In this document: piece after piece, positions 1 to 64,000 of the stretch | Numbering within the stretch: position 1 is the stretch's first letter | Layout of the letters: every line of letters begins with the position of its first letter | Position numbers and translations under genes: made by a program | Assembly: GCA_964522195.1 (NCBI GenBank) | Contig: CAZFSV010000002.1 | Span: forward strand, 36,743-100,742 | Source: an uncultured Candidatus Saccharibacteria bacterium | GTDB lineage: Bacteria; Patescibacteriota; Minisyncoccia; Phycocordibacterales; UBA9973 | Length of the DNA: 64,000 bases | Direction: 5' to 3' | The notes under the pieces: model-generated | Databases searched by the model: none | The model's input: only the letters and a program-made list of their open reading frames with translations | Told to the model about the DNA's origin: nothing

Positions 1-735
1 ATTGGAGTTTCAGAAGGTGAAGAATCTTTTGTAGGACTTTCTGAAGTCGTTGCTTTGGTTCACGCTCTACGTGAACGAGACAATTATCCTATATTTTTAA
101 ATGCGGATCACCATGCGAGTTTTGAGAGAGTAAAGGCTTGTATTGATGCCGGTTTTGATATGGTTATTATTGACGGAGCGCATTTACCTTATGAAGAGAA
201 CGTCGCTTTGACTAAAAAATGTGTAGAATATGCAAATTTAAAAAGTATTGAAACAGGTAAAGAAATTCTCGTAGAAGCAGAGCTCGGCTATATCGGTTCG
301 GGTTCTAATATTAAAGAATCTATCCCCGAAGGTGCAGGGATTTTAACTAGTCCCGAGGAAGCGAAAAGATTCGCGGATGATACTGGTATAGATTTACTCG
401 CTCCGTCTATCGGGTCTGTGCATGGACTAATTAAAAGTGGTAAGCCTCATATCGACGCAGAACGAACAAAAGAAATTAAAGAAATCACGAATTTACCTTT
501 AGTGCTTCACGGAGGTTCAGGTCTTCGCGACGAAGATTTCGTAAATGCTATTAAAGCAGGAGTAAATATCGTGCATATCAATAGCGAGATACGTTTAGGT
601 TGGAAAGAAGCAGTAGAAGAATTCATAAAAAATAATCCAAACGAAATCAATCCGTCAAAAATCCTAGAACCAGCTGTAAAAAAGATAGAAGAAATAGTAG
701 AAGCGAGATTAAAACTTTTTAATATGATTCAATAA
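1..735 (+). CDS. fba: Class II fructose-bisphosphate aldolase, 5'-truncated at window edge
   Basis: Frame is open from base 1. Motif LNADHHASFERVKACIDAGFDMVIIDGAHLPYEENV closely matches the B. subtilis-type FbaA segment [20 protein letters not shown]...IDASHHPFEEN. Confidence 0.85.
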   Translation: MGVSEGEESFVGLSEVVALVHALRERDNYPIFLNADHHASFERVKACIDAGFDMVIIDGAHLPYEENVALTKKCVEYANLKSIETGKEILVEAELGYIGSGSNIKESIPEGAGILTSPEEAKRFADDTGIDLLAPSIGSVHGLIKSGKPHIDAERTKEIKEITNLPLVLHGGSGLRDEDFVNAIKAGVNIVHINSEIRLGWKEAVEEFIKNNPNEINPSKILEPAVKKIEEIVEARLKLFNMIQ

Positions 736-741
736 AAAATT

Positions 742-2538
742 ATGCAAGAAGAAATAAAAAAGTTTTTTAAGGGAGATATTGAAAATAGTGATGAAGTCCT
801 GACTAAATATTCGCACGACTCTTCTGTTTTAGAAGTGCGTCCAGAGTTGGTTCTTTTCCCGAAAGATTCTTTAGATATTAAAAATTTAGTGAAATGGGTG
901 AATGAAAATAAAGATAAATACCCCAAGCTTGCTATAACTCCTCGCTCTGCCGGGACTTGTATGTCAGGAGGTTCTATAGGAGAATCTTTAATTTTAGATT
1001 TTACGCGGTATATGAATAAATTAGTAAAAGAACCTGAGAAGATAAAGAATTTTTCCAATACTGAAAATTCAGCTGATACTTTTTCTGATGTCCTCGGATC
1101 GTCTTCGACTCAACTAGACAATCAAAAAAAGTATGTATCTGAATTTTCAGGTTTAATTACAGTACAGCCTGGGATGTATTATAGAGATTTTGAAAAAATT
1201 ACTTTAGAAAAAGGTATGATATTACCTTGTTTTACTGCTTCTAAAAATTTAAATGCAGTTGGAGGTATGTATGGGAATAATTCAGCCGGAGAGAGAACTT
1301 TATCTTATGGAAAAACAGAAAATTATATTCACCAAGCAAAAGTTATTTTTACTGATGGGAATGAATATATCGTAAAACCTTTATCTAAAAATGAACTTCT
1401 AAATAAAATAGCTCAAAATGACTTCGAAGGGAATATTTATAAAAATGTTTACAATTTGATTTTAGAGAATAAAGAAGAAATCTTAAAAGCAAAACCTAAT
1501 GTAAGTAAAAATTCTGCAGGTTATTATCTTTGGAATGTTGTAGATTTTGATGGTGTTCGTGGTGAAGATAATTACTTTGATTTAAATCGTCTTTTGGTTG
1601 GATCTCAAGGAACTTTAGGAATAACTACTGAAATAACTTTTAAATTAGTTAAAGAAGCAAAATACAGAAAATTATTAGTAATTTTCTTGCGAGATATTTC
1701 TCTTTTACCAAATTTAGTAAATCAAACTCTAAAACATAAACCTGAAACTATAGAGTCTTATGATGATAAAACTTTTTTCTTGGTTTTGAAATATATTTGG
1801 GATTTTATTAAAATGCTTGGCTTTAGGAATTTATTTAAACTTATTTTTTCTTTCGGTCCGGAGACTTTGATGACTTTAAAAAATGGATTACCTAGATTAA
1901 TACTACTTGTAGAATTTGCAGGAGACGATGAAGAAAAAGTAAACGCACAAGCTTTTACAGCTTTAGAAGATTTAAAAAATATTAAGAAAATTGGTATTCA
2001 TTTAACTCGTGATGATTTTGAAGCAAAAAAATATTGGACTATTCGTCACGAAGCTTTTAATCTTATTCGTTATCATTTGAAAAAAGTTAAATCAAAACCT
2101 TTTATTGACGATGTAGTAGTCCGTCCTGAGAAATTACCAGAATTTTTCCCGAGACTTTATAGTATTTTAAATGCTTATAAAAAAGATATGACTTTTGCTA
2201 TTGGGGGACATGCAGGTGATGGTAATTTGCATATTTATACATTACTGAATCCAAAAGATCCAAAAATAAAATTAGTAATAGAAGAAGTTTCAGAAAAAGT
2301 TTATTCTTTAGTAAATGAACTTGGAGGTTCGAATACAGCAGAGCATAATGATGGATTAGTGCGTAGCGCCTTTTTACCTAAAATGTATAATGAGAAAATT
2401 ATTTCTTTGTTTAAAGAAAATAAAGAAATCTTTGATCCAAAGTATTTTTTAAATCCTGGTAAAAAAGTCCCATTAAAAGAAGGTGATTTAGGTAGTAGAA
2501 CTTTCTTAGATAATCACATAAGTATAGACAAAGCCTAA
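742..2538 (+). CDS. FAD-binding oxidase (GlcD/D-lactate dehydrogenase-like) with long C-terminal extension
   Basis: N-terminal FAD-binding PCMH-type region (ITPRSAGTCMSGGSIGESLILDF). 598 aa is longer than typical GlcD. Confidence 0.6.
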   Translation: MQEEIKKFFKGDIENSDEVLTKYSHDSSVLEVRPELVLFPKDSLDIKNLVKWVNENKDKYPKLAITPRSAGTCMSGGSIGESLILDFTRYMNKLVKEPEKIKNFSNTENSADTFSDVLGSSSTQLDNQKKYVSEFSGLITVQPGMYYRDFEKITLEKGMILPCFTASKNLNAVGGMYGNNSAGERTLSYGKTENYIHQAKVIFTDGNEYIVKPLSKNELLNKIAQNDFEGNIYKNVYNLILENKEEILKAKPNVSKNSAGYYLWNVVDFDGVRGEDNYFDLNRLLVGSQGTLGITTEITFKLVKEAKYRKLLVIFLRDISLLPNLVNQTLKHKPETIESYDDKTFFLVLKYIWDFIKMLGFRNLFKLIFSFGPETLMTLKNGLPRLILLVEFAGDDEEKVNAQAFTALEDLKNIKKIGIHLTRDDFEAKKYWTIRHEAFNLIRYHLKKVKSKPFIDDVVVRPEKLPEFFPRLYSILNAYKKDMTFAIGGHAGDGNLHIYTLLNPKDPKIKLVIEEVSEKVYSLVNELGGSNTAEHNDGLVRSAFLPKMYNEKIISLFKENKEIFDPKYFLNPGKKVPLKEGDLGSRTFLDNHISIDKA

Positions 2539-2558
2539 AATTTGCTTTTTTATAAGTT

Positions 2559-3209
2559 TTGTATATAATTAAAGCTATGTTTGAAATAAAAGCCCAAAAA
2601 AGAGAATTAACAGAAAATTTAGATACTTTAAGAAAAGAAGGTTTGATGCCTGCTGTATTTTATGGAGCAGGAGAGTCAAATACTCCTATTTCTGTAAATG
2701 TTAATGAATTTAAAAAAGTCTGGAGAGACGCTGGAGAAAGTACTGCTATTAAAATTTCTTTAGCTGGTAAAACTTTAGATGCCTTGATTCAAGATGTTGG
2801 AGCAAATCCTGTTACAGGAGAGCCAATACATGCTGATTTTCTAATTATTGACGCTAAAAAAGAAGTTACTGTTTCTGTTCCTTTAGAATTTACTGGTGTT
2901 GCGCCAGCTTCAAAAGGTGGAATTGGTGTTTTGGTTAAAGTATTACATGAATTAGAAATTAGCGCATTGCCAAAAGATTTACCTCAAGAAATTACAGTTG
3001 ATTTATCTTCTTTAGTTGATTTAGATAGTGTTATCTTGGTAAAAGATATAAAAACTCCAAATGGTGTTACAATTAACACAAAAATGGAAGAAGTTGTGGC
3101 TTCTATTGCTCCAATGCAAGAAGAAAAAGAAGATACAGGTCCAGTAGACTTATCAAGTATTGAAGTAGAAAAGAAAGGTAAGAAAGAAGAAGAGTCTGTG
3201 GAAAATTAA
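2559..3209 (+). CDS. rplY: 50S ribosomal protein L25 / general stress protein Ctc
   Basis: MFEIKAQKRE...PAVFYG...IHADFL pattern of L25 with Ctc-type acidic C-terminal extension. True start may be the MFEIK Met at 2577. Confidence 0.85.
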   Translation: MYIIKAMFEIKAQKRELTENLDTLRKEGLMPAVFYGAGESNTPISVNVNEFKKVWRDAGESTAIKISLAGKTLDALIQDVGANPVTGEPIHADFLIIDAKKEVTVSVPLEFTGVAPASKGGIGVLVKVLHELEISALPKDLPQEITVDLSSLVDLDSVILVKDIKTPNGVTINTKMEEVVASIAPMQEEKEDTGPVDLSSIEVEKKGKKEEESVEN

Positions 3210-3236
3210 TTCTCTAAATATGATATAATAAGAACT

Positions 3237-4604
3237 ATGATTAGAAAAGTCATAGTTTTTATTTTTATATTTACATTTTTATATAGTTTTAATAGTAATA
3301 CAACTTATGCAATCGATTGTTTAAAAATTAATTCTTCTTCACCTCAATCCGAGAAAGATTTTTGCCGTGGAGAATTAGCTAAAATTGAAGCAGAATTAGC
3401 AGATCTACTTAAACAACAAGAAGCTCAAAAGAAAAATACTGGAACATTAACAGGGGATGTTAAGTATTTAAATAGTCAAATTAATGCTTTAAAAACAAAG
3501 GTAAAAGCTCGTTCTTTAGCTATTGCGCAGCTAAAAGCTTCTATTAATGAAAAAAGTTCAAAAATAGAAGATTTGTCTTCGAAAATTGAAACTCAGCATG
3601 AGTCTTTAGCTCAATTACTTAGAAATACCAATAATTTTGATGATAATAATTTAATTTATTTATTATTATCAAATCAAAATATTTCTGATTTTTATGCTGA
3701 TTTAGAGTCTTATTCTTCAATGAAAGAATCAATTAAGAAAACAGTAGATGAAATTAAGGGTGTTAAAACAGTAGTAGAAGAAGAAAAGAAAACTTTAGAA
3801 GAAAAAAGAGACGCTGAAAATGACGCTAAAGTAGAACTAGAGACTGCTCAAAAGAAGACCGCTGCCGCAGAAGCAGAAAAGAAAAAATTACTTTCTATTT
3901 CTAAACAAAAAGAAAGTGAATATCAAAAATTAGCTGCGGAGAAAAAAGCTCAAGCAGATAAAATTAGATCTGCTTTGTTCTCTCTTGCAGGTACAACACA
4001 AAGAATTGATTTCGGTACAGCTCTGTCTTATGCAAATGAAGCAAAAAGATTATTTAACATAGAACCAGCTTTTCTTTTAGCTATTTTTAGACAAGAAAGT
4101 AATTTAGGATCTAATGTTGGGCAATGTTTTATGACTGATCCTGCGACAGGTAATGGAGTTGGAGCTAATACAGGTGCGGCTCAAATTAGAGTAATGCATC
4201 CTACTCGTGATGTTCCTGTATTTATGAGTTTAACTGAAAGATTAGGTATAGATTCTTCTAAAACTAGAGTTTCTTGTTGGATTAAAGATTATAGAAATGG
4301 AGTACCTTTTGGTTGGGGTGGAGCTATGGGGCCTGCTCAGTTTATACCTTCTACCTGGAAAGGTTTTGAAACAAGACTTAAAAAGCTTTTAGGGTATGAA
4401 GCAAGTCCTTGGGTTGCAAAAGATGCTTTTATGGCTTCAGCTATGTATTTAACTGATTTAGGTGCCGTAGGAGAAAGTGATAGCGCTCAACAAAGAGCTG
4501 CTTGTAAGTATTATGGTAGTGGAGGGTCTAGTTGTGCTTATAGTCGAAGTGTTATGAACTTTAAAAACCAATATCAAAAAGATATTGAGTTGCTTTCTAA
4601 CTAA
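3237..4604 (+). CDS. Secreted coiled-coil protein with C-terminal MltB/SLT_2-like lytic transglycosylase domain
   Basis: Signal peptide and a long heptad-rich Q/K/E region. C-terminus carries LAIFRQESNLG and GAMGPAQFIPSTW motifs typical of the MltB-family (SLT_2) fold. Confidence 0.55.
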   Translation: MIRKVIVFIFIFTFLYSFNSNTTYAIDCLKINSSSPQSEKDFCRGELAKIEAELADLLKQQEAQKKNTGTLTGDVKYLNSQINALKTKVKARSLAIAQLKASINEKSSKIEDLSSKIETQHESLAQLLRNTNNFDDNNLIYLLLSNQNISDFYADLESYSSMKESIKKTVDEIKGVKTVVEEEKKTLEEKRDAENDAKVELETAQKKTAAAEAEKKKLLSISKQKESEYQKLAAEKKAQADKIRSALFSLAGTTQRIDFGTALSYANEAKRLFNIEPAFLLAIFRQESNLGSNVGQCFMTDPATGNGVGANTGAAQIRVMHPTRDVPVFMSLTERLGIDSSKTRVSCWIKDYRNGVPFGWGGAMGPAQFIPSTWKGFETRLKKLLGYEASPWVAKDAFMASAMYLTDLGAVGESDSAQQRAACKYYGSGGSSCAYSRSVMNFKNQYQKDIELLSN

Positions 4605-4627
4605 AAGCGTGCTAATATTAACAAGTT

Positions 4628-4837
4628 ATGAAAAAAAACATACATCCAAAATACAACAAAGAAATAGACGCAAAATGTGCTTGTGGGGTAACTTTCAAGG
4701 TTGGTTCAACAATGAATTCAATTAATAATGAAATTTGTAGTGCTTGTCATCCTTTTTATACAGGTAACGAGAAATTACTTGATACAGCAGGTCGTGTAGA
4801 TAAATTCAACAAACGTCGCGCAGCAGCTAAAAAATAA
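4628..4837 (+). CDS. rpmE: 50S ribosomal protein L31
   Basis: MKKNIHPKY...CACG...[10 protein letters not shown], the type A L31 zinc-ribbon signature. Confidence 0.9.
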
Positions 4838-4888
4838 CGACAAACAGGTTATTCTTTTAAGAAGGATTTTTTGAATATTCAAATTTCC

Positions 4889-4912
4889 TAAATGACTAAG
4901 TCATTTTTTAAA
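4889..4912 (+). terminator. Intrinsic terminator hairpin (aaatgact-aa-agtcattt plus T-run), nested inside a 17-bp outer inverted repeat
   Basis: Stem-loop followed by tttttt, between rpmE and prfA. Confidence 0.5.
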
Positions 4913-4943
4913 AGAATAACCTGTTTTTATTTATATAAATTTT

Positions 4944-5915
4944 ATGGATTATAATTTAGAAGAATTAAAAAAAAATCACAATACTAATTATTTAGCAGAT
5001 GTTTTAGTACGTTTAGAAATTGCAGAAAAAGAAGTTAGAGAAATGCTTGAAAGTGATGATTCTTTACATGAACTAGCTGGAGAAGAGTTAAAAAAAATAC
5101 AAGAAGAAAGAGAATTAATTTTGAAACAAGTGGAAGATATTTTAGCTAAAGAGCTTGAAGAAGATGAATTTCCTAATGAAATAGTTTTAGAAGTTCGGGC
5201 TGGTGCTGGTGGAGACGAAGCAGCTTTGTTTGCTTGGGAGCTTGCTAATGCTTATGAGAAATACGCTGAAATAAAAGGTTGGTCTTGGAAAGTGAATTAT
5301 GAATCTAAAAATGATATTGGAGGATACAAAGAAGCTAGTTTTGAAATCAAAGGGAATGATGTTTATAAATTAATGCGTTATGAAACTGGCGTTCATAGAG
5401 TGCAAAGAGTTCCTGCTACTGAGAAAAATGGACGAGTACATACTTCTACTTGTTCTGTGGCAGTTTTGCCTATCAAAAAGAAAGTTACTTTTGAAATTAA
5501 TCCAGCTGAGTTTGAAATGGAATATTCTCGTTCTGGAGGAAAAGGAGGTCAGAATGTAAACAAAGTTGAAACAGCTGTTAGAATTATTCACATTCCAACA
5601 GGACTTGATGTTCGTTCAACCAATGAACGTTCTCAGGTTGCAAACCGCGAGAAAGCTATGATGATTTTAACTGCTAAATTACAAGCTTTAAAAGAAGAAG
5701 AAGAGGCAAAAAAATACGCAGGAGAGAGAAAGAATCAAATAGGTACAGGGGATAGAAGTGAGAAAATCCGAACTTATAATTTTCCTCAAGACAGAATCAC
5801 AGACCATCGTATTAAAAAAAGTTGGCATAATTTACCTAAGATAATGCTCGGAGAATTAGACCCTATTTTTGAAGCATTATTATCAGGCGAAACGGGTGAC
5901 GAGGACGAAGAATAA
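4944..5915 (+). CDS. prfA: Peptide chain release factor 1
   Basis: GGQ motif (SGGKGGQNVNKVETAVRIIH) and a PAT tripeptide (RF1-type, not the SPF of RF2). Confidence 0.9.
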   Translation: MDYNLEELKKNHNTNYLADVLVRLEIAEKEVREMLESDDSLHELAGEELKKIQEERELILKQVEDILAKELEEDEFPNEIVLEVRAGAGGDEAALFAWELANAYEKYAEIKGWSWKVNYESKNDIGGYKEASFEIKGNDVYKLMRYETGVHRVQRVPATEKNGRVHTSTCSVAVLPIKKKVTFEINPAEFEMEYSRSGGKGGQNVNKVETAVRIIHIPTGLDVRSTNERSQVANREKAMMILTAKLQALKEEEEAKKYAGERKNQIGTGDRSEKIRTYNFPQDRITDHRIKKSWHNLPKIMLGELDPIFEALLSGETGDEDEE

Positions 5916-5967
5916 ATACTTGGCGGTTAGATCGCCAAGTGATAAATTAATCAAAATATTTAACGGG

Positions 5968-7725
5968 ATGAATATAAAAAGAATTTTTTATTATTATTGG
6001 GAATCAGCCAAGCAATATAAATGGCATTTTTTTGCTTTGCTATTTATTTATTCAATAGCAATTATTTCATCCAATGTTATAGGACCTCTAATTTTTAAAG
6101 ATATTATTGATATTATTTCTTTAAATGACCATCTATCTGTAATTAAAGAAGATATTTTTAAATTATTTTTTTTCTTTGTTTTAAATGTTTTAGTTTATAA
6201 TATATTTTATAGAACAGGAGATTTTTTGATTACTCATATTGAAGCTATTGGTATGAGAGATATTGCTAATATGACATTCAAGAAACTTTCTAATCATTCA
6301 TATAATTTTTATACCAATACCTTTGCGGGTTCTTTAGTTGCAAAATCTAGAAGATTCGTATCTTCCTTTGAAGGAATAATCGATCGTATTGCATTGGACT
6401 TCCTTTTTATTTTTATAAAAATTATTAGTATTTTTGTTGTTTTATTTATCCAAATGCCTATTGTGGGTATAGCTTTTTTTGTTTGGCTTGTTGTATATTG
6501 TATTATTTTGTACTTCTTTATAAGAATAAAGATCAGACTTGATATAGTGAATTCAGAAGCTGATTCTAATGTAACTGCGGTTTTAGCAGATACTATAAGT
6601 AATGTTTTAAATATCAAAATTTTTTCTTCTGGTAAAAGAGAAAGAAATTACTTAAAAGAAATTATTCAAAAGCAATATAAAGCTAGAAGTAAAAGTTGGA
6701 ATTTCAGTAATTATCAGCTTTTAATTCAAGGTCTTATGATTGGTTTTTTGCAAGTTATGATTATTTATTTATCAATAAATTTGTGGTTAAAAGGAGAAAT
6801 TACAGCTGGTACAGTAGTATTAGTTCAAACATACACAATTTTACTTTTTGATTCTCTTTGGAATTTAAGTCGTTCGGTTGGTAAATTTATAACAAATCTT
6901 TCTGATGCAAAAGAAATGGTAGATATTTTTGATAAACCGATAGACATCTTAGATCCCGAAAATCCAGAGCAATTGAAAGTGAATTTTGGGGAAATAGAAT
7001 TTAAAAATGTTTACTTTGAGTATGTTGATGATAATGAAGTTTTTAATAATTTAAATTTAAAAATTAAAGCAGGAGAAAAAGTTGGACTTGTTGGTCATTC
7101 TGGTTCAGGTAAATCAACTATTACAAAAATGCTTTTACGTTTTGTGGATATTAAGCAAGGTGAAATATTAATAGATGGGCAAAACATTAAAAATATTACT
7201 CAAGACGATTTGCGTAGTGTTATTTCTTATGTACCTCAAGAACCTATTTTATTTCATAGAAGTATAGCTGAAAATATAGGTTATTCTAAAGAAAATGCGA
7301 CACACGAAGAAATAGTAGAATCCTCAAAGAAAGCTCATGCAGATGAATTTATTTCTAAATTACAAAACGGATATAATACCTTAGTAGGCGAGAGGGGAAT
7401 TAAACTTTCAGGTGGAGAGCGTCAAAGAGTGGCTATTGCTCGTGCTATGCTAAAAAATTCACCTATTTTAGTTTTAGACGAGGCTACTTCAGCCTTAGAT
7501 AGTATTTCTGAGTCTTATATAAAAGAAGCTTTAAATATATTAATGAAAGATAAAACAGCTATAGTCATAGCTCATAGACTTTCTACTATTGCCAAAATGG
7601 ATAGGATCATAGTATTAGATAATGGAATTATTTTGGAAGAGGGAACTCATCTGGAACTTTTAGACAAAGATGGTATGTATACCAAGCTTTGGAATCATCA
7701 AACTGGTTTCTTAAATGAAGAATAA
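5968..7725 (+). CDS. ABC transporter permease/ATPase fusion (MsbA/exporter type)
   Basis: Six TM helices then an NBD with Walker A GHSGSGKST, signature LSGGERQRVAIARA and Walker B ILVLDEATS. The ORF track starts at 5869 and overlaps prfA. The ATG at 5968 (MNIKRIFYYYW) is the more plausible start. Confidence 0.85.
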   Translation: MNIKRIFYYYWESAKQYKWHFFALLFIYSIAIISSNVIGPLIFKDIIDIISLNDHLSVIKEDIFKLFFFFVLNVLVYNIFYRTGDFLITHIEAIGMRDIANMTFKKLSNHSYNFYTNTFAGSLVAKSRRFVSSFEGIIDRIALDFLFIFIKIISIFVVLFIQMPIVGIAFFVWLVVYCIILYFFIRIKIRLDIVNSEADSNVTAVLADTISNVLNIKIFSSGKRERNYLKEIIQKQYKARSKSWNFSNYQLLIQGLMIGFLQVMIIYLSINLWLKGEITAGTVVLVQTYTILLFDSLWNLSRSVGKFITNLSDAKEMVDIFDKPIDILDPENPEQLKVNFGEIEFKNVYFEYVDDNEVFNNLNLKIKAGEKVGLVGHSGSGKSTITKMLLRFVDIKQGEILIDGQNIKNITQDDLRSVISYVPQEPILFHRSIAENIGYSKENATHEEIVESSKKAHADEFISKLQNGYNTLVGERGIKLSGGERQRVAIARAMLKNSPILVLDEATSALDSISESYIKEALNILMKDKTAIVIAHRLSTIAKMDRIIVLDNGIILEEGTHLELLDKDGMYTKLWNHQTGFLNEE

Positions 7726-7757
7726 AGTTTTGCTTAAGTTAGTATTTCGTAAAAATC

Positions 7758-7791
7758 CATAGGAGCAAAAGCTCAAGCTTTTGCTCCTATG
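7758..7791 (+). terminator. Perfect 15-bp stem-loop (cataggagcaaaagc-tcaa-gcttttgctcctatg) downstream of ABC exporter
   Basis: Perfect inverted repeat directly seen. No strong U-tract follows, so it may be an RNA stability or processing hairpin rather than a canonical terminator. Confidence 0.4.
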
Positions 7792-7866
7792 ATTGACTTT
7801 AAAATTTAATTATGTTTAAATAAATACGAAAGTTTATATTATCGTACCTCAAAAAAAAATAAGAAA

Positions 7867-8271
7867 ATGGATAGTAATTTTATTTTTCGTTTTTTGTTTA
7901 TTGTAATATGTTTGGGTTTTATTGGTTATTTTACAAAAAAACAAAATGAAGTAGAAACAATGGAACAGAAGAGTTTTGATTCTGAATTAAGTATGTTGAA
8001 AGATTCAATATATTATTTAAATCAAAAATTAGATGCTTTAAATTTTTCTTGTAAAAAAGATACCATTATAGCTACCCCGAAAGGTGGAAGTCTTTGTGGA
8101 ACTTTTAAGATGGATGAAACAGAAGCTTTAGCTTTTGCTAAAAAATTTAATTACCCGGTTAGATATAATCATTTAGGTAAGCCTAATGTTATTATTCAGG
8201 AAGCAGAAGAATTTTCTGTAGGATTGCAACCAAAAGTTATAAAACATTTAAAACCAAAAAATAAAAAATAA
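7867..8271 (+). CDS. Hypothetical membrane-anchored protein
   Basis: N-terminal TM helix. No recognisable domain. Confidence 0.4.
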   Translation: MDSNFIFRFLFIVICLGFIGYFTKKQNEVETMEQKSFDSELSMLKDSIYYLNQKLDALNFSCKKDTIIATPKGGSLCGTFKMDETEALAFAKKFNYPVRYNHLGKPNVIIQEAEEFSVGLQPKVIKHLKPKNKK

Positions 8272-8386
8272 ATAACATGGAAACAAACTTGGTTAATAAA
8301 GAAAAAATGCTTGATTTCTTAGTAGAAATTATATTTTATACAATATGCTTACTTTCTTTGTTTATATAATTTTATTTTAAGCCCTA

Positions 8387-8430
8387 AAGGACTTGCTTGC
8401 ATAAAGATGCGAACAAGTCCTTTTTATTTG
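8387..8430 (+). terminator. Intrinsic terminator (16-bp imperfect stem, aaag loop, T-rich tail)
   Basis: aaggacttgcttgcat-aaag-atgcgaacaagtcctt followed by tttttatttgctttatttttt. Confidence 0.55.
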
Positions 8431-8601
8431 CTTTATTTTTTAAATATGGCATACTTTAGATAAGTAGTTTATTCATCTGCCTTTTTGTGTGGATTGTGAG
8501 TTAAGGTTTTTTTGCAAAATAAACCAAGTAAGTGTGTTTGAGTTTCTACGAATTATAATTAGTTTTTGCCTAATTTTTTAAAAAAATAGGAGAAAAGTTA
8601 A

Positions 8602-8910
8602 ATGGCTACAAAGCTATATGTAGGGGGACTTCCTTACTCAACAAATGAAGATGCTTTAAAAATGCATTTTTCACAAGCAGGTAACGTATCATCTGCTACT
8701 ATTATTATGGATAAGATGACAGGCCGTTCAAAAGGTTTTGGATTCGTAGAAATGTCAACAGACGAAGAAGCACAAAGTGCTATCTCTATGTTTAATGACA
8801 AAGAGTTTGATGGAAGAAGACTTACAGTAAATGAAGCTCGTCCAATGGAAGCTCGTCCTCCAAGAACTGGTGGTTTCAATAATCGCCAAGGTGGAAGAAG
8901 AGAATACTAA
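8602..8910 (+). CDS. RNA-binding protein with RRM domain (RbpA-like)
   Basis: RNP2 KLYVGGL and RNP1 KGFGFVEM motifs. Gly/Arg-rich tail. Preceded by AGGAGAAAAG RBS. Confidence 0.85.
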   Translation: MATKLYVGGLPYSTNEDALKMHFSQAGNVSSATIIMDKMTGRSKGFGFVEMSTDEEAQSAISMFNDKEFDGRRLTVNEARPMEARPPRTGGFNNRQGGRREY

Positions 8911-8925
8911 TATTCTAAAAATTAA

Positions 8926-8952
8926 AAACCTCAAGTAATTGAGGTTTTTAAT
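8926..8952 (+). terminator. Intrinsic terminator after RRM gene
   Basis: aaacctcaa-gtaa-ttgaggttt followed by T-rich sequence. A second hairpin (acagg-tttta-cctgt plus T-run) lies at about 8988-9016. Confidence 0.55.
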
Positions 8953-9021
8953 TTGCCTAATTTAATTATTTTTGATATATTTTGAAGTACAGGTTTTACC
9001 TGTTTTGTTTTTTTAAAGTTT

Positions 9022-9100
9022 GAGCGTGTAGTTCAGTCCCGCCAGAGGACGGGTAAAGTCCGAAGTCTGTCTGAATCGATCGCTATAAATTTTTTGTTTT
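9022..9100 (+). other. tRNA 5'-fragment duplication: 16 nt identical to the 5' end of the adjacent tRNA-Ile, followed by a GC-rich hairpin
   Basis: gagcgtgtagttcagt at 9022-9037 equals 9101-9116. It is followed by cccgcc-agag-gacggg and cannot fold into a cloverleaf (no matching 3' acceptor strand). Confidence 0.5.
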
Positions 9101-9172
9101 GAGCGTGTAGTTCAGTGGTAGAACGCTGTCCTGATAAGACAGAGGTCGATGGTCCGATTCCATCCACGCTCA
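9101..9172 (+). tRNA. tRNA-Ile (anticodon GAU)
   Basis: Manual fold: acceptor GAGCGTG/CACGCTC, D-arm GTTC/GAAC, anticodon stem CTGTC/GACAG with loop CTGATAA (GAU), T-arm GATGG-TCCGATT-CCATC. No encoded CCA. Confidence 0.8.
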
Positions 9173-9176
9173 CAAT

Positions 9177-9205
9177 TTGCTTTAGTTTTTAAATAGTAGT
9201 ATAAT
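9177..9205 (+). promoter_or_regulatory. Candidate sigma70-type promoter of the ATP synthase operon (TTGCTT-17-TATAAT)
   Basis: Hexamers with 17-nt spacer immediately after the tRNA and upstream of the atpI-like ORF. The AT-rich genome makes chance matches likely. Confidence 0.3.
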
Positions 9206-9249
9206 TGCCAAGGCAAATTTTTAGCCTGTTTTTTTATATAAGAAATAAT

Positions 9250-9555
9250 ATGGAAATAGATAGATTAAAACAAGAAAAAGACAAATACGTAACTAAGATT
9301 TTTTACTTAGGTCTTAAGATTGCTTTAATTTTTGCTATTCCTGCAGTAGGAGGAGTTTTGCTTGGAAAAAGATTGGATATACTTTACGACACAGGCAAAG
9401 CTATAACTTATAGTATGCTTGCTTTTGCTTTTATACTTTCTTGGACTATAACCATAACTATGTATAATAATTTAGCCAAAAAGATAAAAAAAGTAGAAAG
9501 GGAGATTAAGTTAGAAAAAGATAAAATTACTGAAGCAGATAAACAAATTAATTAA
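9250..9555 (+). CDS. AtpI/AtpZ-like small membrane protein preceding F0 genes
   Basis: Two predicted TM helices, first position of the atp operon. The ORF track starts at a TTG (9205); the ATG at 9250 is preferred. Confidence 0.45.
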   Translation: MEIDRLKQEKDKYVTKIFYLGLKIALIFAIPAVGGVLLGKRLDILYDTGKAITYSMLAFAFILSWTITITMYNNLAKKIKKVEREIKLEKDKITEADKQIN

Positions 9556-9566
9556 AATTATAATTT

Positions 9567-10364
9567 ATGAATTTTTTTCAAATTGAAAGAGAAATAAGTG
9601 GAATAAACCCTGATATTGTATTTAAGATTGGAGATTTTCCAATTTCAAATACAACTTTACTTCTTTCTTTTATAGCTTTAGTTTTATTTCTATTTTCATA
9701 TTTTAAAATTAGTAAATTTATTTGGTCTCCTTCAAAAGGTCAGGCTTTAACTGAGATTTTTTATGAAGGTATATATGGTTTAATTTATCAAATTACAAAT
9801 AGTAATAAATTAACAAAACAAATTTTACCTTTGATAGGCGCCCTGATTATTTTTGTTGGCTTATCTAATTTAATTGGGCTTATTGTACCTGGATTAACAA
9901 GTATTACTTATGATGGAATTTCTATTTTTAGAACTCCAACTTCTGATTTTAATACTACCTTCTCTTTAGCTGTTGCTTGTATTTTAATTACTCACGTTGT
10001 TAGTATTAGAGATTGGGGTTTATTGACTCACATAGGTAAATTTCTTCAATTTAAAGAAATTTATTTAGGTTTCAAGAAAAGTTTTGGAGATGGAGCGATG
10101 GCAATTGTCGGTTTTTTGATAGGTGTTTTAGATATTGTTGGAGAATTTGCAAAAATTATCGCTTTGTCTCTGAGATTATTTGGAAATATGTATGCAGGAG
10201 AGGTTTTGATGATGGTTATATTCGGAGGACTTGCATATTTCTTGCCAGCCCTTTGGATGGCTATGAGTTTACTTTCGGCTGTGGTGCAAGCAACTGTATT
10301 TTCTTTGCTTGTGACTGCTTATTATACATTAGCAGTTAAACCAGTCACAGATGATGAAAGTTAA
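9567..10364 (+). CDS. atpB: F0F1 ATP synthase subunit a
   Basis: LSLRLFGNMYAGE motif containing the essential Arg. Multi-TM. Confidence 0.9.
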   Translation: MNFFQIEREISGINPDIVFKIGDFPISNTTLLLSFIALVLFLFSYFKISKFIWSPSKGQALTEIFYEGIYGLIYQITNSNKLTKQILPLIGALIIFVGLSNLIGLIVPGLTSITYDGISIFRTPTSDFNTTFSLAVACILITHVVSIRDWGLLTHIGKFLQFKEIYLGFKKSFGDGAMAIVGFLIGVLDIVGEFAKIIALSLRLFGNMYAGEVLMMVIFGGLAYFLPALWMAMSLLSAVVQATVFSLLVTAYYTLAVKPVTDDES

Positions 10365-10427
10365 TTAAAAGTCGTTTTTATTATTATTTTAATTTTGCTT
10401 GTTTAGTAAAACAAGAGTAAAAATATT

Positions 10428-10646
10428 ATGGAAGTAGAATCAGCACGTTTATTTGCTAAAGCTATCGTTATGACTATAGCTATGGCAGGATCTGCTTTAG
10501 CAGAAGGTTATCTTATTGGTAAGGCTTTAGAAGCTATGGGTCGCAATCCAGAAATGGAAGGTTCAATATTTACAAAAATGATCATCGGAGTTGCGATGGC
10601 TGAATCAACAGCTATCTATGCTTTCGTTGCATTCTTCTTACTTTAA
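10428..10646 (+). CDS. atpE: F0F1 ATP synthase subunit c
   Basis: 72-aa hairpin proteolipid; GRNPE loop and a conserved carboxylate in the second helix (MAEST). Confidence 0.9.
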   Translation: MEVESARLFAKAIVMTIAMAGSALAEGYLIGKALEAMGRNPEMEGSIFTKMIIGVAMAESTAIYAFVAFFLL

Positions 10647-10668
10647 TTATTAATTTAAATTTATTTAT

Positions 10669-11169
10669 ATGGAAAATTTACTAAATATATTAGGAAAAGT
10701 TGGTTTTGATTGGCAAGTAGCACTAGCTAATTTGTTTAATTTCTTAATTATATTTTTTATTTTAAAAAAGTTTGCTTTTGGTCCTATAGGTAAATTAATT
10801 AAAGAAAGACAAGACGCAATCACAAAAGGTCTTAATGATGCAGAAAAAAATAAAAAACTTTTAGATAATACTGAAAAAGAGTATGAAAAAGTTCTTTTAA
10901 GTGCTCGTAATGAAGCAAATCAAATCATTGTAGAAGCTAAAAATGATGCACAAGCTAAAAAAGACAAATTGATGGAAGATGCTAAAAAAGAAGTAGCTCT
11001 TATTTTAGAGAATGGAAAAAAGACTTTAGAAATTGAAAAAGTTAAAATGTTATCTGAAGCTCGCAAGGAAATTGTAGATTTAGTAATGCAAGTTTCAGAA
11101 AAAGTTTTAAATGAAAAAGTAGATTCTAATTATTCAAATAAAGTTATTAAAGAATTAAATAATTTATAA
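10669..11169 (+). CDS. atpF: F0F1 ATP synthase subunit b
   Basis: Single N-terminal TM followed by a long charged helix. Operon position. Confidence 0.8.
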   Translation: MENLLNILGKVGFDWQVALANLFNFLIIFFILKKFAFGPIGKLIKERQDAITKGLNDAEKNKKLLDNTEKEYEKVLLSARNEANQIIVEAKNDAQAKKDKLMEDAKKEVALILENGKKTLEIEKVKMLSEARKEIVDLVMQVSEKVLNEKVDSNYSNKVIKELNNL

Positions 11170-11170
11170 T

Positions 11171-11575
11171 ATGGCAAAGTTTTCGAACAATGAAATAGCC
11201 AATGCAATTTACAAAGGCGCAAAAGGTAAAGAAGGCGAAAATCTTTCTTTGTTTATGCAAAATGTTATAAAATTTTTAGTTCAAAAGAAACTTCTTTTTA
11301 AGTCAGAGCATATAATATCAGAACTTGAAAAAGTTCACGATAAAGAAAGTGGTATTTTGAAGGTTAATTTGTTTACTAAAAATAAAATAGATGAATCTTT
11401 TAAAAATGAATTAATCAATATTTTATCTAAAAAATACAAAGTAGAGAAAATTATTTTAAGAGAAAATATAGATCCAAAAATAGTAGACGGTTTCAGGTTA
11501 GAGATAGGAGATGAAATATTAGACACAAGCATAAAAAATAAATTACAAAAATTACAAGCATATTTAACAAGATAA
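11171..11575 (+). CDS. atpH: F0F1 ATP synthase subunit delta (short form)
   Basis: Operon position between b and alpha. C-terminal [13 protein letters not shown] matches the OSCP/delta C-terminal pattern. Confidence 0.7.
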
Positions 11576-11579
11576 TATT

Positions 11580-13088
11580 ATGAACAACAACACAATAGTA
11601 GAAAATTTAAAAAAAGAAATAGAAAATTTTTCTTTAAAAATTAAAGGAGAAAAAGTTGGTCGCGTGATAGAAGTATTTGATGGTATTGTAAAAGCTACGG
11701 GACTTTCAGATGTAAAATCAAGTGAAATGGTTTCTTTTCCTCGTGGTGAAGTTGGTGTTGTTTTAAATCTTGAAGATGATAGTGCCGGTATTATTGTGCT
11801 TGGTGATTTTTCTCAAATTAAAGAAAATGATATTGTAACTCCTACAGGGAAAATCTTGGAAGTTCCTGTAAGTGATACTCAAATTGGACGTGTTTTAAAT
11901 GCTTTAGGAAATCCAATTGACGGAAAAGGTGAAATTAAAACTGAAAAAACTTATGCAGTGGAACGCGTGGCTCCTGGAGTTGTAACTCGTCAATCAGTAG
12001 ACCAACCTCTCCAAACAGGTATTAAAGCTATTGATGCTTTGATTCCAGTTGGCCGTGGTCAAAGAGAGCTTATTATTGGAGATAGACAAACAGGTAAAAC
12101 AGCTATTGCCATAGACACAATTTTAAACCAAAAAGATCAAAACATAATTTGTATTTATGTTTCTATTGCTCAAAAAGATTCTAAGTTGCGTAAAATAGTA
12201 ACTAGACTCGAAGAAGGAGGAGCTATGGATTATACTATTATTGTTTCAGCTGGAGTATCTGAATCTGCTTCTTTGTCATATATTGCTCCTTATACTGGAG
12301 TTGCTATTGCAGAATATTTTATGGATCAAGGTAAAGATGTTTTGATTGTTTATGACGATTTATCAAAACATGCAGTAGCTTATCGTGAAATTTCTCTTCT
12401 TCTTCGTCGTCCACCAGGTCGTGAAGCTTATCCTGGAGATGTTTTCTATTTGCACTCAAGATTGCTTGAAAGAGCTTGTAGAAGAAACAAAGAATATGGA
12501 GGTGGAAGTATCACAGCATTACCTATAATTGAAACTCAAGCAGGGGACTTGTCTGCGTACATTCCTACAAATGTTATCTCTATTACCGACGGTCAAATAT
12601 TCCTAGAAACGGATTTATTCTATAAAGGAGTTCGCCCTGCGGTGAATGTAGGATTCTCTGTTTCTCGTGTAGGAGGAAACGCTCAAATTAAAGCAATGAA
12701 AAAAGTTGCAGGAACTTTGAAACTTGATCTTGCTCAATTTCGTGAACTTGAAGCTTTTGCTCAATTCGGTTCTGATTTAGATGATGCTACAAAAAGACAA
12801 TTAGAAAGAGGAAAGAGGGCAGTTGAATTATTAAAACAAGCTCAATATTCACCTGTTTTAACAGAAAATCAAATAATAGCTTTATATGCTTTAGTAAAAG
12901 GGTATATGGATGAAATTCCTCTTGCTAGTATTCATACATTTGAAGCTGGGCTTGTTGAGTACGTAGAAAATAATGCAAAGAATTTCTTGAAAGAAGTTCG
13001 TGAAAAGAAAATGTGGGAAGAAAAAGGAGAATTAGAATTAAAGAAAGCAATTGAAGATTATAAAACAACTTTTTTAGCTAATAATTAA
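11580..13088 (+). CDS. atpA: F0F1 ATP synthase subunit alpha
   Basis: Walker A GDRQTGKT; high similarity pattern to alpha subunits. Confidence 0.95.
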
Positions 13089-13111
13089 AACCTAAAATAT
13101 AATTTAATTTT

Positions 13112-14029
13112 ATGGCAGGAACAAAAGAAATTAAAAGAAGAATAAAGAGTGTTAAGAACACAAAGAAGATCACCAAAGCTATGGAACTTGTAGCTGCTTC
13201 TAAGATGAAAAAAGCAGTTGTGAAAACTTTAGCTTCTCGTTTGTATGCAAATTATTCCTGGGATTTACTTGCTTCTGTTTCAGAGTCAATTAAAGATTTA
13301 AAAAATATTTTCTTTACTGAAAATAAAAAAGCAGAAAAGACTTTATATATTTTATTTACTTCAAATAGAGGACTTTGTGGAGGATATAATACTCAAGTTT
13401 TTAAAAGAGCTTTTGCGGCTTTCAAAAAAATAGACAATAAAGAAAATCTTGATATTTTAGTTGTTGGTAAAAAAGGAGATGCTATGCTCCGTAGAGCAAA
13501 ATTAAATGTAGTAGCATCTTTCTTAGAATTACCTGATGTTATAGAACTTCGAGACATTGCACCAGTTTCAGAATTAATTTTATCTGAATATAAAAAAGGT
13601 ATTTATAAAGATGTCTATATTATTTATACAGATTATATTTCTGCTTTATCTCAAAAACCAAAAAGAAAAATGATTTTACCTGTATCTCGTTATGAATTAA
13701 AAGAATCAATAGAGTCTATTGGTGATTTAAAATCAAAAGAAGAATTAGCTAAATTCAAAAACAAAAACAACACACAATATATTTTTGAAGGTAATATGGA
13801 AAGTTTAGTTGAAAGTTTGTCTGAGAAATTAATTAGAATGCAGATTTATCAAACTTTGTTAGAATCTAATACTTCAGAACAGTCATCTCGTATGATAGCC
13901 ATGAAGAATGCAGGAGATGCCGCTTCTGAAATGATAGATGATTTAACTTTAGTTTTTAACAAAGCAAGACAAGCAAATATTACAAAAGAAATTAGTGAAA
14001 TTAGTGCTGGTATGGCCTCAGTAAATTAA
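13112..14029 (+). CDS. atpG: F0F1 ATP synthase subunit gamma
   Basis: N-terminal MAGTKEIKRRIKSVKNTKKITKAMELVAASKM and C-terminal ITKEISEI motifs of gamma. Confidence 0.9.
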   Translation: MAGTKEIKRRIKSVKNTKKITKAMELVAASKMKKAVVKTLASRLYANYSWDLLASVSESIKDLKNIFFTENKKAEKTLYILFTSNRGLCGGYNTQVFKRAFAAFKKIDNKENLDILVVGKKGDAMLRRAKLNVVASFLELPDVIELRDIAPVSELILSEYKKGIYKDVYIIYTDYISALSQKPKRKMILPVSRYELKESIESIGDLKSKEELAKFKNKNNTQYIFEGNMESLVESLSEKLIRMQIYQTLLESNTSEQSSRMIAMKNAGDAASEMIDDLTLVFNKARQANITKEISEISAGMASVN

Positions 14030-14056
14030 AGATTATAAAAAATAAATTATTATTAA

Positions 14057-15445
<1,389 letters not shown>

Positions 15446-15453
15446 AAAATAAA

Positions 15454-15900
15454 ATGTCAAAAAAAATAAATTTAAAAATCATAACTCCTGAAAAATTAAT
15501 TCTAGAAGAAATTGTGGATGAAGTTTTAATTCCTACTTCAGAAGGAGAAATAGGAATATTACCTAATCACATTCCTTTAATAGCTCGTTTGTCTTCAGGG
15601 GATGTTGTTGGAATGTTAGGGGATGAAAATTTACCTGTGGCTGTGGTCGGAGGTTTTGCTGAAATTAAAAAAGATGAAACCGGAACTACTAATGTTATTA
15701 TCTTGGCTGATTTTGCAGAAAATGTAGCAAACTTAACTGATGAAGTTATTGCTCGCGCAAAAGCTCGTGCTGAAGAATTAAAACTTGAAATGGAAAAGAA
15801 AGACAATGTTGACTTCGAACACTTTGCAACAGAACTTGAAAGATCAATCACTCAAATCAAAATTGCTGATAAGTGGCGCACTCGTAAATATAGAAAATAA
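15454..15900 (+). CDS. atpC: F0F1 ATP synthase subunit epsilon
   Basis: Operon position. Beta-sandwich N-term plus helical C-term typical of epsilon. Confidence 0.8.
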   Translation: MSKKINLKIITPEKLILEEIVDEVLIPTSEGEIGILPNHIPLIARLSSGDVVGMLGDENLPVAVVGGFAEIKKDETGTTNVIILADFAENVANLTDEVIARAKARAEELKLEMEKKDNVDFEHFATELERSITQIKIADKWRTRKYRK

Positions 15901-15901
15901 A

Positions 15902-16579
15902 ATGGGTAAATTTTACATTGTTGCAACTCCAATAGGAAATCTAAGTGATATTACTCTTAGGGCTTTAGAAGTTTTAAAAAGTGTAGATTTAATTCTTTGT
16001 GAAGATACTCGGGTTACTAAAAAGCTTTTAGATAAATATGAAATTAAAAATCAGACTATGAGTTATCACGCTCAGAGTAAGATTTCCAAATTAGATAAAA
16101 TTTTAGAATTACTCAAAGAAGGTAAGAACATCGCCTTGGTATCTGATGCGGGTACACCAGCTATTTCAGACCCTGGAATTATGCTTATAAAAGCTATTAA
16201 AGAGAGATTTCCAAGCGAAATAGTAATTATACCGATTCCAGGTCCTACAGCTCTAATAACAGCTTTAATCGCTTCAGGACTTGATACTAATGAATTTACT
16301 TTCTTAGGATTTTTGCCTCATAAAAAGGGTAGAGAGACCTTATTTAAAGAGATGAGTGAATCTAAAAGAACCATGATTTTTTATGAATCTCCACATAGAA
16401 TAATGAAGACCTTAGAAGCTTTAGTAAAATTCTGTCCAGATAAAAAAGTTTGTGTAGCGAGAGAGTTAACTAAAATCTACGAACAATTTGTCACTAATAC
16501 TCCTGAAAAAGTTTTGAAATATTTTGAAGAAAACCCTGATAAAGTTAGAGGCGAATTTGTAGTCTTGGTGGGGAAATAA
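15902..16579 (+). CDS. rsmI: 16S rRNA (cytidine1402-2'-O)-methyltransferase
   Basis: MGKFYIVATPIGNLSDITLRALEVL...LILCEDTR tetrapyrrole-methylase fold signature. The ATG at 15902 abuts the atpC stop. Confidence 0.85.
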   Translation: MGKFYIVATPIGNLSDITLRALEVLKSVDLILCEDTRVTKKLLDKYEIKNQTMSYHAQSKISKLDKILELLKEGKNIALVSDAGTPAISDPGIMLIKAIKERFPSEIVIIPIPGPTALITALIASGLDTNEFTFLGFLPHKKGRETLFKEMSESKRTMIFYESPHRIMKTLEALVKFCPDKKVCVARELTKIYEQFVTNTPEKVLKYFEENPDKVRGEFVVLVGK

Positions 16580-16580
16580 A

Positions 16581-18539
16581 TTACAACAAATTTTCAGGGT
16601 CTATTTGAATATCAAAGTTTTTTTCTAAATAATTTAATTTTTTATACAATTCTTCGTCTATGTGACTATTTGAAATTAAGTTCGGTGTGGACCAATTTTC
16701 CCTATTTAATTTAATTAAAATATTTACAGTTGTTTTATTCTTTGTTTGTCCATTTGAACTTTTAAAAATTATTGGATTATATTCATTAAAATTCTCTTCA
16801 ATAAATTTTTTGACTTTTAAATTTTCTTCACTGTTTCCAAAATAAGTAAGTTTAATAAATCTTACATAAGGTGGATATTTTAAAATTTTCCTATCTTGCA
16901 ACTCCTCGTTAATATAATTTAATAAATTTTTATTTTTAATACTTAAAATCGCTTCATTTTCAGGATTTCTTGTTTCTATAATTAAATTTTCACGAGTTAT
17001 ATCTATTGTGTTAAATAAAATATTAATCACTTTTTCATTAATTTTGAAATTTGGAATCGTGAATAAAGAATCAAAAGAAGCGATCATAGATAAATCAACT
17101 TTTTCTCTTAGATAAAAGAAAGCCATTTCGGTCCCAAGTAATATAGAATTTTCTGTTTTATAAAATTCATTTATGACTTTTATAGCTTCTTTGTTGTTTT
17201 TAATATTAGTTTTATCTAGTTGGAATATTTTTACGTTTTTTATATTTTTTTCTAATTCCTCCTTGATTTTATCTATACCAATACCTAAAGGTACTAAATT
17301 CCAACCATCACAATGAATACATTTATTCATTGTATTTTCTTCTTTTTTACATTTATTACACAAAAAAATTCTTTGTTCTTTACTTTTAGTTTGATATAAA
17401 ACAAGAGGAGATTTGCAATCTTTGCATAAAACTTCATTTTGACAATCTTTACAGACTGTAAAAGTTGCAAGTCCTTTACGCAAAGCAAATACAAAAATTT
17501 TACCTTTATTTGTAAGGGTTTTTTTAATTTCTAAAATACTTTTTTCGTCTAAAATTTCAAATTTTTTTTCTTCTCGATCTGTATTTTTAATAATTTTATT
17601 TTTATCTAAAATAGTAATTTCTCCAAAATAAGGTAAACGATAAGACATTTTTTCTAATTCGTTTAAATTATCTATTTTTATTCTTTCTATTGTTTCAAAA
17701 CGAAGCAATTTATCAGCTAAAATTAATTTTGCGTTGATTTTTGAAGCAAAAATTTCAATAAATATCCTTAAATCAAAAAATGGTTTTTGAAAAGTTTTGT
17801 AACTATTACTATTTTCTTCTTCTATGATAATAGTTTTTAAATTTAAAATAGGTATTGATAAAAATTGTGGGGTACCTATGATTACCACAGGGTGGGGGTT
17901 TTGAAGAATTTCTTTGATTTTTTCTAAGAGTTTATTTTTGTTTAAATTATTTGATAAGGTATAAACAAATTTTTCTATTCCTTTGTTTAAATTCTCTTCA
18001 AATTCACTCAAAGAGTGATCTGTGGGTAATACAATAAAAATTGATTCTTTGTTAGCAAAAGCACCTCTAATATATCTTTTGTAATAATCTATTCTTTCTT
18101 CTTTAGAATTTTGAAATAATAATTTTTCTGATTTTATTTCAGAATTTCTTACTGTATTTCTTGAAATATCATAATCTTTAGCTAATAAATCATAATTTTC
18201 TTTAATTATGCTTGGAATCAAAAAAGACAACATATAGTTCTTGTTTACAATAAAATATTTACTAGTTAAAAAAACAGCTTCTAAAAATTCTTTTCTAAAA
18301 ATAGAAATTTCTTTCTTTTCAGCTATTTTTTTGATATTGAAATTCATATTTTTAATTTTAGATTTTAAGTCTAGTAAATTTTCTATACTAACAACTAAAC
18401 CTAAACTTTTTTTAGTTTTGATAGTTATGCTTACAATATCACCAACTTCAATATTTTCCTTAGTAAAATAAGTTAGTTCTTCGGCAAAAGCTTGCTTTTT
18501 TAAAGGTAATATTTGTAATACTTTCATTCCTGAATTCAT
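16581..18539 (-). CDS. priA: Primosomal protein N' (PriA) with degenerate helicase motifs
   Basis: N-terminal 3'-DNA-binding domain and two CxxC...CxxC zinc fingers are retained. Aligns collinearly with E. coli PriA, but Walker A is NSKEER (18081-18110) instead of GSGKTE, and Walker B is EEEN (17811-17822) instead of DEEH. Confidence 0.75.
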   Translation of the reverse strand: MNSGMKVLQILPLKKQAFAEELTYFTKENIEVGDIVSITIKTKKSLGLVVSIENLLDLKSKIKNMNFNIKKIAEKKEISIFRKEFLEAVFLTSKYFIVNKNYMLSFLIPSIIKENYDLLAKDYDISRNTVRNSEIKSEKLLFQNSKEERIDYYKRYIRGAFANKESIFIVLPTDHSLSEFEENLNKGIEKFVYTLSNNLNKNKLLEKIKEILQNPHPVVIIGTPQFLSIPILNLKTIIIEEENSNSYKTFQKPFFDLRIFIEIFASKINAKLILADKLLRFETIERIKIDNLNELEKMSYRLPYFGEITILDKNKIIKNTDREEKKFEILDEKSILEIKKTLTNKGKIFVFALRKGLATFTVCKDCQNEVLCKDCKSPLVLYQTKSKEQRIFLCNKCKKEENTMNKCIHCDGWNLVPLGIGIDKIKEELEKNIKNVKIFQLDKTNIKNNKEAIKVINEFYKTENSILLGTEMAFFYLREKVDLSMIASFDSLFTIPNFKINEKVINILFNTIDITRENLIIETRNPENEAILSIKNKNLLNYINEELQDRKILKYPPYVRFIKLTYFGNSEENLKVKKFIEENFNEYNPIIFKSSNGQTKNKTTVNILIKLNRENWSTPNLISNSHIDEELYKKLNYLEKNFDIQIDPENLL

Positions 18540-18576
18540 ATTTTTTATTCTACCATATATATGATATATTAGGTTT

Positions 18577-19590
18577 ATGAGTTTATTTTCGAAAAAATTA
18601 GGTATAGATTTAGGTACTGCAAATACTCTTGTTTTTGTGCCTGGAAAAGGGATAGTTTTAAATGAACCTTCTGTCGTATCTGTGTCTTTAGAAGATAATA
18701 AAATTTTAGCTATTGGTAAAGAAGCTAAAGAAATGATAGGTAAAACCCCTGAAGCTATTATTACTTATTGTCCAATGAAAGATGGGGTTATTGCTGATTA
18801 TCGTATTACTGAAGCTATGCTTAGATATTTTATAAATAAAGCAATGGGTAAATTTAATTTATGGAAACCTGATGTTATGGTTTCTGTTCCGGCTGGAGTA
18901 ACTTCAACAGAACGTCGTGCTGTAGTAGAGGCAACACTCAAAGCTGGGGCTCGCAATGCTTATGTTGTTAAAGAACCAATCTTAGCTGCTATAGGTGCAG
19001 GTATTCCTATTTATGAATCTCGGGGTCATATGGTTGTTGATATTGGAGGAGGAACTACTGATGTGGCTGTTATTTCTTTAGGTGGAATTGTAGCTTGTAC
19101 TTCTGTTAAATGTGCTGGCAATAAAATTGATCTTGCTATAGCAGATTATATTAAGAAAACTTTTAATTTAGCTATTGGAGATAAAACTGCTGAAGAAGTA
19201 AAAATAAAAATAGGTGGAGCGATTTCACTTGAAGAAGAATTAAAAGTCACCATAAAAGGACGTGATTATATTCAAGGACTTCCAAGGAGCGCTCAAGTTG
19301 GAACTAATGAAATAGTTAAAGCTATTGATAATGAACTTAAACAAATTGTAAAAGCTATCAAAGACGTTCTGCAAGAAATTCCCCCAGAACTCGCTTCTGA
19401 TATTATTGATAATGGAATTATTATGACTGGTGGAACTTCACTTTTACGCAATTTGTCTGATTTGATTTATAGAAAAACTGGAGTTAAAGCAACGGTGGCT
19501 GAGGATGCCTTGTATTGCGTAGTTAAAGGTACGGGTATTGCGCTTGAGCATTTAGATGTTTATAAAAAAGCTATTTTAAGTAAAAGATAA
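18577..19590 (+). CDS. mreB: Rod shape-determining protein MreB
   Basis: Actin-fold motifs GIDLGTANT and DIGGGTTD. Confidence 0.95.
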   Translation: MSLFSKKLGIDLGTANTLVFVPGKGIVLNEPSVVSVSLEDNKILAIGKEAKEMIGKTPEAIITYCPMKDGVIADYRITEAMLRYFINKAMGKFNLWKPDVMVSVPAGVTSTERRAVVEATLKAGARNAYVVKEPILAAIGAGIPIYESRGHMVVDIGGGTTDVAVISLGGIVACTSVKCAGNKIDLAIADYIKKTFNLAIGDKTAEEVKIKIGGAISLEEELKVTIKGRDYIQGLPRSAQVGTNEIVKAIDNELKQIVKAIKDVLQEIPPELASDIIDNGIIMTGGTSLLRNLSDLIYRKTGVKATVAEDALYCVVKGTGIALEHLDVYKKAILSKR

Positions 19591-19591
19591 A

Positions 19592-20266
19592 ATGTTAAAT
19601 CATATTAATAAAACTAATTTACACCACGCGTATCTAATAGAAGGTGGAGAAGATATTTTAAATTCTCTTTTGGGTTTTATCAAAAAAGAACTTGATATAG
19701 AAACTGTATCGAATCCAGATTTTTATTTTAAAAAATATGATACTTTTAAAATTGACGATGCTAGGTTTTTAATTAGTATTAAAGATGAAAAATCTATAAA
19801 AGGAGATAAGAAAATTGTTATAATACAAACTAATTCTGTTTTAAGAGAAGCTCAAAATGCTATGCTTAAAATGTTTGAAGAACCTATTTTAGACACTATC
19901 TTTTTTTTAATAGTAAAAGACAAAAATATTTTACTGCCTACATTTTTCTCTCGTTTTTATTTTGTTTCAAATGCAGATAAAAACATTTCTTTTGAAAAAG
20001 AAGCAAATGATTTTATAAAAATGAATTTAAAAGACAGATTAGAATTTATTAAAATTTTAACAGTTAAAGTAGATGAAGATGAAGAAGGTTTTGAGGCTCC
20101 TCGCCATAAAGCTTTAGAATTTTTAAATGCTTTAGAGTTTATTTTATCTCAAAAAGAAAATCAAGATAAAGAAATTTTCAATAAAATCTTTGAAATCAGA
20201 AGTTTCTTACGAGATCCTTCAAGTCAAGCAAAAATGCTACTTGAAGCAATAGCTATAAGTTTATAG
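19592..20266 (+). CDS. holB: DNA polymerase III delta'-like clamp-loader subunit (no P-loop)
   Basis: HAYLIEG, AQNAMLKMFEEP and FFSRFYFV resemble delta' box motifs. No GxxGxGK is present. Confidence 0.5.
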   Translation: MLNHINKTNLHHAYLIEGGEDILNSLLGFIKKELDIETVSNPDFYFKKYDTFKIDDARFLISIKDEKSIKGDKKIVIIQTNSVLREAQNAMLKMFEEPILDTIFFLIVKDKNILLPTFFSRFYFVSNADKNISFEKEANDFIKMNLKDRLEFIKILTVKVDEDEEGFEAPRHKALEFLNALEFILSQKENQDKEIFNKIFEIRSFLRDPSSQAKMLLEAIAISL

Positions 20267-20267
20267 A

Positions 20268-20786
20268 TTAATTTCCAAAATTTTCAAAAATTGATTTTTG
20301 AGTTTCAAGGTCTATTTTGTTTGTAGTTAGGATTATCATCTCTGTGGTTAATCCTAAATCTTTTTTAATATTTTCAAATAAATATTCGTATGGTAGGGGA
20401 GAAATCCAGACGGAATTCTTAAGACATACAAATCCTGCTTTTTTTAATAAATAGCGTAATGATTCACGTTCGTTTTTTCTGGTTTCAGGAAGATCGAGAA
20501 TTATCATTCTCCAATATCCATCCCAAGTTGTATTAACTAGAGTATTTTCATTATCTAATTTAAGACTATAAAGTTTCTTTTTTCCTTCTTTAGTAAGGCT
20601 TATGTAGTCTTGATTACCTGAGTCGTGAATTCGAGCAAAACCACTGTTTACGAGGTTTTTGAGGCTTCTGGAGAGGGCATATTTCTCTTTCTTGTCTTCT
20701 TTGTCTTTCAAAGACTTTATAGAGGTAGCCCTTTTTTCAGCTAATTTTTTAAGGATTTTTTTGGAAATATCTTGATTGCTTGACAT
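20268..20786 (-). CDS. PaaX-family winged-helix transcriptional regulator
   Basis: C-terminal WDGYWRMIILDLPETR...LRYLLKKAGFVCLKNSVWISP fits the PaaX_C pattern (WDG.W....LPE..R..LR..L...GFG.L..GVW..P). N-terminal wHTH. Confidence 0.55.
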   Translation of the reverse strand: MSSNQDISKKILKKLAEKRATSIKSLKDKEDKKEKYALSRSLKNLVNSGFARIHDSGNQDYISLTKEGKKKLYSLKLDNENTLVNTTWDGYWRMIILDLPETRKNERESLRYLLKKAGFVCLKNSVWISPLPYEYLFENIKKDLGLTTEMIILTTNKIDLETQKSIFENFGN

Positions 20787-20823
20787 AGATATATCATATC
20801 ATATATACTAGATTATACAAGTA

Positions 20824-20839
20824 TTTCGCGGTCGCGAAA
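20824..20839. promoter_or_regulatory. GC-rich inverted repeat TTTCGCG-GT-CGCGAAA in the divergent PaaX-like/dnaK intergenic region
   Basis: Perfect 7-2-7 palindrome standing out against AT-rich flanks. Does not match CIRCE or HAIR consensus. Confidence 0.45.
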
Positions 20840-20897
20840 AACAAGTAAAATTATATAAATTTATTAAAAATATTATAAATTAACAAAGTAAAACAAT

Positions 20898-22775
20898 ATG
20901 TCAAAAATAATAGGTATAGATTTAGGTACAACAAATAGTGCAGTCGCTATAATCGAAGGAGGAAATCCAAAGATTGTAGAAAATATTGAAGGAGCTCGAA
21001 CTACTCCATCTATAGTTTCTATTGCAAAAAATGGAGATAGACTAGTAGGACTTTTAGCAAAACGCCAAGCCGTAACAAATCCAGAAAATACAATTTATGG
21101 TATTAAAAGATTTATGGGCCACAATTTTGAAGATCCAGAAGTTCAAAAAGATTTAAAAAATTCTTCTTTTAAAATTCAAAAAGGAACTGATGGTGGAGTA
21201 GAAGTTATGATTGGAGATAAATGGATGCGTCCTGAAGAAGTTTCTGCAATGATTTTAGCTAAAATAAAAGCAGATGTTGAAGCAAAAACAGGAGAGAAAA
21301 TAACTGAAGCCGTGATAACAGTCCCTGCTTATTTTAACGATGCTCAAAGAAAAGCTACAAAAGACGCTGGAGTTATTGCAGGGCTTGATGTAAAAAGAAT
21401 TATCAATGAACCGACAGCCGCAGCTCTTGCTTATGGATTTAATAAAAAGAAAAATGAAAAAATTGTAGTATATGATTTTGGAGGAGGAACTTTCGATGTG
21501 TCAGTTTTGGAAATTGGAGATGATGTTATCGAAGTAAAGTCTACTGATGGAGATTCTCATTTAGGAGGACGTGATATCGATCACAAGATTATTGCTTGGA
21601 TTGCAGAAGAATTTAAAAAGACTTCTGGTGTTGATGTTCGTAATGATAAATTAGCACTACAAAGATTAGATGAAGCTTCTGAAAAAGCAAAAATAGAACT
21701 TTCAACAGCAGTAGAAACAGAAATAAATATTCCTTTTATAACTTCAACAGCTGAAGGCCCTCAACACTTATTACTTAAAATGACTCGCGCTCAATTAGAA
21801 TCTATTGCTGACGAATATATAACTCGTTCTATAGAAATCACTAAAAAGGCTTTAGCTGCTTCAGGATTTTCTATGAATGATATTCACGAAATCATAATGG
21901 TTGGAGGTCAAACTCGTATGCCAAAGATAGTAGAAGAAGTGAAGAAAGTTTTCGGCAAAACTCCAAATTTATCTATTAATCCAGATGAAGTTGTGGCTCT
22001 TGGTGCTGCAGTTCAAGCTGGGGTATTAGCAGGAGATGTGCGTGATGTGTTATTGCTTGATGTTATACCACTTTCTTTAGGAATAGAAACTTTAGGTGGA
22101 GTGGCTACAAAATTAGTAGAGAGAAATACAACAATTCCGGCCTCCAAATCTCAAATTTTCTCAACAGCAGCAGACAATCAAACTTCAGTAGAAATTCATA
22201 TAGTGCAAGGTGAACGACCTATGGCAAGCGACAATAAATCCCTAGGACGATTTATTTTAGATGGAGTTCCACCTGCACCTCGTGGTATTCCTCAAGTTGA
22301 AGTTACTTTTGATGTTGATGCTAATGGAATTCTAAATGTAAAAGCTATGGAAAAAGCTTCAGGTAAAACTCAATCTATTCGTATTGAGGCAAGTTCAGGA
22401 CTTAAAGATGAAGATATTAAGAAAATGCAAGCTGATGCAGAACTTAACGCTGAAGAAGATAAAAAGAAGAAAGAATTAGTTGATGTGAAAAATACCGCAG
22501 AAATGACTATGTACACAGCTGAAAAATCTTTAAAAGAGAATGAAGCGAAATTAGACGAAGCTTTGAAAACAGAATTAAATACAAAAATTACAAATTTGAA
22601 AAATGTAAAAGATGGTTCTGATATGGAAGCTATTAAAAAATCAACTGAAGAATTATCAAATGAAATGTCTAAAATAGGAGAAGCTTTAGCGAAAGCAGGA
22701 GAGACTCCAAATACTGAAACTAAAACTGCTGAAGAGCAACCTGTAGAAGTAGAAAACGAAGAGAAAAAAGAATAA
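20898..22775 (+). CDS. dnaK: Molecular chaperone DnaK (Hsp70)
   Basis: [18 protein letters not shown] and the full Hsp70 architecture with acidic C-terminus. Confidence 0.97.
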
Positions 22776-22793
22776 TTTGTAAAATTTTATAAA

Positions 22794-22830
22794 AGCCCGA
22801 TTTTTGAAAAAAATCGGGCTTTTAGTTTTT
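22794..22830 (+). terminator. Intrinsic terminator after dnaK
   Basis: 12-bp stem agcccgattttt/aaaaatcgggct followed by a T-run. Confidence 0.65.
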
Positions 22831-22854
22831 CTTTTCTATTGCTATAATTAAATT

Positions 22855-25110
22855 ATGCAAATACCTGGATTACCAGAAAATAGAGATTTAACATATATCG
22901 GTTATACAACTTACCGAGGTCAAAACCAACTTTTTGGTATTAAAAGAAAAGACCGAAGGCAACATATGTATATTTTAGGAAAATCTGGAACAGGTAAGTC
23001 TGTGCTTATGTCTAATATGATGATGCAAAATATCATCAATGGTGAAGGAGTTTGTGTTGTGGATCCTCACGGAGAATTAGTCGAAGGAGTACTTCAATCT
23101 ATTCCCCCTCATCGAATGAAAGATGTAGTTTATTTTAATCCAGCTGATACTGATTATCATATTGGTTTTAATGTTTTAGAATTAGTTGATTCAAAATACA
23201 AGCATCTAGTTGCTTCTGGTCTTATGGGAATTTTTACTAAAATTTGGGCCAATGCTTGGTCTGCCCGAATGGAATATATTTTAAATAATACTATTTTAGC
23301 CCTGCTTGATACTCCAGGCACGACTCTACTAGGTATTCAAAGAATGCTTGTCGATAAAGATTATCGTCAGAAGATTATTTCAAATTTAAAAGATCCTGTG
23401 ATTAAGGCTTTTTGGATTCACGAATATGAATCTTGGCAAGATAAATTTAGAAATGAAGCCATAGCACCTATTCAAAACAAAGTAGGTCAATTCCTTTCTA
23501 CTTCAGTTATTCGTAATATTGTAGGTCAATCAAAAAGTACAATAAATATTTTTGATTTAATGAATGAAGGTAAGATTTTCTTGGTTAATGTATCTAAAGG
23601 TAGAATAGGTGAAGACAACTCTAAATTACTCGGAGGTATGATAATTACTAAAATTCAACTTGCTGCTATGGAGCGTGTGCGTATTCCCGAAGAAGAGCGT
23701 AAAGACTTTTATTTATATGTGGACGAATTTCAAAATTTCGTAACAGATTCCTTTGCTTCAATTTTATCTGAAGCTCGTAAATACAGACTTTCTTTAACCG
23801 TGGCTCATCAATATACTGCTCAACTAGTAACAAAAGAGTCTTCTGCTATGCGAGATTCTATTTTTGGTAACGTTGGAACTATGATCGTTTTTCGAGTTGG
23901 TGCTGATGATGCTGATTTCTTAGAGAAAGAATTTGCTCCTGAATTTACTCCTGAAGATATTGTGAATTTGCCTAACTATAAAATTTATTTGAAATTAATG
24001 ATAGACGGTATTACTTCTCGTCCTTTTTCTTCAAAAACAATTCCACCCTTAGTTAAAGGTGGAGATAAAAGCATAGAAGAAGAAGTTATTAAATCTTCTC
24101 GAGAACTTTATTGTCGAACAAAAGAAGACGTCGAAGATGAAATCAATAAATGGAGTGGTATGACACTTGGAGATGATAATTCTAAAGATGGAAATAATAA
24201 AAATAATAATTTTACTGGTGAAAAATTCGAAACAGTTTGCTCTAATTGTGGTAATTTAACTTCTGTACCTTTCAAACCTGAACCTGGTCGGGCTGTTTAT
24301 TGCAAAGATTGTATTATTAAAATTAAAGCAGGAGAAATAAAACCTATTAAAGTTTCTCCTGACCAATTAAAAAAAGACGAAGCTAGATTTTTTAAACCTT
24401 TAGCTGATTTGGGTATAGAATTTGTTTCTACTGAAAATAATATTAAAACTAAAGACACAGAAAGAAAGACAGAAAATAAATCAAATATTGTAGAAAAAAA
24501 AGATTTTTTTAGAAATAAAAAAGATTTTATTTCTAAACCAAAAATTAATAATAATTTTCGAGAAAAACCTAGTGCTTTTACTAAAATAGGTTTAGGTTTA
24601 AAGGAATTACTAGATAAAGCTTTGCATAATGAAACTGATGAAACTGTATCTTTAGAAGAAGTTAAAACCAATAATTTGATTGTACCAAAAGATGAGAAGA
24701 ATATTTCTTTAGAAGATTTAAAATCTAAAAATAATCTAGAAAAAAATAACAACAAAGATAAATCTGCGAATGAAAAAACAATGAGTAGTTTTAAAAGTTT
24801 AATTTTAGAAAAAGAAAAAGAAATAGTAAAAGAAGAAGTCAAAATTTCAACACCAGAAATTAAAATAGAAGAATTTAATAAAGAAGAAAAAGAGGAAGTT
24901 GTTTTAGAGAATAAATCAGAAATAAAAGAACCTATCCACAATACTCCACAGAGCGATGTAGGCGAGGAAAGTCATTTTGATAAATATTATAAAGCTGATT
25001 TTGAGAATTCTAAAAAAGAAAATAAATCTGGTACAGAGCCAAATTTTTCAAAAGAAAATATTCCCGAAGTTCCCGAAGAAGTCCTTAAAAAAATTTTAGA
25101 TCAAAAATAA
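22855..25110 (+). CDS. TraD/VirD4/HerA-FtsK-superfamily P-loop ATPase (type IV coupling protein-like) with C-terminal zinc ribbon and K/E-rich disordered tail
   Basis: RQHMYILGKSGTGKSVLMSN...VCVVDPHGEL (Walker A plus HGE) and FYLYVDEFQNF (Walker B). CSNCGNLTSVPFKPEPGRAVYCKDC zinc ribbon at about 24238-24315. About 260 aa low-complexity K/E/N tail. No TM helices. Confidence 0.55.
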   Translation: MQIPGLPENRDLTYIGYTTYRGQNQLFGIKRKDRRQHMYILGKSGTGKSVLMSNMMMQNIINGEGVCVVDPHGELVEGVLQSIPPHRMKDVVYFNPADTDYHIGFNVLELVDSKYKHLVASGLMGIFTKIWANAWSARMEYILNNTILALLDTPGTTLLGIQRMLVDKDYRQKIISNLKDPVIKAFWIHEYESWQDKFRNEAIAPIQNKVGQFLSTSVIRNIVGQSKSTINIFDLMNEGKIFLVNVSKGRIGEDNSKLLGGMIITKIQLAAMERVRIPEEERKDFYLYVDEFQNFVTDSFASILSEARKYRLSLTVAHQYTAQLVTKESSAMRDSIFGNVGTMIVFRVGADDADFLEKEFAPEFTPEDIVNLPNYKIYLKLMIDGITSRPFSSKTIPPLVKGGDKSIEEEVIKSSRELYCRTKEDVEDEINKWSGMTLGDDNSKDGNNKNNNFTGEKFETVCSNCGNLTSVPFKPEPGRAVYCKDCIIKIKAGEIKPIKVSPDQLKKDEARFFKPLADLGIEFVSTENNIKTKDTERKTENKSNIVEKKDFFRNKKDFISKPKINNNFREKPSAFTKIGLGLKELLDKALHNETDETVSLEEVKTNNLIVPKDEKNISLEDLKSKNNLEKNNNKDKSANEKTMSSFKSLILEKEKEIVKEEVKISTPEIKIEEFNKEEKEEVVLENKSEIKEPIHNTPQSDVGEESHFDKYYKADFENSKKENKSGTEPNFSKENIPEVPEEVLKKILDQK

Positions 25111-25188
25111 AAAGAGGATCATATGATAATTTTTTTGTTTTGTCAAAGTATTTAAATATCTTGTTTTTTGTGTTAAAATATAAAATAT

Positions 25189-25728
25189 ATGTCATACAAT
25201 TTTTCAAATTTTAAATTAGAAGTTAAGAAAGCAGAGGATTTTTTAAGTAAGGTTTATCGTGAACTTAACATCGGACGGGCTTCTCCTATGGTACTAGATA
25301 GTATTTCTATTGAAGCTTATGGAGATTATCAACCTTTAAAGAATGTCGCTTCTGTTAATGTGGAAGACCCAAAAACTCTGCGTATCGCACCTTGGGACAA
25401 AACTCATATTAAAGCCATAGAAAAGGCTATTATGACTGCTGATTTAGGACTTTCAACAGCAGTAGATGATTCTGGAATGCGGGTTATTTTTCCTCAATTA
25501 ACTACAGAAAATAGACAAAAGTTGGTAAAAGTTTTGAAAGAAAAATTAGAAGACGCTCGTATTACCGTAAGACAAGTTCGCCAAGATGCTATGGATGATA
25601 TAACAGGAAGTGAAATGACTGAGGACGAAATAAAAAGAGCAAAAGATGAATTGCAAAAAATTGTAGATGAAGTAAATGCTAATCTAGAGAAAATCTTTAA
25701 AAATAAAGAAAATGAAGTAATGAATTAA
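25189..25728 (+). CDS. frr: Ribosome recycling factor
   Basis: Characteristic RRF length and motifs (LNIGRASP...IRIAPWD...ENRQKLVK). Confidence 0.9.
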   Translation: MSYNFSNFKLEVKKAEDFLSKVYRELNIGRASPMVLDSISIEAYGDYQPLKNVASVNVEDPKTLRIAPWDKTHIKAIEKAIMTADLGLSTAVDDSGMRVIFPQLTTENRQKLVKVLKEKLEDARITVRQVRQDAMDDITGSEMTEDEIKRAKDELQKIVDEVNANLEKIFKNKENEVMN

Positions 25729-25731
25729 TTT

Positions 25732-26847
25732 ATGTCTATATTAATATTTTTTATAATTCTTTTTGTAGTTGTTTTAGTTCACGAAGCCGGACACTTTTTT
25801 GTAGCTAAATTTTTTAAAATTCGTGTAGATGAATTTGGAGTAGGTTTTCCTCCAAAAGCTATGACACTTTTTAAAAAAGATGAGACTGAATATACTTTAA
25901 ATTGGTTACCTATTGGAGGATTTGTTAAAATTTTTGGAGAGAATCCTGATGACGAAAGTGTGAATGGTCCTGACAAAGAAAGAAGTTTCGTGAATAAACC
26001 TCGGTGGCAACAAGCCTTAGTTTTATTTGCTGGAGTCTTTATGAATTTTATTTTAGCTTGGGTTTTGTTTTCTGTTGGATTTGCATCTGGTCTTCCGACT
26101 TCTGTAGGGAGTGAACCTTCTGGTTATACTTTAGAAAATACCAACTTAGTAATAGTAGGAACACTACCTAATTCTCCAGCAGAATTATCTGGTATTAAAA
26201 CAGGGGATAAAATAATCGGAGTAAATACTATTGATGATAAAAAAAATACTCTAATTTTAGAAAATATTAATCCAGAATCTTTTAGAGATTTTATTGGGGA
26301 ATCAAAAAATAAAGAAATAGTTTTAAATTACACCAGAGGTTTAGATAAAACTATTTATGAAGCTCGTATGGAGCCTAATATAAATGAAGAAGGTAGAGCT
26401 GTTATTGGGGTAGCTATGGACCAAATTGGAACTTTAAAATTACCTATTCACTTAGCTCTAGTGGAAGGTTTTAGTATGACTGTATATCAAACAAAGACTA
26501 CCGCAGTAGGATTATTTACTTTAATCAAAAATGCAGTAATAGGGCAAGGGGATTTGTCTAGTGTGTCAGGACCAGTTGGTTTAACTAAAATAGTAGGCGA
26601 AGCTTCAAAATTTGGTTTCATTTATTTGCTTTCTTTGACTGCTTTGATATCTGTGAATTTAGCTATTATAAATTTAGTACCTTTTCCGGCTCTCGATGGA
26701 GGAAGATTACTTTTCTTATTAATAGAAAAAATAAAAGGTTCTCGCCTGAATCAGAACTTCGCAAATACGGCTAATATGGTAGGATTCTTTTTATTAATAT
26801 TATTTATGCTAATTGTGACTTATAACGATATAGTAAAATTATTCTAA
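25732..26847 (+). CDS. rseP: RIP zinc metalloprotease RseP (site-2 protease)
   Basis: HEAGHF HExxH, PDZ domain, LDGG motif (NLVPFPALDGGRLLF). Confidence 0.9.
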   Translation: MSILIFFIILFVVVLVHEAGHFFVAKFFKIRVDEFGVGFPPKAMTLFKKDETEYTLNWLPIGGFVKIFGENPDDESVNGPDKERSFVNKPRWQQALVLFAGVFMNFILAWVLFSVGFASGLPTSVGSEPSGYTLENTNLVIVGTLPNSPAELSGIKTGDKIIGVNTIDDKKNTLILENINPESFRDFIGESKNKEIVLNYTRGLDKTIYEARMEPNINEEGRAVIGVAMDQIGTLKLPIHLALVEGFSMTVYQTKTTAVGLFTLIKNAVIGQGDLSSVSGPVGLTKIVGEASKFGFIYLLSLTALISVNLAIINLVPFPALDGGRLLFLLIEKIKGSRLNQNFANTANMVGFFLLILFMLIVTYNDIVKLF

Positions 26848-26851
26848 ATTT

Positions 26852-26875
26852 AAAAACCACCATATGGTGGTTTTT
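26852..26875. terminator. Bidirectional terminator (palindrome aaaaaccaccatatggtggttttt) between rseP and cysS
   Basis: Perfect palindrome flanked by A and T runs, serving convergent genes. Confidence 0.65.
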
Positions 26876-28232
26876 AAATTTTATTTATTTTATACCCTTC
26901 TTCATTATCTTTGATTTCGTAGCCTAGAGAATTTATTTTCTCTCTAAGTTCGTCTGATTTAGTGTAGTCTTTGTTTTCTTTAGCTTTTTTTCTTTCTTCT
27001 GCGAGTTTTTTTATTTCTTCAGGAATTTCTTCGTGTTCTATTTTTAAATTTTCAAAATCTAATCCTAAAACTTTATCAAAATCTAAAATTGTGGCTTTCT
27101 TGTCTTTGTTAGAAATATTTGAATCTTTCACTAAATCCCAAAGTAGGGAAAGAGCCCGAGGAGTATCTAAGTCGTCACTAATCCTTTCTTTGAATTTATT
27201 TTGATAATTTTTATTTATTTCTCCAAGTTCTTCTCCGAGACTCAAATAAAGGTTATAAAGTCTATTTAAGGCTATTTCTGAGGCTTCTAGAGCTTCAAAA
27301 GTAAAGTTTACTCTAGTATGATAGCTTGCCATAAGTAACCAAAAACGGTAAATCATAGGGTCAATATTTCTTTCTATTAAATCTCTTAAAGTATAAAAAT
27401 TATTTTCACTTTTTGACATTTTTTTATGATCAACTAAAACCCACTCATTATGCAAAAAGAAATTTGAAAATTTTTTACCTGTATAGCATTCTGATTGAGC
27501 AATCTCGTTTTCATGGTGAGGAAAAATATTATCAACTCCTCCTGTATGAATATCGATACTTTCTCCTAAGTTTGCAATTGCCATAGCCGAGCATTCTATG
27601 TGCCAACCAGGCCGCCCTTTTCCTAAACTTGTTTCCCAAAAAACTTCACCATCATTTTCATCATAGGCTTTCCAAAGAGCAAAGTCCTGAGCGTTTTCTT
27701 TATCGTATTCATCAGTTTTAATTCTTCCGCTAGCATTTTCTTTTTGATTGTTTAAATCAAGATTAGATAATTTGCCATAATCAGAGAATTTTTTAATATC
27801 AAAATAAATAGAGCCGTCATTGCTTTGATAAGCAAAACTTTTTTTAATTAAATCTTCTGTGATTTCTATCATCTTGTCTATATAATTTGTAGCTTTGGTG
27901 AATGTAGTAGGTGGAAGTATATTTAATTTTGTTAGATCTTTTATAAATTCTAAAGTATAGAATTCAGTAAATTCTTTTAGGCTTTTACCTGATTTTTGAG
28001 AATCTCGAATGGTTTTATCGTCTATGTCAGTGATATTCATGATGTGTTTAACTTCATATCCTAGATATCCTAGAGTTCTTTTTAAAATATCAGCAAAAAT
28101 ATAAGAGCGATAATTTCCAATATGAGGATAATTATAAACAGTTGGACCACAAGAATAAAAACGCACTTTATTTGGTTCTATGCTTTGGAATACTTCTTTT
28201 TGTTTTGTTAGAGTATTGTAAAACTTAATCAT
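26874..28232 (-). CDS. cysS: Cysteinyl-tRNA synthetase
   Basis: HIGN (HIGH-type), KMSKS, and Cys-binding motifs of class I CysRS. Confidence 0.95.
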   Translation of the reverse strand: MIKFYNTLTKQKEVFQSIEPNKVRFYSCGPTVYNYPHIGNYRSYIFADILKRTLGYLGYEVKHIMNITDIDDKTIRDSQKSGKSLKEFTEFYTLEFIKDLTKLNILPPTTFTKATNYIDKMIEITEDLIKKSFAYQSNDGSIYFDIKKFSDYGKLSNLDLNNQKENASGRIKTDEYDKENAQDFALWKAYDENDGEVFWETSLGKGRPGWHIECSAMAIANLGESIDIHTGGVDNIFPHHENEIAQSECYTGKKFSNFFLHNEWVLVDHKKMSKSENNFYTLRDLIERNIDPMIYRFWLLMASYHTRVNFTFEALEASEIALNRLYNLYLSLGEELGEINKNYQNKFKERISDDLDTPRALSLLWDLVKDSNISNKDKKATILDFDKVLGLDFENLKIEHEEIPEEIKKLAEERKKAKENKDYTKSDELREKINSLGYEIKDNEEGYKINKI

Positions 28233-29255
28233 TTAATTATCTTCTTTTGGTCTGAATTCTTCGTTATAAATTGATATTAAAGCATAAAGTAGGCTTACTG
28301 CTAAAGGACCTATTAAAAATCCAATTGGACCCATCAAAACTAAACCTCCTAAAATAGAGAATAATACTAATATTTGAGGAATTTGAATTTTTGAAGAAAT
28401 TACTATTGGATTTAACAAATTATCAACCCATCCTACAATCATAAAAGCCCAAATAGACATACCTATGCCTCCAAAAGTATTACCAGTTGCAAACAAAAAT
28501 ATAACAGCTGGTAAAGAAACTAAAGCCGTACCTAAAGTAGGTATAAGAGAACCTATGCCAGCAATAACACCCCAAAGAGCAGAGTTAGGGACCCCAAAGA
28601 AATGAAGACCGAACCCCATAAGTATTCCTTGAATAATAGCTATTAATAAATATCCTTTAATGATTCCGTTGATAGACATAGATAATTTATCTATGATTTT
28701 ATTATCGTCTTCATCACGAAGTGGACTTAAGGAAATTAAAGCTTGCCTCCATCCTTTTCCATCTTTTAAGAAAAAGAATAAAGAAACTGTAATTAAGAAA
28801 AATGAGAATAAAGTAGTAATAGTTGACGTAAAAATACCTGCTATGTTTGAAGAGGTAAAAGATATAAGTTCACCTAATCTGTCTTCTATGTTTATGTCAA
28901 TTTCATTTGGAAAATATCTCTGAATTGTATTTTCTATGTTGTAAAAATAAGAACCAATACCTCCATTTTGATTTATAGATTGATAAACATCTTGGCTTTG
29001 ATTAAATACTAAAATTCCTATACCAAATAAAGGCCCACAAATTATTAAAATAAAAAATAAAACTGTAAGTAGAGACGAACTCCAGTTTGCAAATTTTTTC
29101 TTCAATAAAAAATTGTAAATAGGATATAAGACTACAGCAAAAGAGGCACTAATAACAATAAGAGGTAAAAACGGTTTAAAAATTAAAAAAGTAAAAATAA
29201 AGGTTGCTAATAATAAACCAAAGAAAAAGTTTCTTTCTATAATTTTTGTTTGCAT
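28233..29255 (-). CDS. AI-2E family transporter (PerM/UPF0118 permease)
   Basis: 8-TM topology and family-typical segments. Directly upstream of cysS on the same strand. Confidence 0.7.
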   Translation of the reverse strand: MQTKIIERNFFFGLLLATFIFTFLIFKPFLPLIVISASFAVVLYPIYNFLLKKKFANWSSSLLTVLFFILIICGPLFGIGILVFNQSQDVYQSINQNGGIGSYFYNIENTIQRYFPNEIDINIEDRLGELISFTSSNIAGIFTSTITTLFSFFLITVSLFFFLKDGKGWRQALISLSPLRDEDDNKIIDKLSMSINGIIKGYLLIAIIQGILMGFGLHFFGVPNSALWGVIAGIGSLIPTLGTALVSLPAVIFLFATGNTFGGIGMSIWAFMIVGWVDNLLNPIVISSKIQIPQILVLFSILGGLVLMGPIGFLIGPLAVSLLYALISIYNEEFRPKEDN

Positions 29256-29307
29256 AATATAGATTATATCATTTATTTGTTAGTTTTTGCAAAAAAAGTC
29301 AATATAG

Positions 29308-29336
29308 TTGCATTTTTTAATAATATAGTGTAATAT
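29308..29336 (+). promoter_or_regulatory. Candidate promoter TTGCAT-17-TAATAT upstream of rplU
   Basis: Hexamers with 17-nt spacing, 9 nt before the rplU ATG. Confidence 0.3.
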
Positions 29337-29344
29337 AGACTGAT

Positions 29345-29662
29345 ATGGAATTTGCAGTAATAAAAACAGGTGGAAAACAATACAAGGTTGCAAAAGACCA
29401 AGTTGTTTCTATTGAAAAAATTAAAGGAGAATTAAAAAAGGGGGATAAAGTATCTTTTGATAAAGTACTTTTAGTTGATGATGGTAAAAATACCACTATC
29501 GGAACTCCTTATATTACTGGAGCTACTGTTGAAGGAGAAATAACTATGGTAGGTAGAGCTCGTAAGGTTTTAGTTGTAAAATACAAGCAAAAATCAAGAT
29601 ACTTGAAAAGAAACGGCCACAGACAACCATTCTTTAAAGTAAAAATTACATCTATTAAATAA
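29345..29662 (+). CDS. rplU: 50S ribosomal protein L21
   Basis: MEFAVIKTGGKQYKV signature. Confidence 0.95.
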   Translation: MEFAVIKTGGKQYKVAKDQVVSIEKIKGELKKGDKVSFDKVLLVDDGKNTTIGTPYITGATVEGEITMVGRARKVLVVKYKQKSRYLKRNGHRQPFFKVKITSIK

Positions 29663-29673
29663 AATAAATAAAA

Positions 29674-29700
29674 AATAACCTTGTAAGAGGTTATTTTTAT
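29674..29700 (+). terminator. Intrinsic terminator after rplU
   Basis: ataacct-tgtaag-aggttat plus T-run. Confidence 0.6.
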
Positions 29701-29731
29701 TTTGACATTTATTTTAAATAATATATTCTAA

Positions 29732-30232
29732 TTGAGAATACAAATTTTTGAACTTTTAAAATTATATGTAATGAGAAAATTAAATAAATTATTTCCTAGT
29801 GCTTTATTTAAAAATTTAGAACGTAAATATTTTTATTTCATATTTATATTTTGCGTTGTTTATTTTATCCTATTGTGTTTGCTAAAGAAAAATGATCTTT
29901 CTTTAGGAATTACTATACTTTGGTTTTTATTTTTTGTTTTTACTTTTTACTTAGGACTATTTTTAGGTAAAAAAAGTTTAGAAAAGAGTGAAATGTTAAA
30001 AGAAATAAATAAACAAAAAACTATAATTCAAGAAAAATTATACATTTTAAAAAATCAATCATTGAGTCAAAAAGAAAGAGAAGAAGCTTTTTGGTTTATT
30101 GTTGAAAATGAATATGTAGATAAAAAATCTTTATATCTTATTTTAGAAAATTTAGAAGGTCTAAGATTAGAATTAAAAGATGAAGTTTTAAACGTTTTAT
30201 TTAAACTAAAAGAAAAAGCCCGAGACACATAG
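29732..30232 (+). CDS. Hypothetical membrane protein (2 TM plus coiled C-terminus)
   Basis: Hydrophobic helices. No recognisable domain. Start may be the MRKLNKLF Met at 29771. Confidence 0.35.
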   Translation: MRIQIFELLKLYVMRKLNKLFPSALFKNLERKYFYFIFIFCVVYFILLCLLKKNDLSLGITILWFLFFVFTFYLGLFLGKKSLEKSEMLKEINKQKTIIQEKLYILKNQSLSQKEREEAFWFIVENEYVDKKSLYLILENLEGLRLELKDEVLNVLFKLKEKARDT

Positions 30233-30246
30233 TGTTAAGGGTTTTT

Positions 30247-30864
30247 TTATTTCCTATTTTTTAATGCATTTTTTAGGGTTTCGTTGTCTGAGTATTCTAG
30301 CTCGGTGCCTGTGGAGAGTCCACGACCTAAAGATGAGATAATTATATTTTTCTTTTCACAAATTTCTTTTATCTCATTTCTTAAATAAAAATCAGTATGA
30401 TCTCCAGCAGGGGATATTGAAAAAGCTAAAATTATTTCTTTTAAATTATTTTCTTTATTTATTTTTTCTTTTAATTCTTTGATTCTGACAAAGTTTAAAG
30501 TTTTAGTATCTGCAATAGGTATAAGTCCTCCTAAAACAAAATATTTTCCATTATAAGTTCTACTTTTTAGAATACTTTCTAAATCAGAATCTTTTTCTAC
30601 TATCACAAGCAAAGTATTATCAATATTTAAATTAGAACAAATATTACATAAATTATTTTTTATATTAGAATCTGTTTTTAAAAAAAATCTAAAGCAATCG
30701 TTACATTTAGTAATATCTTTTTTTAATTCTAAAATTGTTTTAGCCAAATTTTCACTATATGCTCCGTTGCGAGCCATAAGAAAATATACAAAACGCCGAG
30801 CTTGTCTTTCTCCAATGCCAGGGAATTCTTTGAATATTTCAGTTAATTTTTCTATATTATCCAT
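30247..30864 (-). CDS. recR: Recombination protein RecR
   Basis: HhH N-term (FPGIGERQARR), C4 zinc finger (CNDC...CNIC), Toprim domain. Confidence 0.9.
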   Translation of the reverse strand: MDNIEKLTEIFKEFPGIGERQARRFVYFLMARNGAYSENLAKTILELKKDITKCNDCFRFFLKTDSNIKNNLCNICSNLNIDNTLLVIVEKDSDLESILKSRTYNGKYFVLGGLIPIADTKTLNFVRIKELKEKINKENNLKEIILAFSISPAGDHTDFYLRNEIKEICEKKNIIISSLGRGLSTGTELEYSDNETLKNALKNRK

Positions 30865-30937
30865 TTACTCTGAACTTATTATACAATAATGATTTGAAAA
30901 TCTACTACAGGATCCATCCGGTTAAATATTTTTAATT

Positions 30938-32341
30938 TTAAAAATCGTCTAAGCCGCCCTCAACTTTAGCTGGAGCAAAGTCAGAAAGATTGCTTTTTTC
31001 TAAGTTTAGGAAGCTGGTAGTTTTACCGTCAAAGTAAAGTTCAACTTTACCAGTCGGACCATTTCTATGTTTTTCTATTAAAATTTCAGCGATATTATTT
31101 CTCTCAGATTCATCTTTACCTTTATCTTCACGGTGGATAAACATAACAACATCGGCGTCTTGCTCTATGGATCCTGAATCACGCAGATCTGACAAGCGTG
31201 GTTTACCTCCACGTGCTTCAACAGCACGAGAAAGTTGAGAAAGTGCTAATACAGGCACGTCAAGTTCTTTAGCCAAGCTTTTTAAGGATCGTGAAATTTC
31301 TGTCACTTGATTAACCATAGAATCGTGATTTTTACTTGTAGTCATAAGTTGCAAGTAATCTACTACTATAAAATCAAGACCTTTTTCAGCTTTTATTCTA
31401 CGAGAAGTTGCCTTCATACGAGCAATAGAGTTTCCAGGTTGATCGTCTATGAAAATTTTTGCTTTAGATAATTTATCTAAAGAATCACGCAGTCGAGAGA
31501 AATCATTGTCTCCGTTTATTCTACCTGTACGCAAATTCCAAGCATTAACTTTAGATTCTGCTGATAGCATTCTGTCTACTAATTGCTGAGAGGACATTTC
31601 AAGAGAGAAAATTAAAACAGATTTATCATAATTTGTAGCACTCATACGAGCCATGTCTAAGGCTAGAGTAGTTTTACCAACGGAAGGACGGGCAGCTAAA
31701 ATAATTAAATCAGAAGGTTGAAGTCCAGATAGCATTTCATCCAAATCACGAATTCCTGTAGGTACTCCGCGAAGCATGCCTTTATTTTCGTGTAATTTTT
31801 CAAGTCTTTCATAAGCTTCAGGTAAAGCATCTTTCATGCTTACATATTTTTGATTTTTAGGTTGAGAAATAACTGAGAAAATTTTCTTTTCAGCTAAATC
31901 TAAAATATCATCCATATGGTTTTCTCCATCTTGCATAGCGATCTCAGAAACGAAATCCGCAGCTTCTATTAAAGCTCGCAAAATATATTTTTTTTGAACT
32001 ATTTGTGCGTAATGCTTTACATTAGTTGAAGCAGGAACAGAATTTACTAATTCGGTTAAATATTGATTTCCTCCGATAGAATCTAAAATTCCTCTTTCAT
32101 TTAATTTTGTAGATAAAGATAAAATATCAATAGGTTCGTGTTTGCTGTTAAGTTCAAGCATCGCGTCAAAAATCTTTTTATGTTTTTCTGCATAAAACGA
32201 ATCAGGGATTATAAGATCTTCAATTTCACTTAAACTATCCTTGCGAAGCAGTATAGAACCTAAAACAGCTTTTTCTCCGTCCAAATGTTGAGGAGGAATT
32301 CTAACACTATTCCAATTTCTATTTTGTTTCTCTTTAGACAT
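30938..32341 (-). CDS. dnaB: Replicative DNA helicase DnaB
   Basis: Walker A GKTTLALDMA, RecA-like C-domain, N-terminal DnaB domain. Confidence 0.95.
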   Translation of the reverse strand: MSKEKQNRNWNSVRIPPQHLDGEKAVLGSILLRKDSLSEIEDLIIPDSFYAEKHKKIFDAMLELNSKHEPIDILSLSTKLNERGILDSIGGNQYLTELVNSVPASTNVKHYAQIVQKKYILRALIEAADFVSEIAMQDGENHMDDILDLAEKKIFSVISQPKNQKYVSMKDALPEAYERLEKLHENKGMLRGVPTGIRDLDEMLSGLQPSDLIILAARPSVGKTTLALDMARMSATNYDKSVLIFSLEMSSQQLVDRMLSAESKVNAWNLRTGRINGDNDFSRLRDSLDKLSKAKIFIDDQPGNSIARMKATSRRIKAEKGLDFIVVDYLQLMTTSKNHDSMVNQVTEISRSLKSLAKELDVPVLALSQLSRAVEARGGKPRLSDLRDSGSIEQDADVVMFIHREDKGKDESERNNIAEILIEKHRNGPTGKVELYFDGKTTSFLNLEKSNLSDFAPAKVEGGLDDF

Positions 32342-32393
32342 AGATATATTTTAACAAGTATAAAAAAGAAATAAACTAGTAAATTCTTGATTT

Positions 32394-32425
32394 TGTGGTT
32401 AAGTTTGTGATTAACTTGTGGATTG
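32394..32425 (+). promoter_or_regulatory. Three DnaA-box-like 9-mers (TGTGGTTAA, TGTGATTAA, TGTGGATTG) at about 11-12 bp phasing between divergent dnaB and trpS
   Basis: Compared with TGTGGATAA (reverse complement of TTATCCACA) they carry 1, 2 and 2 mismatches. All share one orientation. Confidence 0.3.
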
Positions 32426-32458
32426 TTTAAAAACCTTTAAATATGGTATTATTTAGCT

Positions 32459-33409
32459 ATGTCAAAAAAGATATTATTGTCTGGAATACAACCTTCAGGC
32501 CTCCCTCATATTGGGAATTACTTTGGAGCCATGAAGCAATTTGTAGACCTTCAAGACGAATATGAAAGTTATATTTTTATAGCGGATTATCATGCATTAC
32601 ATACTTTACGTGACCCAAAAATAATGAGTGAAAATATTAAAAATGTTTTGCTTGATTATTTAGCTATTGGGCTTGATCCAAAAAAAGTCACTATTTATAA
32701 GCAATCCGATATTTCAGAGCACACTGAGTTAGCTTGGATTTTTGATACTTTGGTTACCATGCCTTATCTTATGAGAGCGCATGCTTTCAAGGATGCAGAA
32801 GCGAAGAATAAAGAAATTTCAGTAGGAACTTTTAATTACCCAGTATTACAATCTGCTGATATTTTGCTCTATGATGCAGATGTTGTTCCTGTGGGTCAAG
32901 ATCAAAAGCAACACATAGAAATTGCTCGTGATATAGCACTTAAATTTAACAATCAATATGGAGAGACTTTTAAATTACCGGAATCTTTAATATTAGAAAA
33001 TGTTTCTATCGTGCCTGGGACTGATGGTCAAAAGATGAGTAAGAGTTATGGAAATATAATTCCTTTATTCGGAACAACAGAAGAAATTAAAAAAGCTGTT
33101 ATGGGTATTGTGACTGATTCAGGAGAAGGAATTCCAGAAAATGTTTATAATATTCATAAATTGTTAAGAAATGAAGAAGAATTAAAAGTTCTTTATGAAG
33201 AAAAAAAAGGTAAGTATAAAGATTTAAAAGAAGAATTGCTCGAAGATATTGAAAAACTTTTAGAACCTATGCGAGAGAGAAGAAAATACTGGGAAGAGCA
33301 TATGGACGAAGCACTAGAAATTCTAAAATCTGGAGGAGAAAAAATGAAAGCAAAAGCAAATAAAAAAATGCAAGAAGTACGAGAAAAATTAGGAGTTAAT
33401 GTTTATTAA
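32459..33409 (+). CDS. trpS: Tryptophanyl-tRNA synthetase
   Basis: HIGN, KMSKS, and the TrpRS-specific GIQPSG N-terminus. Confidence 0.95.
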
Positions 33410-33414
33410 ATATT

Positions 33415-34803
33415 ATGCAAAACAGAACATATATAAAAGATTTAAATACAAAAATAGGGGAAGAAGTTATTATTGCTGGATGGGTTAATATCCGCCGAGA
33501 TCAAGGAAAAATGATTTTTATGGATTTTCGAGATATGACAGGCCTTGTTCAAGGAGTTATTTTGCCTGGAAGTTTAGCTATGGAAATAGGTAAACAAGTT
33601 CGTCCAGAATGGGTGGTAAAAGTTTCTGGAAAAGTAAATGAAAGACCAGAGAGAAATAAAAAAGCTGGAGTTTTAAACGGAGAGCTAGAACTTGAGGTTT
33701 TGAATATTGAAGTTTTAAATGAGTCTAAAACAACTCCTTTTTTGGTAGATGAAGATACGATAGCTGTGAACGAAGAAGTCCGTATGAAATATAGGTATTT
33801 AGATTTACGCACAACAAGAATGCAAAACAATTTACGTATGCGAGACAAAATAATTTCTTTCTTTAGAGATCATATGCATCAAAATGGATTTTTGGATATT
33901 GAAACTCCGATAATGACAAAAGGTACCCCAGAAGGTTCGAGAGAGTATCTAGTGCCTTCTCGCCTAGAACCAGGTAAATTTTATGTATTACCTCAATCTC
34001 CACAACAATTCAAGCAACTTGCTATGGTGGCAGGCTTTGAAAAATATTTCCAAATTGCAAAATGTATGCGTGATGAAGATACTCGCGGAGATAGACAGCC
34101 TGAATTTACTCAACTTGATTATGAATTATCTTTCACTAATCAAGAAGAAATAATTTCTTATACTGAAGATATGTTTATTAAAATGGTAAAAACTTTGTAT
34201 CCAAATAAAAAGATTCAACAAATTCCTTTTCCTAGAATAACATATAAAGAATCTATGGAAAAATACGGTAATGATAAACCAGATTTAAGAGAAGACAAGA
34301 ATGATCCTGATTTGCTTGCTTTTTGTTGGGTTGTTGATTTTCCTATGTTTGAGAAAAATTCGGAAGGTCAAATCGGAGCAGTGCACCATCCTTTTACTCG
34401 ACCTTTGGATGAAGACTTGCATTTACTTGATTCTGATCCATTAAAAGCTCGTGCTAATGCTTATGATATTGTGCTTAATGGTTATGAATTAGGAGGAGGT
34501 TCTATTCGTATCCATGAGAGAGATTTACAAAATAAAATTTTTGAGATTTTAGGATTATCAAAAGAATTAATCGAAGCTCGTTTTGGTCATATGCTTGAGG
34601 CTTTTGAATACGGAGCTCCTCCTCATGGGGGTTGCGCTCAAGGTGTAGATCGTATTGTTATGCTGCTTCAAAATGAGCCAAATATTCGTGAAGTTATAGC
34701 TTTCCCTAAAACAGGAGAAGGTAGGGATCTAATGATGGGCGCTCCTAGTGAAGCAGGAGATAATCAACTTAATGAATTAGGTATAAATCTAAAAAAGAAC
34801 TAA
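33415..34803 (+). CDS. aspS: Aspartyl-tRNA synthetase, compact form lacking GAD insertion
   Basis: QSPQQFKQL...[24 protein letters not shown] matches the bacterial AspRS class II core. 462 aa versus about 590 for canonical bacterial AspRS. Confidence 0.9.
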
Positions 34804-35156
34804 TGGAACTTTCTAAAAGAAAATGCATACCTTGCGAAGATAAAAACTTAAAGCCTTTTGATCTCGAACGAGCAGAAGAATATATGGTTGATGTCAAAGG
34901 TTGGGAACTTTTAAAAACTGCGAATGTCGGACATTCGCAAGTTTTCAAAATCTCTAGGGAATTTCAATTTAAAGATTTTGTAGAAGCTTTAGAATTTGTA
35001 AACAGAGTAGGAGATTTGGCAGAAACTGAAGGTCATCACCCGGATATACTAATGCATTCTTGGAATAGAGTTTTAATAACTCTCTATACACATTCAATAG
35101 GTGGACTATCTGAGAATGACTACATCCTTGCCGCTAAAATAAATCAAGTAGCATAA
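34803..35156 (+). CDS. Pterin-4a-carbinolamine dehydratase (PCD/DCoH)
   Basis: EGHHPDI motif and about 110-aa size. Overlaps the aspS stop by 1 nt. Confidence 0.8.
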   Translation: MELSKRKCIPCEDKNLKPFDLERAEEYMVDVKGWELLKTANVGHSQVFKISREFQFKDFVEALEFVNRVGDLAETEGHHPDILMHSWNRVLITLYTHSIGGLSENDYILAAKINQVA

Positions 35157-35158
35157 AC

Positions 35159-35196
35159 AAAACCCATAGGAATTTCCTATGGGTTTTGTTTTATTT
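35159..35196. terminator. Bidirectional terminator (aacccatagg-aattt-cctatgggtt)
   Basis: 10-bp stem with T-rich sequences on both sides, between convergent genes. Confidence 0.65.
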
Positions 35197-35649
35197 TGAA
35201 TCCAGTTCTAGATTTATGTTCTTATAAAGACTATCTTGATAATCTTCAAGTTCATACCATTTACCCTCATACGCTAGTTTTGCTTGCATAGGCCAGTTTT
35301 TAGGGTTTGCCATATTGAAACTATTTCCAGCTTGATCTAGTATCATTTGTAGGTCAGCTATATAAGTATAAGCTAAAGTCTCATAGGTTTTGATACCTTT
35401 GTTGTATAAAAGTTCTTGAATTTTAGGACCAATGCCTTCTATTTTGGTTAAATCATCATATCTATCATTTTTATTTAAAACCATTTTTTGACTCAATTCT
35501 TCTATTTCAGAATTTAAATGTTCTAAATCTTCTTGCTTTTTCTTAGTTAAATTTATATCAATATATTCAAAATAAGAATATTTATTTATGAAATATAATG
35601 ATATAGCACAAAACATAGTTATTAATATGATGGTTAAATCTCCGTTCAT
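35191..35649 (-). CDS. Membrane-anchored helix-hairpin-helix domain protein (DUF4332-like)
   Basis: N-terminal TM. LTKIEGIGPKIQELLYNKGIKTYETLA HhH motif. Confidence 0.4.
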   Translation of the reverse strand: MNGDLTIILITMFCAISLYFINKYSYFEYIDINLTKKKQEDLEHLNSEIEELSQKMVLNKNDRYDDLTKIEGIGPKIQELLYNKGIKTYETLAYTYIADLQMILDQAGNSFNMANPKNWPMQAKLAYEGKWYELEDYQDSLYKNINLELDSK

Positions 35650-35656
35650 ATTATTA

Positions 35657-38203
35657 TTATATATACTTTTTTAGAAATTTATCAAGTTTTTTAGAATCTC
35701 TTTTTAAAAGCAAATTATTTATTTCCATTCTTTCTAAAACTTGTTCTAGGGATCTTTTTGCTGTTTTTGGATCTTTATCTTTGAATAAATTTTTAAGAAT
35801 TTTAATATGTTTTTCTTCAGCAGTTGGGCTTATGCCTTTAATTAGTCTTCCTAAAGTATACCCTCCGTCACCATATCTATTTAAAATAGTTTGCCAATTT
35901 ATTTTTAAAGATTTAAACCAAATATCTCGACCAATAGGATTTTGCGCTAAACTTGTTAACATACCAACAGTATCTTGAGAACGTACATGTTCTGAAAAAG
36001 CAAAATTTACTACTTCGCAAAGTATTTTATTATTTTTAAATTCTGCTAAAGCATACCCAATACGATTTTTCTCTTCATGCATATTTTCATTTTTATAGTT
36101 TTTAATTAGCTCTTTGTATTCTTTTTCTCCACCATTTATAGCTATTGTATTATAAATAAAACCTTTAATATCAGTATTTATTTTTTCTTTATTTTTAATT
36201 TTTTTATATTCTTGTTTTGCAAAATTTATAACTTTTTTATCTCCTAAAGATGCTAATTTGTTTAAAATAAGGGGACGAAGTAGAGAAGTAAAATGATCCT
36301 CTTTTTCTAATTTTTCAAAAGAAATTTTATTCTTTATTTTACTTAATAAATTTATTTGATAAATTTCTAATTTCTTTTCGTGTTTAGTTTTTGCAAAGAT
36401 TTGAGAAACTCTATTAAGTCCTGAAATTATTTCAAGCCAAACAATATAATTATCTTCGTCTTTATAATTCTCCAAAAACTCCAATACTTCTACTATGCTT
36501 GTAGTTCCGTTTTCAGCTAAAGCGAATAAATCTCTAACAATTCCTAATCTATCAATGGGAGAGAATTCTTGATTTTGGATTTTATCTTTTAATAAATTAA
36601 GTAAATTAAAATCATAAGAAGTTCTATAAAAACCACTTTCATTTATATTTAATTTCAATATTTCATTATTATTGTAAGGAATAAAGTCAGTTTTTTTAGT
36701 CAATAAAATTTGATCTATATTTTCTCCAATTTGGAAATTGATAGGAACTTGCCATAAAGTGTTTGTATTATGTTTTGGGTGAGCAAAAAATCTCTTTTGA
36801 CTAATTTGAATTTTATTTTTTTGTAATTTTAGACTAATTTGAGGGTAGCCAGATTTTTGGGTCCAGTTTTTCATAATATTAGCAACAGGAATTTTACTTA
36901 CTTTTAGAAAAGCATGCCACAAATCTTCTGTTTCAGTATTTTTATAACTATGTTTTTTTAAATAATATCTTAATCCATCGCGAAATTTTTCTTCTCCCAA
37001 ATAATCCGCCAGCATACGAATAACTGAAGCTCCTTTTGAATAAGAAACTTCATCAAAAATTTCTCCTATTTCGTCTGGATGATGAACTTCGATTTCAATC
37101 GGATGAGTATTGTATAAAGAGTCTAATTTTAAAGCTACACCTAAATCATGGTTTGCAAATTGATTCCAAATATTCCATTCTGGGAAAATTTTATCAACAG
37201 CTAAATATTCAATATAAGAAGCAAAACCTTCATTCAGCCATAAATGCGTCCACCAGCGCATAGTAACTAAATTTCCAAACCATTGATGAGCTATTTCGTG
37301 GGCTATAACGAGCGCTACCCATTGTTTGTTGGTAACAGAAGAATTTTCTTCATCTACAAGCAAAGCACTTTCTCGATAAGTAATAGCTCCCCAGTTTTCC
37401 ATAGCTCCACTTGAAAAATCAGGTATTGCTATCATATCTAGTGTAGGCAAAGGATATTTGATATCAAAATATTCTTCAAAAAAATCTAAAGTTTTAATTG
37501 CTACTTCTAAAGCAAATTTACTTTGATTAATTTTACCTTTGGTTGCATAAACTTTTATGCTGACATTATTTTTACTTTTTCCTTCTATAAAATCAAAATC
37601 TCCAACAATAAAAGCTAGGAGATAAGTCGACATAATGGGAGTCGGAGAGAAAGATATTACTTGATATCCTGGATCGTGTTCTTTGATTGATATAGGTAAT
37701 GTATTTGATATAGCTGTATGTTCTTTGCGGATTACTAAAGACACATTAAAAACAGCTTTTTGTTCTGGTTCATCAAAACAAGGGAAAGCACGTCTTGCAT
37801 CAGTTGCTTCAAATTGAGTAGTAGCGAGATATTTCTTCTCTCCATTATATTGATAGCTACTTTTATAAAAACCACGCATTTTGTCATTTAATATTCCAGC
37901 AAAACTTAGATTTAATTTATACTTACCTTTAGGAATTTTATTTTTAAAAGTAAAATTTACAGTTTCATTTTTTATGTTGTAATCTATTTTGTTTGCAAAA
38001 ATTTTGTTCTTATTTATTTCAATAGAAGCTGTTTCTATATCAATATCTTTACTATGTAAAGTTATATTTTTAGTTTCTTTTAAAATATTTAAATAAATTA
38101 TCTCAAAACCAGAAAAAACAAAATTCTCTAAATCAGGTTTTAAGTTTATGTCATATTTTATAGGTATAATATCTCTTGAGAGTTTAATTTTATTTTTCTG
38201 CAT
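35657..38203 (-). CDS. pepN: Aminopeptidase N (M1 family zinc metallopeptidase)
   Basis: GAMEN and HEIAHQWFGNLVT...WLNEGFA (HExxH-18-E) motifs. ATG at 38203 (MQKNKIK) preferred over the TTG at 38335 in the ORF track. Confidence 0.9.
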   Translation of the reverse strand: MQKNKIKLSRDIIPIKYDINLKPDLENFVFSGFEIIYLNILKETKNITLHSKDIDIETASIEINKNKIFANKIDYNIKNETVNFTFKNKIPKGKYKLNLSFAGILNDKMRGFYKSSYQYNGEKKYLATTQFEATDARRAFPCFDEPEQKAVFNVSLVIRKEHTAISNTLPISIKEHDPGYQVISFSPTPIMSTYLLAFIVGDFDFIEGKSKNNVSIKVYATKGKINQSKFALEVAIKTLDFFEEYFDIKYPLPTLDMIAIPDFSSGAMENWGAITYRESALLVDEENSSVTNKQWVALVIAHEIAHQWFGNLVTMRWWTHLWLNEGFASYIEYLAVDKIFPEWNIWNQFANHDLGVALKLDSLYNTHPIEIEVHHPDEIGEIFDEVSYSKGASVIRMLADYLGEEKFRDGLRYYLKKHSYKNTETEDLWHAFLKVSKIPVANIMKNWTQKSGYPQISLKLQKNKIQISQKRFFAHPKHNTNTLWQVPINFQIGENIDQILLTKKTDFIPYNNNEILKLNINESGFYRTSYDFNLLNLLKDKIQNQEFSPIDRLGIVRDLFALAENGTTSIVEVLEFLENYKDEDNYIVWLEIISGLNRVSQIFAKTKHEKKLEIYQINLLSKIKNKISFEKLEKEDHFTSLLRPLILNKLASLGDKKVINFAKQEYKKIKNKEKINTDIKGFIYNTIAINGGEKEYKELIKNYKNENMHEEKNRIGYALAEFKNNKILCEVVNFAFSEHVRSQDTVGMLTSLAQNPIGRDIWFKSLKINWQTILNRYGDGGYTLGRLIKGISPTAEEKHIKILKNLFKDKDPKTAKRSLEQVLERMEINNLLLKRDSKKLDKFLKKYI

Positions 38204-38290
38204 TTTCTTATAAATTTTAAGGATAATTTTTATATTATAACACAAGTAGGTTTTAATGCTTTTAAGGTAAAAAAATGTTAAAATAGCTAT

Positions 38291-39019
38291 ATGGAAAACT
38301 ATCATACAGAGGATTTTTTTATTAAAACAGACCAATTCAGTGGCCCTTATTCTGTATTACTGTCTATGATAGAAGATCGTAAGCTTTTTATAAATGATAT
38401 ATCTCTTTCTTTAATAACAGAAGATTATTTAAAATATGTTAATTCTAATAACATCCATCCTTCCTTAATTTCAAATTTTGTATTAGTTGCTTCAACATTA
38501 ATTTTAATCAAATCAAAATCTTTATTACCAAGCCTTGATCTTACAGAAGAAGAACAGACTGATATTAAAAATCTGCAAGATAGATTAAAATTATATGAAT
38601 ATTACTCAAATCTATCTATTAACATAAAAGAAAAATTTGGTAAAAGAATTCTTTTTTTTCCGGAAGAAAGAAAAAATTATGATGTTATATTTTTACCTGA
38701 TAATGAAATAACTCAAGAGAAAATGATGTTTTTAGTTAGTGAATTATTAAATAAAATACCTAAAAAAAGTATAAATCCTGAAGTTTCAGTTAAAAAAGTT
38801 ATTTCTTTAGAAGAAATGATAGATAAATTGAAAGTTAGAATACAGAATAGTCTTAAATTGTCTTTTAAGGATTTTGCTGGACAAGGAGCTTCTAAGGAAG
38901 AAAGAGTTTATGCAATTGTAGGATTTTTAGCTATACTAGAATTAGCAAGAGAAGGTATTCTAAGTGTCGTGCAAAACAATCATTTCGAAGATATTTTAAT
39001 AGAAAAAAATAATTTATAA
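38291..39019 (+). CDS. scpA: Segregation and condensation protein A (kleisin)
   Basis: N-terminal FxGPLDLLL-like segment (FSGPYSVLLSMIEDRKL). Size. Adjacent scpB. Confidence 0.75.
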   Translation: MENYHTEDFFIKTDQFSGPYSVLLSMIEDRKLFINDISLSLITEDYLKYVNSNNIHPSLISNFVLVASTLILIKSKSLLPSLDLTEEEQTDIKNLQDRLKLYEYYSNLSINIKEKFGKRILFFPEERKNYDVIFLPDNEITQEKMMFLVSELLNKIPKKSINPEVSVKKVISLEEMIDKLKVRIQNSLKLSFKDFAGQGASKEERVYAIVGFLAILELAREGILSVVQNNHFEDILIEKNNL

Positions 39020-39027
39020 AATAAAAA

Positions 39028-39576
39028 ATGAATAATTTAGAACAAAAAATTGAAAGCGTTTTATTTTTCAAAGGAGAGCCAATAAAAATTAAAAAATTAG
39101 CTCAAATTTTAGAGGAAAAAGAAGAAGTAATAATAGAATCTTTAAAGAAATTAAAATCCTCACTGGAAAACAGAGGTATTAGTTTAATGGAAAAAGAAGA
39201 TGAAGTATTTTTAGTTGTATCTCTTGAAACTTCTTCTTTAATAGAAAAGATTCAAAAAGAAGAATTAAATAGAGATTTATCTAAAGCAAGTCTTGAAACT
39301 TTATCTATTATTTTATATAAAAATGGAGCAACTAGAAGCGAAATAGACTATATTCGTGGTGTAAATTCAAATTTTACTTTAAGAATATTATCAATTAGAG
39401 GATTGATAGAGAAAATAGCTGATAAAAATGATTCTAGGCGTTTTATATATAAACCTACTTTTGATTTATTGTCATTTTTAGGTATTACAACCGTAGAAGA
39501 AATGCCAGGTTTTAATAATCTAAAAGAAGGTTTAGAAAAATTAGAAGAAGATATAAACGAAATAGAGAATTCATAA
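39028..39576 (+). CDS. scpB: Segregation and condensation protein B
   Basis: Tandem winged-helix ScpB pattern (IESVLFFKGEPIKIKKLAQIL...). Confidence 0.8.
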   Translation: MNNLEQKIESVLFFKGEPIKIKKLAQILEEKEEVIIESLKKLKSSLENRGISLMEKEDEVFLVVSLETSSLIEKIQKEELNRDLSKASLETLSIILYKNGATRSEIDYIRGVNSNFTLRILSIRGLIEKIADKNDSRRFIYKPTFDLLSFLGITTVEEMPGFNNLKEGLEKLEEDINEIENS

Positions 39577-39577
39577 A

Positions 39578-40006
39578 ATGAAGAAAAAAATTTTAATAAT
39601 TTTATTTTTAATATCTTTATCATCACCTTTTTACTCTTTGGCAGAAGAAAACAATAAAAACACCAACAATATCAAAATAATCACAAACGAATTTTTAAAT
39701 AAAATACCATTTAAAGGTAAATTAGATAACTACTTTTTGCAATCTGAAGTTTTTAGAAAAAATCAATTATTTTCTTTTTTGATTCAAAAAGATAAAGCTC
39801 AAAATCAAATTTTTGTTTTTGAAGAAAGAATAAATAATCAAACCTTAGAAGAAAATAAAAAAGAAGTTAAAAATGTTTTAATTTATTTAAAATACTATTA
39901 TTTTGGATTGTTAGCTTTTATTTTTAATAATATTTTTATATATTATATATTAATATTAATTATTTTGTTTTATATAATTTATAAAATTTGGAATAAATTT
40001 AAATAA
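39578..40006 (+). CDS. Hypothetical exported protein with C-terminal TM
   Basis: Signal peptide and C-terminal hydrophobic anchor. Sits where mreC/mreD-like genes often sit, upstream of PBP2. Confidence 0.35.
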   Translation: MKKKILIILFLISLSSPFYSLAEENNKNTNNIKIITNEFLNKIPFKGKLDNYFLQSEVFRKNQLFSFLIQKDKAQNQIFVFEERINNQTLEENKKEVKNVLIYLKYYYFGLLAFIFNNIFIYYILILIILFYIIYKIWNKFK

Positions 40007-41730
40007 TGATTATTAGAATTTTTAAAAAAAATAAAATTAAATTAAGAAATTCTGTGGACCCAGATGAAATCTTTTTAGATTCTACAAACTTAAACAATTT
40101 TGATACTCAGCAATTTGAAGGTAGACTAGAACAACCTATCTCAAAAAGAACTATTTATTTTATAGCTACTTTTTTTGTGAGTATTGTTTTCATTTTTACT
40201 TTCCAATTATTTAATTTACAAATAAAAAAAGGGGAAGCTTTTTTAGAGAGAAGTGAAAATAATAAATTAAATAAAGATATTATTTTTGCAGACAGAGGAA
40301 TTATTTATGACCGTAGAGGAGTAGAGCTTGCTTGGAACAAAAAAAATGATAATTTAATATCTGATTTTGATTTAAGTAAAAGCGAAGATTCTCTTTCTTT
40401 CAGAGAATATTTAAACCCAGGATTTTCTCATTTAGTTGGATATGTTACTTCGCCTACAAAAGACAAGAGTGGTAAGTTTTGGCAAACAGATTTTATAGGT
40501 AAAGAAGGATTAGAAAAACAATATTCAGATAGATTAAAAGGAGAAAACGGCTCAAGGCTCGTAGAAGTAGATGCAAGGGGTAATCTGCATTCTTTTAATG
40601 TTATAAATCCTCCTAAAAGAGGGCCTGACTTAGTGACAACCATCGATGCTAAATTACAACAAGCAGTTTACGGTGCTATGCAAAAACTAGCAGATAATCA
40701 TAATTTTACTGGTGGAGCAGGGGTTATTTTAGATGTTAATAATGGAGAAATTTTAACAGCAGTAAGTTTTCCGGAATATAATTCTCAAATATTATCTGAA
40801 GGTAAAGATGGGCAATCAATCAATGGTTATTTAAATGATAAAAGAAAATTATTTTTAAATAGATTTGCAAATGGACTTTATACTCCTGGATCCATAGTAA
40901 AACCTTTCTTTGCTTTAGGTGCTTTGATGGAAAATATTATTTCTCCTAATAAAGAAATTTTTTCTGCAGGTTCTATTTCTATTCCAAATCCTTATGATCC
41001 TAGCAAACCTACTATATTTAAAGACTGGAAAGCGCATGGTTGGACTGATATGAGAGAAGCTATCGCTGTATCCTCTGATGTTTATTTTTATAGCATTGGT
41101 GGAGGTTTTGGAGATCAAAAAGGTATGGGTATTTTAAATTTAGAAAAATATGCTCGTATGTTTAAAATTGGTGAAAAAACAGGTATAGATTTACCTCAAG
41201 AAAAAGAAGGCGTTATTCCAAATCCAGACTGGAAAAGTAAAAATTTCAAAGGAGAAGCTTGGCGTATAGGTAATACTTTTCATACTTCTATCGGACAATA
41301 TGGCTTCCAAGTAACTCCACTTGAGATGGCTAGAGCTACAGCAGCTTTAGCTAATGGAGGAACTTTTGTTACACCGCATTTAATATTAAATGATGAATCA
41401 ATGAATACTCAAAAAAGTAAAATAGATTTAAATCAAGAACATTTAAAAATTATACACGAAGGTATGAGAGAAACAGTAACTTATGGTACAGCGTCAGGAC
41501 TTAATTTTCCTTTTGTAGAAGTTGCAGCAAAAACAGGTACAGCTCAATTAGGTATTTCTAAAACTAGAGTTAATTCTTGGATTATAGGATTTTTCCCTTA
41601 TGAAAATCCAAAATATGCTTTTGCTTTGATGATGGAGTCAGGACCTTCTAATGCTGGAGTAGGAGCTTCGTCTGCTATGCGAGAAATTCTAGAATGGATG
41701 AATCAAAATACTCCAGAATATTTTGAATAA
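40006..41730 (+). CDS. mrdA: Penicillin-binding protein 2 (class B transpeptidase)
   Basis: N-terminal TM, dimerisation domain, SIVKP (SxxK), SSD and KTGTA motifs. Confidence 0.9.
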   Translation: MIIRIFKKNKIKLRNSVDPDEIFLDSTNLNNFDTQQFEGRLEQPISKRTIYFIATFFVSIVFIFTFQLFNLQIKKGEAFLERSENNKLNKDIIFADRGIIYDRRGVELAWNKKNDNLISDFDLSKSEDSLSFREYLNPGFSHLVGYVTSPTKDKSGKFWQTDFIGKEGLEKQYSDRLKGENGSRLVEVDARGNLHSFNVINPPKRGPDLVTTIDAKLQQAVYGAMQKLADNHNFTGGAGVILDVNNGEILTAVSFPEYNSQILSEGKDGQSINGYLNDKRKLFLNRFANGLYTPGSIVKPFFALGALMENIISPNKEIFSAGSISIPNPYDPSKPTIFKDWKAHGWTDMREAIAVSSDVYFYSIGGGFGDQKGMGILNLEKYARMFKIGEKTGIDLPQEKEGVIPNPDWKSKNFKGEAWRIGNTFHTSIGQYGFQVTPLEMARATAALANGGTFVTPHLILNDESMNTQKSKIDLNQEHLKIIHEGMRETVTYGTASGLNFPFVEVAAKTGTAQLGISKTRVNSWIIGFFPYENPKYAFALMMESGPSNAGVGASSAMREILEWMNQNTPEYFE

Positions 41731-41768
41731 AACTTAATTTTTTACAAAAAATATACAAAAACATATTT

Positions 41769-41797
41769 TTGACATTTTTAATAAAAAGTTATATATT
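41769..41797 (+). promoter_or_regulatory. Candidate promoter TTGACA-17-TATATT upstream of the large surface protein gene
   Basis: Consensus -35 with 17-nt spacer. Confidence 0.3.
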
Positions 41798-41879
41798 AAT
41801 AAGGTAAATAGTCTTTTAATTTCGATAAAAGGTCCTTTATTAACATTAATCAGTTTTTATTAAATTAATTAAAAATTAT

Positions 41880-44800
41880 ATGAAAAAATATTTATCAGGT
41901 TTTCTTGTTTTTAGTTTAGTTTTCGGAGCTCTAATTTTACCAATCAACCAAACAAATGCTGCTCCAGTAACAATTTTCTCAGAGAGTTTTGGTGATAATA
42001 ACTTAGGTAATGATATGGACCCAATATCATGGAATAGTTGGTCCGATGGAGGAAACAGTGGCGATGATGCAGAAATAAGAGTTGGTTCAAATGGTAATAA
42101 CAATGATTCTGTAAGTCCTAATGGTGGTAGATTTGCTATGGCATTAGGCCAAGATGGTTATTTTTGTAAAACTATAGATACTACAGGATATAATAATGTA
42201 AATCTTTCTTATTATTGGAGAGGTGATAGTAATGCGAATAATAATGATTTTGGATTAGTTCAAATTAAAGAAGCTGGTAATGGAATCTTTTGTAGTGATA
42301 ATTCAGGATGGACTACTTTAAAAAGTCATGCATTAGATATTGATAATAATTGGTCTACTCAATCTGCATTTACAGATAACATATTAAACAATAAAAATTT
42401 ATTACTTCGTTTTAAGGTTGATGCAAATCAAAATACTGAAGATTTTCGTGTTGATGGTATTTTGATAAGTGGAGATTTAATACCTGTTGCTCCAACTACA
42501 GCTAAAGTTACTATTGTAAAATACATCAATGGAGTACCAGCTACACCAGAAAATACTAATAATGCTTCTTTCCCTATGACTGCAACATGGAATGCTACTA
42601 ATATAGGTTCTGGCACAGGTAACTATAATCTAAGTTCTACTGGTTTCAATAACCCAAATCCATATCAAGCTACTACTGCAGATATGACTACAGGAGCTGA
42701 TTATAGTACTTATGAAAATACTGGAACTGCATGTGTCTCACCAATGATGTATGCTCTAACAGGCTATACAACAGGAGATACTTTAAATGATGCTACTTTG
42801 GCTGTTCCATCCCTAACCACTCCAAGTTTTACAAATCTACAAACTGATAAATTCGTAATCGTTTGGAATAAGACTTGTGTTGATTTACCTACTCACTTAA
42901 CTCCAGCTGACAATTCTGTTCGAACTACAGCTGAGCAAACTCTGATAGATTGGTCTGATGTTGTAAGTTGGGCAAGTCCTGTAACTTATATGTATCAATC
43001 AGCTCTTTCAATGGCTACAAATATGGATGGATCATTTACAAGTCCTGCATACACTTCAGGAGCTTTAACTAGTTCAGAAATACCAACTCCAGGTACTCCA
43101 GAAGGTATTTACTACTGGCATGTCAAAGCTACTGATTCTGCAAACAACACAAGTGGATGGACTATTCCTTGGAAAATAACTATCAATAATACAGGAAGTC
43201 TAACTGTAAATAAAAATGTTCTAAAACCAGACGGTGTTACCGAAGTATCAGATAATCAATCTTTCTCTGTAATGCTAAACGGTGGAAATACTCAAAACGT
43301 AAGTGAAAATATTTCATATACTTATACAAATTTAACTCCAGGAACTTACACAGTTACAGAAGGAGTAAATGGTAATTATGAATTTGTTTCTTTCTCTAAT
43401 GACTCTGACTCTGAAACAGCAGGCGCTCAAGTAGAAGTAGTTGCAAATCAAAATACAGTTGTAACAATAACTAACAAACAAAAAAAAGGAACTCTTACAA
43501 TAAATAAAATCGTTACAAATCCTAACGATGGAGAAGCTATCGCTACAGATTTCTCTTTCCAAGTTAACGGAGGCGAAGCTATTGCTTTTACAGATAGTGA
43601 TGACGAAAATAATTTAACAGGTCAAAATATTATTTCTGTAGATCCTGGAACTTATACAATTACAGAAGTTATCCCAGAAGGAGCTTATGCTATATCATAT
43701 AGTGCTAACTGTACTAATGCAGTATTAACAAGCAACAGTAACATAGTTTGTACAATCACAAATAGTGATATTCCTGCAGGTAAAGGTGCTATAACTGTAG
43801 TTAAAAATTTACCTAATGATAACGGAGGAGATTTCGTATTAAGTGATTTTCCTCTTAATGTATCAGGTACAACAACAGAAGAAACACCTATGTCTGTAAG
43901 TGAATCAGTAGCTAGTGGTATTTCTGAATTTTTTACACCAGGAACTTATGTTGTTTCCGAAGATAATCCTAATGAATTAAGTGGTTATACAACAACTATC
44001 AGTTGTACAGATGGAGAAAATACACTAACAAATGGTAATATTACAGTTTCAGATCAACAAGCTTGGGTTTGTACTATTACTAATGATGACGAACCTGCAA
44101 AATTAACTATAATAAAAAAAGTGGTTAATAATGCTTGGATGGGTACTTTAGAAGAAACTTTCAATTTTAACTTAATAGGAGAAGACACTGAAGAAGAGAT
44201 TGCAATCACAACAGAAGCTCCTGAAATGATGGAAGAAGAATCAAAAATCTACGAACAAGATTATCAAGCTATGGGTGAATCAGAAGTTATTACTTTGAAT
44301 TCCGGAAGTTATACTTTAACTGAAGATTTATTACCTGAATGGAATTTAACAGATATTTCTTGTTCTGTTAAAACAGAAGAAACAGAAAATGGTGTATATC
44401 TTTCATTGCAAAATGGTGAAGATGTTACTTGTACTTTTGTAAATACTCGTAAAACAGGAACTTTGGTAATAGAAAAAATTGTAGTAAATGATGACGGTAA
44501 AGAACTTACTGTTTCTGATTTCGCAGGATTTACTATAAACAATAGTGAACCAATTCCTTTTGAATCAGATGAAGACGAAATGTCAGGAGGTAAGACTGTT
44601 ATTTTAGAATTAGGTACTTATCAAATTTCTGAACCAGTAACAGAAGGATATTACAAAGTAACTGAAAATTGTGAAGCTGTAAACATAACAGAAGGTACAA
44701 TAAAAACTTGTAAATTTAGAAATGATGATGTTGGATTCTTTGTTCACTCAGGTGGATCTGGATCTAGTGGTGGTCAAGTTTTAGGAGCTTCTACAGAAAC

Positions 44801-45176
44801 ACCAGCCCCATCACCAACAACTCCTACAGAAACTCCAAAAGGTGAGGTTTTAGGAGCAACTTCATGTAGTACAATTTACTTAAACGACTTCCTGTACTTT
44901 GGAAAGAAAAATAATCCTGAACAAGTTAAGTTGTTACAAACTTTCTTGAATGAAGAATTAGGATTAAAATTAGTAGTGGATGGAAAATTTGGTAGAACTA
45001 CAAGAAATGCAGTTATAGCTTTCCAAGAAAAATACGGAACTGATGTCTTAACTCCTTGGGCTCCGTTTGGACTAAAGAGTGGAAAGGGAACAGGTAACGT
45101 TTACAAGACTACAAAATGGAAAATCAACATGATTAAATGTGCTGATTTGAAATTAGAAGTTCCTCAACTTCCATAA
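41880..45176 (+). CDS. Large secreted surface protein: N-terminal lectin/galactose-binding-like domain, five prealbumin-fold (SpaA/Cna-B-like) repeats, C-terminal peptidoglycan-binding (PG_binding_1) domain
   Basis: Signal peptide. Repeats carry the ...GTYT(V/I)TE... pattern about every 110-120 aa. C-terminal LLQTFLNEELGLKLVVDGKFGRTTRNAVIAFQEKYG is PG_binding_1-like. Confidence 0.65.
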   Translation: MKKYLSGFLVFSLVFGALILPINQTNAAPVTIFSESFGDNNLGNDMDPISWNSWSDGGNSGDDAEIRVGSNGNNNDSVSPNGGRFAMALGQDGYFCKTIDTTGYNNVNLSYYWRGDSNANNNDFGLVQIKEAGNGIFCSDNSGWTTLKSHALDIDNNWSTQSAFTDNILNNKNLLLRFKVDANQNTEDFRVDGILISGDLIPVAPTTAKVTIVKYINGVPATPENTNNASFPMTATWNATNIGSGTGNYNLSSTGFNNPNPYQATTADMTTGADYSTYENTGTACVSPMMYALTGYTTGDTLNDATLAVPSLTTPSFTNLQTDKFVIVWNKTCVDLPTHLTPADNSVRTTAEQTLIDWSDVVSWASPVTYMYQSALSMATNMDGSFTSPAYTSGALTSSEIPTPGTPEGIYYWHVKATDSANNTSGWTIPWKITINNTGSLTVNKNVLKPDGVTEVSDNQSFSVMLNGGNTQNVSENISYTYTNLTPGTYTVTEGVNGNYEFVSFSNDSDSETAGAQVEVVANQNTVVTITNKQKKGTLTINKIVTNPNDGEAIATDFSFQVNGGEAIAFTDSDDENNLTGQNIISVDPGTYTITEVIPEGAYAISYSANCTNAVLTSNSNIVCTITNSDIPAGKGAITVVKNLPNDNGGDFVLSDFPLNVSGTTTEETPMSVSESVASGISEFFTPGTYVVSEDNPNELSGYTTTISCTDGENTLTNGNITVSDQQAWVCTITNDDEPAKLTIIKKVVNNAWMGTLEETFNFNLIGEDTEEEIAITTEAPEMMEEESKIYEQDYQAMGESEVITLNSGSYTLTEDLLPEWNLTDISCSVKTEETENGVYLSLQNGEDVTCTFVNTRKTGTLVIEKIVVNDDGKELTVSDFAGFTINNSEPIPFESDEDEMSGGKTVILELGTYQISEPVTEGYYKVTENCEAVNITEGTIKTCKFRNDDVGFFVHSGGSGSSGGQVLGASTETPAPSPTTPTETPKGEVLGATSCSTIYLNDFLYFGKKNNPEQVKLLQTFLNEELGLKLVVDGKFGRTTRNAVIAFQEKYGTDVLTPWAPFGLKSGKGTGNVYKTTKWKINMIKCADLKLEVPQLP

Positions 45177-45202
45177 TAACTTTATAAAATAAAGCTAAAT
45201 TT

Positions 45203-45232
45203 AAAAACACGGCCTCTTGACCGTGTTTTTAA
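45203..45232 (+). terminator. Intrinsic terminator (aaacacgg-cctcttga-ccgtgttt plus T-run)
   Basis: GC stem followed by ttttaaatt. Confidence 0.6.
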
Positions 45233-45233
45233 A

Positions 45234-46385
45234 TTGTTATATAATGCTACTGTGAAGAAATTTTTAAATAATTTAAAAAATCATTTTGTGCCCCATGAAG
45301 GCAACAATCATCATCCTCACTTTTTTAAAGAGAAATCTATTCTTTCTTTATTGTCTCTAGTTATAGCAATTGAAATTTTATTTTTATTTCAAACTTTATT
45401 TATTTTAAATAGAACCAATTTCTTATCTGCCGTTTTACCTGGTGTTTTAACTTCTTTAACAAACGAACAAAGATTGCAAAATAATGCTCCAATTTTAACA
45501 GAGAACCAGCTTTTAGTTAATGCCGCTCAACTTAAAGCCAACGATATGGCAAGTCGTGGATATTTTTCTCATAATACTCCAGATGGTAAAACCCCATGGT
45601 ATTTTTTGGAACAAGCTGGTTATAAATACTCACAGGCTGGTGAGAATTTAGCTGTTAATTTTTTTGAATCTATCGATGTAGCAAACGCTTGGATGGCTTC
45701 ACCAACCCATAGAGCCAATATTGTTAAAAAGGAATACACTGAAATAGGCATTGCTGTCGCTTCAGGTGTCTACGAAGGTCGTAGTGCTGTTTTTGTGGTT
45801 CAATTTTTTGGTAAACCTCAAACTGTAGCAATAAATACAAATTCAAATCAAATTAACACTAATAAGAATATAGAAAATATTCAAACCCCTACAAATGTTT
45901 TAGGAGAAGATGTTTTGGTTAAAACAGAACCAATTAAAAAAACTACCCCGAAAACTGTAGTTAAAAAAGAAGAAACTAAAGAAGTCTTAAAAGTTCTGAA
46001 AGAAAATTCTCCTGTTGTTATTAATACAAGTGAAAATAAAGATATACAAAGAGCAATTGAATCAGAGCCAGTTTTGGCTGTTTTTAAAGATTTAAATAAA
46101 TTGCAAGATAATCAATTAATAACAAAGATAAAAAACAAATTAAATTTAGTATTAACTTCTCCTAATAAATTTACAAATAATATGTTTCTAATCATACTTT
46201 CTTTTATAAGCTTTGTTTTTATTATTTATTTAATAAAATCTCAAATCTCACATTCTTTTATTTTAACTAGAACTTTTGGTGTCTTAACAGTAGTATTTAT
46301 GTTAATGTTTTTAAATCTTACATTCTTTTATAAAGATACAAAAATATTAGAAACAGCAAGCTCTTTTACGTCAATTGCCTTATAA
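45234..46385 (+). CDS. CAP/SCP/PR-1 domain protein (YkwD-like) with N- and C-terminal TM anchors
   Basis: GENLA...W..SPTHRANIVKKEYTEIGIA CAP signature. Start codon is non-ATG (TTG/GTG) and uncertain. Confidence 0.65.
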   Translation: MLYNATVKKFLNNLKNHFVPHEGNNHHPHFFKEKSILSLLSLVIAIEILFLFQTLFILNRTNFLSAVLPGVLTSLTNEQRLQNNAPILTENQLLVNAAQLKANDMASRGYFSHNTPDGKTPWYFLEQAGYKYSQAGENLAVNFFESIDVANAWMASPTHRANIVKKEYTEIGIAVASGVYEGRSAVFVVQFFGKPQTVAINTNSNQINTNKNIENIQTPTNVLGEDVLVKTEPIKKTTPKTVVKKEETKEVLKVLKENSPVVINTSENKDIQRAIESEPVLAVFKDLNKLQDNQLITKIKNKLNLVLTSPNKFTNNMFLIILSFISFVFIIYLIKSQISHSFILTRTFGVLTVVFMLMFLNLTFFYKDTKILETASSFTSIAL

Positions 46386-46409
46386 TTTTTTCTTTTATAT
46401 AATTAGATA

Positions 46410-46625
46410 ATGCAAATATCAAAATTACTTTTATACACGGGAATTTGGACAATGATCTTGCCTTATTTAGGTATCCCTTCTTTTATTAAAAATATTTTAT
46501 TCGTTATTACTGGTTTTGTTTTAATCTATTTAAGTATCTTGCTTAGAAATATGAAGAAAAATGATAGCTTCAAAAAAGCTTTTGAAAATTTCTCAGAAAA
46601 TTTACATCTAATAAATAAAAGTTAA
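46410..46625 (+). CDS. Small two-TM membrane protein, hypothetical
   Basis: Hydrophobic 71-aa ORF immediately upstream of ctpA. Confidence 0.3.
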   Translation: MQISKLLLYTGIWTMILPYLGIPSFIKNILFVITGFVLIYLSILLRNMKKNDSFKKAFENFSENLHLINKS

Positions 46626-46626
46626 T

Positions 46627-47814
46627 ATGTTTAATTTTTTTCAATCTAAAGAAAATAGGAATTATATTTTAGTAGGTTTTTTAATATTTGCTATTGGGTT
46701 TTATGTTGGAGGATTAAAAAAAGAAAAAACTCCTGTTGTTTATACAGGTCAAGCTGATTTAACAGATTTTTGGCATGCTTGGAATATTATTGACGAGAAA
46801 TATCCAAATGCTAGCGAGACAGATAATCAAGAAAGGCTTTATGGTGCGATAAAAGGATTAGTAGGTTCTTTAAATGATCCATACAGTACTTTTTTTACCC
46901 CAGAAGAAACAAAAAGCTTTGAAGAAGATATTTCCGGTAATTTTAGTGGGGTTGGTATGGAAGTTGGCATGAAAGAAGGTGTTTTGACTGTAATTGCTCC
47001 TTTAAAAAATACTCCTGCTTATAAAGCTGGTATTAAATCTGGAGATAAGGTATTAAAAATTGACGAAACTTTAACCAATGATTTGTCTATAGAAGAAGCT
47101 ATCAAATTAATAAGAGGAGAGAAGGGAACTAATGTAAAACTTTCTATATACAGAGAAGGAGAAAATAAACCGAGAGAAATAACAATAACTAGAGATATTA
47201 TAAATGTACCTTCTTTAGAAACAGAACTTAGAAAAGATGGAATTTTTGTAGTCAGACTTTATAGTTTTGATGCAAATGCTACAAAGCTTTTCAGAAATGC
47301 AATGCGCGAATTTTCTAAAGCAAATTCAGATAAATTATTGTTAGACCTTAGAGGTAATCCAGGTGGATACTTAGAATCTGCTGTTGATATAGCTTCTTGG
47401 TTCTTACCTTCCGGAGAAATAGTATTAATAGAAGATTACGGTGGCAAAAAAGAGCAAGAAAAATTTGATAGTTATGGTTATGACATTTTCAATGAAAACT
47501 TAAAATTTGTTATTTTGATTGATGAAGGTTCAGCTTCAGCTTCAGAAATTCTAGCAGGATCTATGCAAGATTATAAAAAAGCTAAAATTATAGGCAAGCA
47601 AAGTTACGGCAAGGGATCAGTTCAAGAAGTTGTTGATATCACAAAAGACACTCGCTTAAAAATAACTGTAGCTAATTGGTTAACACCTAAAGGAAGTTCT
47701 ATTACAAATAAGGGAGTCACCCCTGATATCGTAGTAGACAGAGGAGAAGATGAAAATGATTTACAATTAGAGAAAGCAGTTTCAGAATTACTTAATTGGA
47801 ATAAAGATAATTAA
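46627..47814 (+). CDS. ctpA: Carboxyl-terminal processing protease (S41, PDZ-containing)
   Basis: LLLDLRGNPGGYL and catalytic Ser/Lys region, PDZ domain, N-terminal TM. Confidence 0.85.
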   Translation: MFNFFQSKENRNYILVGFLIFAIGFYVGGLKKEKTPVVYTGQADLTDFWHAWNIIDEKYPNASETDNQERLYGAIKGLVGSLNDPYSTFFTPEETKSFEEDISGNFSGVGMEVGMKEGVLTVIAPLKNTPAYKAGIKSGDKVLKIDETLTNDLSIEEAIKLIRGEKGTNVKLSIYREGENKPREITITRDIINVPSLETELRKDGIFVVRLYSFDANATKLFRNAMREFSKANSDKLLLDLRGNPGGYLESAVDIASWFLPSGEIVLIEDYGGKKEQEKFDSYGYDIFNENLKFVILIDEGSASASEILAGSMQDYKKAKIIGKQSYGKGSVQEVVDITKDTRLKITVANWLTPKGSSITNKGVTPDIVVDRGEDENDLQLEKAVSELLNWNKDN

Positions 47815-47845
47815 GTCGGTATTATAAATTTAATTTATTATTGAT

Positions 47846-48289
47846 ATGAAAGTTATATTCTTAAAAGATGTCCCTAGGGTTGGTAGAAAAAATGAAGTGA
47901 AAGAAGTAAATGACGGTTATGCTTTAAATTTTTTATTGCCTAATAAATTAGCTATAAAAGGTAGCCCTAAAGCTATTAAGCAACTAGAATTAAAACAAAA
48001 AGGTATTATAGTAGAAAAACAAGTTCAAAAAGATTTGCTTATTAAAAACCTTAAAGAATTAGAAGGTAAGATTATAATCTTTAAAGAAAAAGCAAACGAA
48101 AAAGGTCATCTATTTAAGTCAATTCATTCTAAAGAAATTGTTTCTGAATTAAAAAAACAACATCATATAGACATAGATGAATCTATAATTAAATTAGATA
48201 AACCAATTAAAGAAACAGGTAAAGTAGAAGTCCCAATAGAAATAAATGAAATCAAATCCTTCTTGTCTCTAGAAATACAAAATAACTAA
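47846..48289 (+). CDS. rplI: 50S ribosomal protein L9
   Basis: MKVIFLKDVPRVGRKNEVKEVNDGYALNFLLPNKLA signature. Confidence 0.9.
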   Translation: MKVIFLKDVPRVGRKNEVKEVNDGYALNFLLPNKLAIKGSPKAIKQLELKQKGIIVEKQVQKDLLIKNLKELEGKIIIFKEKANEKGHLFKSIHSKEIVSELKKQHHIDIDESIIKLDKPIKETGKVEVPIEINEIKSFLSLEIQNN

Positions 48290-48294
48290 CATAT

Positions 48295-48326
48295 AAAAAA
48301 CCTCCTTTTTACGGGAGGTTTTTTAT
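48295..48326. terminator. Bidirectional terminator between rplI and rpmA
   Basis: aaaaaacctcc-loop-ggaggtttttt with A and T tracts on both sides. Confidence 0.65.
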
Positions 48327-48331
48327 ATTAT

Positions 48332-48604
48332 TTAATTTACGTTTACAACTTTTTTAACAACAGTTTTGTTATTAAATGAAGTTTTTCTTTTTGATCCGAA
48401 TTTAACAACTCCTTCTTTTAAAGCAAATAATGTATGGTCTTTGCCTATACCTACGTTATTTCCAGCTAAGATTACAGTTCCTCTTTGGCGAACAATAATG
48501 TCTCCAGATTTTGCTCTTTGACCATCAGCAAGTTTAGTACCTAGGTACTTTGGATTCGAATCTCTTAAGTTTTTGGCGGTTCCGCCGGCTTTCCTATGTG
48601 CCAT
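48332..48604 (-). CDS. rpmA: 50S ribosomal protein L27
   Basis: [23 protein letters not shown]-terminal signature. Confidence 0.95.
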
Positions 48605-48660
48605 ATTATTTTTTTAAATTTAATGTTAAAATTAATGTATAAATAACTATAAACCATTTT

Positions 48661-49041
48661 ATGGAAAAAATCAAGTATTTTTTAGAAAGTGAAAAAGGTA
48701 AAAATATATTAATAATTTTAGTTATTATTTTAGTTGGTTTAGGGTCTTTTGAGCTAGGTAGAATGTCCGTAAAAGAGGTTAAAAATGACTCAAATATAGG
48801 GTTTTCAAGTCAAGAAGCTAATGTTATTAAATCAACTCAAAACGAGCTTTTAGAGCAAAAATACGAGTTTAAAGGGGTAGATTTGAATGGTAAAGAGTAT
48901 TTTGCTTCAAAAAGAGGAAGTAAGTACTATCCATTTGGTTGTTCTGCTGGAAAAAGTATAAAAGAAGAAAATAGAATATATTTCTCTAATGAAGAAGAAG
49001 CAATAAAAGCCGGCTATTCTAAATCATCTTCTTGTAATTAA
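48661..49041 (+). CDS. Membrane-anchored protein with degenerate Ada-type zinc-binding-like C-terminal domain
   Basis: C-terminus YYPFGCSAGKSIKEENRIYFSNEEEAIKAGYSKSSSC follows the Ada_Zn_binding pattern (C...EN.v.F.s.eeA..aGyrpC) but retains only 2 of 4 Cys ligands. Confidence 0.35.
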   Translation: MEKIKYFLESEKGKNILIILVIILVGLGSFELGRMSVKEVKNDSNIGFSSQEANVIKSTQNELLEQKYEFKGVDLNGKEYFASKRGSKYYPFGCSAGKSIKEENRIYFSNEEEAIKAGYSKSSSCN

Positions 49042-49049
49042 TTAAACAA

Positions 49050-49084
49050 AAAACTACAAAGGGTTACCCTTTGTAGTTTTTTTA
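49050..49084. terminator. Bidirectional terminator (ctacaaagggt-t-accctttgtag)
   Basis: 11-bp stem flanked by aaaa and tttt, between convergent genes. Confidence 0.6.
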
Positions 49085-49094
49085 TAAAATAGAT

Positions 49095-50288
49095 TTAATG
49101 ACTGTGCTTATGATGTTTTAAATTTTCTTCTTCTTTTTTGAGGATTTCTTCGTTCACTTCTCGCTCATCTTTTTTCATTAAAAGTAGGGTAGCGATATAA
49201 GTAGTTATAGGTACTGCAAGGATCAAACTAATACTACCAACTAAAATACGAACTATTTCTGTGGCAAAAATTTCACGATTTAAAATTAATTCTATGTTTG
49301 TGGAATTTGAAAAAAGAAGCAAGAGTGGGAGAGAAGCACCAGCATAAGCAATAGCTAAAGTATCAACTAAAGCTCCTATATGTTCCCGACCCATACGCAT
49401 TGCCCTTTTAAAAATTTTCTTTCTTTTTATGTGTGGAGCTATATGATGCAACTCTTCAACAAAGATAGCTTGATTAATAGCTATATCATAAAGCACTCCT
49501 AAAAGACCTATCATAATTCCACCTATCAATATTCCAACTAAATCAATTTCTCCTGCAAAATTTCTATTCAAGAAGACAGCTTCTTCGTTATCGTAACCAG
49601 TAAATTTTCCATATTCAACCGAAAAATAAGCAAGTGTTCCAGTAAAAATAATAGTTGTAATCATTCCTAAAACTGCTGAAGTTGTAGTTTTGTTTACGCC
49701 ATGAGTAATATATGATCCAGCAATAATTATAAAAGAAGATACAATAATACTAATCAAAACAGGGGAATAGCCAGCTAAAATTCCAGGAAGGAGCGCATAT
49801 AAAATTAATATAAAACTTAGAGCAAGACTTATAAGTCCTCGCAAGCCTTGAACTCCACCTATTAGAACAGTCAACACTATGAAAATAAAAAGTAAAATAT
49901 AAATTATATTTAATCTGTACGGCTCCATCATCGCAAAAAATTCTTCTCCTTCGCGAGTTGTATGATTGAGGTAAAAAATATCTCCAACTTGAAGGGGAGT
50001 GAAATCATTGTTAAAGGTTACTACCCTGTCTTTATTATTTCCCTCTAGGATTATTGCTCTGATTTCTTGATTTTTATTTTCTATATTAAAAACTGGAATT
50101 ATATCTGATTCTTTAAAGTTCATATCTAGGACTTTTGCTTTTACAATTTCTTGAGTCTCCTCTATTGGGGTAGGTGAATCCTCTCTCTCATTTATTTGAG
50201 CGACAACCTTATTATTAGAAATAAAAAAAATACTTATTAAAAGTAGGGAAAGAGTAATTATATTTAATTTGTTTTTAAATTTAAACAT
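49095..50288 (-). CDS. YibE/F-family integral membrane protein
   Basis: N-terminal signal plus extracytoplasmic domain, followed by about 8 TM helices in a YibE/F-like arrangement. Confidence 0.45.
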   Translation of the reverse strand: MFKFKNKLNIITLSLLLISIFFISNNKVVAQINEREDSPTPIEETQEIVKAKVLDMNFKESDIIPVFNIENKNQEIRAIILEGNNKDRVVTFNNDFTPLQVGDIFYLNHTTREGEEFFAMMEPYRLNIIYILLFIFIVLTVLIGGVQGLRGLISLALSFILILYALLPGILAGYSPVLISIIVSSFIIIAGSYITHGVNKTTTSAVLGMITTIIFTGTLAYFSVEYGKFTGYDNEEAVFLNRNFAGEIDLVGILIGGIMIGLLGVLYDIAINQAIFVEELHHIAPHIKRKKIFKRAMRMGREHIGALVDTLAIAYAGASLPLLLLFSNSTNIELILNREIFATEIVRILVGSISLILAVPITTYIATLLLMKKDEREVNEEILKKEEENLKHHKHSH

Positions 50289-50573
50289 TATTTGAGTTTG
50301 TTATTTTTAAAGGTGATTTTATATTAACTATGTCGCACAATATATCTTTTGGTGAGATGGCTTATATTTATATATAATAAATAAAGCTTTAATAAACACT
50401 TATTAATAAATCTCTAAACCAATTATATACTCCTGTAAAAGTTACGCCCATATATCTCATTAATAATAATGCGCCAATAATTACAATTATTACGTAAACT
50501 AATCCTCCTTGTTTATTTTTAAAATTTCTCATTTTTCCAAATTTTTGATTATTTCTAATAAAATTATTATAAC

Positions 50574-51884
50574 TTAATTTTTATATTTTGGTAAATAATA
50601 CATCGGGTCCAAGTATGCATTCACTGGAGCAAATGGCTGAGTTAAAGTTTTACCTGCACATGCCCTACTTGGCTTAGTTTCAACTTTCGCAGCCTGACTA
50701 GCATAAATTGTTAGGTGCAAATGTGGACCTGTGGTATGTCCGGTATTACCACTATAAGCAATCAAATCTCCACGAGAAACTTTTTGACCTGGAGTAGCTT
50801 TAATCAAAGACAGATGACCATAAGTACTTGCAAGTCCATTGTTATGTTCGATAAAAACCCATTTTCCAAAAGATGCACCTCTGCAAGTCTCATCAGTATC
50901 TCCAACAGCCTTAACAACTCCTTCAGCTACAGAAAAAACTGGTGTTCCTACCGAAGCTCTAAAATCGACTCCAGAATGACTTCCCGAGGCATAAAGTCTC
51001 TTGGATGCACTGGTAACACCGAATAATTGAGTTATATAAACATTCTCAAGCGGCCAAGCTAAAACATTTGCTCCGGGTAAAGAATTTGGATCCAAGATAT
51101 ATTTCAGCTGAGACTCATACTCACGAAGTTCTTTCTCTAAAGCAATTTTTAAATTTTGCTTTTCTTTGAGAAGTTTTTGATAGTTAGATTCATTATTTTT
51201 AGTATCTTTTAATAATTTTTCCGTATCTTTTTTATTTTGTTCGATTAATTTTTTTTCATCAGCTAAATCTCTTTTTAACTTCTCTAAATTTTCTTTAACT
51301 TTAACTGTAGTATTTTGAGTATCTTCTAAATCTCCTTTTATCGTTTTCAAATTACCGACTTCTTCACGGATATTTTCACGAATTGTAATAATATTGTCTA
51401 AATCATTCCAAACTTCAGTTAAGCCATTTTTATTTAAAAGCAAAACAAAAAAATCAGTATTATCTAATTCATTCATAGATCTAAAACTTTTCTTTAAAGC
51501 GCTTGTATTAAGATCTATTTCTTGGTTTTTAACTCCAATCTCAGAAGATAATTCCTCTATTTTAGATTCAGCATTTTGTATTTGTTTTTGAGTTAAATTA
51601 ATATTTAAAGCTAGTTTTTTGCTGCTTAATTCAAGTTCTTTTATAGCTTTACTTAGAGAATTCTTTTGTTTACCTAAATTATTTATTTCAGATTGAAAAC
51701 TTTTAATTTGAGTTTCTATATTTGCAATGTCTAAATTCCTAGAATTTATTTCCGATTCTAAGCTTTCTTTGGTTTTAGTTTGAGCGGAAATATATGAAGT
51801 ATATAAAAAACTAAAGAACAATATAAATACAAGTAAGGCTAAACTAATCTTGTATTGCTTTTTGTAATCTAAAAATTGTCTCAT
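50574..51884 (-). CDS. Coiled-coil M23 family peptidase (EnvC/murein-hydrolase-like)
   Basis: Signal/TM, long coiled coil, C-terminal GSHSGVDF...GHLS...GNTGHTTGPHLH M23 motifs. Overlaps the gltX stop by about 40 nt. Confidence 0.8.
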   Translation of the reverse strand: MRQFLDYKKQYKISLALLVFILFFSFLYTSYISAQTKTKESLESEINSRNLDIANIETQIKSFQSEINNLGKQKNSLSKAIKELELSSKKLALNINLTQKQIQNAESKIEELSSEIGVKNQEIDLNTSALKKSFRSMNELDNTDFFVLLLNKNGLTEVWNDLDNIITIRENIREEVGNLKTIKGDLEDTQNTTVKVKENLEKLKRDLADEKKLIEQNKKDTEKLLKDTKNNESNYQKLLKEKQNLKIALEKELREYESQLKYILDPNSLPGANVLAWPLENVYITQLFGVTSASKRLYASGSHSGVDFRASVGTPVFSVAEGVVKAVGDTDETCRGASFGKWVFIEHNNGLASTYGHLSLIKATPGQKVSRGDLIAYSGNTGHTTGPHLHLTIYASQAAKVETKPSRACAGKTLTQPFAPVNAYLDPMYYLPKYKN

Positions 51885-53271
51885 TTTTTCCTAAAATTGC
51901 TGCTATCGTAAAAGGATCTGGTGACTTAGCAAGTCCGGATAATGCATATCTAATTGGATGAAGAATTTCTCCCCTGTTTTCAAATTTATCAGCTATTGAC
52001 ATAATTCCATTTTTAATGTATTCCAAATCAAAATCTTCTTCTTTGATATTAGAAAAAGCATCAAGTGCTAATTTTAAATTTTCTATTGTTTTTTCTTTTG
52101 TGGAATTTTTGTAAATTAAATTTTCTTTTTGATATTCTGATAGTTTTATAAAAAAGTCTAACTCCCCCTCTCCTACCATTTTAGAAATATCGCTCCACTT
52201 AGAAATACGATCAAAAATAAGAGGAACTAGTTTTTTGTTTTTTAAATTTTCTGGTAGTAAATCTAAAATATTTTTTTCTATTTCTTCTTGAGGGAGCTTT
52301 TTCATATGTTCCCTATTAATCCAATCTAATTTTTCATCATTCCACCTAGCTCCACCTTTTTGAATTTTTGTAATATCAAAAACTTCTATTAATTCTTCTA
52401 TTGTATAAATTTCTTTTTCTCCGCCTGGATTCCATCCTAAAAATGACAAAAAGTTAAACATAGCTTCTGGTAAATATCCTTCTTCACGATATTCTAAAAT
52501 ATCTTTGGCTCCATCCCTTTTACTTAATTTTTTAGTTCCGAGATCACTTAGTATCGGAGGTAAGGTTACGAACACAGGAGGCTTTAAATCTAAAGCTTCG
52601 TATAAAGAAAGAAATTTTGGAGTAGAAGGAATGAATTCTTGACCACGCATAACATGAGTAACTTTCATCTCAATATCATCCACAATATGAGCGAAATTAT
52701 AAGTTGGATAACCATCACTTTTAATTAAAATAAAATCATCCAAAGCTTCTTCTCCAGCAGATAATTTATCAAAAACTACATCTTGCCACTCGTATCTTTT
52801 AATTTCAGGAACTTTAAAACGAAGAGGTTTTGTTCCGTCCCAAGTTTCAAAATTCTCTGGTCTATGTTCGCGATACAGGAAAGGTTTTTTATTTTCTTCA
52901 GCTTCTTTCCGCCAAATTTTAACTTCTTCTTCAGTATAAGGATCCGGATAAGCATAACCTTTTTCTATTAGAATATTTGCATATTTTTTATATATTTCTA
53001 ATCTCTCTGATTGAATATAAGGTGCATAAGGGCCTCCTTTATCTGGACCTTCATCATAAGAAACCTTAAACCAATTTAAAGACTCTACAATATGTTTTAT
53101 TGAACCAGAAACTTCACGCTCTTTGTCTGTATCTTCTATTCTTAGGATAAATGTTCCATTGTTTTTTTTAGCCCACAAATAAGCAAAAATAGCGGTTCTA
53201 ACACCGCCTACATGCATAAACCCAGTAGGACTTGGGGCAAATCTTGTAACAACTTTATCATTTTCTCTCAT
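51844..53271 (-). CDS. gltX: Glutamyl-tRNA synthetase
   Basis: PSPTGFMHVGG (HIGH-type), KLSKRD (KMSKS). Confidence 0.95.
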   Translation of the reverse strand: MRENDKVVTRFAPSPTGFMHVGGVRTAIFAYLWAKKNNGTFILRIEDTDKEREVSGSIKHIVESLNWFKVSYDEGPDKGGPYAPYIQSERLEIYKKYANILIEKGYAYPDPYTEEEVKIWRKEAEENKKPFLYREHRPENFETWDGTKPLRFKVPEIKRYEWQDVVFDKLSAGEEALDDFILIKSDGYPTYNFAHIVDDIEMKVTHVMRGQEFIPSTPKFLSLYEALDLKPPVFVTLPPILSDLGTKKLSKRDGAKDILEYREEGYLPEAMFNFLSFLGWNPGGEKEIYTIEELIEVFDITKIQKGGARWNDEKLDWINREHMKKLPQEEIEKNILDLLPENLKNKKLVPLIFDRISKWSDISKMVGEGELDFFIKLSEYQKENLIYKNSTKEKTIENLKLALDAFSNIKEEDFDLEYIKNGIMSIADKFENRGEILHPIRYALSGLAKSPDPFTIAAILGKNETIFRLQKAIQD

Positions 53272-53289
53272 AAGAACATTTTAACATAA

Positions 53290-53317
53290 AAATCCCTAAA
53301 ATTTAAATTTTAGGGAT
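53290..53317 (-). terminator. Terminator hairpin (14-bp perfect palindrome aatccctaaaattt/aaattttagggatt) downstream of DoxX
   Basis: On the minus strand it is followed by tttatgtt. Confidence 0.5.
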
Positions 53318-53339
53318 TAATTAAAATTTTTTATTAAGT

Positions 53340-53723
53340 TTACAAAATACTATTTATTGCAATTACTATTACAGCAAGTAGAAACATAGAAATTGCTGGC
53401 AAAGATTTCATAAAATTATCACGAACTTTAATATGCATCAAAATAGCTCCTCCCATAAGCATGACAAGAATATATGCGAAAGGAACTAAAACAATAGGAT
53501 AAACGAAACCAACTAGCATCATTAAAGCAATTATAATTTTTAAACCTCCAACAATATAAACCATAAATTTAGGTAAGCCATAAACCTTAAATTCTTCAAA
53601 CATATTTTTAGCATTACCTCCACGATATTCTGTAGATTTTTTGAAACGCAAAAGCCAAACATTAATCAAACCAAAAGCAATAATTAATTGCGCTAAATAA
53701 GAGATCACTAAATTTGTTTCCAT
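53340..53723 (-). CDS. DoxX-family membrane protein
   Basis: Four TM helices with DoxX-like spacing (LLRF...YGLP...GGLKIIIALMMLVG...). Confidence 0.55.
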   Translation of the reverse strand: METNLVISYLAQLIIAFGLINVWLLRFKKSTEYRGGNAKNMFEEFKVYGLPKFMVYIVGGLKIIIALMMLVGFVYPIVLVPFAYILVMLMGGAILMHIKVRDNFMKSLPAISMFLLAVIVIAINSIL

Positions 53724-53797
53724 ATTATTATTATTTTAAATTAATTTTTTAATACTTAAATTATAACACAATCAATTTAAATCTTAATTTATTTAAC

Positions 53798-53826
53798 TTG
53801 ACTTTTATATATAAATATGATATAAT
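53798..53826 (+). promoter_or_regulatory. Near-consensus promoter TTGACT-17-TATAAT upstream of lipoprotein gene
   Basis: Both hexamers and spacing directly seen, about 40 nt upstream of the ATG at 53866. Confidence 0.45.
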
Positions 53827-53865
53827 ATACAAAGATTTCTTCACACATTAAAAAAAATTCATTAC

Positions 53866-54093
53866 ATGAAAAAGTATTTGTTCTTTATATTCGTTGGTTT
53901 TTTTATTTCTTTAACTAGTTGTGGTATTCTTAAAAATCCAGAAAAAGGGAGTTACGAATGGAGCAAGAAATATTCCGGGTCAAGTATGGCCCGTAACCGT
54001 AGCGCAAGTTGCGGAATCAAAAAAACCAAAACTCCATCGTGGGCCAAGGTGAAGTACACTAGTCCAAAAAAAAGTAATAAGAAGAAGAAATAA
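53866..54093 (+). CDS. Small predicted lipoprotein with Lys-rich tail
   Basis: Lipobox L-T-S-C after a hydrophobic signal. K-rich C-terminus. Confidence 0.4.
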   Translation: MKKYLFFIFVGFFISLTSCGILKNPEKGSYEWSKKYSGSSMARNRSASCGIKKTKTPSWAKVKYTSPKKSNKKKK

Positions 54094-54114
54094 AGAACAT
54101 TCTTCTTAAATCCA

Positions 54115-54146
54115 AAAAGCGTTCCAAGTGAACGCTTTTTTTATTT
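54115..54146. terminator. Bidirectional terminator (aaaagcgttc-caagt-gaacgctttt)
   Basis: 10-bp stem with T-run, between lipoprotein (+) and ogt (-). Confidence 0.65.
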
Positions 54147-54440
54147 TATAGCGCCTTCTTTTTTAAGTAATTTGATTTTGTTTTCTCTACCTCTGTTGTA
54201 TTCCCCTGTTTGCCCATCGCTTCTGATCACTCTATGACAAGGTATATTTTTATCATAATTCATTTTCAGTACTGATCCCACAGCCCGAGAAGCTCCTTCG
54301 CTCCCCGCCTTCAAAGCGACTTCTTTATAAGTCATAACTTTCCCGCGAGGGATATTTTTCACAATATCTAAAACTTTTTCTTTAAAGGTTTGCATTTTAA
54401 TTAATTCTAATTTTAATCTTATATTCAGTTTTAATTTCAT
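54141..54440 (-). CDS. ogt: Minimal O6-alkylguanine-DNA alkyltransferase (C-terminal catalytic domain only)
   Basis: Active-site IPCHRVI (PCHR) motif plus a helix-turn-helix DNA-binding region. 99 aa, no N-terminal domain. Confidence 0.8.
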   Translation of the reverse strand: MKLKLNIRLKLELIKMQTFKEKVLDIVKNIPRGKVMTYKEVALKAGSEGASRAVGSVLKMNYDKNIPCHRVIRSDGQTGEYNRGRENKIKLLKKEGAIK

Positions 54441-54481
54441 GTTTGCTTATCGCAGTTTTATACTTATCTAAAATTATCCTT

Positions 54482-55072
54482 CTACGTGTTATTTTTATAA
54501 TATTTATTTTTAAATTTATCAAATAAATTTGTTAAATCATTTTCAATTTCAATTTTGCAAACAAAACAATCTTTTAACTTGGGTGTAATACCTTTTTTAA
54601 GAACACTTAGCGAAAGATCAAATTTATATTCACTTGTATGAACTCCATTTACTATTCTTTTAGTTAATTTTTCCCAATTTATATCTTGTTTTCTTGCAAT
54701 AAGGACATATAAATCATTTGGCGTAAAATCAAGAAAAATAAAAGCATCGTAATTTCTATTTTTAAAAAATTTTTCATGCTGAAATGTATCAGCCGACGCA
54801 CCTATTGTGGCTGTTTTAACTTCAATCTTTATGTCATCTACAACAATATCCCAATATTTATCATTATTAGTTATTGCTTTTTCATATTCAACTTTATATC
54901 TTCTTTTTGTAAAAATTTCATTTAAAAGCAACTCTCCCACTTCCCCAGTGTCATCATTATTTAATTTTTTTATATTCTCATATTTACCACCTTTTGCCCA
55001 ATTATTTTTCTTTTGTTTTCTATTTTCAGGAAGTGATATTAATATATTTTTTATAATTTCTTCTATTTTCAT
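54482..55072 (-). CDS. Putative type II restriction endonuclease (PD-(D/E)xK fold)
   Basis: WDIVVDDIKIEVKTA gives a D...(D/E)xK catalytic pattern. Immediately downstream of, and co-oriented with, a DNA MTase (4-nt gap). Confidence 0.5.
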   Translation of the reverse strand: MKIEEIIKNILISLPENRKQKKNNWAKGGKYENIKKLNNDDTGEVGELLLNEIFTKRRYKVEYEKAITNNDKYWDIVVDDIKIEVKTATIGASADTFQHEKFFKNRNYDAFIFLDFTPNDLYVLIARKQDINWEKLTKRIVNGVHTSEYKFDLSLSVLKKGITPKLKDCFVCKIEIENDLTNLFDKFKNKYYKNNT

Positions 55073-55075
55073 ATT

Positions 55076-56161
55076 TTAAAATAATTTATGATTAAAATCA
55101 TAGTAACCATTTTTAATTAAAACATCTTCAATTAAACTTGTACGTAAGTTTATTGCAGAGTTACTTGAATAAAAAGCTGTTTTTTCCCAATCATGATTTA
55201 ATAATAAATTCTTAATTTTTTCTTTATCTTTTAATATTACAATTCCATATCCTCTACGTTGAGGTAATTCTTCAAAAGAAAGGTATGGTTTTATGTCTTT
55301 ATAGGTTGTAGATGGCAAATAAATATCACATTTATAAAGCATATTTTTATTTCTTGTATTAGAAGGCAATCCTCCATCTGATAAAGAATAAATTTTTATA
55401 TACTGTAAACATGTTTTTCTTTCAGGGATCTTAATATTTTCTGTTTTTATTTTGGTCCACACTTGAAATATAGTATGAATTTTAATTTCCTCACCACTTG
55501 GATATATAAAAGAATTAGGAGGAATAATTTCTGAATATGCTAACTTGTAACCAAAAACTCTTTTTTTAGGAGATCCTTTACCGTCACTATTAAATAGTTG
55601 TGGCAATATAAAAGCAACAACATCAGCAAATTTGTAAGAATGATTAATGAATTGTAAAGCTAAATGACCTCTTAAGCCAAATGGAGGATTTCCCACAACA
55701 AAATATTTAAGATTTTTAGATGGAATCCATTTTAAATAATCATCTTTAATAATAGTTTTTGCTTTTGGGTCTATGTCTATGCCTATAGAGTTTTCTGGTA
55801 AAAATTTCAAAAAACTACCATTTCCAGCTGAAGGTTCAATATAAACATAATCTTTATCATCTATACCTAAATCAGTAATAATTTTTTTAAATTTTTTAAT
55901 ACAACCTAATGCAATATTTTCTTTAGTATAATATTGATCTTTTTCTTTTATAGAAAAATTATCTTCATATTTTACATTTAATAATCTTAAAAAATCTAAT
56001 TGATAATTTTTAGGTACTTTGTTTTGTTGGACCCATCTTTTTACAGTTCCTTTATGTATGCCAAAATGATTTGCTAATCTATCAAGAGTAAAAACATTTA
56101 AAGATTGCTCAAATAGCTGATTAATTTCAAAATTATTTATATTTGTGTTTGTATTTTTCAT
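55076..56161 (-). CDS. N6-adenine DNA methyltransferase, gamma class (M.TaqI-like), with N-terminal HTH extension
   Basis: Motif X DQYYT, motif I EPSAGNGSF, IGIDIDP, motif IV NPPF in M.TaqI order. N-terminal FTLDRLANHFGIHKGTVKRWV HTH. C-terminal target-recognition region. Confidence 0.75.
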   Translation of the reverse strand: MKNTNTNINNFEINQLFEQSLNVFTLDRLANHFGIHKGTVKRWVQQNKVPKNYQLDFLRLLNVKYEDNFSIKEKDQYYTKENIALGCIKKFKKIITDLGIDDKDYVYIEPSAGNGSFLKFLPENSIGIDIDPKAKTIIKDDYLKWIPSKNLKYFVVGNPPFGLRGHLALQFINHSYKFADVVAFILPQLFNSDGKGSPKKRVFGYKLAYSEIIPPNSFIYPSGEEIKIHTIFQVWTKIKTENIKIPERKTCLQYIKIYSLSDGGLPSNTRNKNMLYKCDIYLPSTTYKDIKPYLSFEELPQRRGYGIVILKDKEKIKNLLLNHDWEKTAFYSSNSAINLRTSLIEDVLIKNGYYDFNHKLF

Positions 56162-56329
56162 TTATTTTTTATAAATAAGTAATTAAATTGTCTCATACTT
56201 TTAAGTTTTTTACAATTAAGATTTTAATTAATTATTTATTATATGCAATATATGCTATAAAATCCTATTCCACAGGACAGGTAGTTTTCCCTATTGCGGC
56301 GTAGAAGCCACACCATGAGAATAATGCTA

Positions 56330-56344
56330 CACCCCCACACCAAA
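56330..56344. repeat. Left 15-bp inverted repeat ACCCCCACACCAAAT flanking GIY-YIG ORF (coordinates +/-2)
   Basis: Perfect reverse-complement match to 56605-56619. Confidence 0.7.
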
Positions 56345-56599
56345 TTATTGTACACTATTTTCAATCCTTTTTCTTAATTGCGTAAAAGCTCGACTTCTTA
56401 ACTTTAAATTTGATTCTCTATGTCTTGCATCTTTCTCTGCTTTGTATGCTTCGTAATATACTAACTCAAGAGGTCGTCGAGCTTTTGTGGAAATAACTTT
56501 ACCATCGTTATGTTCTTTAAAACGTTTCCTTAGATCATTTGTTGACCCAGTATAAAATTGATTATCTTTTTTACTTTTTAGAATATAAATGTAAAACAT
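56345..56599 (-). CDS. GIY-YIG nuclease family protein (UPF0213-like, 84 aa)
   Basis: FYIYIL...YTGSTNDLRKRFKEH...E GIY-YIG core. The ORF sits exactly between two 15-bp perfect inverted repeats. Confidence 0.8.
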   Translation of the reverse strand: MFYIYILKSKKDNQFYTGSTNDLRKRFKEHNDGKVISTKARRPLELVYYEAYKAEKDARHRESNLKLRSRAFTQLRKRIENSVQ

Positions 56600-56894
56600 A
56601 ACTTATTTGGTGTGGGGGTAAAAATATTGCGAATCCGGAGAAGAATAAGAGTATTGGGCTCCAGGTTGTGGTTATTGCCCAGACTAATAACCCTACTCCT
56701 ATCAAGAGTCTCAATAGGCGGTCGCCTTTACCTATATTTTTACTACCGCGTCCTTCTTTTCCGACTATTGCATTCTTTGCTAATTTTTTTAGAATTGCTC
56801 GATATAAGAGTCCAAAAATCCCCGCAAGGAGATACATGGCGACGACGAGTCCCCAACCTGTTGTAAAAGTATTTATCATACTTGTATTATACAC
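56571..56894 (-). CDS. Small membrane protein, DUF2892/YgaP-like N-terminal motif
   Basis: NIGKGDRLLRLLIGVGLL resembles the DUF2892 start. Two or three TM helices. GC-enriched DNA leaves both strands open (spurious plus-strand ORFs). The 3' end overlaps the GIY-YIG start and runs through the inverted repeat. Confidence 0.4.
   Translation of the reverse strand: MYNTSMINTFTTGWGLVVAMYLLAGIFGLLYRAILKKLAKNAIVGKEGRGSKNIGKGDRLLRLLIGVGLLVWAITTTWSPILLFFSGFAIFLPPHQISYVLHLYSKK
56605..56619. repeat. Right 15-bp inverted repeat (reverse complement of ACCCCCACACCAAAT)
   Basis: 5 nt upstream of the GIY-YIG ATG on the minus strand. Confidence 0.7.
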
Positions 56895-56914
56895 TGAATC
56901 AAAGTATTAATCTT

Positions 56915-56941
56915 CTTGCGTTAGGTCTTGCCTAACGCAAG
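56915..56941. repeat. Palindromic 27-nt hairpin element copy 1 (cttgcgttagg-tcttg-cctaacgcaag)
   Basis: 11-bp perfect stem. Identical second copy at 57453-57479. Confidence 0.7.
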
Positions 56942-56955
56942 GGTTTAAATAATGT

Positions 56956-56984
56956 TTGACAAATTTAACTTAATATGATATGAT
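56956..56984 (+). promoter_or_regulatory. Candidate promoter TTGACA-17-TATGAT
   Basis: Perfect -35 consensus, 17-nt spacer. Lies just inside hairpin copy 1 and upstream of the small ORF. Confidence 0.4.
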
Positions 56985-57024
56985 ACTGATTGAGGATAAT
57001 GTTGTTCTCAAAAAATTTTATATT

Positions 57025-57264
57025 ATGCCAGCAGAATTATCAGCAGCAAGGGCGAATGAAATCGCCATGATTGTCTTACAAGACAAACTTGAAAATGATG
57101 GTGAATTATCTAGAGTAGTTCCCTCTGAAATCAAGAGACAGGTTCATAATGCGTCAAAAAAAATGGGCATTCCCCCAAAAGAGATTGCCGAATTCATGAA
57201 GCTAATGCTTCAAAAGATGCATACAAAAAACATTGCGGAGCTCGATAAGATAATTGGCTCCTAA
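57025..57264 (+). CDS. Small helical hypothetical protein (79 aa) in GC-enriched cassette
   Basis: ORF with its own promoter and terminator. About 40% GC versus about 29% background. No recognised domain. The ORF track's upstream Met (56980) would overlap the -10 box. Confidence 0.35.
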   Translation: MPAELSAARANEIAMIVLQDKLENDGELSRVVPSEIKRQVHNASKKMGIPPKEIAEFMKLMLQKMHTKNIAELDKIIGS

Positions 57265-57400
57265 ATCAATTCTTTCAGTCAAGGTTGAAGAGTATTCTTC
57301 ACTAAAGGGATAATTCCGATTTGTTATTAGTCGATCTGCTTTGCTGATCTATGCAAGATAAATCTAAGAGAATAAGAACCTAACCTCACTGAAAAAATTT

Positions 57401-57436
57401 GCCCCGTCGCCTAAAAACGACGGGGCTTTTTATTTT
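57401..57436 (+). terminator. Intrinsic terminator (gccccgtcg-cctaaaaa-cgacggggc plus T-run)
   Basis: 9-bp GC-rich stem followed by tttttattttt. Confidence 0.65.
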
Positions 57437-57452
57437 TCCTGTTACGTTAAAT

Positions 57453-57479
57453 CTTGCGTTAGGTCTTGCCTAACGCAAG
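57453..57479. repeat. Palindromic 27-nt hairpin element copy 2
   Basis: Identical to 56915-56941. Sits 3 nt downstream of the stop of minus-strand gene 57483-57911. Confidence 0.7.
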
Positions 57480-57482
57480 ACT

Positions 57483-57911
57483 TTATCTAAAACTACAAGT
57501 TAGTACACATTGCAACGTGCAGATTTGTGCGTCTTTGTCGTGTCTACATGCGGAGGCGCATCCATTCCATTCTCCACCTTTCGCTATACATTGATTTTCA
57601 CTAAAAGAATTAATCTCGCAGACTTTACTCTCTTCATACCAAGTACCTTTTTGAGACTCACAAGATAATTTTTTGTTATCTGGAGCTAGGGTGATTTTAT
57701 CGTTCTCTTTTTGTGGAGGAATATTTTCTGGTTTTATAATTTCTGGAGTTTGAATCTGATTATTATTTTCAGGAATTAAAATATTACTATCTAGTTCATT
57801 TGCTGAATAATCTTGTAATTTAGAATCAGAATTCTTAGCTACATTCAAAGCATAATATCCTCCTCCGACAAATATAATTCCTACCAAAACCCATATTGCT
57901 ATTTTTGACAT
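57483..57911 (-). CDS. Secreted/anchored cysteine-rich protein (10 Cys in C-terminal 60 aa)
   Basis: N-terminal signal-anchor, Pro/Asn/Glu-rich linker, Cys-rich C-terminal module. Confidence 0.45.
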   Translation of the reverse strand: MSKIAIWVLVGIIFVGGGYYALNVAKNSDSKLQDYSANELDSNILIPENNNQIQTPEIIKPENIPPQKENDKITLAPDNKKLSCESQKGTWYEESKVCEINSFSENQCIAKGGEWNGCASACRHDKDAQICTLQCVLTCSFR

Positions 57912-57942
57912 ATATTTTAATTTAATTAATTAATTTTTTAAT

Positions 57943-57963
57943 AATTTAGATTTATCAAAATAT
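57943..57963 (-). promoter_or_regulatory. Shared 21-nt upstream motif AATTTAGATTTATCAAAATAT, copy 1
   Basis: Identical 21-mer at 59840-59860, also upstream of a minus-strand gene. Confidence 0.35.
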
Positions 57964-58059
57964 TTTTCATAATTATTTTTTAAGATACTTAAATTATACC
58001 ATTCTATATTTGATTAATACAGCCGTACAAATACTTGAGTTTTTGTTATAATAAAAATT

Positions 58060-58974
58060 ATGATAAATGCATTTATGGTTTTGCTTCCAGTATTCGGTAT
58101 CATAGCTTTCGGCTATCTTCTGCATAGATATGATATTGTCAAAATAAAATTAGTTCATATATTAAACCTTTTTATCTATTATGTTTCATTACCAGCTCTG
58201 ATTATTAGTTTATTTTGGAATATAGAATTCACTAAGAGCACTCTCGGATTCTTCGGCTTTCATGCAGGACTCATAATTGTACTGAGTTTGATACTAATGC
58301 TAACACTCTCAATATTTAAAATAAATAGTAAAAACAAAATCGCTATAATGCTCGGGGTCATGGTCGGAAATACTGTGTATATGGGCTACCCAATACTAGG
58401 TGCTACTTACCCTGATTTCCCTATTGAAGTCGGTATTGGTGCGGGAGCTATACAACTAATCACTGGTTTGCTAATGGCAGTGTTATTCGTAGAATATATG
58501 ATACTGCGAACAAAGAAACTATCTACATACATACTAGACTTGGCTCGGAATCCGCTCGTTATCGCTTGTATATTGGGTGTGATACTAAGTTTGATACCAC
58601 ACAGTGAAGCTATGAATGCCGGATTTAAAGTTGTATCAGCCTTAGGACAAACAGCAAGTCCACTCGCTTTACTGACACTTGGATTCTTTATGAATAGACA
58701 TATCTCAAAAAAGAGTATCATGCTGGGAAGTATAGCAGTGATGGCGAAGCTCGTAATATTACCTATGGCGGTGTTCATTATATCTATACTGCTCGGTTAT
58801 AGCCGAGAGTTTATACAAGTATCAGTACTGATATCAGCAATGCCTACAGCGGTTACGAGTTTTATTCTCGCAGAGAAATATAACCTAGACGAAAATCTAT
58901 CCGCAGACATAATACTCGCAAGTACCATCTTCTCAATAATAAGCATACCTATTGTGGTGTGGTTGCTCGGATAA
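58060..58974 (+). CDS. AEC-family (auxin efflux carrier / malate permease-like) transporter
   Basis: 10-TM two-repeat topology. N-terminal LLPVFGIIAFGYLL typical of Mem_trans family. Confidence 0.65.
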   Translation: MINAFMVLLPVFGIIAFGYLLHRYDIVKIKLVHILNLFIYYVSLPALIISLFWNIEFTKSTLGFFGFHAGLIIVLSLILMLTLSIFKINSKNKIAIMLGVMVGNTVYMGYPILGATYPDFPIEVGIGAGAIQLITGLLMAVLFVEYMILRTKKLSTYILDLARNPLVIACILGVILSLIPHSEAMNAGFKVVSALGQTASPLALLTLGFFMNRHISKKSIMLGSIAVMAKLVILPMAVFIISILLGYSREFIQVSVLISAMPTAVTSFILAEKYNLDENLSADIILASTIFSIISIPIVVWLLG

Positions 58975-59004
58975 ATACTATTAGTCGTGAATGATATATA
59001 AAAA

Positions 59005-59030
59005 TAAAAAAGCCCCTACTTTTAGGGGCC
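59005..59030 (-). terminator. Terminator for minus-strand gene 59074-59754 (gcccct-loop-aggggc with T-run on minus strand)
   Basis: U-tract present only on the minus strand. Confidence 0.5.
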
Positions 59031-59073
59031 TTGCCTTACGGCAACTAAATGAAAAGTCAATAAAATAATTGGT

Positions 59074-59754
59074 CTAATTTTTTAAGTTTTCAGGTCTTCC
59101 AACCTTGCGAACTTTTCTTGTTTTTGCTTTTGGAATAGGAATTGGTTTACCAGATTCTTCAAAAGCCTTTTGATTTTTCTTTTTATAAGAAACTGTATTT
59201 TTTCTCCTTATTCCTAGAAATTTTTTATCTTCTTCAGATAAGCCATAATCCCAAGAAAGAAAAGTTGGTTTTGAATGCTTTTCAGAATTTATACAAATCC
59301 AGAAATATTGACGAGTTCCTTTTTTACGGTGAATTTCCATTTCGCGTTCACATTTTTTACAAGGACAAAGCGGAGTGTTGTCAATTTTTTGTTTTGTGAT
59401 GCGAGCATATTCTTTCATGTCTACAAAAAAATTTTTGTTTTTTCTTGTGAAATATTGAGTACAATAAATCAAAATATCTCCTTTTGTTAAAATAACCCAT
59501 CCAGCATCAGTCCCTTTATCTCGGAGCTTGTTTTCTTTTTCAAGAAAAGTAGACCAAATTTTCTCAGTATAGGTTCCATTAGAATATTGAAAACCTGTTT
59601 CGTATCCTTGGATTCTTCGAATTCTTTTTTCAAGATCAAGTCTTGTAAAATCTTTATGAATTTGTTTTGATCCAATTTTATGAAAACCCAAAGCTTTCAT
59701 TTCAAGAGCAAACCACTCAAACCCTTCAGGGGTAGGAGTACCATTAACTTCCAT
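59074..59754 (-). CDS. Hypothetical nuclease-like protein with topoisomerase-type zinc ribbon and basic tail
   Basis: CPCKKC...FWIC...EKH four-Cys ribbon similar to zf-C4_Topoisom. Upstream DAGWVILTKGDILIYCTQY segment is reminiscent of NERD/Mrr-type cores. K/R-rich C-terminus. Confidence 0.3.
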   Translation of the reverse strand: MEVNGTPTPEGFEWFALEMKALGFHKIGSKQIHKDFTRLDLEKRIRRIQGYETGFQYSNGTYTEKIWSTFLEKENKLRDKGTDAGWVILTKGDILIYCTQYFTRKNKNFFVDMKEYARITKQKIDNTPLCPCKKCEREMEIHRKKGTRQYFWICINSEKHSKPTFLSWDYGLSEEDKKFLGIRRKNTVSYKKKNQKAFEESGKPIPIPKAKTRKVRKVGRPENLKN

Positions 59755-59839
59755 GATTATTGATTTTTAATGTGAGGAACTATTTTTTTATATCAAAAAT
59801 AATCCTACAATAAAAATAGAATTTTAGCAATATTTTATG

Positions 59840-59860
59840 AATTTAGATTTATCAAAATAT
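59840..59860 (-). promoter_or_regulatory. Shared 21-nt upstream motif, copy 2
   Basis: Identical to 57943-57963. About 85-105 nt upstream of start 59754. Confidence 0.35.
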
Positions 59861-59870
59861 GTTAATAATT

Positions 59871-60725
59871 CTAATAAAACTCTCTCCTGATTTCTTTAGA
59901 ATAATTCGGGACGTCGCCTATTTCTTCTGAAATATCATTCACATAATATTTAAGTCTTGCTTCTTCTATCGATAAATCTGTATCAAGTAAACCTTTCTCT
60001 AGTGCCAACTCATCCGCTGAAGCTGTGAGCCAGAGTTCCCAAGAGAACGGCGAAATACGGTTGGGACTGAGATTATTCACATGCTTGGCAATCATAGAAG
60101 TACAGTTAGAGAAAAAAGTATTATACCATTCAGGCTCCACTATTAATTTATTCATCTTGTTTAACATGTCGACGAGGAGCAGTCGTCCGTTCTCGGGTTT
60201 CTCAAGCTTTATAGGATAGACATAAACTTTATCTTTACGAACGTTAGCACGGAGGAGTATCGTATCTCTCTCGTCCGCGGCGACGTAGATGAGCGGATAA
60301 GTCCGGAGCATACCTTCCCAAATACTATATACTTGATCCTTGGTTTTCAAAGCTTCAATACTAATAGACAAGAAATCTCCATTTTCAAATTCAAAAGATA
60401 CAAAAGTATGCGCCGCTAAATCATTTTCATTAAAAGGTTCAGATATAAACCAAACTTTTTTCACTCCGTTTAGATCATAAGTCTTGTCATAATAGCCCGG
60501 TATCATATCTTTCTCTGTTGGGACATATCTAAAATTACGTACATTCTTCACCGTGACTGAGCCCCCATCTTCCGAGAATTCTGCAGTCGAAGGTATAGCA
60601 AGTTGAGTCTGCCAATCTCCTTCTGTTAGTGGACGCACCGTCATATAATAAATCACATATCCAATAATAAAAATCAATAATAAAAGTCCTAATTTTTTGA
60701 AAAAATTCTTATTTAAAAATTTCAT
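59871..60725 (-). CDS. DUF4105-like (Lnb N-terminal domain-like) membrane-anchored protein
   Basis: N-terminal TM. HTFVSFEF and FFSNCTSM motifs are reminiscent of DUF4105. Assignment from memory of family signatures. Confidence 0.35.
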   Translation of the reverse strand: MKFLNKNFFKKLGLLLLIFIIGYVIYYMTVRPLTEGDWQTQLAIPSTAEFSEDGGSVTVKNVRNFRYVPTEKDMIPGYYDKTYDLNGVKKVWFISEPFNENDLAAHTFVSFEFENGDFLSISIEALKTKDQVYSIWEGMLRTYPLIYVAADERDTILLRANVRKDKVYVYPIKLEKPENGRLLLVDMLNKMNKLIVEPEWYNTFFSNCTSMIAKHVNNLSPNRISPFSWELWLTASADELALEKGLLDTDLSIEEARLKYYVNDISEEIGDVPNYSKEIRREFY

Positions 60726-60786
60726 ATATTTATTGTATCAACATTCTCTTTAATAACAAATTCTAATTTATGATATAATTTTTAAT

Positions 60787-61371
60787 ATGAAAATATTATA
60801 TAGCATAATGATTTTGGTTTTTTTATTTAGTACTAATATAGCTTCAGCAGATTCAATTAACTTGCCCTGTGTTTCATCGCCAGGAGTTGAGTGCCCTCCT
60901 AGTAATGGTAATAGAATAAATCCAAGATGGGATAATCAAACTTTAACATTCACCGAACAATTACAAGACCCGGTAAAATTTTTATTTTTTGTAATTCCAA
61001 TAGCCCTAATAATCATCATTTCTTTTTTAATTTATTTTAAAAATAAAAAAGAAAAAACTCTCAACATTGAAAGAATTAAATTAAGTATCTGGAATCAATT
61101 ATTTTTTCTAATCATAGCTTTAATCGGCTATGCAATTTCTGTTATTTTTAGCACTCTCATTTTTGATAATAATGGTTATTATAATTATTATGATAGATAT
61201 AACAATTACCAAATAATTAAATTAATATCTGTATTTACTTATCCGGTGGCTTCTATTTTAATAGCTCATTACATAACTCTATTTTTAAGACAAAAGGTTC
61301 ATTATATTATTACAACCATCATTTTAATAATTATTGCAGTAATTGGATATTTTACCTTGACTGGTTTTTAA
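60787..61371 (+). CDS. Hypothetical membrane protein (signal peptide plus 4 TM)
   Basis: Hydrophobicity pattern only. Extended -10 (TGATATAAT) about 10 nt upstream. Confidence 0.35.
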   Translation: MKILYSIMILVFLFSTNIASADSINLPCVSSPGVECPPSNGNRINPRWDNQTLTFTEQLQDPVKFLFFVIPIALIIIISFLIYFKNKKEKTLNIERIKLSIWNQLFFLIIALIGYAISVIFSTLIFDNNGYYNYYDRYNNYQIIKLISVFTYPVASILIAHYITLFLRQKVHYIITTIILIIIAVIGYFTLTGF

Positions 61372-61922
61372 TAAAGTCTTATATCCTTCATGCGTCTTTT
61401 ATAGTCTGGAATTTGCAGACTTACTAAATTCCAGAATCGAGATGAATGATTCATCTCTTTTAAATGAGCTAATTCGTGCACTATGATATAGTCTCGTAAA
61501 TCCGGAGGTAAGAAAAATATTTTATAATTAAAAGACAGCTCGCCGGAGCTCGAACAACTCCCCCATCTAGTTTTCTGATTCCGGATCTTGATACTTTTAA
61601 TTTTAAAATTATAGAATTGATTGAAATAGAGGCATCTTTCGAGAGCTATGTCAGAGGCATCTTGCTTGTAAAGTTTATAATCCTTCACACTAAAGTGCGA
61701 CAAGATCTTCTTTGGTCTTTTTTTTAAATTCTCTATCTGCTCCAATATCCAATCCTTTTTCGTCTCTACAACACGCTCAATATACAAGTCTGAAATATTC
61801 CTAGGCTTGGTAACGACTACAGATAAATCCGGCAAGATGCTAATGCGAATACCTCTTATACCTTTGCGGATTTTTATCGTATAAGTAATAACTATCTTAT
61901 CTTTTATAATTTTTTGATTCAT
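61368..61922 (-). CDS. DUF45/YgjP-family metal-dependent hydrolase (M48/WLM-like)
   Basis: RWGSCSSSGELSFN...YIIVHELAHLKEMNHSSRFW matches the DUF45 HExxH core. Confidence 0.75.
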   Translation of the reverse strand: MNQKIIKDKIVITYTIKIRKGIRGIRISILPDLSVVVTKPRNISDLYIERVVETKKDWILEQIENLKKRPKKILSHFSVKDYKLYKQDASDIALERCLYFNQFYNFKIKSIKIRNQKTRWGSCSSSGELSFNYKIFFLPPDLRDYIIVHELAHLKEMNHSSRFWNLVSLQIPDYKRRMKDIRLY

Positions 61923-62034
61923 ATATAAAACTTAATCTTTAAAGTATAATATACATACTAAATATTGACAAAGCTCACTAAATATATTATCTTAAACAAG
62001 AAAATTCTTTCAATAACCTTAAAAAAAATAAAAA

Positions 62035-62391
62035 ATGGTTTTAAAAATGGATGAATATAAGATTAAATTATTAAATCTTAATTTAATATTAATAAACCAT
62101 GAGCCAGATAGTCCAATATATAAATTAAGTTTGTATATTATAGATTATTTACATGAAAAACATGATCCTCTAGGTTTTCTAGAAGCTGTTTGTGAAAGTC
62201 TCGAAGATTTATATTTAGGAGAAAATAAATTTACTGGAGAAAAAGTCGTTAATCATTTAACTGGTTTTCATGAAAGTTTTTATCAAAAACTTTTAAAAGA
62301 AGAAATTCCCGAGATAGTAACTACAATTTTCCCAGAAAATTTTTCTGAAGAAATTAAAAATCAAATTAAAAAAATTTTTAATGAAAAGTAA
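62035..62391 (+). CDS. Hypothetical acidic cytoplasmic protein
   Basis: ORF only. No motif recognised. Confidence 0.3.
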   Translation: MVLKMDEYKIKLLNLNLILINHEPDSPIYKLSLYIIDYLHEKHDPLGFLEAVCESLEDLYLGENKFTGEKVVNHLTGFHESFYQKLLKEEIPEIVTTIFPENFSEEIKNQIKKIFNEK

Positions 62392-62395
62392 AACA

Positions 62396-62426
62396 AAAAT
62401 TAGTCATAAAAATGACTAATTTTTTA
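62396..62426. terminator. Bidirectional terminator (ttagtcat-aaaa-atgactaa)
   Basis: 8-bp stem flanked by A and T runs, between convergent 62035 ORF and murG. Confidence 0.55.
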
Positions 62427-63557
62427 TTTCTCGTGAGAGAGAGCTATCTTGACTATTTCTTCAGCTATCAAAGTTGCACCATTTGGTTTATAAAATCTTT
62501 TTGCGTGAAGAGACATATTGTTATAAACTTCTTTGTTTTCCGTAATTCTTTCTACTTCAGAAAAAATGATATTTGCTTTCAAATTCATTTCTTCTATAAC
62601 TACACAAGCTCCCGCCCGAGCATAAGCAAAAGCATTTTTCTTAGAATGATCAGCATTTGAGTTTGTAAAAGGTATAAGTATAGAAGGAATACCCCAAGAA
62701 GCAATTTCAAAAATAGTAGAACCAGCTCGAGAAATAATAATATCGCTAGCTCCTGCTGCCATTTTAAGCTCAAGTGAATTTAAATAAGCTTTTGGGTTAT
62801 AACGAGCTTTGTTTATATTATTATCTAAAACAACCTCAGATCTTTCTTTTGTGTTTTTAAAATTTTTAACTCCTGTTTGATGAATAATTTGATATTTTTC
62901 TACAAGCAAAGGTAAAGCGTCGACTATGACTTGATTAATTAATTCAGCTCCTTGAGATCCTCCTAATATTAACAAAACAGGTAAGTTAGATTCTAATTTC
63001 CAAAAATTTAATCCAACAGCTTTATCTTCTTTTTGTTCTATTTCTTTGCGAATGGGTTGACCGGTATAAATTAAATTTTTTGCTTTAGGAAAAAAATTTG
63101 CTGATTCTTTGTAAGATAAAGCAGTCATTTGGGAAAATTTGGAAGAAAAAACATTAACTCTACCTGGAGCAAAATCAGATTCATGGATAATTAAAGGGAT
63201 TCTTAATATACGAGCTGCAACAACAATAGGAAAAGAAGCATATCCACCTTTACTAAAAATAACATCAGGATAAATTGAAAATATTTTTATTATAGCTCGT
63301 AAAATAGCAAAAAAAGTTGTAATAATATCAAAAAAATTTTGAATAGAAAAATAAGTTCTGAGTTTACCTGTTGTTATTTTATGAAATTCTAAATTATTTT
63401 CAAAAAGAATTTGTTTATCATAAGGATCAGTAGAAATATAATATAACCTAACTCCAACTGTTTTTTCCCTAGCTAAAATTTGATTAACTTTTTCTGCTAC
63501 AGCTATTAAGGGATAAAAATGTCCTCCTGTTCCACCACCCGTAAAAACTATTTTCAT
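62424..63557 (-). CDS. murG: UDP-GlcNAc:undecaprenyl-PP-MurNAc-pentapeptide GlcNAc transferase
   Basis: N-terminal GGGTGGHFYP (G-loop) and GT28 C-terminal domain. Confidence 0.9.
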   Translation of the reverse strand: MKIVFTGGGTGGHFYPLIAVAEKVNQILAREKTVGVRLYYISTDPYDKQILFENNLEFHKITTGKLRTYFSIQNFFDIITTFFAILRAIIKIFSIYPDVIFSKGGYASFPIVVAARILRIPLIIHESDFAPGRVNVFSSKFSQMTALSYKESANFFPKAKNLIYTGQPIRKEIEQKEDKAVGLNFWKLESNLPVLLILGGSQGAELINQVIVDALPLLVEKYQIIHQTGVKNFKNTKERSEVVLDNNINKARYNPKAYLNSLELKMAAGASDIIISRAGSTIFEIASWGIPSILIPFTNSNADHSKKNAFAYARAGACVVIEEMNLKANIIFSEVERITENKEVYNNMSLHAKRFYKPNGATLIAEEIVKIALSHEK

Positions 63558-63560
63558 ATA

Positions 63561-64000
63561 TTAAGCTCTATGTTTTGAAATTTGTAAAATTAAACCAATT
63601 GCGACCAAATAAATCATCAACGAAGTCCCTCCATGACTCATAAAAACCAAAGGAACTCCAGTCAAAGGGAAAACTCCTATCACAGAAGCAATATGCAGAA
63701 ATGACTGTGATATCATAAGTATAACAATTCCTGAGACCAAAAGTCTACCGAAATGATCTCGGGCATTACTAGCAATAGTAAAACCCCTTAAAGCCCAAAT
63801 CATATAAAGAAAAATTATAATAGTTCCACCTACAAAACCGAATTCTTCTCCTAAAACAGCAAAAATTGAGTCTCCTTGAGGTTCTGGTAAATAAGTAAAC
63901 TTCTGAATACTTTGACCATACCCTCTTCCTAAAATTCCACCTGAACCGATAGCTATTAGGGATTGCTGAATTTGATAAGAAGAACCTTGGGCGTCATTAT
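63561..64000 (-). CDS. ftsW: FtsW/RodA (SEDS) family protein, 3' portion; gene continues beyond window end
   Basis: C-terminal PLTGVPLVFMSHGGTS SEDS motif. Reading frame stays open to base 64000 (ILGRGYGQSIQKFTYLPEP...). Confidence 0.8.
   Translation of the reverse strand, partial: NDAQGSSYQIQQSLIAIGSGGILGRGYGQSIQKFTYLPEPQGDSIFAVLGEEFGFVGGTIIIFLYMIWALRGFTIASNARDHFGRLLVSGIVILMISQSFLHIASVIGVFPLTGVPLVFMSHGGTSLMIYLVAIGLILQISKHRA

Follow-up and report, generated by a model that had tools for sequence, protein, structure and literature searches.

A probable PriA pseudohelicase with degenerate ATPase motifs in the Paceibacteria/Parcubacteria-type lineage

Results

The priA-like gene and its neighborhood

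The gene under study was located on the minus strand at 16581-18539, exactly where the original prediction had placed it, in the window analyzed (the whole 64-kb stretch of DNA). It starts with ATG and encodes a protein of 652 aa; the true start may nevertheless be at 18527, since the alignment of the family begins at M5. The GC content of the window is about 30%, and that of the 16-18 kb stretch is 25%. The nearest protein relatives came from MAGs of Patescibacteria, which bore the labels Nomurabacteria, Paceibacterota or Minisyncoccia.

A fixed gene order was observed around the gene: rseP-frr-holB-mreB are divergent from priA, and priA converges on rsmI-atpC-atpD-atpG-atpA. When the synteny was followed in 80 GTDB loci, mreB was adjacent on the upstream side in 79 of them and rsmI was present downstream in 68. 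The availability of a DnaB for PriA to serve had been part of the original prediction, and a dnaB gene was indeed found within the window, 12 kb from priA (Table 1); its product is presumed to be the client of PriA. When the 50 largest ORFs of the window were scanned, neither PriB, DnaT, DnaD, DnaI, DnaC, DciA or SSB nor any further SF2 helicase could be recognised. The scan for promoters and terminators around priA gave nothing over the shuffled expectation.

Table 1. Position of the features of the priA-like gene and of neighboring genes, in coordinates of the window.
Feature	Position	Strand	Remarks
C-terminal linker helices and CTD, aa 528-652	16584-16958	-	approximate boundary; alignment, AF2, Foldseek
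Helicase lobe 2, second part, aa 413-527	16959-17303	-	motif V partly kept, motif VI replaced
Cysteine-rich region (CRR)	17304-17459	-	four CxxC pairs, two predicted Zn sites
Helicase lobe 2, first part, about aa 318-360	17460-17588	-	conserved motif IV R354-K355-G356 opposite RRG
RecA-like helicase lobe 1, about aa 138-317	17589-18128	-	catalytically degenerate; conserved like 3'BD and CRR
Motif III remnant	17706-17717	-	ADKL opposite GSAT; D276 nearly invariant
Aromatic-rich-loop region, Y247-R258	17766-17801	-	Y247, P253, D256 and R258 conserved
Motif II (Walker B) remnant	17811-17822	-	EEEN opposite DEEH; family consensus E-[HNK]-E-[SN]
Motif I (Walker A) remnant	18090-18113	-	QNSKEERI (Q143-I150 span) opposite GVTGSGKT; MAFFT
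Variable linker, aa 122-137 (16 aa)	18129-18176	-	replaces winged-helix domain; AF2 secondary structure
N-terminal 3' DNA-binding domain (3'BD), aa 1-121	18177-18539	-	weak PF17764 match, pocket columns, full-length structural alignment
mreB	18577-19590	+	conserved divergent neighbor of priA
holB-like DNA polymerase III delta' gene	19592-20266	+	conserved neighbor, adjoins mreB
recR	30247-30864		comes after dnaB
dnaB replicative helicase	30938-32341	-	full-length DnaB and DnaB_C matches; Walker A ARPSVGKT intact

Homology to PriA

The homology to PriA that had been claimed for this protein was upheld by the profile TIGR00595, by phmmer, by the alignment with E. coli PriA and by Foldseek. The TIGR00595 model (priA, NCBIfam) matched aa 161-581 with E=5.4e-55 and 186.9 bits, the curated cutoff being 230.35, and the NF0040xx and NF0114xx PriA equivalogs all scored far under their curated cutoffs. 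When the protein was compared with the PDB sequences by phmmer, the only matches were PriA chains (E. coli and Klebsiella, E~1e-17, aa 173-562); the identity to E. coli PriA was about 16%. The Pfam scan of the 652-aa protein detected no DEAD, ResIII or Helicase_C domain, and PF17764 (PriA_3primeBD) gave a weak match of 16.6 bits, under the 22.7 cutoff. This same domain is on record for many relatives of the protein.

Furthermore, an AlphaFold2 model was built from a 75-sequence family alignment (mean pLDDT 84.2, pTM 0.84) and compared with the PDB by Foldseek. The top nine matches were PriA entries (8fak_H with E=6.6e-37; TM 0.69-0.71), and the next family was Mfd, at 1e-9. Among the best structural matches was 6dcr, an E. 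coli PriA with a deletion of the winged-helix (WH) domain. The fold and the domain order were those of PriA, that is, 3'BD, RecA lobe 1, RecA lobe 2 with the CRR as an insert, and CTD. Since all of the top nine Foldseek matches are PriA, the model indicates that the whole PriA architecture is present and not just a generic SF2 core.

The low scores obtained with every curated PriA equivalog model, all of them under threshold, would also be expected of a PriA-derived paralogue with some other job, such as that of a DNA-structure sensor or of a recombination or segregation scaffold, restart being carried out by a protein encoded outside the window. Against this stand the presence of the PriA-specific 3'BD, CRR and CTD together and the fact that PriA was by far the best structural match. 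The annotation of the relatives points in the same direction, as in the JGI annotation each such protein is given as the PriA of its genome. Moreover, Patescibacterial genomes are small and paralogues are rarely kept in them. The NCBI label for most of the relatives is "hypothetical protein", because the curated PriA models miss them.

Predicted DNA-binding and zinc-binding modules

The retention of the N-terminal 3'BD, proposed from the sequence, agreed with the PriA alignment and with the full-length structural match. In the pocket of this domain, Y24 (Ec Y18) is Y in 146 of 151 sequences and K70 (Ec K61) is K or R in 146 of 151; the position of Ec D17 is taken by T23, the family having T or S there, and Ec G37 is deleted. 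The winged-helix domain of E. coli PriA (~70-90 aa, Ec ~110-200) is absent, and the alignment shows a gap of about 70 aa opposite Ec ~110-210. Within the helicase lobes, the IGT of motif Ib was retained (T223), as had been reported. The aromatic-rich loop (ARL), whose role in PriA has been described (PMC5175346), is presumed to contact DNA at the junction of the fork.

Both sets of zinc-finger CxxC pairs were likewise recovered. The eight cysteines of the CRR (C363/366, 372/375, 394/397 and 407/410) align with C436, 439, 445, 448, 463, 466, 476 and 479 of E. coli PriA, and the eight of them were invariant both in the 81 sequences of the GTDB-species alignment (81/81) and in the 75-sequence family alignment.

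Degeneration of the ATPase motifs

The protein and its relatives were aligned by MAFFT with E. coli PriA (from NC_000913), and a second alignment was made with a set of seven canonical PriAs that represent five phyla, namely those of S. aureus, Listeria, Monoglobus, Acaryochloris, Parabacteroides, Fusobacterium and E. coli. The Bacillota, Cyanobacteriota, Bacteroidota and Fusobacteriota references were supplied by tblastn against a plasmid collection, in which no match to a Deinococcus/Thermus PriA sequence was obtained. All seven references carry GVT[GS]SGKTE, PEI[AGS][LI]T[PT]Q, DEEH and [GA]SATP, as well as GTQ[MI]..KG and Q[VS].GRAGR, and their motif IV is always basic-basic-Gly (RRG, or RKG in Fusobacterium).

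Positions 18081-18110 of the minus strand translate into NSKEERIDYY, and the original prediction had set NSKEER in the place of GSGKTE. The loss of the motif stood, but the register was off by about 2 residues, GSGKTE being aligned with KEERID; this offset is immaterial because the glycine-rich loop is absent in either register. At this remnant Q143 and R149 are invariant, the latter occupying the position of Ec K230. In the structural model a strand (139-143) is followed, after a turn of two residues, by an extended helix that begins at 146, and to judge from this model the phosphate-binding loop is gone.

The mapping hinged on there being no intact P-loop elsewhere in the protein, and the regular expression [AG]x4GK[ST] found no match in the entire 652 aa. 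The same expression matched AtpA, AtpD, DnaB, an ABC ATPase and a VirD4-like ATPase of the window. Among 230 relatives scanned in this way, none had a P-loop at the Walker A position, and chance matches away from it were obtained in two (residue 113 of L080 and residue 162 of P0169).

An erosion of Gly codons by the low GC content was also considered as a cause and was rejected. The loss of Walker A is no compositional artefact, since the five other ATPases of the window (AtpA, AtpD, DnaB, ABC and VirD4-like) keep canonical ones.

With regard to motif II, the correspondence between DEEHD and EEENS was exact in the alignment, and 17811-17822 of the minus strand translates into EEEN. Walker B can be called lost in that the motif is replaced, but the loss is incomplete, as two acidic residues (E240 and E242) stay at its position. 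Most members of the family have His, Asn or Lys where the catalytic Glu would be. The loss of SAT in motif III was confirmed, with GSAT aligned to ADKL. The degeneration proved to be wider than originally described, for it also extends to motif Ia, motif V, motif VI and the winged-helix domain: PEI[AGS][LI]T[PT]Q is lost together with a 4-aa deletion, motif V keeps GTEM (T470) without KG, and GRAGR is replaced, a 5-aa deletion taking out both arginine-finger residues. This PriA-like protein is very likely ATPase-dead.

The acidic E240 and E242 at the Walker B position and the invariant basic R149 in the place of the former P-loop lysine are the features that could be claimed for an NTPase or helicase still active through a non-canonical nucleotide site; proposals that PriA has an additional, weaker site for nucleotides are in fact mentioned in a review (PMC5778457). 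However, the change of K to R alone kills the ATPase of E. coli PriA (PMC5778457), and here it is accompanied by the absence of the glycine-rich loop (its place being taken in the model by the short turn and the helix), by the deletion of the motif VI arginine fingers, by the loss of motif III and by His, Asn or Lys at the catalytic Glu position in most of the family. Residual activity of this kind was judged very unlikely.

Spread and conservation of the loss

The loss noted in this protein was found to be lineage-wide in three sets of relatives: 120 homologues, 80 GTDB species and 150 divergent representatives. It is thereby shared by hundreds of related ultra-small bacteria of the CPR/Patescibacteria. 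At least 120 close homologues (46-74% identity) were degenerate in the same way, and all of the 120 listed have R in the place of K230. When the GTDB species genomes were scanned with family-specific peptide patterns, 278 species were matched, and the best 80 loci from these 278 species all encoded full-length proteins with degenerate motifs and the eight Cys. Additionally, when 1.84 billion cluster representatives (50% identity) were searched with a profile of the family, at least 150 members were obtained, each with at least 528 bits and down to 29% identity to the protein under study. The 150 divergent representatives listed lacked a P-loop at the homologous position without exception, and in their alignment the R149 column was R in 148 of 151 sequences.

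The relatives were labelled Nomurabacteria, Vogelbacteria, Paceibacterota or Parcubacteria, the labels Vogelbacteria and Parcubacteria being found among the divergent members. All of the matches listed (the best 120-150 per search) were degenerate, and no canonical PriA was among them. A few divergent members, P0221 for example, retain DEEH, which suggests from the alignment that motif I may have been lost earlier than motif II was eroded.

The 75-sequence family alignment contained 56 invariant columns, which included Q143, R149, E240, E242, D256, R354, K355, G356, T470 and the 8 Cys; among the 150 divergent representatives, most of these residues kept a conservation of 95% or more. The mean top-residue frequency was 0.53 in lobe 1, 0.48 in the 3'BD and 0.50 in the CRR, and the linker, with 0.24, gave the lowest value of the protein. 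Judged from these alignments, strong purifying selection acts on the CRR and on those elements that contact DNA in SF2 helicases and in PriA, namely the pocket for the 3' end, motifs Ib and IV, the motif V Thr and the aromatic loop.

That the catalytic motifs are gone from a stretch of low GC content (25% in 16-18 kb) might recall a decaying relic, a pseudogene in progress devoid of function. This idea is barely credible, given the full-length ORFs in 80 of 80 GTDB species loci and in the 150 divergent representatives, the 56 columns invariant in 75 sequences, the 8 Cys included, and the fixed gene order. With intact ORFs, strong conservation and fixed synteny, such a pseudogene is excluded.

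The profile of the family gave 108.7 bits with E. coli PriA, compared with at least 528 bits within the family; the degenerate PriA-like proteins thus form a deep and distinct family. This distance from canonical PriA is once again what a PriA-derived paralogue with another job would show. The same could be said of the old ATP-site positions, which do not decay freely but hold new invariant residues (Q143, R149, E240, E242 and D276) that could indicate a new function, and of the fixed divergent pairing with mreB, which is atypical for priA. On the other side, a replication gene, the holB-like one, sits in the conserved cluster. Taken with the complete set of PriA modules, a paralogue was considered unlikely.

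Discussion

A probable fork-recognising pseudohelicase

The best explanation, and in our opinion a probable one, is that this protein is a PriA orthologue turned pseudohelicase, which would recognise forks and recruit DnaB without unwinding across the Paceibacteria/Parcubacteria-type lineage. The ATPase-dead state is more certain than the loading of DnaB. Some points speak against this reading, namely the scores of the curated PriA models under cutoff, the NCBI label "hypothetical protein" of most members, the replacement of Ec D17, the deletion of G37, the absence of the WH domain and the fact that no gene for PriB, DnaT, DnaD, DnaI, DnaC, DciA or SSB was seen in the window.

A role as a loader or scaffold without helicase activity may be attributed to the protein because E. 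coli PriA K230R and D. radiodurans PriA work without such activity. E. coli PriA K230R has no ATPase, helicase or translocase activity and supports restart via the PriB pathway in vivo and in vitro, the helicase activity of E. coli PriA being required only for the PriC route and for some special substrates (PMC5778457). In D. radiodurans PriA the P-loop lysine is likewise an Arg; this protein shows neither ATPase nor helicase activity and interacts with ssDNA, with forks and, directly, with DnaB (PMC4504706).

As a pseudohelicase, the protein would bind abandoned forks or D-loops through its 3'BD and the surface of its helicase lobes, and its CRR would thread or clamp the lagging-strand ssDNA. 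In E. coli the CRR swings round this ssDNA and thereby licenses or gates the recruitment of partners (PMC13594977), and a duplex lagging arm must be unwound first (PMC13594977, PMC12871339). The Paceibacterial protein would then be a static platform recruiting DnaB, either directly, as D. radiodurans PriA does, or via an adaptor or loader. Since a duplex lagging arm could not be unwound by it, the protein would act only on lagging-strand ssDNA exposed beforehand: its substrates would be restricted to forks that already expose this strand, or another enzyme would expose it.

A bolder view, to which we give limited credence, is that PriA pseudohelicases could be the norm in a very large radiation, the Paceibacteria/Parcubacteria and perhaps more of the Patescibacteria. 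The loss would have occurred independently of that in Deinococcus-Thermus, converging on the same change of Lys to Arg. The ATP pocket would have been rebuilt as an invariant charged network (Q143, R149, E240, E242, D276 and T470) that locks the RecA lobes or docks a ligand or partner, and DnaB would be loaded without PriB, DnaT, DnaD or DnaI. If true, this would amount to a minimal replication-restart system, with one protein for both fork recognition and DnaB loading.

Significance

No paper describing an ATPase-dead PriA in Patescibacteria/CPR was found by full-text search of the literature, and a search on DciA and loaders in CPR returned no relevant paper. The finding concerns a known type of system in a new clade, solid and moderately surprising for specialists in replication restart, and it adds another clade, much richer in species than the first, in which PriA is very likely ATPase-dead by nature. 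UniProt reportedly carries a caution according to which actinobacterial (M. tuberculosis) PriA is without detectable helicase domains; if true, PriA pseudohelicases would be commoner than the literature states and the novelty of the present case would be lower.

As a protein that is very likely ATPase-dead is here strongly conserved and syntenic, the data suggest that the ancestral role for which PriA is indispensable consists in recognising forks by their structure and recruiting the helicase, and that unwinding is no part of it. Furthermore, a natural minimal PriA, with no WH domain and no ATPase, would be available for studying the mechanism and structure of DnaB recruitment without PriB and DnaT. 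An annotation gap was also exposed, and the finding can be used to correct the current annotation.

Comparison with known PriA systems

The closest canonical sequences found were those of Firmicutes PriA (S. aureus, Listeria, Bacillus), with 24-27% identity over aa 219-627. These proteins have about 800 aa and intact helicase motifs and work with DnaD/DnaB/DnaI, whereas no DnaD or DnaI was seen in the window.

The PriA of E. coli and Klebsiella (PDB 4NL4, 6DGD and 8FAK) has in common with the Paceibacterial protein the 3'BD, the two RecA lobes, the 8-Cys CRR and the CTD, and both proteins also share motifs Ib and IV, the ARL and the motif V Thr. The Paceibacterial protein differs in lacking the WH domain and in having lost all of the ATPase motifs, and PriB/DnaT were not evident in the window. 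The E. coli mutant priA300 (K230R) offers another likeness, with Arg in place of the Walker A lysine; it is ATPase- and helicase-dead, yet primosome assembly via PriB-DnaT works (PMC5778457). Nevertheless, priA300 carries a single engineered change in an otherwise intact site, whereas the Paceibacterial site is wholly remodelled and has become fixed, under natural selection, throughout a large clade.

The nearest parallel is the PriA of Deinococcus-Thermus (Lopper et al. 2015, PMC4504706), and the precedent invoked in the original prediction, a Deinococcus PriA without helicase motifs, is documented there. Deinococcus is so far the only case of a naturally ATPase-dead PriA with experimental documentation, and it was the named exception to the conserved helicase activity of PriA in a review of 2017 (2018 NAR volume; PMC5778457). 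The non-consensus motifs I and II, the change of Lys to Arg and the conservation of the DNA-binding modules are shared by both, as is the proposed recognition of forks and recruitment of DnaB without unwinding. The Paceibacterial protein, however, has also lost motifs Ia, III and VI, part of motif V and the WH domain, and it belongs to another phylum, the Patescibacteria, in a very large and far more species-rich clade.

ATPase-site decay and the start of priA

The motifs of P0221, a divergent member of the PriA family encoded outside the window, give a hint as to which motif of the ATPase site may have decayed first. This protein has kept a canonical DEEH Walker B, while its Walker A is already gone, with QAGDDDRD in its place. 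Additionally, the alignment of the window's PriA-like protein with related degenerate PriA proteins opens at its residue 5 (MKVLQI...), and for this reason the true start of priA may be the ATG at 18527 and not that at 18539. Whichever of the two starts is used, the spacer separating priA from the divergent mreB measures 37–49 bp.

Genes near priA and elsewhere in the window

The delta'-like protein encoded beside mreB (holB) is without Walker A, and its gene was kept in this position in 74 of 80 related loci (the best 80 of 278 matched GTDB species). In about 70 of these 80 species, frr-rseP follows holB directly; hence, the block separating holB from frr in the window appears to have been inserted or rearranged in this particular lineage. 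The VirD4/TrwB-like ATPase of this block has 751 aa and carries a treble-clef zinc finger.

Furthermore, recR was found immediately after dnaB on the same strand, possibly forming a replication/recombination operon. The 1098-aa protein is likely a surface adhesin or a pilin-like protein. When five ORFs were searched against Pfam, nothing significant was obtained, or only faint sub-threshold matches (e.g., HTH, Nmad2).

Features of the window, with their positions
Feature	Position	Strand
DNA polymerase III delta'-like protein (holB), very short, 224 aa	19592-20266	+
PaaX-like regulator, dnaK and VirD4/TrwB-like coupling ATPase, between holB and frr	20268-25110	
dnaB-recR	30247-32341	-
Protein of 1098 aa; domains: SpaA-like prealbumin fold (several copies), peptidoglycan-binding (one)	41880-45176	+
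Five ORFs, 134-361 aa	7867-8271; 39578-40006; 54482-55072; 55076-56161; 57483-57911	

A candidate chromosomal terminus

Over the whole window, both the GC skew and the gene orientation follow a trend that changes sign at ~49.0–49.1 kb (region ~48300–49100). Left of this point, positive skew goes together with genes on the + strand, and right of it negative skew with genes on the - strand. Head-on genes are few in the left arm, and priA is among them. A joint switch of this kind in skew and orientation is typical of a place where replication forks converge, and the position is therefore a likely chromosomal terminus.

Follow-up and report, generated by a model that had tools for sequence, protein, structure and literature searches.

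A conserved palindrome between dnaK and a divergent PaaX-like regulator gene as a candidate chaperone operator in Patescibacteria

The dnaK locus, its palindrome and the regulator protein

We analyzed a 64-kb stretch of DNA (hereafter the window, meaning the whole stretch) in which the gene for the Hsp70 chaperone DnaK (20898-22775, plus strand; PF00012, E=1.3e-242) is transcribed divergently from a gene for a 172-aa regulator-like protein (20268-20786, minus strand), whose neighbors in the window are holB, mreB, dnaK, and a gene for a TraG-like ATPase. The start codon of the 172-aa reading frame and the dnaK ATG (20898) are separated by a spacer of 111 bp (20787-20897), and inside it lies the palindrome TTTCGCG-GT-CGCGAAA (20824-20839, no strand), at exactly the position and with exactly the sequence that a preliminary description of this DNA had reported. 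The spacer has a GC content of 19%, or 12.6% when the palindrome is left out, and the window one of 30%. The palindrome is the sole copy of its sequence within the 64-kb window even when up to three mismatches are tolerated (shuffle expectation 0.15), and a degenerate form of it, TTCGCGNNCGCGAA, also has a single occurrence there. Perfect inverted repeats of this kind (7-nt arms, each with four or more G/C, around a loop of 0-4 nt) are expected 0.78 times per window by chance, which is not significant; within-window statistics were therefore rejected as proof of the palindrome, and its significance was taken from the comparison across genomes. Three further GC-rich perfect inverted repeats occur in the window, all of them at convergent gene ends and terminator-like.

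The palindrome had been described as neither CIRCE nor HAIR, and our searches agree with this. The CIRCE inverted repeat TTAGCACTC-N9-GAGTGCTAA has no match in the window at up to three mismatches and no exact match across 213 loci, and the HAIR sequence CTTGAGT-N7-ACTCAAG gives only four three-mismatch matches in the window (chance level 2.9), none of them near dnaK. No grpE, dnaJ, groES/EL, or hrcA gene was found among the 44 window ORFs scanned or by tblastn, in which E. coli DnaJ-N, GroES, and GroEL probes gave no match in the window; paa genes were likewise absent from the 44 ORFs. The earlier statement that dnaK stands here without grpE, dnaJ, and hrcA is thus correct for the window but does not carry over to many relatives, in which grpE is found on the opposite side of the regulator. 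Among related loci, only a minority have a dnaJ gene downstream of their dnaK.

The C-terminal half of the regulator (residues 86-165) matches PaaX_M (PF20803, 'PaaX central Cas2-like domain') at E=8.9e-22, scoring 77.4 bits where the cut-off is 24; a weak winged-helix match to DUF6293_C was also found. An AlphaFold2 model of the protein (pLDDT 74.9) contains a wHTH at residues 3-64 (H-H-H-beta-hairpin) and a beta-alpha-beta-beta-alpha-beta domain at residues 92-171. The best solved match of this model in Foldseek is E. coli PaaX (8a39, E=1.1e-5), followed by Rv0674, 3l09, MarR/ArsR proteins including SqrR, and Cas2. It is this fold search only that links the protein to PaaX in the PDB, as a sequence search with the family profile gave nothing significant there (best E 0.085). 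No match to PaaX_C (PF08223) was detected in the regulator, which stops at residue 172, straight after the Cas2-like domain. Its score against the PaaX equivalog TIGR02277 is 35.4 bits, below the cut-off of 264.55, and that against the Cas2 model TIGR01573 is 15.5 bits, compared with a cut-off of 24.5, with no cas1 or CRISPR neighborhood. It has no HrcA domain, and domain and fold searches revealed no likeness to MerR. Because the central Cas2-like domain is in place and PaaX_C is missing, the regulator is, judged by its domains, not a true PaaX but a winged helix joined to the PaaX central Cas2-like domain. The wHTH N-terminus given in the preliminary description is borne out by the AlphaFold2 model and the Foldseek matches, but the C-terminus, which had been called PaaX_C-like, corresponds to PaaX_M instead. 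A longer relative, P0261, does have PF08223.

We found 1958 homologs of the regulator, annotated as Candidatus Paceibacterota, Nomurabacteria, or Patescibacteria. An exhaustive profile search returned 3390 clusters at E<=1e-3, of which no more than 20 passed E<=1e-30, and by these sequence scores the regulator belongs to a tight orthologous group within a large family of proteins that are mostly 180-200 aa long. At the nearest loci, the regulator is 89-93% identical and DnaK 93-95% identical to the proteins of the window. Mean pairwise identity among the regulators is 83% in the Cas2-like half, compared with 52% in the DNA-binding half.

Conservation of the site with the regulator gene

A scan of species-representative genomes yielded 294 confirmed loci, of which 80 were compared. 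In about 76 of these 80 loci, dnaK lies divergent from and immediately upstream of the regulator gene, and 77 of the 80, together with the window, share some 60 bp of conserved sequence anchored at the regulator start. The preliminary description had held that a palindrome missing upstream of dnaK in relatives that keep the regulator would speak against its model; we found exactly one strong position weight matrix (PWM) site, in the same place, in 79 of the 80 loci, and the 80th locus is truncated. The site also stays with the regulator gene when inserted genes displace dnaK, when dnaK is missing from the contig, and when an IS200-like ORF intervenes between the site and the regulator. Metagenomes scanned with a 30-bp degenerate pattern gave at least 120 matching stretches. 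Among the matches listed, 96 of 120 have an adjoining regulator homolog and 3 more have dnaK at the contig edge, so that 99 of 120 lie at a junction with the regulator, dnaK, or both. The remaining 21 of the 120 listed include 16 on contigs with a GC content of at least 0.44, from unrelated organisms. The AT-rich matches away from dnaK among those listed were set aside, since they fall in coding sequence (L107) or in unrelated contexts (L109, L131, L163, and L185), and none of the matches listed adjoins a chaperone gene other than dnaK or grpE. As far as these sequence comparisons reach, the palindrome core, the PaaX-like regulator, and dnaK form an arrangement that is conserved across hundreds of Patescibacteria genomes.

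The same arrangement is found at greater distance. Among the distant homologs, defined as representatives scoring 100-200 bits against the family profile, five had informative contigs, and all five are divergent from chaperone genes: P0131 from grpE-dnaK-dnaJ, P0126 from grpE-x-x-dnaK, P0155 from grpE-dnaK, and P0136 and P0152 from grpE. The spacers of these distant homologs share the design TTGACAAGT-[core]-ACTTGTCAA with diverged cores, such as TTTTTTG-TG-CATAAAA, TTCCGCG-TA-CGCGAAA, TTTTGTA-TC-CACAGAA, and TTACGCG-AC-CGCTTAA. The family further contains a separate subfamily of about 190 aa that has a hydrophobic N-terminus and is unlinked to dnaK. Of four such unlinked paralogs that were looked up without bias, two carry a site with a G[C/T]GGTCGC centre upstream of the paralog gene itself. 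These are L211-213, with the site ..CCGTGGTCGCGG.., and L222, with the site TTTCCTGCG-GT-CGCAGGAAA. The other two, P0169 and P0177, have no comparable palindrome upstream, and a third unlinked paralog with the same centre upstream (L162) was found through the pattern scan. Its presence at paralogs without a link to dnaK ties the G[C/T]GGTCGC centre to the protein family and not to dnaK.

Within the sequence that we scanned, the site is not repeated elsewhere. The true site of the window scores 32.8 bits, and no second site of at least 8 bits was found in the 64 kb; in 585 kb of related loci there were no further strong sites and only three weak extras. One of these extras (L075, position 7676) lies between rpsD and rpoA and scores 13.4 bits, compared with at least 19.3 for true sites. 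With about 10% of a single genome scanned, and about 1% in each of the 80 others, the distribution of sites points to a local regulator that possibly serves a single operon.

Anatomy of the site and its predicted promoters

Alignment of the orthologous sites places the palindrome within a larger element. PWM and column conservation define a two-fold symmetric, operator-like element of 30 bp, AC-N4-W-TTTCGCG-GT-CGCGAAA-W-N4-GT (20817-20846, no strand), so that the 7-2-7 unit of the preliminary description is real as a core, but the symmetric site as a whole spans 30 bp and its flanks overlap predicted promoter hexamers. With position 0 set at the first T of the core, the positions that are invariant in 68-70 distinct sites are A-7, C-6, A-5, A-4, T1, G4, G6, C9, C11, A13, A14, and G+21, of which T1 to A14 fall in the core, and the general form of the site is AC-N4-W-TTT[C/A/T]G[C/T]G-NN-C[G/A]C[G/A]AAA-W-N4-G[T/C]. 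The perfect palindrome of the window is the commonest single core variant, and asymmetric forms of the type TTTAGTG-GT-CGCGAAA are equally frequent. Relative to dnaK, the asymmetric centre can face either way (GT in 116 sites and AC in 44). Mean column conservation is 0.86 in the promoter block, 0.81 in the operator, and 0.51 in the downstream spacer. The right outer arm is degenerate in the subfamily to which the window belongs, with ACAAGT in place of ACTTGT. We also compared the residues of the regulator with the variable bases of the operator by mutual information. The result was diffuse, with the top columns spread over both domains and no signal localized to the recognition helix; it is probably dominated by phylogeny and was set aside.

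The spacer contains hexamers that fit promoters on both strands. They and the transcription starts were assigned by consensus matching in Patescibacteria, where promoters are poorly characterized. Toward dnaK, the predicted promoter P1 consists of a -35 hexamer TTGACA (20780-20785, plus strand), which overlaps the ATG-TCA codons of the regulator on the opposite strand, and a -10 hexamer TATACT (20804-20809, plus strand). The resulting TTGACA-N18-TATACT matches 11 of 12 consensus positions and would start transcription at about 20815-20817. Across loci, TTGACA is found in 77 of 78, the 18-nt spacer in 77 of 78, and a -10 of TATACT, TATATT, or TATAAT in 76 of 78. Toward the regulator, a candidate -10 hexamer TATGAT (20793-20798, minus strand) lies 6 nt upstream of the ATG, and a TAnnnT sequence is found exactly 6 nt before the regulator ATG in 76 of 78 loci. 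This position of the candidate -10 implies that the regulator mRNA is probably leaderless. The candidate -35 of this promoter, TTGTAT (20815-20820, minus strand), shares bases with the left outer arm of the putative operator; its variants among 79 sites include TTGTAT (52), TTGTCA (11), and TTGTTA (7). In distant lineages the candidate regulator promoter takes the form TTGTCA-N16/17-TAnnnT-N6-ATG, and the same layout is found at the distant loci L201 and L214. These predicted positions would put the putative operator at about +1 to +30 of P1 and at the same time on the -35 of the regulator promoter.

The promoter architecture is not uniform across lineages. In a second Paceibacteria subfamily and in distant lineages there is a further predicted, near-consensus chaperone promoter (P2), of which the right outer arm forms the -35, and at the distant loci TTGTCA or TTGCAA comes next after the palindrome, then a spacer of 16-17 nt, then TATAAT or TATACT. 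In the subfamily of the window P2 is missing and the right arm is degenerate. A downstream promoter of the P2 type is absent from the window itself, where the only further candidate promoter for dnaK beyond the operator was TTAACA-N17-AAAAAT, which overlaps the dnaK ATG and was rejected as implausible.

A predicted chaperone repressor and its alternatives

We think it likely, on the strength of these sequence comparisons, that the palindrome is the core of the operator of the divergently encoded wHTH regulator, which would act as an autoregulated repressor of dnaK. We propose that a dimer of this truncated PaaX-like regulator binds the symmetric site of about 30 bp at 20817-20846, which would begin at about +1 to +3 of the near-consensus, sigma-70-type dnaK promoter and also overlap the -35 of the regulator promoter. 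From these two positions it would follow that a single bound dimer represses dnaK and the regulator's own gene together, and a strong promoter with an operator at about +1 to +30 is typical of repression. Proteotoxic or heat stress would then relieve the repression; we infer this responsiveness to heat or stress only from the identity of the target genes. The sensing step may reside in the unusually conserved Cas2-like domain and might operate by intrinsic thermolability, or through titration by unfolded proteins or by DnaK along the lines of HspR/DnaK or HrcA/GroEL. The comparisons lend strong support to the earlier model, in which the regulator would bind the palindrome and control dnaK, its own gene, or both, separately from CIRCE and HAIR.

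Several other explanations of the element have to be weighed against this. The palindrome could work as RNA, as a hairpin in the dnaK 5' UTR (a thermometer, stabilizer, or attenuator), and not as protein-binding DNA. Under P1 the element would indeed be transcribed, at about +2 to +31, and the version in the window folds at -8.8 kcal/mol over 34 nt, with some orthologs reaching -13 to -15. A conserved hairpin of this kind is nevertheless very improbable, as the element lacks compensatory covariation (score 0.082, compared with a shuffled mean of 0.101; 494 of 500 shuffles scored at least as high), and its 77% pairing is due to the symmetric composition of the columns, with the pair 13-22 unpaired in 31 of 70 sequences. 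The minimum free energy is above -2 kcal/mol in 66% of the orthologous cores, and several fully conserved sites give 0.0, with no fold. The occurrence of the asymmetric centre both ways round relative to dnaK, the location of the element in distant lineages, where it lies either across the -35 hexamer of the chaperone promoter or farther upstream, and an Rfam scan of 20600-21100 without a match at E<=1 all argue in the same direction. Another way to dispense with a regulator site is to derive the symmetry from back-to-back divergent promoters with mirrored -35 boxes (TTGACA and TGTCAA), and in many lineages the outer arms TTGACAAGT and ACTTGTCAA do fall on -35-like hexamers of the two strands. 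This leaves unexplained the invariant core positions G4, G6, C9, and C11 in a spacer that is otherwise 13% GC, as well as the GYGGTCGC centre upstream of the unlinked paralogs, and we regard it as extremely unlikely.

It is also conceivable that a different transcription factor, global or specific to heat shock and encoded elsewhere, binds the site, with the PaaX-like gene merely a conserved neighbor. On the small share of each genome that the site scan covered, a wider regulon or a second regulator such as an HrcA encoded elsewhere is possible. Binding by a different factor nevertheless seems unlikely to us: the site follows the regulator gene even where dnaK is displaced or missing from the contig, it is single-copy in all of the sequence examined, unlinked paralogs show this core ahead of their own genes, and neither CIRCE nor HAIR is found at dnaK. 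If the regulator does bind the site, it might do so as an activator or dual regulator of dnaK. In the P2 lineages the centre of the site lies at about -46 from the predicted P2 start, upstream of the -10, as would suit an activator. Such a role appears improbable to us, because the near-consensus promoters (TTGACA-N18-TATACT and TTGCAA/TTGTCA-N17-TATAAT) should need no activation and because the site overlaps predicted -35 hexamers or sits at about +1 to +30. Among proteins of solved structure the nearest relative is PaaX, which represses by competing with RNA polymerase (PMC9493321).

In the literature searched, we found no description of dnaK or chaperone regulation in Patescibacteria (CPR) and none of a PaaX- or Cas2-like heat-shock regulator. 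The locus most likely represents, as its sequence features suggest, a new kind of chaperone-gene repressor and operator pair that is a variant of known regulatory logic. It offers a concrete candidate for chaperone control in the large and mostly uncultured Patescibacteria, made up of a 172-aa protein, a 30-bp operator, and predicted promoters, and this candidate pair is conserved in hundreds of genomes and reaches the grpE-dnaK-dnaJ operons of deeper lineages. The PaaX/Cas2-like scaffold would here be put to a new use, with no small-molecule domain attached, and the layout points to a compact arrangement in which a single palindrome would control two overlapping divergent promoters, one of them leaderless. 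A broader proposal, which goes further from the sequence and which we advance only tentatively as possible but doubtful, is that this wHTH plus Cas2-like protein stands for an undescribed Patescibacteria family of chaperone repressors in place of HrcA/CIRCE or HspR/HAIR, with the ultra-conserved Cas2-like domain as a stress sensor that would work through feedback titration by DnaK/GrpE or through heat-labile dimerization.

Comparison with known regulators

PaaX is the repressor of phenylacetate catabolism in E. coli and Pseudomonas (PDB 8a39, 3l09), and PaaX_C is its C-terminal helical domain, reported to bind the inducer phenylacetyl-CoA. A 15-bp PaaX box, WWTRTGATTCGYGWT, has also been described, and TTCGYG is common to this box and the half-site of the window. 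The regulator resembles PaaX, its best structural match, in having an N-terminal winged helix followed by the central Cas2-like domain (PF20803), but it is shorter (172 aa, compared with about 305-316 for PaaX), lacks PaaX_C, and has dnaK/grpE as its putative target, with no paa genes nearby. In common with the role predicted for the regulator, PaaX is autoregulated, as a repressor at divergent promoters that competes with RNA polymerase, and its operator is reported to be TGATTC(N27)GAATCA, unlike the 7-2-7 core and 30-bp palindrome of the window (PMC9493321). Judged on these features, homology with PaaX extends over two of its three domains, and the regulator falls outside PaaX by domain content, score, operator, and the absence of paa genes. 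With Cas2 it has only the fold in common. The predicted wHTH of the regulator resembles MarR and ArsR/SqrR structures, and it shares with these proteins the divergent, putatively autoregulatory layout; a core of 16-20 bp, with TTT and AAA blocks about 10-11 bp apart, would fit a dimer on adjacent major grooves. Unlike in MarR, dimerization would use the ferredoxin fold of the Cas2-like domain and not a helical bundle, and no solved MarR protein is a significant sequence match (best PDB E-value 0.085).

Known systems of chaperone control are sigma-32, HrcA/CIRCE, HspR/HAIR, CtsR, and RheA. HspR, which acts on HAIR, belongs to the MerR family and represses the dnaK operon of Actinobacteria, Helicobacter, and Campylobacter. 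The locus of the window resembles this system in its dedicated, predicted autoregulated repressor beside dnaK, the inverted repeat at the dnaK promoter, and the apparently small regulon, and the DnaK feedback known for HspR is, by analogy, a plausible model for the regulator. The two differ in protein family (MerR, compared with a wHTH plus a Cas2-like domain), in the operator, as CTTGAGT-N7-ACTCAAG is unmatched at dnaK, and in gene order, as the regulator gene is divergent from dnaK whereas hspR is the last gene of the operon. With HrcA/CIRCE the locus shares a palindromic operator between promoter and start codon and the negative control of grpE-dnaK-dnaJ, which is predicted here; the regulator is not HrcA, however, and the 7-2-7 operator with its GC core differs from the 9-9-9 arrangement of CIRCE. 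Distant relatives of the regulator take the place upstream of grpE that hrcA has in Firmicutes, but in divergent orientation.

Conservation of the regulator and its paralogs

When we compared the two domains of the regulator (172 aa, minus strand, 20268-20786), pairwise identity was 83% in the Cas2-like domain (residues 86-160) versus 52% in the DNA-binding domain (residues 1-85). The Cas2-like domain contains long invariant runs (e.g. ERESLRYLLKKAGFVCLKNS.WISP), and on visual comparison with the Cas2 motif the Cas2-type Asp (D98) appears to be retained. Such a pattern, with the DNA-binding domain the less conserved of the two, is unusual for a transcription factor and points to a conserved macromolecular partner.

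In addition, we observed paralogs of the regulator (~190-230 aa) that carry a hydrophobic N-terminal segment and are not linked to dnaK (loci L211-L213, L222, and L162). Palindromes with a G[C/T]GGTCGC centre, the same as that of the predicted operator (20817-20846), are located 5' of the paralogs' own genes (L211-L213, upstream of 718/310; L222, 1366-1385; L162, ~1293-1322). This shared centre hints that the whole family uses one recognition code and that its members are autoregulated.

Genes around the predicted operator and placement of grpE

Among the loci from other genomes and metagenomes, we found that variable extra ORFs separate the operator from dnaK in L001, L016, L063, L011, L012, L015, L018, L023, L029, L033, L056, and L059; these ORFs would come under the control of the same predicted operator. 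The inserted ORF of L001 and L016 (MKKVIFICKRNRFRSQ...) is similar to a low-molecular-weight phosphatase or ArsC, as is, from a partial reading, that of L063. At the remaining loci, the ORFs encode small hypothetical or membrane proteins that are unrelated. On the other side, L145 (575-1288) and L159 (382-1086) have an ORF that separates the operator from the regulator gene. It resembles an IS200/Y1-transposase, judged by the motif ...NHFHIL.., and seems to share a transcript with the regulator.

Many Paceibacteria relatives carry grpE as the final gene of an rpsK-rpsD-rpoA-rplQ-rplM-rpsI-grpE string that is convergent with the 3' end of the regulator gene (e.g. L003, 4517-8490; L017, 4504-8404). 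Because of this convergence, grpE and dnaK lie on either side of the regulator, and grpE is beyond the reach of the operator. Deeper lineages (L201) have the regulator after this same ribosomal string, with grpE-dnaK-dnaJ coming next. The equivalent place in the window (18577-20266) holds mreB and a holB-like gene, and grpE is absent from the 64 kb.

Palindromes away from dnaK

A longer palindrome (TTGACCAAAATTTCGCGGTCGCGAAA..TGGTTAA), with a 16-bp core identical to that of the predicted operator, is common to two AT-rich contigs (L109, ~2195-2235; L163, ~1248-1290), with no regulator or chaperone gene seen near it. In L109, it is flanked on one side by a predicted membrane-protein gene that, judging from its sequence, looks like pilC and on the other by two small ORFs resembling a toxin/HTH-antitoxin pair. 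This palindrome may be an additional target, or else an element with no relation to the operator. A near-copy of the operator core (TTTCGCT-GT-CGCGAAA) is present in the rpsD-rpoA spacer of L075 (7676-7695), where it scores 13.4 bits, under every true site; this single occurrence in one relative may reflect chance or a small hairpin.

Other features of the window

Located 80 bp 3' of dnaK, a plus-strand gene (22855-25110) encodes a 751-aa TrwB/TraG/HerA-like coupling-type ATPase. The protein contains a treble-clef zinc finger, and its long tail is K/E/N-rich and of low complexity. Three ORFs had no Pfam match: a 652-aa ORF (16581-18539, minus strand; at 1e-4), a 361-aa ORF (55076-56161, minus strand; at 1e-5), and a 455-aa ORF (3237-4604, plus strand; at 1e-5). 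The first of these contains Cys-rich CxxC motifs that, by eye, look PriA-like. A 1098-aa protein (41880-45176, plus strand) combines SpaA-type prealbumin-fold repeats with a peptidoglycan-binding domain and is likely a cell-surface protein. Apart from the palindrome next to dnaK, GC-rich perfect inverted repeats occur at just three places in the window (26855-26872, 49057-49073, and 59012-59029); all three are located between convergent genes and are probably bidirectional terminators.

What the first reader, a model, noticed from the sequence alone, without database searches (positions are those of the whole stretch)
22855..25110. Orphan TraD/VirD4/HerA-like P-loop ATPase with embedded zinc ribbon and 260-aa K/E-rich tail, between dnaK and frr
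The N-terminal 400 aa carry RxHMYILGKSGTGKS...VVDPHGE and YVDEFQNF motifs typical of type IV coupling proteins and HerA/FtsK DNA translocases. There are no TM helices and no other T4SS, conjugation or relaxase genes in 64 kb.

The C-terminal half adds a CxxCG...VPFKP...VYCxxC zinc ribbon and an extremely low-complexity Lys/Glu/Asn tail. The tail generates a long antisense pseudo-ORF. The gene is embedded among core genes with its own terminator and promoter, suggesting a conserved cellular role (DNA uptake or segregation, or interaction with a host cell) rather than a plasmid remnant.
Basis: partly seen in the sequence, partly recalled or inferred. Interest (0 to 1): 0.5.

Follow-up and report, generated by a model that had tools for sequence, protein, structure and literature searches.

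The report
Domesticated conjugation-type motor ATPase in Patescibacteria
This gene encodes the soluble motor half of a conjugation-type "coupling" ATPase that ultra-small Patescibacteria have turned into a core gene as conserved as DnaK, with an added zinc finger and a flexible docking tail; what it moves is unknown, but it is a candidate for macromolecule traffic in these parasites.

Summary
ORF 22855-25110 (+) encodes 751 aa between dnaK and frr. It has a TrwB/VirD4-like P-loop ATPase (aa 1-436), a CxxC-x17-CxxC zinc finger (C462/465/483/486), a roughly 250-aa K/E/N-rich tail and no TM helix. The antisense ORF is a composition artefact.

It is not an orphan. Thousands of Patescibacteria clusters share at least 81% identity over 500 aa. 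Orthologues in other Parcubacteria lineages keep 57-73%, which matches DnaK from the same loci.

The AlphaFold model (pLDDT 90.6) hits TrwB best. The catalytic residues are invariant.

In 47 of 83 related loci a roughly 450-aa membrane protein (TMP, PF26449) lies directly upstream. TMP is fused to the ATPase in long paralogues and is homologous to the N-terminal domain of an actinobacterial conjugative T4CP. The gene is therefore the motor half of a split T4CP.

The ancestral context is secD-secF-(sigma-r4/HARE-HTH)-TMP-ATPase. In the window's clade the gene sits inside the grpE-dnaK-dnaJ array.

The tail carries conserved helical islands and a C-terminal peptide, EVPE[DE]VL[RK]K[IV]LE.

No T4SS genes lie nearby. 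The function is inferred, not shown: a domesticated hexameric translocase or coupling hub, probably handling nucleic acid. I class it as a new variant of a known kind.

The parts
22855..25110 (+). Complete gene: 751-aa T4CP-like ATPase, zinc finger and disordered tail
   Evidence: ORF listing. A 100% identical protein, P0002, is found on a 117-kb NCBI contig.
22855..24162 (+). ATPase module, aa 1-436: an N-terminal beta-hairpin, a RecA-like nucleotide-binding domain and an inserted helical domain
   Evidence: Pfam TrwB_AAD_bind covers aa 32-349. phmmer against PDB hits TrwB at 2.4e-7. The AF2 model has pLDDT 90.6. Foldseek ranks TrwB first (E 5.5e-13, TM 0.5-0.66), followed by HerA, Cag-beta, DotL and VirB4.
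22978..23001 (+). Walker A motif GKSGTGKS, aa 42-49
   Evidence: G42, G45, G47 and K48 are invariant in alignments A1, A2 and A3.
23191..23568 (+). All-alpha insertion between Walker A and Walker B, about aa 113-238, matching in position the all-alpha domain of TrwB
   Evidence: DSSP on the model gives helices 113-130, 137-152, 160-176, 181-191, 196-214, 217-223 and 232-238. The Pfam TrwB_AAD_bind match spans this region. The equivalence to the TrwB all-alpha domain is inferred from position. It was not superposed separately.
23707..23727 (+). Walker B motif FYLYVDE, aa 285-291
   Evidence: D290 and E291 are invariant. They align to the TrwB segment LFIDE.
23776..23811 (+). RKYR...AHQ segment, aa 308-319: candidate arginine finger (R308) and sensor glutamine (Q319)
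   Evidence: R308, K309 and Q319 are invariant. They align to TrwB GRKAG...GLQ. The assignment to TrwB R375 and Q386 rests on my recollection of TrwB numbering.
24220..24339 (+). C4 treble-clef zinc finger, aa 456-495; ligands C462, C465, C483 and C486
   Evidence: PF23477 at 2e-12 and TIGR04272 at 3.3e-14, both above their cut-offs. In the model the finger shows two beta-hairpins and a helix, with block-mean pLDDT of 87-95 for aa 461-500. The finger is present in most orthologues across lineages. It has marginal similarity to GATA fingers (E 0.04-0.4).
24340..25071 (+). Disordered K/E/N-rich tether, aa 496-739, with conserved short helical islands: DExxFxKPLADLGIEF, NxxLxExLxKxL, PISLxxLK and DRxASxExMxxLKxxI
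   Evidence: Composition. Conservation profile from 40 orthologue tails of 147-349 aa. The full-length AF2 model has pLDDT below 50 except for helices 502-518, 581-590 and 640-658.
25072..25107 (+). Conserved C-terminal peptide EVPEEVLKKILDQK; clade consensus KEVPE[DE]VL[RK]K[IV]LE
   Evidence: The peptide is present at the C-terminus of 18 of the 20 sampled P-series orthologues and of the orthologues in L001-L015 and L019, despite hypervariable preceding sequence. The model shows helix 741-749 with pLDDT about 78.
22790..22824 (+). Intrinsic terminator of dnaK: 16-bp stem followed by a T-run, directly upstream of the gene
   Evidence: Terminator scan and sequence. An equivalent hairpin lies upstream of the orthologues in L001, L003, L005 and L008-L010.
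22840..22848 (+). Extended -10 promoter-like element TGCTATAAT, ending 6 nt before the ATG, which implies a leaderless or near-leaderless mRNA
   Evidence: Sequence. A TGnTAnAAT element lies 7-11 nt before the ATG in L005 and L008-L012, with similar -10-like elements in L001 and L003. It matches a consensus only. The transcription start is inferred.
24297..24941 (-). Antisense 214-aa ORF: a composition artefact, not a gene
   Evidence: It is S/L/F-rich (53%) and lies wholly within the hypervariable tail.

Best explanation
The gene encodes the soluble motor subunit of a split, domesticated type IV coupling protein (T4CP, VirD4/TrwB lineage).

What the data show:
- The ATPase module has the TrwB-like fold and every catalytic residue is intact.
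- It is inherited as a core Patescibacteria gene and is under purifying selection as strong as that on DnaK.
- In most lineages its membrane half (TMP, PF26449) is a separate gene immediately upstream, or is fused to it. TMP is homologous to the N-terminal domain of a conjugative T4CP from an actinobacterial plasmid.

What I infer:
- The protein assembles into a ring, as TrwB does. In this clade the ring may be mixed with the paralogue T4CP2.
- The ring docks at the membrane through TMP and uses ATP to hand over or pump a polymer.
- The GATA-like C4 zinc finger contacts the substrate, most likely nucleic acid.
- The long disordered tail, with its amphipathic helical islands and conserved C-terminal peptide, works as a flexible tether that recruits partners or adaptors. 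The C-terminal tail of F-plasmid TraD recruits TraM in this way.
- The channel it serves could be the Patescibacteria VirB4-type T4SS encoded elsewhere, or another machine. This is left open.

In the window's clade the gene has moved from its ancestral secDF-(sigma-r4/HARE-HTH)-TMP operon into the grpE-dnaK-dnaJ array. There it keeps its own promoter.
For: Identity and fold:
- Pfam and NCBIfam profile hits.
- TrwB is the best sequence match among solved structures and the best structural match to a model of pLDDT 90.6.
- K48, D290, E291, R308 and Q319 are invariant.

Core-gene status:
- All 8000 scored candidates were significant, and the best 120 share at least 81% identity over 500 aa.
- 23,348 clusters at 50% identity match it.
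- Orthologues at 57-89% identity occur in genomes labelled Nomura-, Colwell-, Wolfe-, Lipton-, Giovannoni-, Doudna-, Uhr-, Moranii-, Magasanik-, Buchanan- and Kerfeldbacteria.
- Identity tracks DnaK: 84 against 80-88%, 60 against 63%, 68 against 63%. Over the same loci CysS falls to 40%, RseP to 31-38% and MreB to 28-43%.

Split T4CP:
- TMP lies at position -1 in 47 of 83 loci.
- TMP matches the N-terminal 400 aa of the long fused paralogues.
- A TMP HMM hits the N-terminal domain of an 812-aa T4CP on an Embleya plasmid at E 1.3e-9. That gene lies in a PrgI, ATPase, T4CP, replication-relaxation protein, NlpC/P60 cluster.
- phrog_5156 covers both TMP and the ATPase.
- In an NJ tree the target-type orthologues form one clade nested among the fused forms.

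Zinc finger and tail:
- The finger is present in most orthologues, including those next to TMP.
- The tail has conserved islands and C-terminal peptides.

DNA-related context:
- A protein with Sigma70_r4 and HARE-HTH domains lies at position -2 in 26 loci.

Literature:
- VirD4-type homologues occur in 2,918 of 3,035 Patescibacteria genomes, and only 148 of 5,713 lie near virB4. The authors say that exaptation cannot be ruled out (PMC12102498).
Against: - There is no experimental evidence for any activity, oligomeric state or substrate.
- In the window and in 16 loci of its clade, neither TMP nor the sigma-r4/HARE-HTH gene lies within 10 kb. Membrane docking in this lineage is therefore unproven.
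- The neighbours are protein-handling genes (secDF, dnaK, dnaJ, grpE), which fits a protein substrate at least as well as nucleic acid.
- The similarity of the finger to GATA fingers is marginal, and the function of PF23477 is unknown beyond zinc binding (PMC12704099).
- A t4cp homologue in Ca. Southlakia epibionticum was reported as non-essential (PMC12102498). That sits oddly with DnaK-level conservation. I did not test whether that gene is an orthologue of this one.
Confidence: 0.55

Rival explanations
1. It is simply the working coupling protein of the Patescibacteria VirB4-type T4SS, which is encoded elsewhere (near dnaA/dnaN in Paceibacteria). It would recruit protein effectors, possibly the neighbouring Cys-rich zinc-finger proteins kept unfolded by DnaK/DnaJ/GrpE, for delivery into the host cell.
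For: - T4CP genes are often encoded away from virB4, and the Patescibacteria T4SS is of the monoderm MPF-FATA type, as is the closest plasmid relative (PMC12102498).
- In close relatives the gene and its paralogue T4CP2 are interleaved with 1-6 Cys-rich paralogues and the Hsp70 genes.
- The Cys-rich proteins carry two copies of the same CxxC-x17-CxxC finger.
- The Southlakia T4SS cluster lacks a recognisable coupling protein and relaxase, and was proposed to export proteins (PMC10633639).
Against: - T4CP homologues are found in more genomes (2,918) than VirB4 (2,417) out of 3,035.
- The Southlakia homologue was not essential, although the T4SS was.
- DnaK-level conservation is, by my general knowledge, atypical of effector-recruiting T4CPs.
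- The window itself has no Cys-rich genes.
Confidence: 0.2
2. It is an FtsK-like chromosomal DNA pump. A membrane-tethered hexamer clears or segregates DNA at the division septum, the zinc finger plays the role of the FtsK gamma domain, and the tail plays the role of the FtsK linker.
For: - T4CPs and FtsK belong to the same superfamily, which is established knowledge.
- The overall layout is comparable: a membrane anchor (TMP), a motor, a small putative DNA-binding module and a long disordered region.
- Housekeeping-level conservation and near-universal presence fit this role.
Against: - Pfam FtsK_SpoIIIE scores 12.8 bits against a cut-off of 24, and only over the P-loop.
- TrwB, HerA, Cag-beta, DotL and VirB4 fill the 50 listed Foldseek matches, and no FtsK chain appears among them.
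- FtsK is mentioned in papers on the saccharibacterium TM7x (search listing only). I did not check whether Paceibacteria have a canonical FtsK.
Confidence: 0.1
3. It is an Hsp70- or Sec-linked protein unfoldase or translocase with no nucleic-acid role. The ring would thread polypeptides, for example zinc-ribbon clients, in cooperation with DnaK/DnaJ/GrpE or SecDF.
For: - In the window's clade the gene sits inside grpE...dnaK-target...T4CP2-dnaJ. In distant lineages it lies directly downstream of secD-secF, and in L047 and L061 it lies within 5 genes of grpE-dnaK-dnaJ.
Against: - The target has its own promoter-like element behind dnaK's terminator, and it lacks the palindrome found upstream of dnaK.
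- Long-range gene order could be conserved without any functional link. I did not test this.
- The family descends from DNA-conjugation coupling proteins.
Confidence: 0.1
4. It is a remnant of an integrated conjugative element or plasmid, or the ATPase of a defence system such as a MADS mad8-like or HerA-type system.
For: - PADLOC mad8 hit at 2.5e-16 and HerA hits.
- Plasmid homologues at 27-39% identity, and a match to phrog_5156.
Against: - GC content is like the rest of the window and the neighbours are housekeeping genes.
- No other mad genes, NurA, Sir2, relaxase or integrase lie nearby.
- Conservation equals that of DnaK across lineages and synteny is stable.
- The best plasmid hit shares only 39% identity.
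Confidence: 0.02

Closest known systems
TrwB (plasmid R388) and the VirD4/TraD/Cag-beta/DotL type IV coupling proteins
   Same: - RecA-like nucleotide-binding domain with a helical insertion.
- Walker A and B, the candidate arginine finger and the sensor glutamine all align.
- TrwB is the best match by sequence and by fold.
   Different: - Only 14-16% identity in the structural alignments.
- No N-terminal TM domain in this polypeptide.
- No T4SS or relaxase genes nearby.
- Chromosomal core gene with DnaK-level conservation.
- Additional C4 zinc finger.
- NCBIfam TraD/VirD4 equivalog cut-offs are missed by a wide margin, for example 50 bits against 366.
T4CPs of monoderm (MPF-FATA-type) conjugative elements, for example the 812-aa protein on Embleya sp. 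NBC_00896 plasmid unnamed2, and the CD1115 family
   Same: - 32% identity over 91% of the ATPase.
- The Embleya N-terminal domain is homologous to the TMP partner of this family, at E 1.3e-9 in collinear segments.
- NF045973 conju_CD1115 is among the best NCBIfam hits.
   Different: - The Embleya protein is a single polypeptide in a cluster with PrgI, an ATP-binding protein that I take to be VirB4-like from its position, a replication-relaxation protein and NlpC/P60.
- Here the protein is split and has left the T4SS context.
- It has also gained the finger and the tail.
F-plasmid TraD C-terminal tail binding TraM (works-like comparison only)
   Same: A coupling ATPase carries a disordered C-terminal extension ending in a short conserved peptide that could dock a partner. 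The TraD-TraM knowledge is from memory.
   Different: - The peptide sequences are unrelated.
- The partner here is unknown.
- The tail also carries several internal helical islands.
CedB/CedD of Sulfolobales: chromosomal, conjugation-derived ATPases that import DNA
   Same: - An ATPase of the HerA/VirB4/T4CP superfamily domesticated for a cellular function.
- A similar layout of TM domain, N-terminal domain and ATPase, counting TMP (bioRxiv 10.1101/2024.09.27.615246).
- Weak NCBIfam CedD hit.
   Different: - The hit scores 25.5 bits against a cut-off of 600 and covers only the P-loop region.
- CedD is VirB4-like, not T4CP-like.
- The target is not a member of that family.
HerA hexameric DNA translocase
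   Same: - DUF87 scores above its Pfam cut-off, 34.7 against 23.2.
- HerA chains are among the top Foldseek hits at E about 6e-12.
   Different: - No NurA, Sir2 or other HerA partner nearby.
- TrwB ranks higher by both sequence and structure.
TIGR04272 / PF23477 CxxC-x17-CxxC fingers, for example the small zinc-binding proteins of Methanosarcina mazei
   Same: - The domain scores above both curated cut-offs.
- Two family members were shown to bind zinc by ICP-MS (PMC12704099).
   Different: - Here the finger is a single copy appended to a motor ATPase.
- No ligand other than zinc is known for the family.

Membership tests
Type IV coupling protein (VirD4/TrwB/TraD) | RecA-like NBD with Walker A and B and a TrwB-like fold | tested here: met
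   PF10412 scores 49.2 bits against a cut-off of 20.5, and PF02534 scores 28.6 against 20.1. phmmer hits TrwB at 2.4e-7. Foldseek ranks TrwB first at E 5.5e-13. The catalytic residues are invariant.
Type IV coupling protein (VirD4/TrwB/TraD) | All-alpha domain inserted in the NBD | tested here: met
   A helical block at aa 113-238 lies between Walker A and Walker B in the high-confidence model, and the TrwB_AAD_bind match spans it. I did not superpose the domain separately.
Type IV coupling protein (VirD4/TrwB/TraD) | N-terminal transmembrane anchor | tested here: not met
   The highest 19-aa hydropathy mean is 1.03, and Walker A starts at aa 42. In relatives the anchor is a separate upstream protein or a fused domain. 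No such gene lies within 10 kb in the window's clade.
Type IV coupling protein (VirD4/TrwB/TraD) | Genetic linkage to a T4SS (virB4 and others) and/or a relaxase | tested here: not met
   No such gene was found in the 64-kb window. None appears among the recurrent neighbour families of 83 related loci. In the literature, 148 of 5,713 homologues lie near virB4. The rest of the genome was not available.
Type IV coupling protein (VirD4/TrwB/TraD) | Curated equivalog thresholds (NCBIfam TraD / VirD4-like models) | tested here: not met
   TIGR03743 scores 50.1 against 366, NF045973 scores 42.8 against 250, TIGR03754 scores 31 against 647 and TIGR02759 scores 28.9 against 521.
Type IV coupling protein (VirD4/TrwB/TraD) | Hexameric ring and nucleic-acid-stimulated ATPase | not testable with these tools
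   Only monomer prediction is offered. This needs a multimer model or biochemistry.
HerA / DUF87 helicases | HerA central domain together with a NurA, Sir2 or other partner gene | tested here: not met
   DUF87 scores above its cut-off, 34.7 against 23.2. No partner gene lies in the window. NCBIfam and PADLOC HerA hits cover only the P-loop region.
FtsK/SpoIIIE | FtsK motor domain above the Pfam cut-off, a gamma domain and a TM N-terminus | tested here: not met
   PF01580 scores 12.8 bits against 24, over aa 36-57 only. There is no TM segment. No FtsK chain appears among the 50 listed Foldseek hits.
CxxC-x17-CxxC / zf_Tbcl_2 treble-clef finger (TIGR04272, PF23477) | Four Cys with 2-17-2 spacing, scoring above the curated cut-offs | tested here: met
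   The ligands are C462, C465, C483 and C486. TIGR04272 scores 52.3 against 36 and PF23477 scores 47 against 27. In the model the block-mean pLDDT is 87-95 for aa 461-500.
CxxC-x17-CxxC / zf_Tbcl_2 treble-clef finger (TIGR04272, PF23477) | Zinc binding | not testable with these tools
   Zinc binding was shown by ICP-MS for two M. mazei members only (PMC12704099).
MADS defence system (mad8) | mad8-like ATPase together with the other mad genes | tested here: not met
   PADLOC mad8 hits at 2.5e-16, but no methyltransferase or other mad gene is adjacent. The neighbours are dnaK and frr.

The most novel reading that the evidence does not exclude
This ATPase could be the cytoplasmic motor of host-nucleic-acid acquisition in Patescibacteria. 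In this reading a conjugation coupling protein was re-purposed as a core housekeeping engine. It would sit at the membrane via TMP, possibly as a heterohexamer with T4CP2. It would grip incoming host RNA or DNA with its GATA-like finger and pull it through the T4SS or another channel. That would account for its near-universal presence and DnaK-level conservation in organisms that cannot make nucleotides. The mechanism of the host-RNA uptake reported for a cultivated representative is explicitly unresolved (bioRxiv 10.64898/2026.06.21.733656).
Probability: 0.15. Interest if true: 0.9.

Novelty: new variant of a known kind. Interest (0 to 1): 0.55.

Why it matters
Patescibacteria make up a large share of bacterial diversity and depend on host cells. 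Their T4SS is essential in the one genetically tractable species, yet how they take up host macromolecules is unresolved.

A 2025 survey noted that VirD4-type homologues are almost universal in the phylum and rarely lie next to virB4. It left their role open.

This analysis adds the following points about one of these homologues:
- It is conserved at the level of DnaK.
- It is the motor half of a split coupling protein. Its membrane half can be identified as PF26449, either fused to it or adjacent.
- It carries a conserved C4 finger and a tethered docking peptide.
- It sits in housekeeping operons (secDF or Hsp70).

If these points hold, the protein is a well-defined, testable candidate for a phylum-wide essential transport or DNA-handling function. 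It would also be a clear case of a mobile-element motor being fixed as a core cellular gene.

Tried and rejected
- Plasmid or ICE remnant: rejected. The neighbours are housekeeping genes, GC content is normal, conservation equals that of DnaK, and the best plasmid homologue shares only 39% identity.
- Defence ATPase (PADLOC mad8 or HerA): these are superfamily-level hits only, and no partner genes are present.
- FtsK membership: the Pfam score is below the cut-off.
- CedD membership: 25.5 bits against a cut-off of 600.
- Search for TMP and for the sigma-r4/HARE-HTH protein in the window and in the 16 closest loci, using HMMs built here: nothing found.
- Homologue search with the Colwellbacteria TMP: 229 hits, and none of the 120 listed could be tied to the window's clade. 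Whether TMP exists in this lineage stays open.
- The local Pfam copy lacks PF26449, so I could not retrieve that family's name.
- A crude regex for FtsK-like motifs in the ORFs of all fetched loci and the window found nothing. This is uninformative, because each locus covers only about 20 kb.
- The zinc finger against PDB sequences gave only marginal GATA and LysW hits, plus spurious hits to designed WD-repeat proteins.
- One Cys-rich neighbour against PDB, PADLOC, PHROGs and NCBIfam gave nothing useful.
- The dnaK operator palindrome is not present upstream of the target, so that site gives no evidence of shared regulation.
- The antisense ORF was rejected as a composition artefact.


Full report
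**1. Observation.**

The ORF 22855-25110 (+) encodes 751 aa. It lies between dnaK (20898-22775) and frr (25189-25728). All quoted motifs are present.

Pfam gives TrwB_AAD_bind (4.9e-13, aa 32-349), zf_Tbcl_2 (2e-12, aa 457-487), DUF87, TraG-D_C and T4SS-DNA_transf, all above their gathering scores. NCBIfam gives TIGR04272 'CxxC-x17-CxxC' at 52.3 bits against a cut-off of 36.

There is no hydrophobic segment: the highest 19-aa Kyte-Doolittle mean is 1.03. The tail, aa 496-739, is 18% K, 16% E and 10% N. The 214-aa antisense ORF is 53% S/L/F, which is what the reverse complement of A-rich K/E codons produces.

The window is AT-rich, about 30% GC. It is filled with housekeeping genes: the atp operon, prfB, rsmI, mreB, holB, dnaK, frr, rseP, cysS, rplU, recR, dnaB, trpS, aspS, scpAB, mrdA, rplI, gltX and murG. 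I assigned these names by reading the translations. Pfam on ten unassigned ORFs found no T4SS, pilus or relaxase domain.

**2. Not an orphan.**

I searched with aa 1-500. Every one of the 8000 scored candidates was significant. The best 120 clusters (clustered at 90% identity) share 81-100% identity over essentially the whole 500 aa. All come from Patescibacteria/Paceibacterota MAGs. Sources name them 'CxxC-x17-CxxC domain-containing protein' or 'type IV secretion system DNA-binding domain-containing protein'.

An exhaustive HMMER search of representatives clustered at 50% identity found 23,348 clusters at E<=1e-3 and 6,525 at E<=1e-30.

A scan of one genome per species returned 80 loci with 57-89% identity over about 430 aa. 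The records are labelled Nomura-, Colwell-, Wolfe-, Lipton-, Giovannoni-, Doudna-, Uhr-, Moranii-, Magasanik-, Buchanan- and Kerfeldbacteria, among others.

Within the same loci the ATPase is as conserved as DnaK: 84 against 80-88%, 60 against 63%, and 68 against 63%. CysS drops to 40%, RseP to 31-38% and MreB to 28-43%. To my knowledge, conservation at this level is unusual for a T4CP homologue.

**3. Fold and catalytic site.**

An AlphaFold2 model of aa 1-500, built on a 77-sequence alignment, has mean pLDDT 90.6 and pTM 0.82. Foldseek against the PDB ranks TrwB chains first (E 5.5e-13, TM 0.5-0.66). HerA, Cag-beta, DotL and VirB4 follow. phmmer against PDB sequences also finds TrwB.

A helical block at aa 113-238 sits between Walker A and Walker B, where TrwB has its all-alpha domain. 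K48, D290, E291, R308, K309 and Q319 are invariant in three alignments. They align with TrwB Walker A, Walker B, GRK and GLQ. The enzyme therefore looks catalytically competent.

**4. A split coupling protein.**

I compared gene order in 83 loci. In 47 of them a roughly 420-530-aa protein with N-terminal TM helices lies immediately upstream of the ATPase. I call this protein TMP.

Four results link TMP to the ATPase:
- phmmer with one TMP finds the N-terminal roughly 400 aa of the long (800-1100 aa) paralogues seen in the representative search. These are gene fusions.
- A TMP HMM hits, in collinear segments, the N-terminal domain of an 812-aa T4CP on an Embleya plasmid at E 1.3e-9. The C-terminal part of that protein is 32% identical to the target. 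It lies in a cluster of PrgI, an ATP-binding protein, the T4CP, a replication-relaxation protein and NlpC/P60.
- phrog_5156 covers TMP at profile positions 49-288 and the ATPase at positions 386-807.
- The protein database labels TMP as PF26449.

A rough NJ tree, without support values, puts all target-type orthologues in one clade nested among the fused forms. A second paralogue, T4CP2, forms a separate clade.

The family therefore descends from a membrane-anchored T4CP of monoderm conjugation systems. This agrees with the published placement of Patescibacteria VirB4 inside MPF-FATA (PMC12102498).

**5. Genomic contexts.**

In the more distant lineages the conserved array is secD, secF, a 361-aa protein with Sigma70_r4 and HARE-HTH domains, TMP, then the ATPase. 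Housekeeping genes follow: mnmA, alaS, efp and murC.

In several Paceibacteria loci the order is TMP, a small protein of 177-187 aa, then T4CP2, with the target either directly next to T4CP2 (L021, L022) or a few genes away (L029).

In the window's clade (at least 83% identity) the array is grpE, 0-4 Cys-rich genes, a PaaX_M-like gene on the minus strand, dnaK, the target, 0-3 Cys-rich genes, T4CP2, then dnaJ. The window keeps only the PaaX_M-like gene, dnaK and the target, followed by frr.

Neither TMP nor the sigma-r4/HARE-HTH gene lies within 10 kb in this clade. Whether they exist elsewhere in these genomes could not be tested.

**6. Zinc finger and tail.**

The C4 finger is present in most orthologues, including those that sit next to TMP. 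It is therefore an old feature of this orthologous group.

Its 2-17-2 spacing is that of GATA fingers, to which it has marginal sequence similarity (E 0.04-0.4). Family members from Methanosarcina bind zinc (PMC12704099).

The Cys-rich neighbours, about 560-590 aa, carry two copies of the same finger plus weak zf_Tbcl matches.

The tail varies from 147 to 349 aa among close orthologues. It retains four internal islands and the C-terminal peptide KEVPE[DE]VL[RK]K[IV]LE. Other lineages end instead in an amphipathic LxxLRxxLKExL motif or in [IV]KPG[EQ]x[IV]xF.

The full-length model is disordered in the tail, except for short helices at these islands. This is the signature of a flexible tether with docking motifs. 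From memory, it is comparable to the TraD tail that binds TraM.

**7. Expression signals.**

A 16-bp-stem terminator follows dnaK at 22790-22824. An extended -10 element, TGCTATAAT, ends 6 nt before the ATG. The same arrangement recurs upstream of orthologues. This suggests an own promoter and a leaderless mRNA.

The palindrome TTTCGCGGTCGCGAAA upstream of dnaK occurs once in the window and is absent upstream of the target.

**8. Interpretation.**

Shown:
- Family, fold and intact active site.
- Core-gene conservation.
- The split and fusion relationship with TMP.
- Ancestry from conjugative T4CPs.
- The conserved finger and docking motifs.
- The absence of nearby T4SS genes.

Inferred:
- Ring assembly.
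- Membrane docking.
- ATP-driven hand-over or translocation of a polymer.
- A role for the finger in contacting the substrate.
- A role for the tail in recruiting partners.

Nucleic acid is favoured as the substrate for three reasons: the conjugative ancestry, the GATA-like finger and the HTH-protein neighbour. The secDF and Hsp70 contexts keep a protein substrate plausible.

The literature shows that VirD4-type homologues occur in more Patescibacteria genomes than VirB4 does (2,918 against 2,417 of 3,035), and that they are rarely adjacent to virB4. The Southlakia T4SS cluster lacks a recognisable coupling protein (PMC10633639). The route of host-RNA uptake is unresolved.

**9. Verdict.**

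The gene is a member of a very large family that has already been noticed but not characterised. What is new here:
- The DnaK-level conservation.
- The split-T4CP architecture with an identifiable membrane half.
- The conserved finger and tethered peptides.
- The two housekeeping operon contexts.

I rate it a new variant of a known kind, with moderate interest (0.55).

Noticed in passing
window 20824-20839 (intergenic, between 20268-20786 on the minus strand and dnaK at 20898): The perfect palindrome TTTCGCGGTCGCGAAA lies just downstream of a promoter-like TTGACA-18-TATACT. It sits between a divergent PaaX_M-like winged-helix gene and dnaK. It occurs once in the 64 kb (expected 0.04). It recurs with few changes upstream of dnaK in L001, L003, L005 and L007-L009. 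It may be the operator of a non-HrcA heat-shock repressor.
   Followed up: partly
L003 1874-7067 and 12144-17211; L001, L006-L008, L010, L012, L013, L016, L018, L025, L027, L029: Arrays of 1-6 paralogous Cys-rich proteins of about 550-600 aa flank dnaK, the target and T4CP2 in Paceibacteria. The one I checked has an N-terminal zf_Tbcl match and two CxxC-x17-CxxC fingers like the target's. It has no hit in NCBIfam, PADLOC or PHROGs and only a marginal LIM-domain match in the PDB. None is present in the window.
   Followed up: partly
L003 17910-19358; L001, L005-L015, L018, L019, L021, L022, L025, L027, L029: A second, shorter T4CP-like paralogue (T4CP2) of 428-543 aa shares 36-47% identity with the target and has no zinc finger. 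It sits directly upstream of dnaJ in the window's clade and near TMP elsewhere. Adjacent paralogues suggest a possible mixed ring.
   Followed up: partly
L035 7417-8502 and 36 other loci: A conserved protein of about 360 aa combines a Sigma70 region-4 HTH with a HARE-HTH domain. It lies at position -2, just upstream of TMP, in 26 loci. It is a candidate DNA-binding adaptor for the system.
   Followed up: partly
window about 48000-50000: GC skew changes sign here, cumulative skew peaks, and the predominant gene strand switches from + to -. This is consistent with a replication terminus inside the window.
   Followed up: no
window 54482-56161 (minus strand): Two adjacent genes look like a restriction-modification pair. 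The 361-aa product contains a VVGNPPFG motif typical of N6-adenine DNA methyltransferases. The 196-aa neighbour has no assignment (read by eye only).
   Followed up: no
window 41880-45176: A 1098-aa protein that appears to have an N-terminal signal peptide (by eye) carries SpaA-type prealbumin-fold domains and a C-terminal peptidoglycan-binding domain. It may be a surface adhesin. A CAP-domain protein follows it.
   Followed up: partly
L031 141-2711; L079 11200-13695: Some genomes carry a fused TMP-ATPase paralogue (831-856 aa) on the same contig as the split TMP plus target-type pair, so up to three paralogue types coexist. One representative, P0208 (1210 aa), has two ATPase modules in tandem.
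   Followed up: partly

Follow-up and report, generated by a model that had tools for sequence, protein, structure and literature searches.

Several DNA methyltransferases (MTases), namely M.SsoII, M.Ecl18kI, M.EcoRII, M.MspI and M.ScrFIA, carry an N-terminal helix-turn-helix (HTH) of about 70 residues ahead of the catalytic domain, in M.SsoII as residues 1-71 followed by 72-379, and there is precedent for autorepression by MTases through this domain (PMC3874152, PMC3978073, PMC2760811). The SsoII-type enzymes are C5-cytosine MTases whose R and M genes diverge and whose operator is a defined inverted repeat. The operators of controller (C) proteins are also inverted repeats, and are bound by HTHs of the Xre type (PMC3874152, PMC2175313). 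We describe here a restriction-modification (R-M) pair whose MTase shares the N-terminal fusion of an HTH of about 70 residues with the SsoII-type enzymes, but which differs from them in having an N6-adenine rather than a C5-cytosine catalytic domain, a predicted M-then-R operon and no operator that we could find.

The pair lies in a window of 64,000 nucleotides, the whole stretch of DNA that was analysed, and its best explanation, which we consider probable, is a horizontally acquired type II R-M cassette, organised as an M-then-R operon, with an alkyltransferase gene (ogt) merely flanking it. It resembles the orthodox type II (IIP-like) systems in its adjoining, co-directional genes for an MTase and a small PD-(D/E)xK restriction endonuclease (REase), in a linkage kept between hosts, in a GC content below that of the host and in the exchange of cassettes at a hot spot, and differs from them in that no member of this M/R family could here be tied to a characterised enzyme. 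The three open reading frames of the original prediction are all present where they had been placed, and lie on the minus strand: one of 361 aa at 55076-56161, one of 196 aa at 54482-55072 and one of 99 aa at 54141-54440. The features of the first are:

55076..56161, minus strand: HTH-fused gamma-class N6-adenine DNA methyltransferase, 361 aa
55982..56125, minus strand: four-helix HTH domain, MTase residues 13-60 (family alignment, AF2 model, profiles)
55679..55939, minus strand: catalytic core motifs of the MTase in gamma order (ORF translation and family alignment)
55925-55939, minus strand: motif X, DQYYT, residues 75-79
within 55811-55843, minus strand: motif I, IEPSAGNGSF (EPSAGNG at residues 109-115)
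55766-55783, minus strand: motif II, GIDIDP (DIDP at residues 129-132)
55679-55690, minus strand: motif IV, NPPF, residues 158-161

Gamma-class N6-adenine enzymes are marked by the motif order X, I, II, IV, with the target recognition domain after the catalytic core, and the motifs are found here in the order that had been proposed. DQYYT, EPSAGNG, DIDP and NPPF all occupy positions that do not vary in the family alignment, and only about 40 residues separate motif I from motif IV. The description of the enzyme as 'M.TaqI-like' is right at the level of class and fold. It does not extend to the M.TaqI family proper, as there is no match to the Pfam models Eco57I (PF07669), TaqI_C (PF12950) or N6_Mtase, and the similarity to the M.TaqI sequence is marginal (E = 0.004 over 70 residues). 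There is likewise no match to DNA_methylase (PF00145), the core being of the NPPF N6A/gamma type. Compared with M.TaqI, M.BseCI, CamA and the MTase domain of MmeI, the present enzyme is smaller and has the additional N-terminal HTH. A name for it was sought in annotated phage and plasmid records, where the catalytic domain alone matches, at <45% identity, and only generic annotations are given. Membership of MADS/MAD1 was rejected, with 17.5 bits against the NF047737 cut-off of 80; the PADLOC mad1 match (E = 0.0011) is confined to the HTH. PF26055 occurs as a precomputed assignment on some homologues.

The second reading frame gives the following features:

54482..55072, minus strand: PD-(D/E)xK restriction endonuclease, 196 aa
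54932-54934, minus strand: catalytic candidate E47
54848-54850, minus strand: catalytic candidate D75
54815-54823, minus strand: catalytic candidates E84-V-K86
54773-54781, minus strand: QHE motif

The gene had been expected close downstream of the MTase on the same strand, and indeed starts 3 nt past the MTase stop codon, so the two are probably translationally coupled, and together they would form a minus-strand operon of M followed by R. The proposed D...ExK signature corresponds to D75 and E84-V-K86, which, with E47, are invariant through the REase family in the alignment and intact in the window copy, and the model (pLDDT 87) has the alpha-beta-beta-beta-alpha-beta core of the PD-(D/E)xK superfamily, in which the first helix bears an acidic residue, strand 2 the D and strand 3 the (D/E)xK. 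Profile comparison places both proteins (PADLOC MTase_II, 1.8e-49; REase_II, 2.4e-5).

The pair is also conserved. Of 80 genome loci from many phyla, 64 have a homologue of the REase immediately after the MTase, the genes being adjoining, co-directional and often overlapping, in otherwise unrelated contexts. Separate, adjacent M and R genes with a linkage kept between genomes are a mark of type II systems, and the persistence of the pair in so many unrelated genomes shows it to be a type II R-M module; its family is large and lies outside Pfam, which has a model for neither protein. For the MTase there are upwards of 2800 homologues and for the REase 573 cluster representatives, and the family ranges over Helicobacter, Campylobacter, Brachyspira, phytoplasmas, Rickettsiales, CPR bacteria and DPANN archaea; among the complete genomes with the pair are those of Ca. 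Phytoplasma australiense (AM422018), Brachyspira pilosicoli and Helicobacter bilis. The original prediction of a type II pair, a gamma-class N6A MTase with a PD-(D/E)xK REase, is thus upheld by profile matches, fold and kept synteny; both genes are intact, with their motifs, folds and M-R linkage. The predicted MTase would mark a short site wherever it occurs in the host DNA, while unmarked incoming DNA would be cut by the predicted REase. As an R-M system the pair is genuine but ordinary, one further type II pair, carried as an exchangeable cassette by a bacterial genome that is small, AT-rich and reduced, probably of the Patescibacteria type; the locus nevertheless defines a very large M/R family, neither protein of which is modelled in Pfam.

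A candidate for the short site comes from palindrome avoidance, which is informative only once 84 host loci are pooled; in the window alone several 4-mers are mildly depleted, none decisively or significantly. In the pooled loci GATATC is the most depleted of 2080 hexamers (86 observed vs 196.7 expected, z = -7.9), and it falls under expectation in 72 of 80 loci. Depletion is seen in the flanks only (54 vs 105), in REase-bearing loci (71 vs 173) and in the window (10 vs 18.1). The sister contig, L190, has 5 copies against 5.0 expected and control CPR loci without this R-M system have 280 against 281, with no depletion in either case, though the host loci avoid palindromes more than the control set overall and the control is therefore imperfect. 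This strong avoidance in family-bearing host loci leads us to predict an EcoRV-type specificity, and we propose GATATC, with moderate confidence, as the recognition site of the pair, a prediction that is concrete and cheap. A literature search for a GATATC methylome link found nothing relevant. EcoRV is present among the structural matches of the REase and an alignment puts the catalytic D...(D/E)xK segments of the two in register. The likeness to the R.EcoRV branch (PvuII, NaeI, HincII, MspI, ThaI, DpnI, SwaI) is, however, one of fold only and homology by sequence is not significant: comparison of the REase sequence and profile with PDB sequences gave nothing meaningful, EcoRV was absent at E <= 10 from an hmmsearch of PDB sequences with the REase profile, and hhalign of the profile against an approximate EcoRV sequence gave E = 0.06 with a probability below 1%. 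The REase is also shorter than R.EcoRV (196 vs 245 aa), and its partner is a gamma-class MTase, whereas M.EcoRV belongs to the alpha class.

The MTase does have the N-terminal HTH that had been proposed for it. Four helices span residues 13-60 in the AF2 model (pLDDT about 90), the catalytic domain begins at about residue 72, HTH_23 is matched by 17 of 24 family HTHs and HTH_17 by 15 of 24, and the best PDB profile match is the DNA-binding domain of RacA (E = 0.003). Its description as 'C-protein-like' has to be given up: the domain resembles the HTH_17, HTH_23 and MerR-excisionase types, not the Xre-type C proteins, with a weak match to HTH_3 in 6 of 24 only and no conserved inverted repeat upstream of the MTase genes. 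The HTH occurs throughout the family, though some members have lost or lack it. It is separable, because HTH-less relatives exist, among them some CPR variants; these are about 295 aa long and begin at about residue 70, and since they keep the same REase partner the HTH is an accessory module. A separate HTH gene was sought upstream of the HTH-less MTases and none was found.

The regulatory HTH of M.SsoII and M.Ecl18kI is a nearer functional analogy than the C proteins, and by that analogy autoregulation is plausible: with moderate confidence, we suggest that through the HTH the MTase may bind close to its own promoter and so damp expression of the operon. Such a role would extend SsoII-type control from C5 to N6A methyltransferases. 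In 74 upstream regions, neither k-mer enrichment nor visual comparison disclosed a common motif (the small excesses of AAATTTGC, 7 vs 0.7, and AAAATATC, 8 vs 1.4, were not taken as real), GATAT half-sites are not enriched upstream of MTase genes, and the coding strand of the window's leader holds no sigma-70-like promoter scoring at least 9/12. Many homologues have no intergenic leader, and this, with the lack of a conserved upstream motif, weakens the autoregulation step. A less likely reading, within the same R-M assignment, is that the HTH takes no part in the control of transcription and is a DNA-binding accessory for target search, site recognition or tethering, in which case the recognition helix would touch the site to be methylated or the backbone of the DNA, and not an operator in a promoter. 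The invariance of T39, R42 and W43 in the recognition helix, and of P50, Y53 and D56, through bacteria and archaea fits such a role, and the pTM of 0.85 suggests that the HTH packs into a single compact MTase model; the closest homologue (80% identity) has its own 62-aa HTH_17 gene immediately upstream of the MTase, which could be the real regulator there. The HTH-less variants with the same REase partner argue the other way, as the HTH would be dispensable for methylation of the cognate site, and autorepression is the role known for the sole characterised MTases with an N-terminal HTH of about 70 residues (PMC3874152, PMC3978073).

The extent of the cassette was given by comparison with the sister contig, which is collinear with the window and diverges from it at 54402-56284 and again at about 56716-61366. 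The segments concerned are:

54402..56284, minus strand: R-M cassette, genome-specific segment (blastn breakpoints with L190, and GC)
56331..56619, minus strand: GIY-YIG mini-element of about 289 bp (inverted repeats, PF01541, comparison with L106)
56331-56345 and 56605-56619: 15-bp perfect terminal inverted repeats of the element
56345-56599, minus strand: 84-aa GIY-YIG ORF (PF01541, 2.8e-17)
56571-56894 (N part, ORF) and 56265-56330 (C part): interrupted DUF2892/YgaP-like gene

The blastn match to the sister contig ends at 56285 and restarts at 54401, and what lies between comprises the MTase and REase genes, preceded by a leader of 123 nt and followed by a trailer of 80 nt. The GC content of the cassette is 23.6%, against 36.9% for ogt and 29.8% for the whole window. 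Between the same flanks the sister contig has a different R-M system, with an Eco57I-type MTase and a Tsp45I-type REase, together with a 217-aa gene and a NUDIX gene; the two related genomes show, as a clean case from nature, how one R-M cassette replaces another in a single slot of the chromosome. The segment 54402-56284 would then be a self-contained type II R-M cassette gained horizontally, its slot a recombination hot spot between the GIY-YIG-interrupted DUF2892 gene and the resident ogt. That a conserved core gives way to an island at this point, as had been claimed, is roughly right, as the GltX-M23 gene order is kept in about 70 of 80 relatives and the variation lies upstream of GltX.

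Adjacent to the cassette, then, the DUF2892 gene is interrupted by a GIY-YIG element bounded by inverted repeats, while L106 has an uninterrupted DUF2892 homologue. The conserved CCCCACACCAA terminal inverted repeats form the same core in 6 independent contexts and the element, with 730 homologues, is highly conserved through many metagenomes; it shares 92% nucleotide identity with the sister contig, where the backbone shares 75-84%. Splicing or bypass of the insertion is less likely than simple disruption, because the 5' part of the DUF2892 gene is absent in the sister contig. Rfam searches of the whole window and of the GIY-YIG/DUF2892 region gave one tRNA only, elsewhere in the window, and a literature search for such an element found nothing relevant. 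One might go further and see the cassette as an allele of a defence-gene exchange hot spot made or maintained by the GIY-YIG element, with the MTase as the first N6-adenine self-repressor of the SsoII type and its partner as a miniature EcoRV-like GATATC endonuclease. We consider this combination unlikely; if true, the element would be a minimal homing or transposable element of a class not described before, whose double-strand breaks would drive co-conversion of the flanks and so swap neighbouring R-M systems.

Less likely again is a reading of the 196-aa protein as a PD-(D/E)xK nuclease of another kind, for instance a homing endonuclease or a resolvase of the Hjc type, or as an inactive remnant next to an MTase that stands alone. 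Its best fold matches do include the homing endonuclease I-Ssp6803I and Hjc resolvases besides REases, its PADLOC REase match is weak, and 16 of the 80 MTase loci have no detectable nuclease partner. The tight M-then-R linkage between phyla is nonetheless a signature of type II R-M, every family-invariant catalytic residue of the window copy is intact, and avoidance of GATATC is greater in loci that bear the nuclease (O/E 0.41 vs 0.64).

The remaining features concern ogt and the cassette leader:

54141..54395, minus strand: ogt, single-domain O6-alkylguanine-DNA alkyltransferase, probably 84 aa from M16 (the ORF reaches 54440)
54231-54242, minus strand: PCHR active site of ogt
54114..54140, unstranded: hairpin with T/A runs directly 3' of the ogt stop
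56241..56255, unstranded: direct repeat ATATGC-AAT-ATATGC within the cassette leader, taken as a chance feature and not an operator

Ogt has, like the Ogt/MGMT family, a DNA_binding_1 domain above cut-off (PF01035, 3.1e-27, 94.7 bits against 27; TIGR00589, 7.2e-21, 74 bits against 46.4) and the PCHR cysteine acceptor, and differs in consisting of the C-terminal domain alone. The predicted domain-only protein thus stands, but with a probable start at M16 (54395) and 84 rather than 99 residues; the orthologue in L190 has 85 aa, and its homology with the window begins at 54401. MGMT-family proteins repair alkyl lesions, and we know of no anti-phage role for them. Ogt would serve housekeeping repair of alkyl damage, merely flanking the cassette slot; it is a resident backbone gene outside the cassette, functionally and evolutionarily unconnected to it.

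A three-gene defence cluster of Ogt and the R-M pair, under a fused C-protein-like HTH that binds ATATGC-N3-ATATGC, is therefore largely refuted and most improbable: although the three genes share a strand with short gaps and the repeat lies in cassette-specific DNA, 80-95 nt upstream of the MTase ATG, ogt is kept in L190 beside another R-M system, did not adjoin the pair in any of the other genomes and differs in GC, and the HTH is not of the Xre type that binds the inverted-repeat operators of C proteins (PMC3874152, PMC2175313). The repeat is present, 3 nt from the position first given, but not above chance, a 6-mer direct repeat at a spacing of 0-10 arising in 56% of shuffles of the intergenic region and 141 period-9 6-mer direct repeats occurring in the window; none of 74 HTH-bearing homologues, the closest among them, has it upstream, and it was rejected as an operator. 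The hairpin at 54114-54140, the sole terminator-like site in 53900-57000, comes after ogt and, judged from its sequence, is likely to act as a terminator in both directions and to end a transcript that reads through from the MTase and REase into ogt.

The original prediction placed three consecutive ORFs on the minus strand, encoding a methyltransferase, an endonuclease and an O6-alkylguanine alkyltransferase (Ogt), and we found all three at exactly the positions it gave, together with every motif it quoted (DQYYT, IEPSAGNGSF, GIDIDP, NPPF, WDIVVDD-IKIEVK and PCHR). The start codon (ATG) of the endonuclease lies 3 nt past the stop codon of the methyltransferase.

Features of the R-M locus and its flanks
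54114-54140, hairpin with an 11-bp stem and A and T runs on either side, between the convergent ogt and a 75-aa plus-strand ORF
54141-54440, minus strand, Ogt ORF as first called, 99 aa
54402-56284, minus strand, cassette: 123-nt leader, methyltransferase, endonuclease, 80-nt trailer
54482-55072, minus strand, endonuclease ORF, 196 aa
55076-56161, minus strand, methyltransferase ORF, 361 aa
56331-56619, GIY-YIG mini-element, 289 bp, enclosing an 84-aa GIY-YIG nuclease ORF
56345-56599, minus strand, GIY-YIG ORF, 84 aa, 183 nt upstream of the methyltransferase
56331-56345 and 56605-56619, perfect 15-bp inverted repeats, ACCCCCACACCAAAT and its complement
~56716-61366, 94-aa ORF, most of a 142-aa ORF, Mem_trans, 226-aa ORF, Lnb_N, 187-aa ORF

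By its tested features the pair is a predicted type II R-M system, composed of a gamma-class N6-adenine methyltransferase and a PD-(D/E)xK endonuclease, and the claim is upheld by linkage as well as by motifs and predicted folds. A homologue of the 196-aa endonuclease lies immediately downstream of the methyltransferase in 64 of the 80 genome loci retrieved with the methyltransferase profile, which include Helicobacter, Campylobacter, Brachyspira pilosicoli, Ca. Phytoplasma australiense, Rickettsiales, Endomicrobia, Paceibacterota, Saccharibacteria and Micrarchaeota. The neighbourhoods are unrelated: in a Parcubacteria contig the pair is flanked by PvlArgDC and SecA, in a second contig it follows DnaJ, in a Nanoarchaeota contig its arrangement is convergent, and elsewhere it has a RES-domain gene next to it. 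Such recurrent linkage is what type II R-M modules characteristically show.

The methyltransferase is assigned to the gamma class because motif I precedes motif IV by some 40 residues with no target recognition domain between them. Its catalytic positions (E109, P110 and G113 of motif I, D129, and N158-P-P-F161) are invariant in a 28-member alignment, and the AF2 model (pLDDT 88, pTM 0.85) has a Rossmann-type core preceded by four helices (residues 13-60). The REBASE-derived PADLOC model PDLC03280 (MTase_II) matches residues 70-348 (1.8e-49). M.TaqI is the best solved relative by sequence, with a match limited to residues 108-177 (E = 0.004); a Pfam search returned only sub-threshold HTH matches and no methyltransferase family, and the M.TaqI Pfam families were rejected as a home for the enzyme. 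The description 'M.TaqI-like' thus holds at the level of class and fold and fails at that of family. The methyltransferase has more than 2879 homologues, nearly all of about 350 aa (query coverage 94-98%), and the endonuclease 573 cluster representatives, mostly of 180-200 aa, in an exhaustive profile search; this is a large family without a Pfam model, for which we found no link to a characterised enzyme. The system is not a member of the C-protein, C5 SsoII, EcoRV or MADS families.

The 196-aa ORF proved to have the invariant catalytic residues and predicted fold of a PD-(D/E)xK endonuclease. Among 26 homologues E47, D75, E84, K86, Q98-H-E100 and Y108-D109 are invariant, and in the AF2 model (pLDDT 87) the first long helix carries E47, while D75 and E84-x-K86 lie on successive strands; Foldseek concurs, so that both lend the nuclease fold their support. 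The outcome that the original prediction had named as counting against it, an ORF with no backing for a nuclease fold, thus did not arise. PADLOC REase_II matches weakly (2.4e-5), and searches of the PDB by sequence and by profile gave no matches.

With expected counts taken throughout from a maximal-order Markov model, none of the 2080 strand-symmetric hexamers is as depleted in the 84 pooled host loci (551 kb) as GATATC (z = -7.9), which occurs 86 times against 196.7 expected and falls below expectation in 72 of 80 loci. The flanks alone contain 54 (105 expected), loci with the endonuclease 71 (173 expected), loci without it 15 (23 expected), and the window alone 10 (18.1 expected), with none in the cassette. 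For the window by itself, palindrome avoidance does not reach significance. CPR loci lacking this R-M system (831 kb), an imperfect control, have 280 against 281, and L190, a collinear sister contig, 5 against 5.0. From the depletion in the pooled host loci we infer GATATC as the likely recognition site, at roughly an even chance. Fold-level similarity of the endonuclease to EcoRV-branch enzymes lends this weak support; its profile alignment to EcoRV, made with an approximate EcoRV sequence, was not significant.

The N-terminal HTH was originally taken for a fused, C-protein-like controller. Its profile matches the RacA DNA-binding domain (E = 0.003), and 17 of 24 family members touch HTH_23 and 15 HTH_17, so the domain is a true HTH, MerR/excisionase/homeodomain-like in type, rather than an Xre-type C protein. 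Nor is it a local fusion: the domain is family-wide, with F17, T39, R42, W43, P50, Y53 and D56 invariant in the 28-member alignment. Six CPR loci from Paceibacterota and Saccharibacteria (L032, L035, L052, L056, L058 and L068) encode methyltransferases of about 295-312 aa that begin at around residue 70 and lack the HTH, with the same endonuclease directly downstream; a separate HTH ORF was sought in these six loci and none was detected. Since the partner is kept, methylation would not require the HTH, whose role could then be an accessory one, most simply regulatory. The architecture resembles that of the self-regulating SsoII-type enzymes, although the SsoII family proper consists of C5 methyltransferases and the present N6-adenine enzyme is not a member. 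In M.EcoRII, M.SsoII, M.Ecl18kI, M.MspI and M.ScrFIA the N-terminal HTH represses the enzyme's own promoter (PMC3874152), and in M.SsoII regulation resides in residues 1-71 and catalysis in 72-379 (PMC3978073, PMC2760811). A DNA-binding module with no regulatory role is a live alternative, favoured by a recognition helix that is invariant while the upstream DNA is unconserved.

The regulatory reading had been given an operator, the direct repeat ATATGC-N3-ATATGC. The repeat exists (ATATGC-AAT-ATATGC, 56241-56255, 3 nt from the position first quoted) and is unremarkable: the window holds 141 hexamer repeats of equal 9-nt period, and when the 183-nt intergenic region is shuffled, a hexamer repeat at spacing 0-10 turns up in 56% of cases. 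At this chance level, and missing from the closest homologue, L196, it does not stand as an operator. Across 74 upstream regions we found no enriched k-mer, inverted repeat or GATAT half-site, and in several homologues the preceding gene directly adjoins the methyltransferase. L196, whose methyltransferase is 80% identical, has its own 62-aa HTH_17/excisionase-like gene (789-977) ending 2 nt before the methyltransferase start, possibly a stand-alone regulator or a mobile-element remnant; this small gene is itself preceded by an Ogg-HhH glycosylase-like gene. At locus L011 (~2830-2967) a sequence of ~50 nt (…atttaatcaaatattatcagaaaacaaaacaacttataataaaaca) is tandemly duplicated directly upstream of the methyltransferase ATG.

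The boundaries of the system emerge from L190, a 16.5-kb contig of a related organism with 75-92% nucleotide identity to the window, which shares the order MurG, YgjP-like, GIY-YIG element, ogt, GltX, M23 peptidase, YibE_F, L27. Homology stops at 56285 and restarts at 54401, which delimits the window-specific cassette (54402-56284; GC 23.6%, against 29.8% for the whole window and 36.9% for ogt). The corresponding slot in L190 (7330-10564), between the GIY-YIG/DUF2892 remnant and ogt, holds different genes: an Eco57I-type methyltransferase (388 aa), a Tsp45I-type endonuclease (261 aa), a 217-aa gene and a NUDIX gene. On this comparison the slot is an R-M replacement hot spot, and Ogt, which had been counted in the defence cluster, is a resident repair gene flanking it, outside any such cluster: it is kept in L190 beside a different R-M system and is never the next gene to the pair among the 80 genome loci. 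Codons 1-15 of the 99-aa ORF (54396-54440) fall in cassette-specific DNA, and homology to the 85-aa sister Ogt begins 6 nt before the second Met, so the real gene is probably 54141-54395 (84 aa, from M16). The hairpin at 54114-54140, the only terminator-like site within 53900-57000, is likely a bidirectional terminator.

On the other side of the slot, the GIY-YIG unit splits a DUF2892/YgaP-like membrane protein gene into 56265-56330 and 56571-56894 (minus strand). Comparison of the intact homologue L106 (454-1332; ...FFAGFCFF-EAIFSWC...) with the window junction (...FFSGFAIF[insert]VALFSWC...) gives an insertion of 288-291 nt, whose length is a multiple of three, yet which has stop codons; as L190 lacks the 5' part of the gene, the insertion probably inactivates it rather than being spliced out. 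Six independent contexts have GIY-YIG homologues (identity 73% or more) flanked by the repeat core CCCCACACCAA, and in four of them R-M or defence genes are adjacent. Outside the window, homologues of the element occur at L190, L172-L179, L180-L189, L192-L194 and L195, and 730 GIY-YIG homologues were found in metagenomes. No Rfam family matched the element and our literature search found no description of it. Over the element and ~140 nt of DUF2892 flanks (56285-56715, L190 6899-7329) the two contigs share 92% identity, whereas their backbone genes share 75-84%, which suggests recent mobility or transfer, or homing with co-conversion of the flanks. The unit could be a homing or transposable element of minimal form, and could play a part in the turnover of cassettes at the slot.

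The original prediction also had a conserved core giving way to variable DNA here, and this fits relatives further removed (GltX identity of 74% or less), which retain GltX-M23 and have nothing in common with the window upstream of GltX. A second segment, ~56716-61366, differs from L190, where only 78 nt of it have a counterpart, so that the variable region reaches beyond the R-M cassette.
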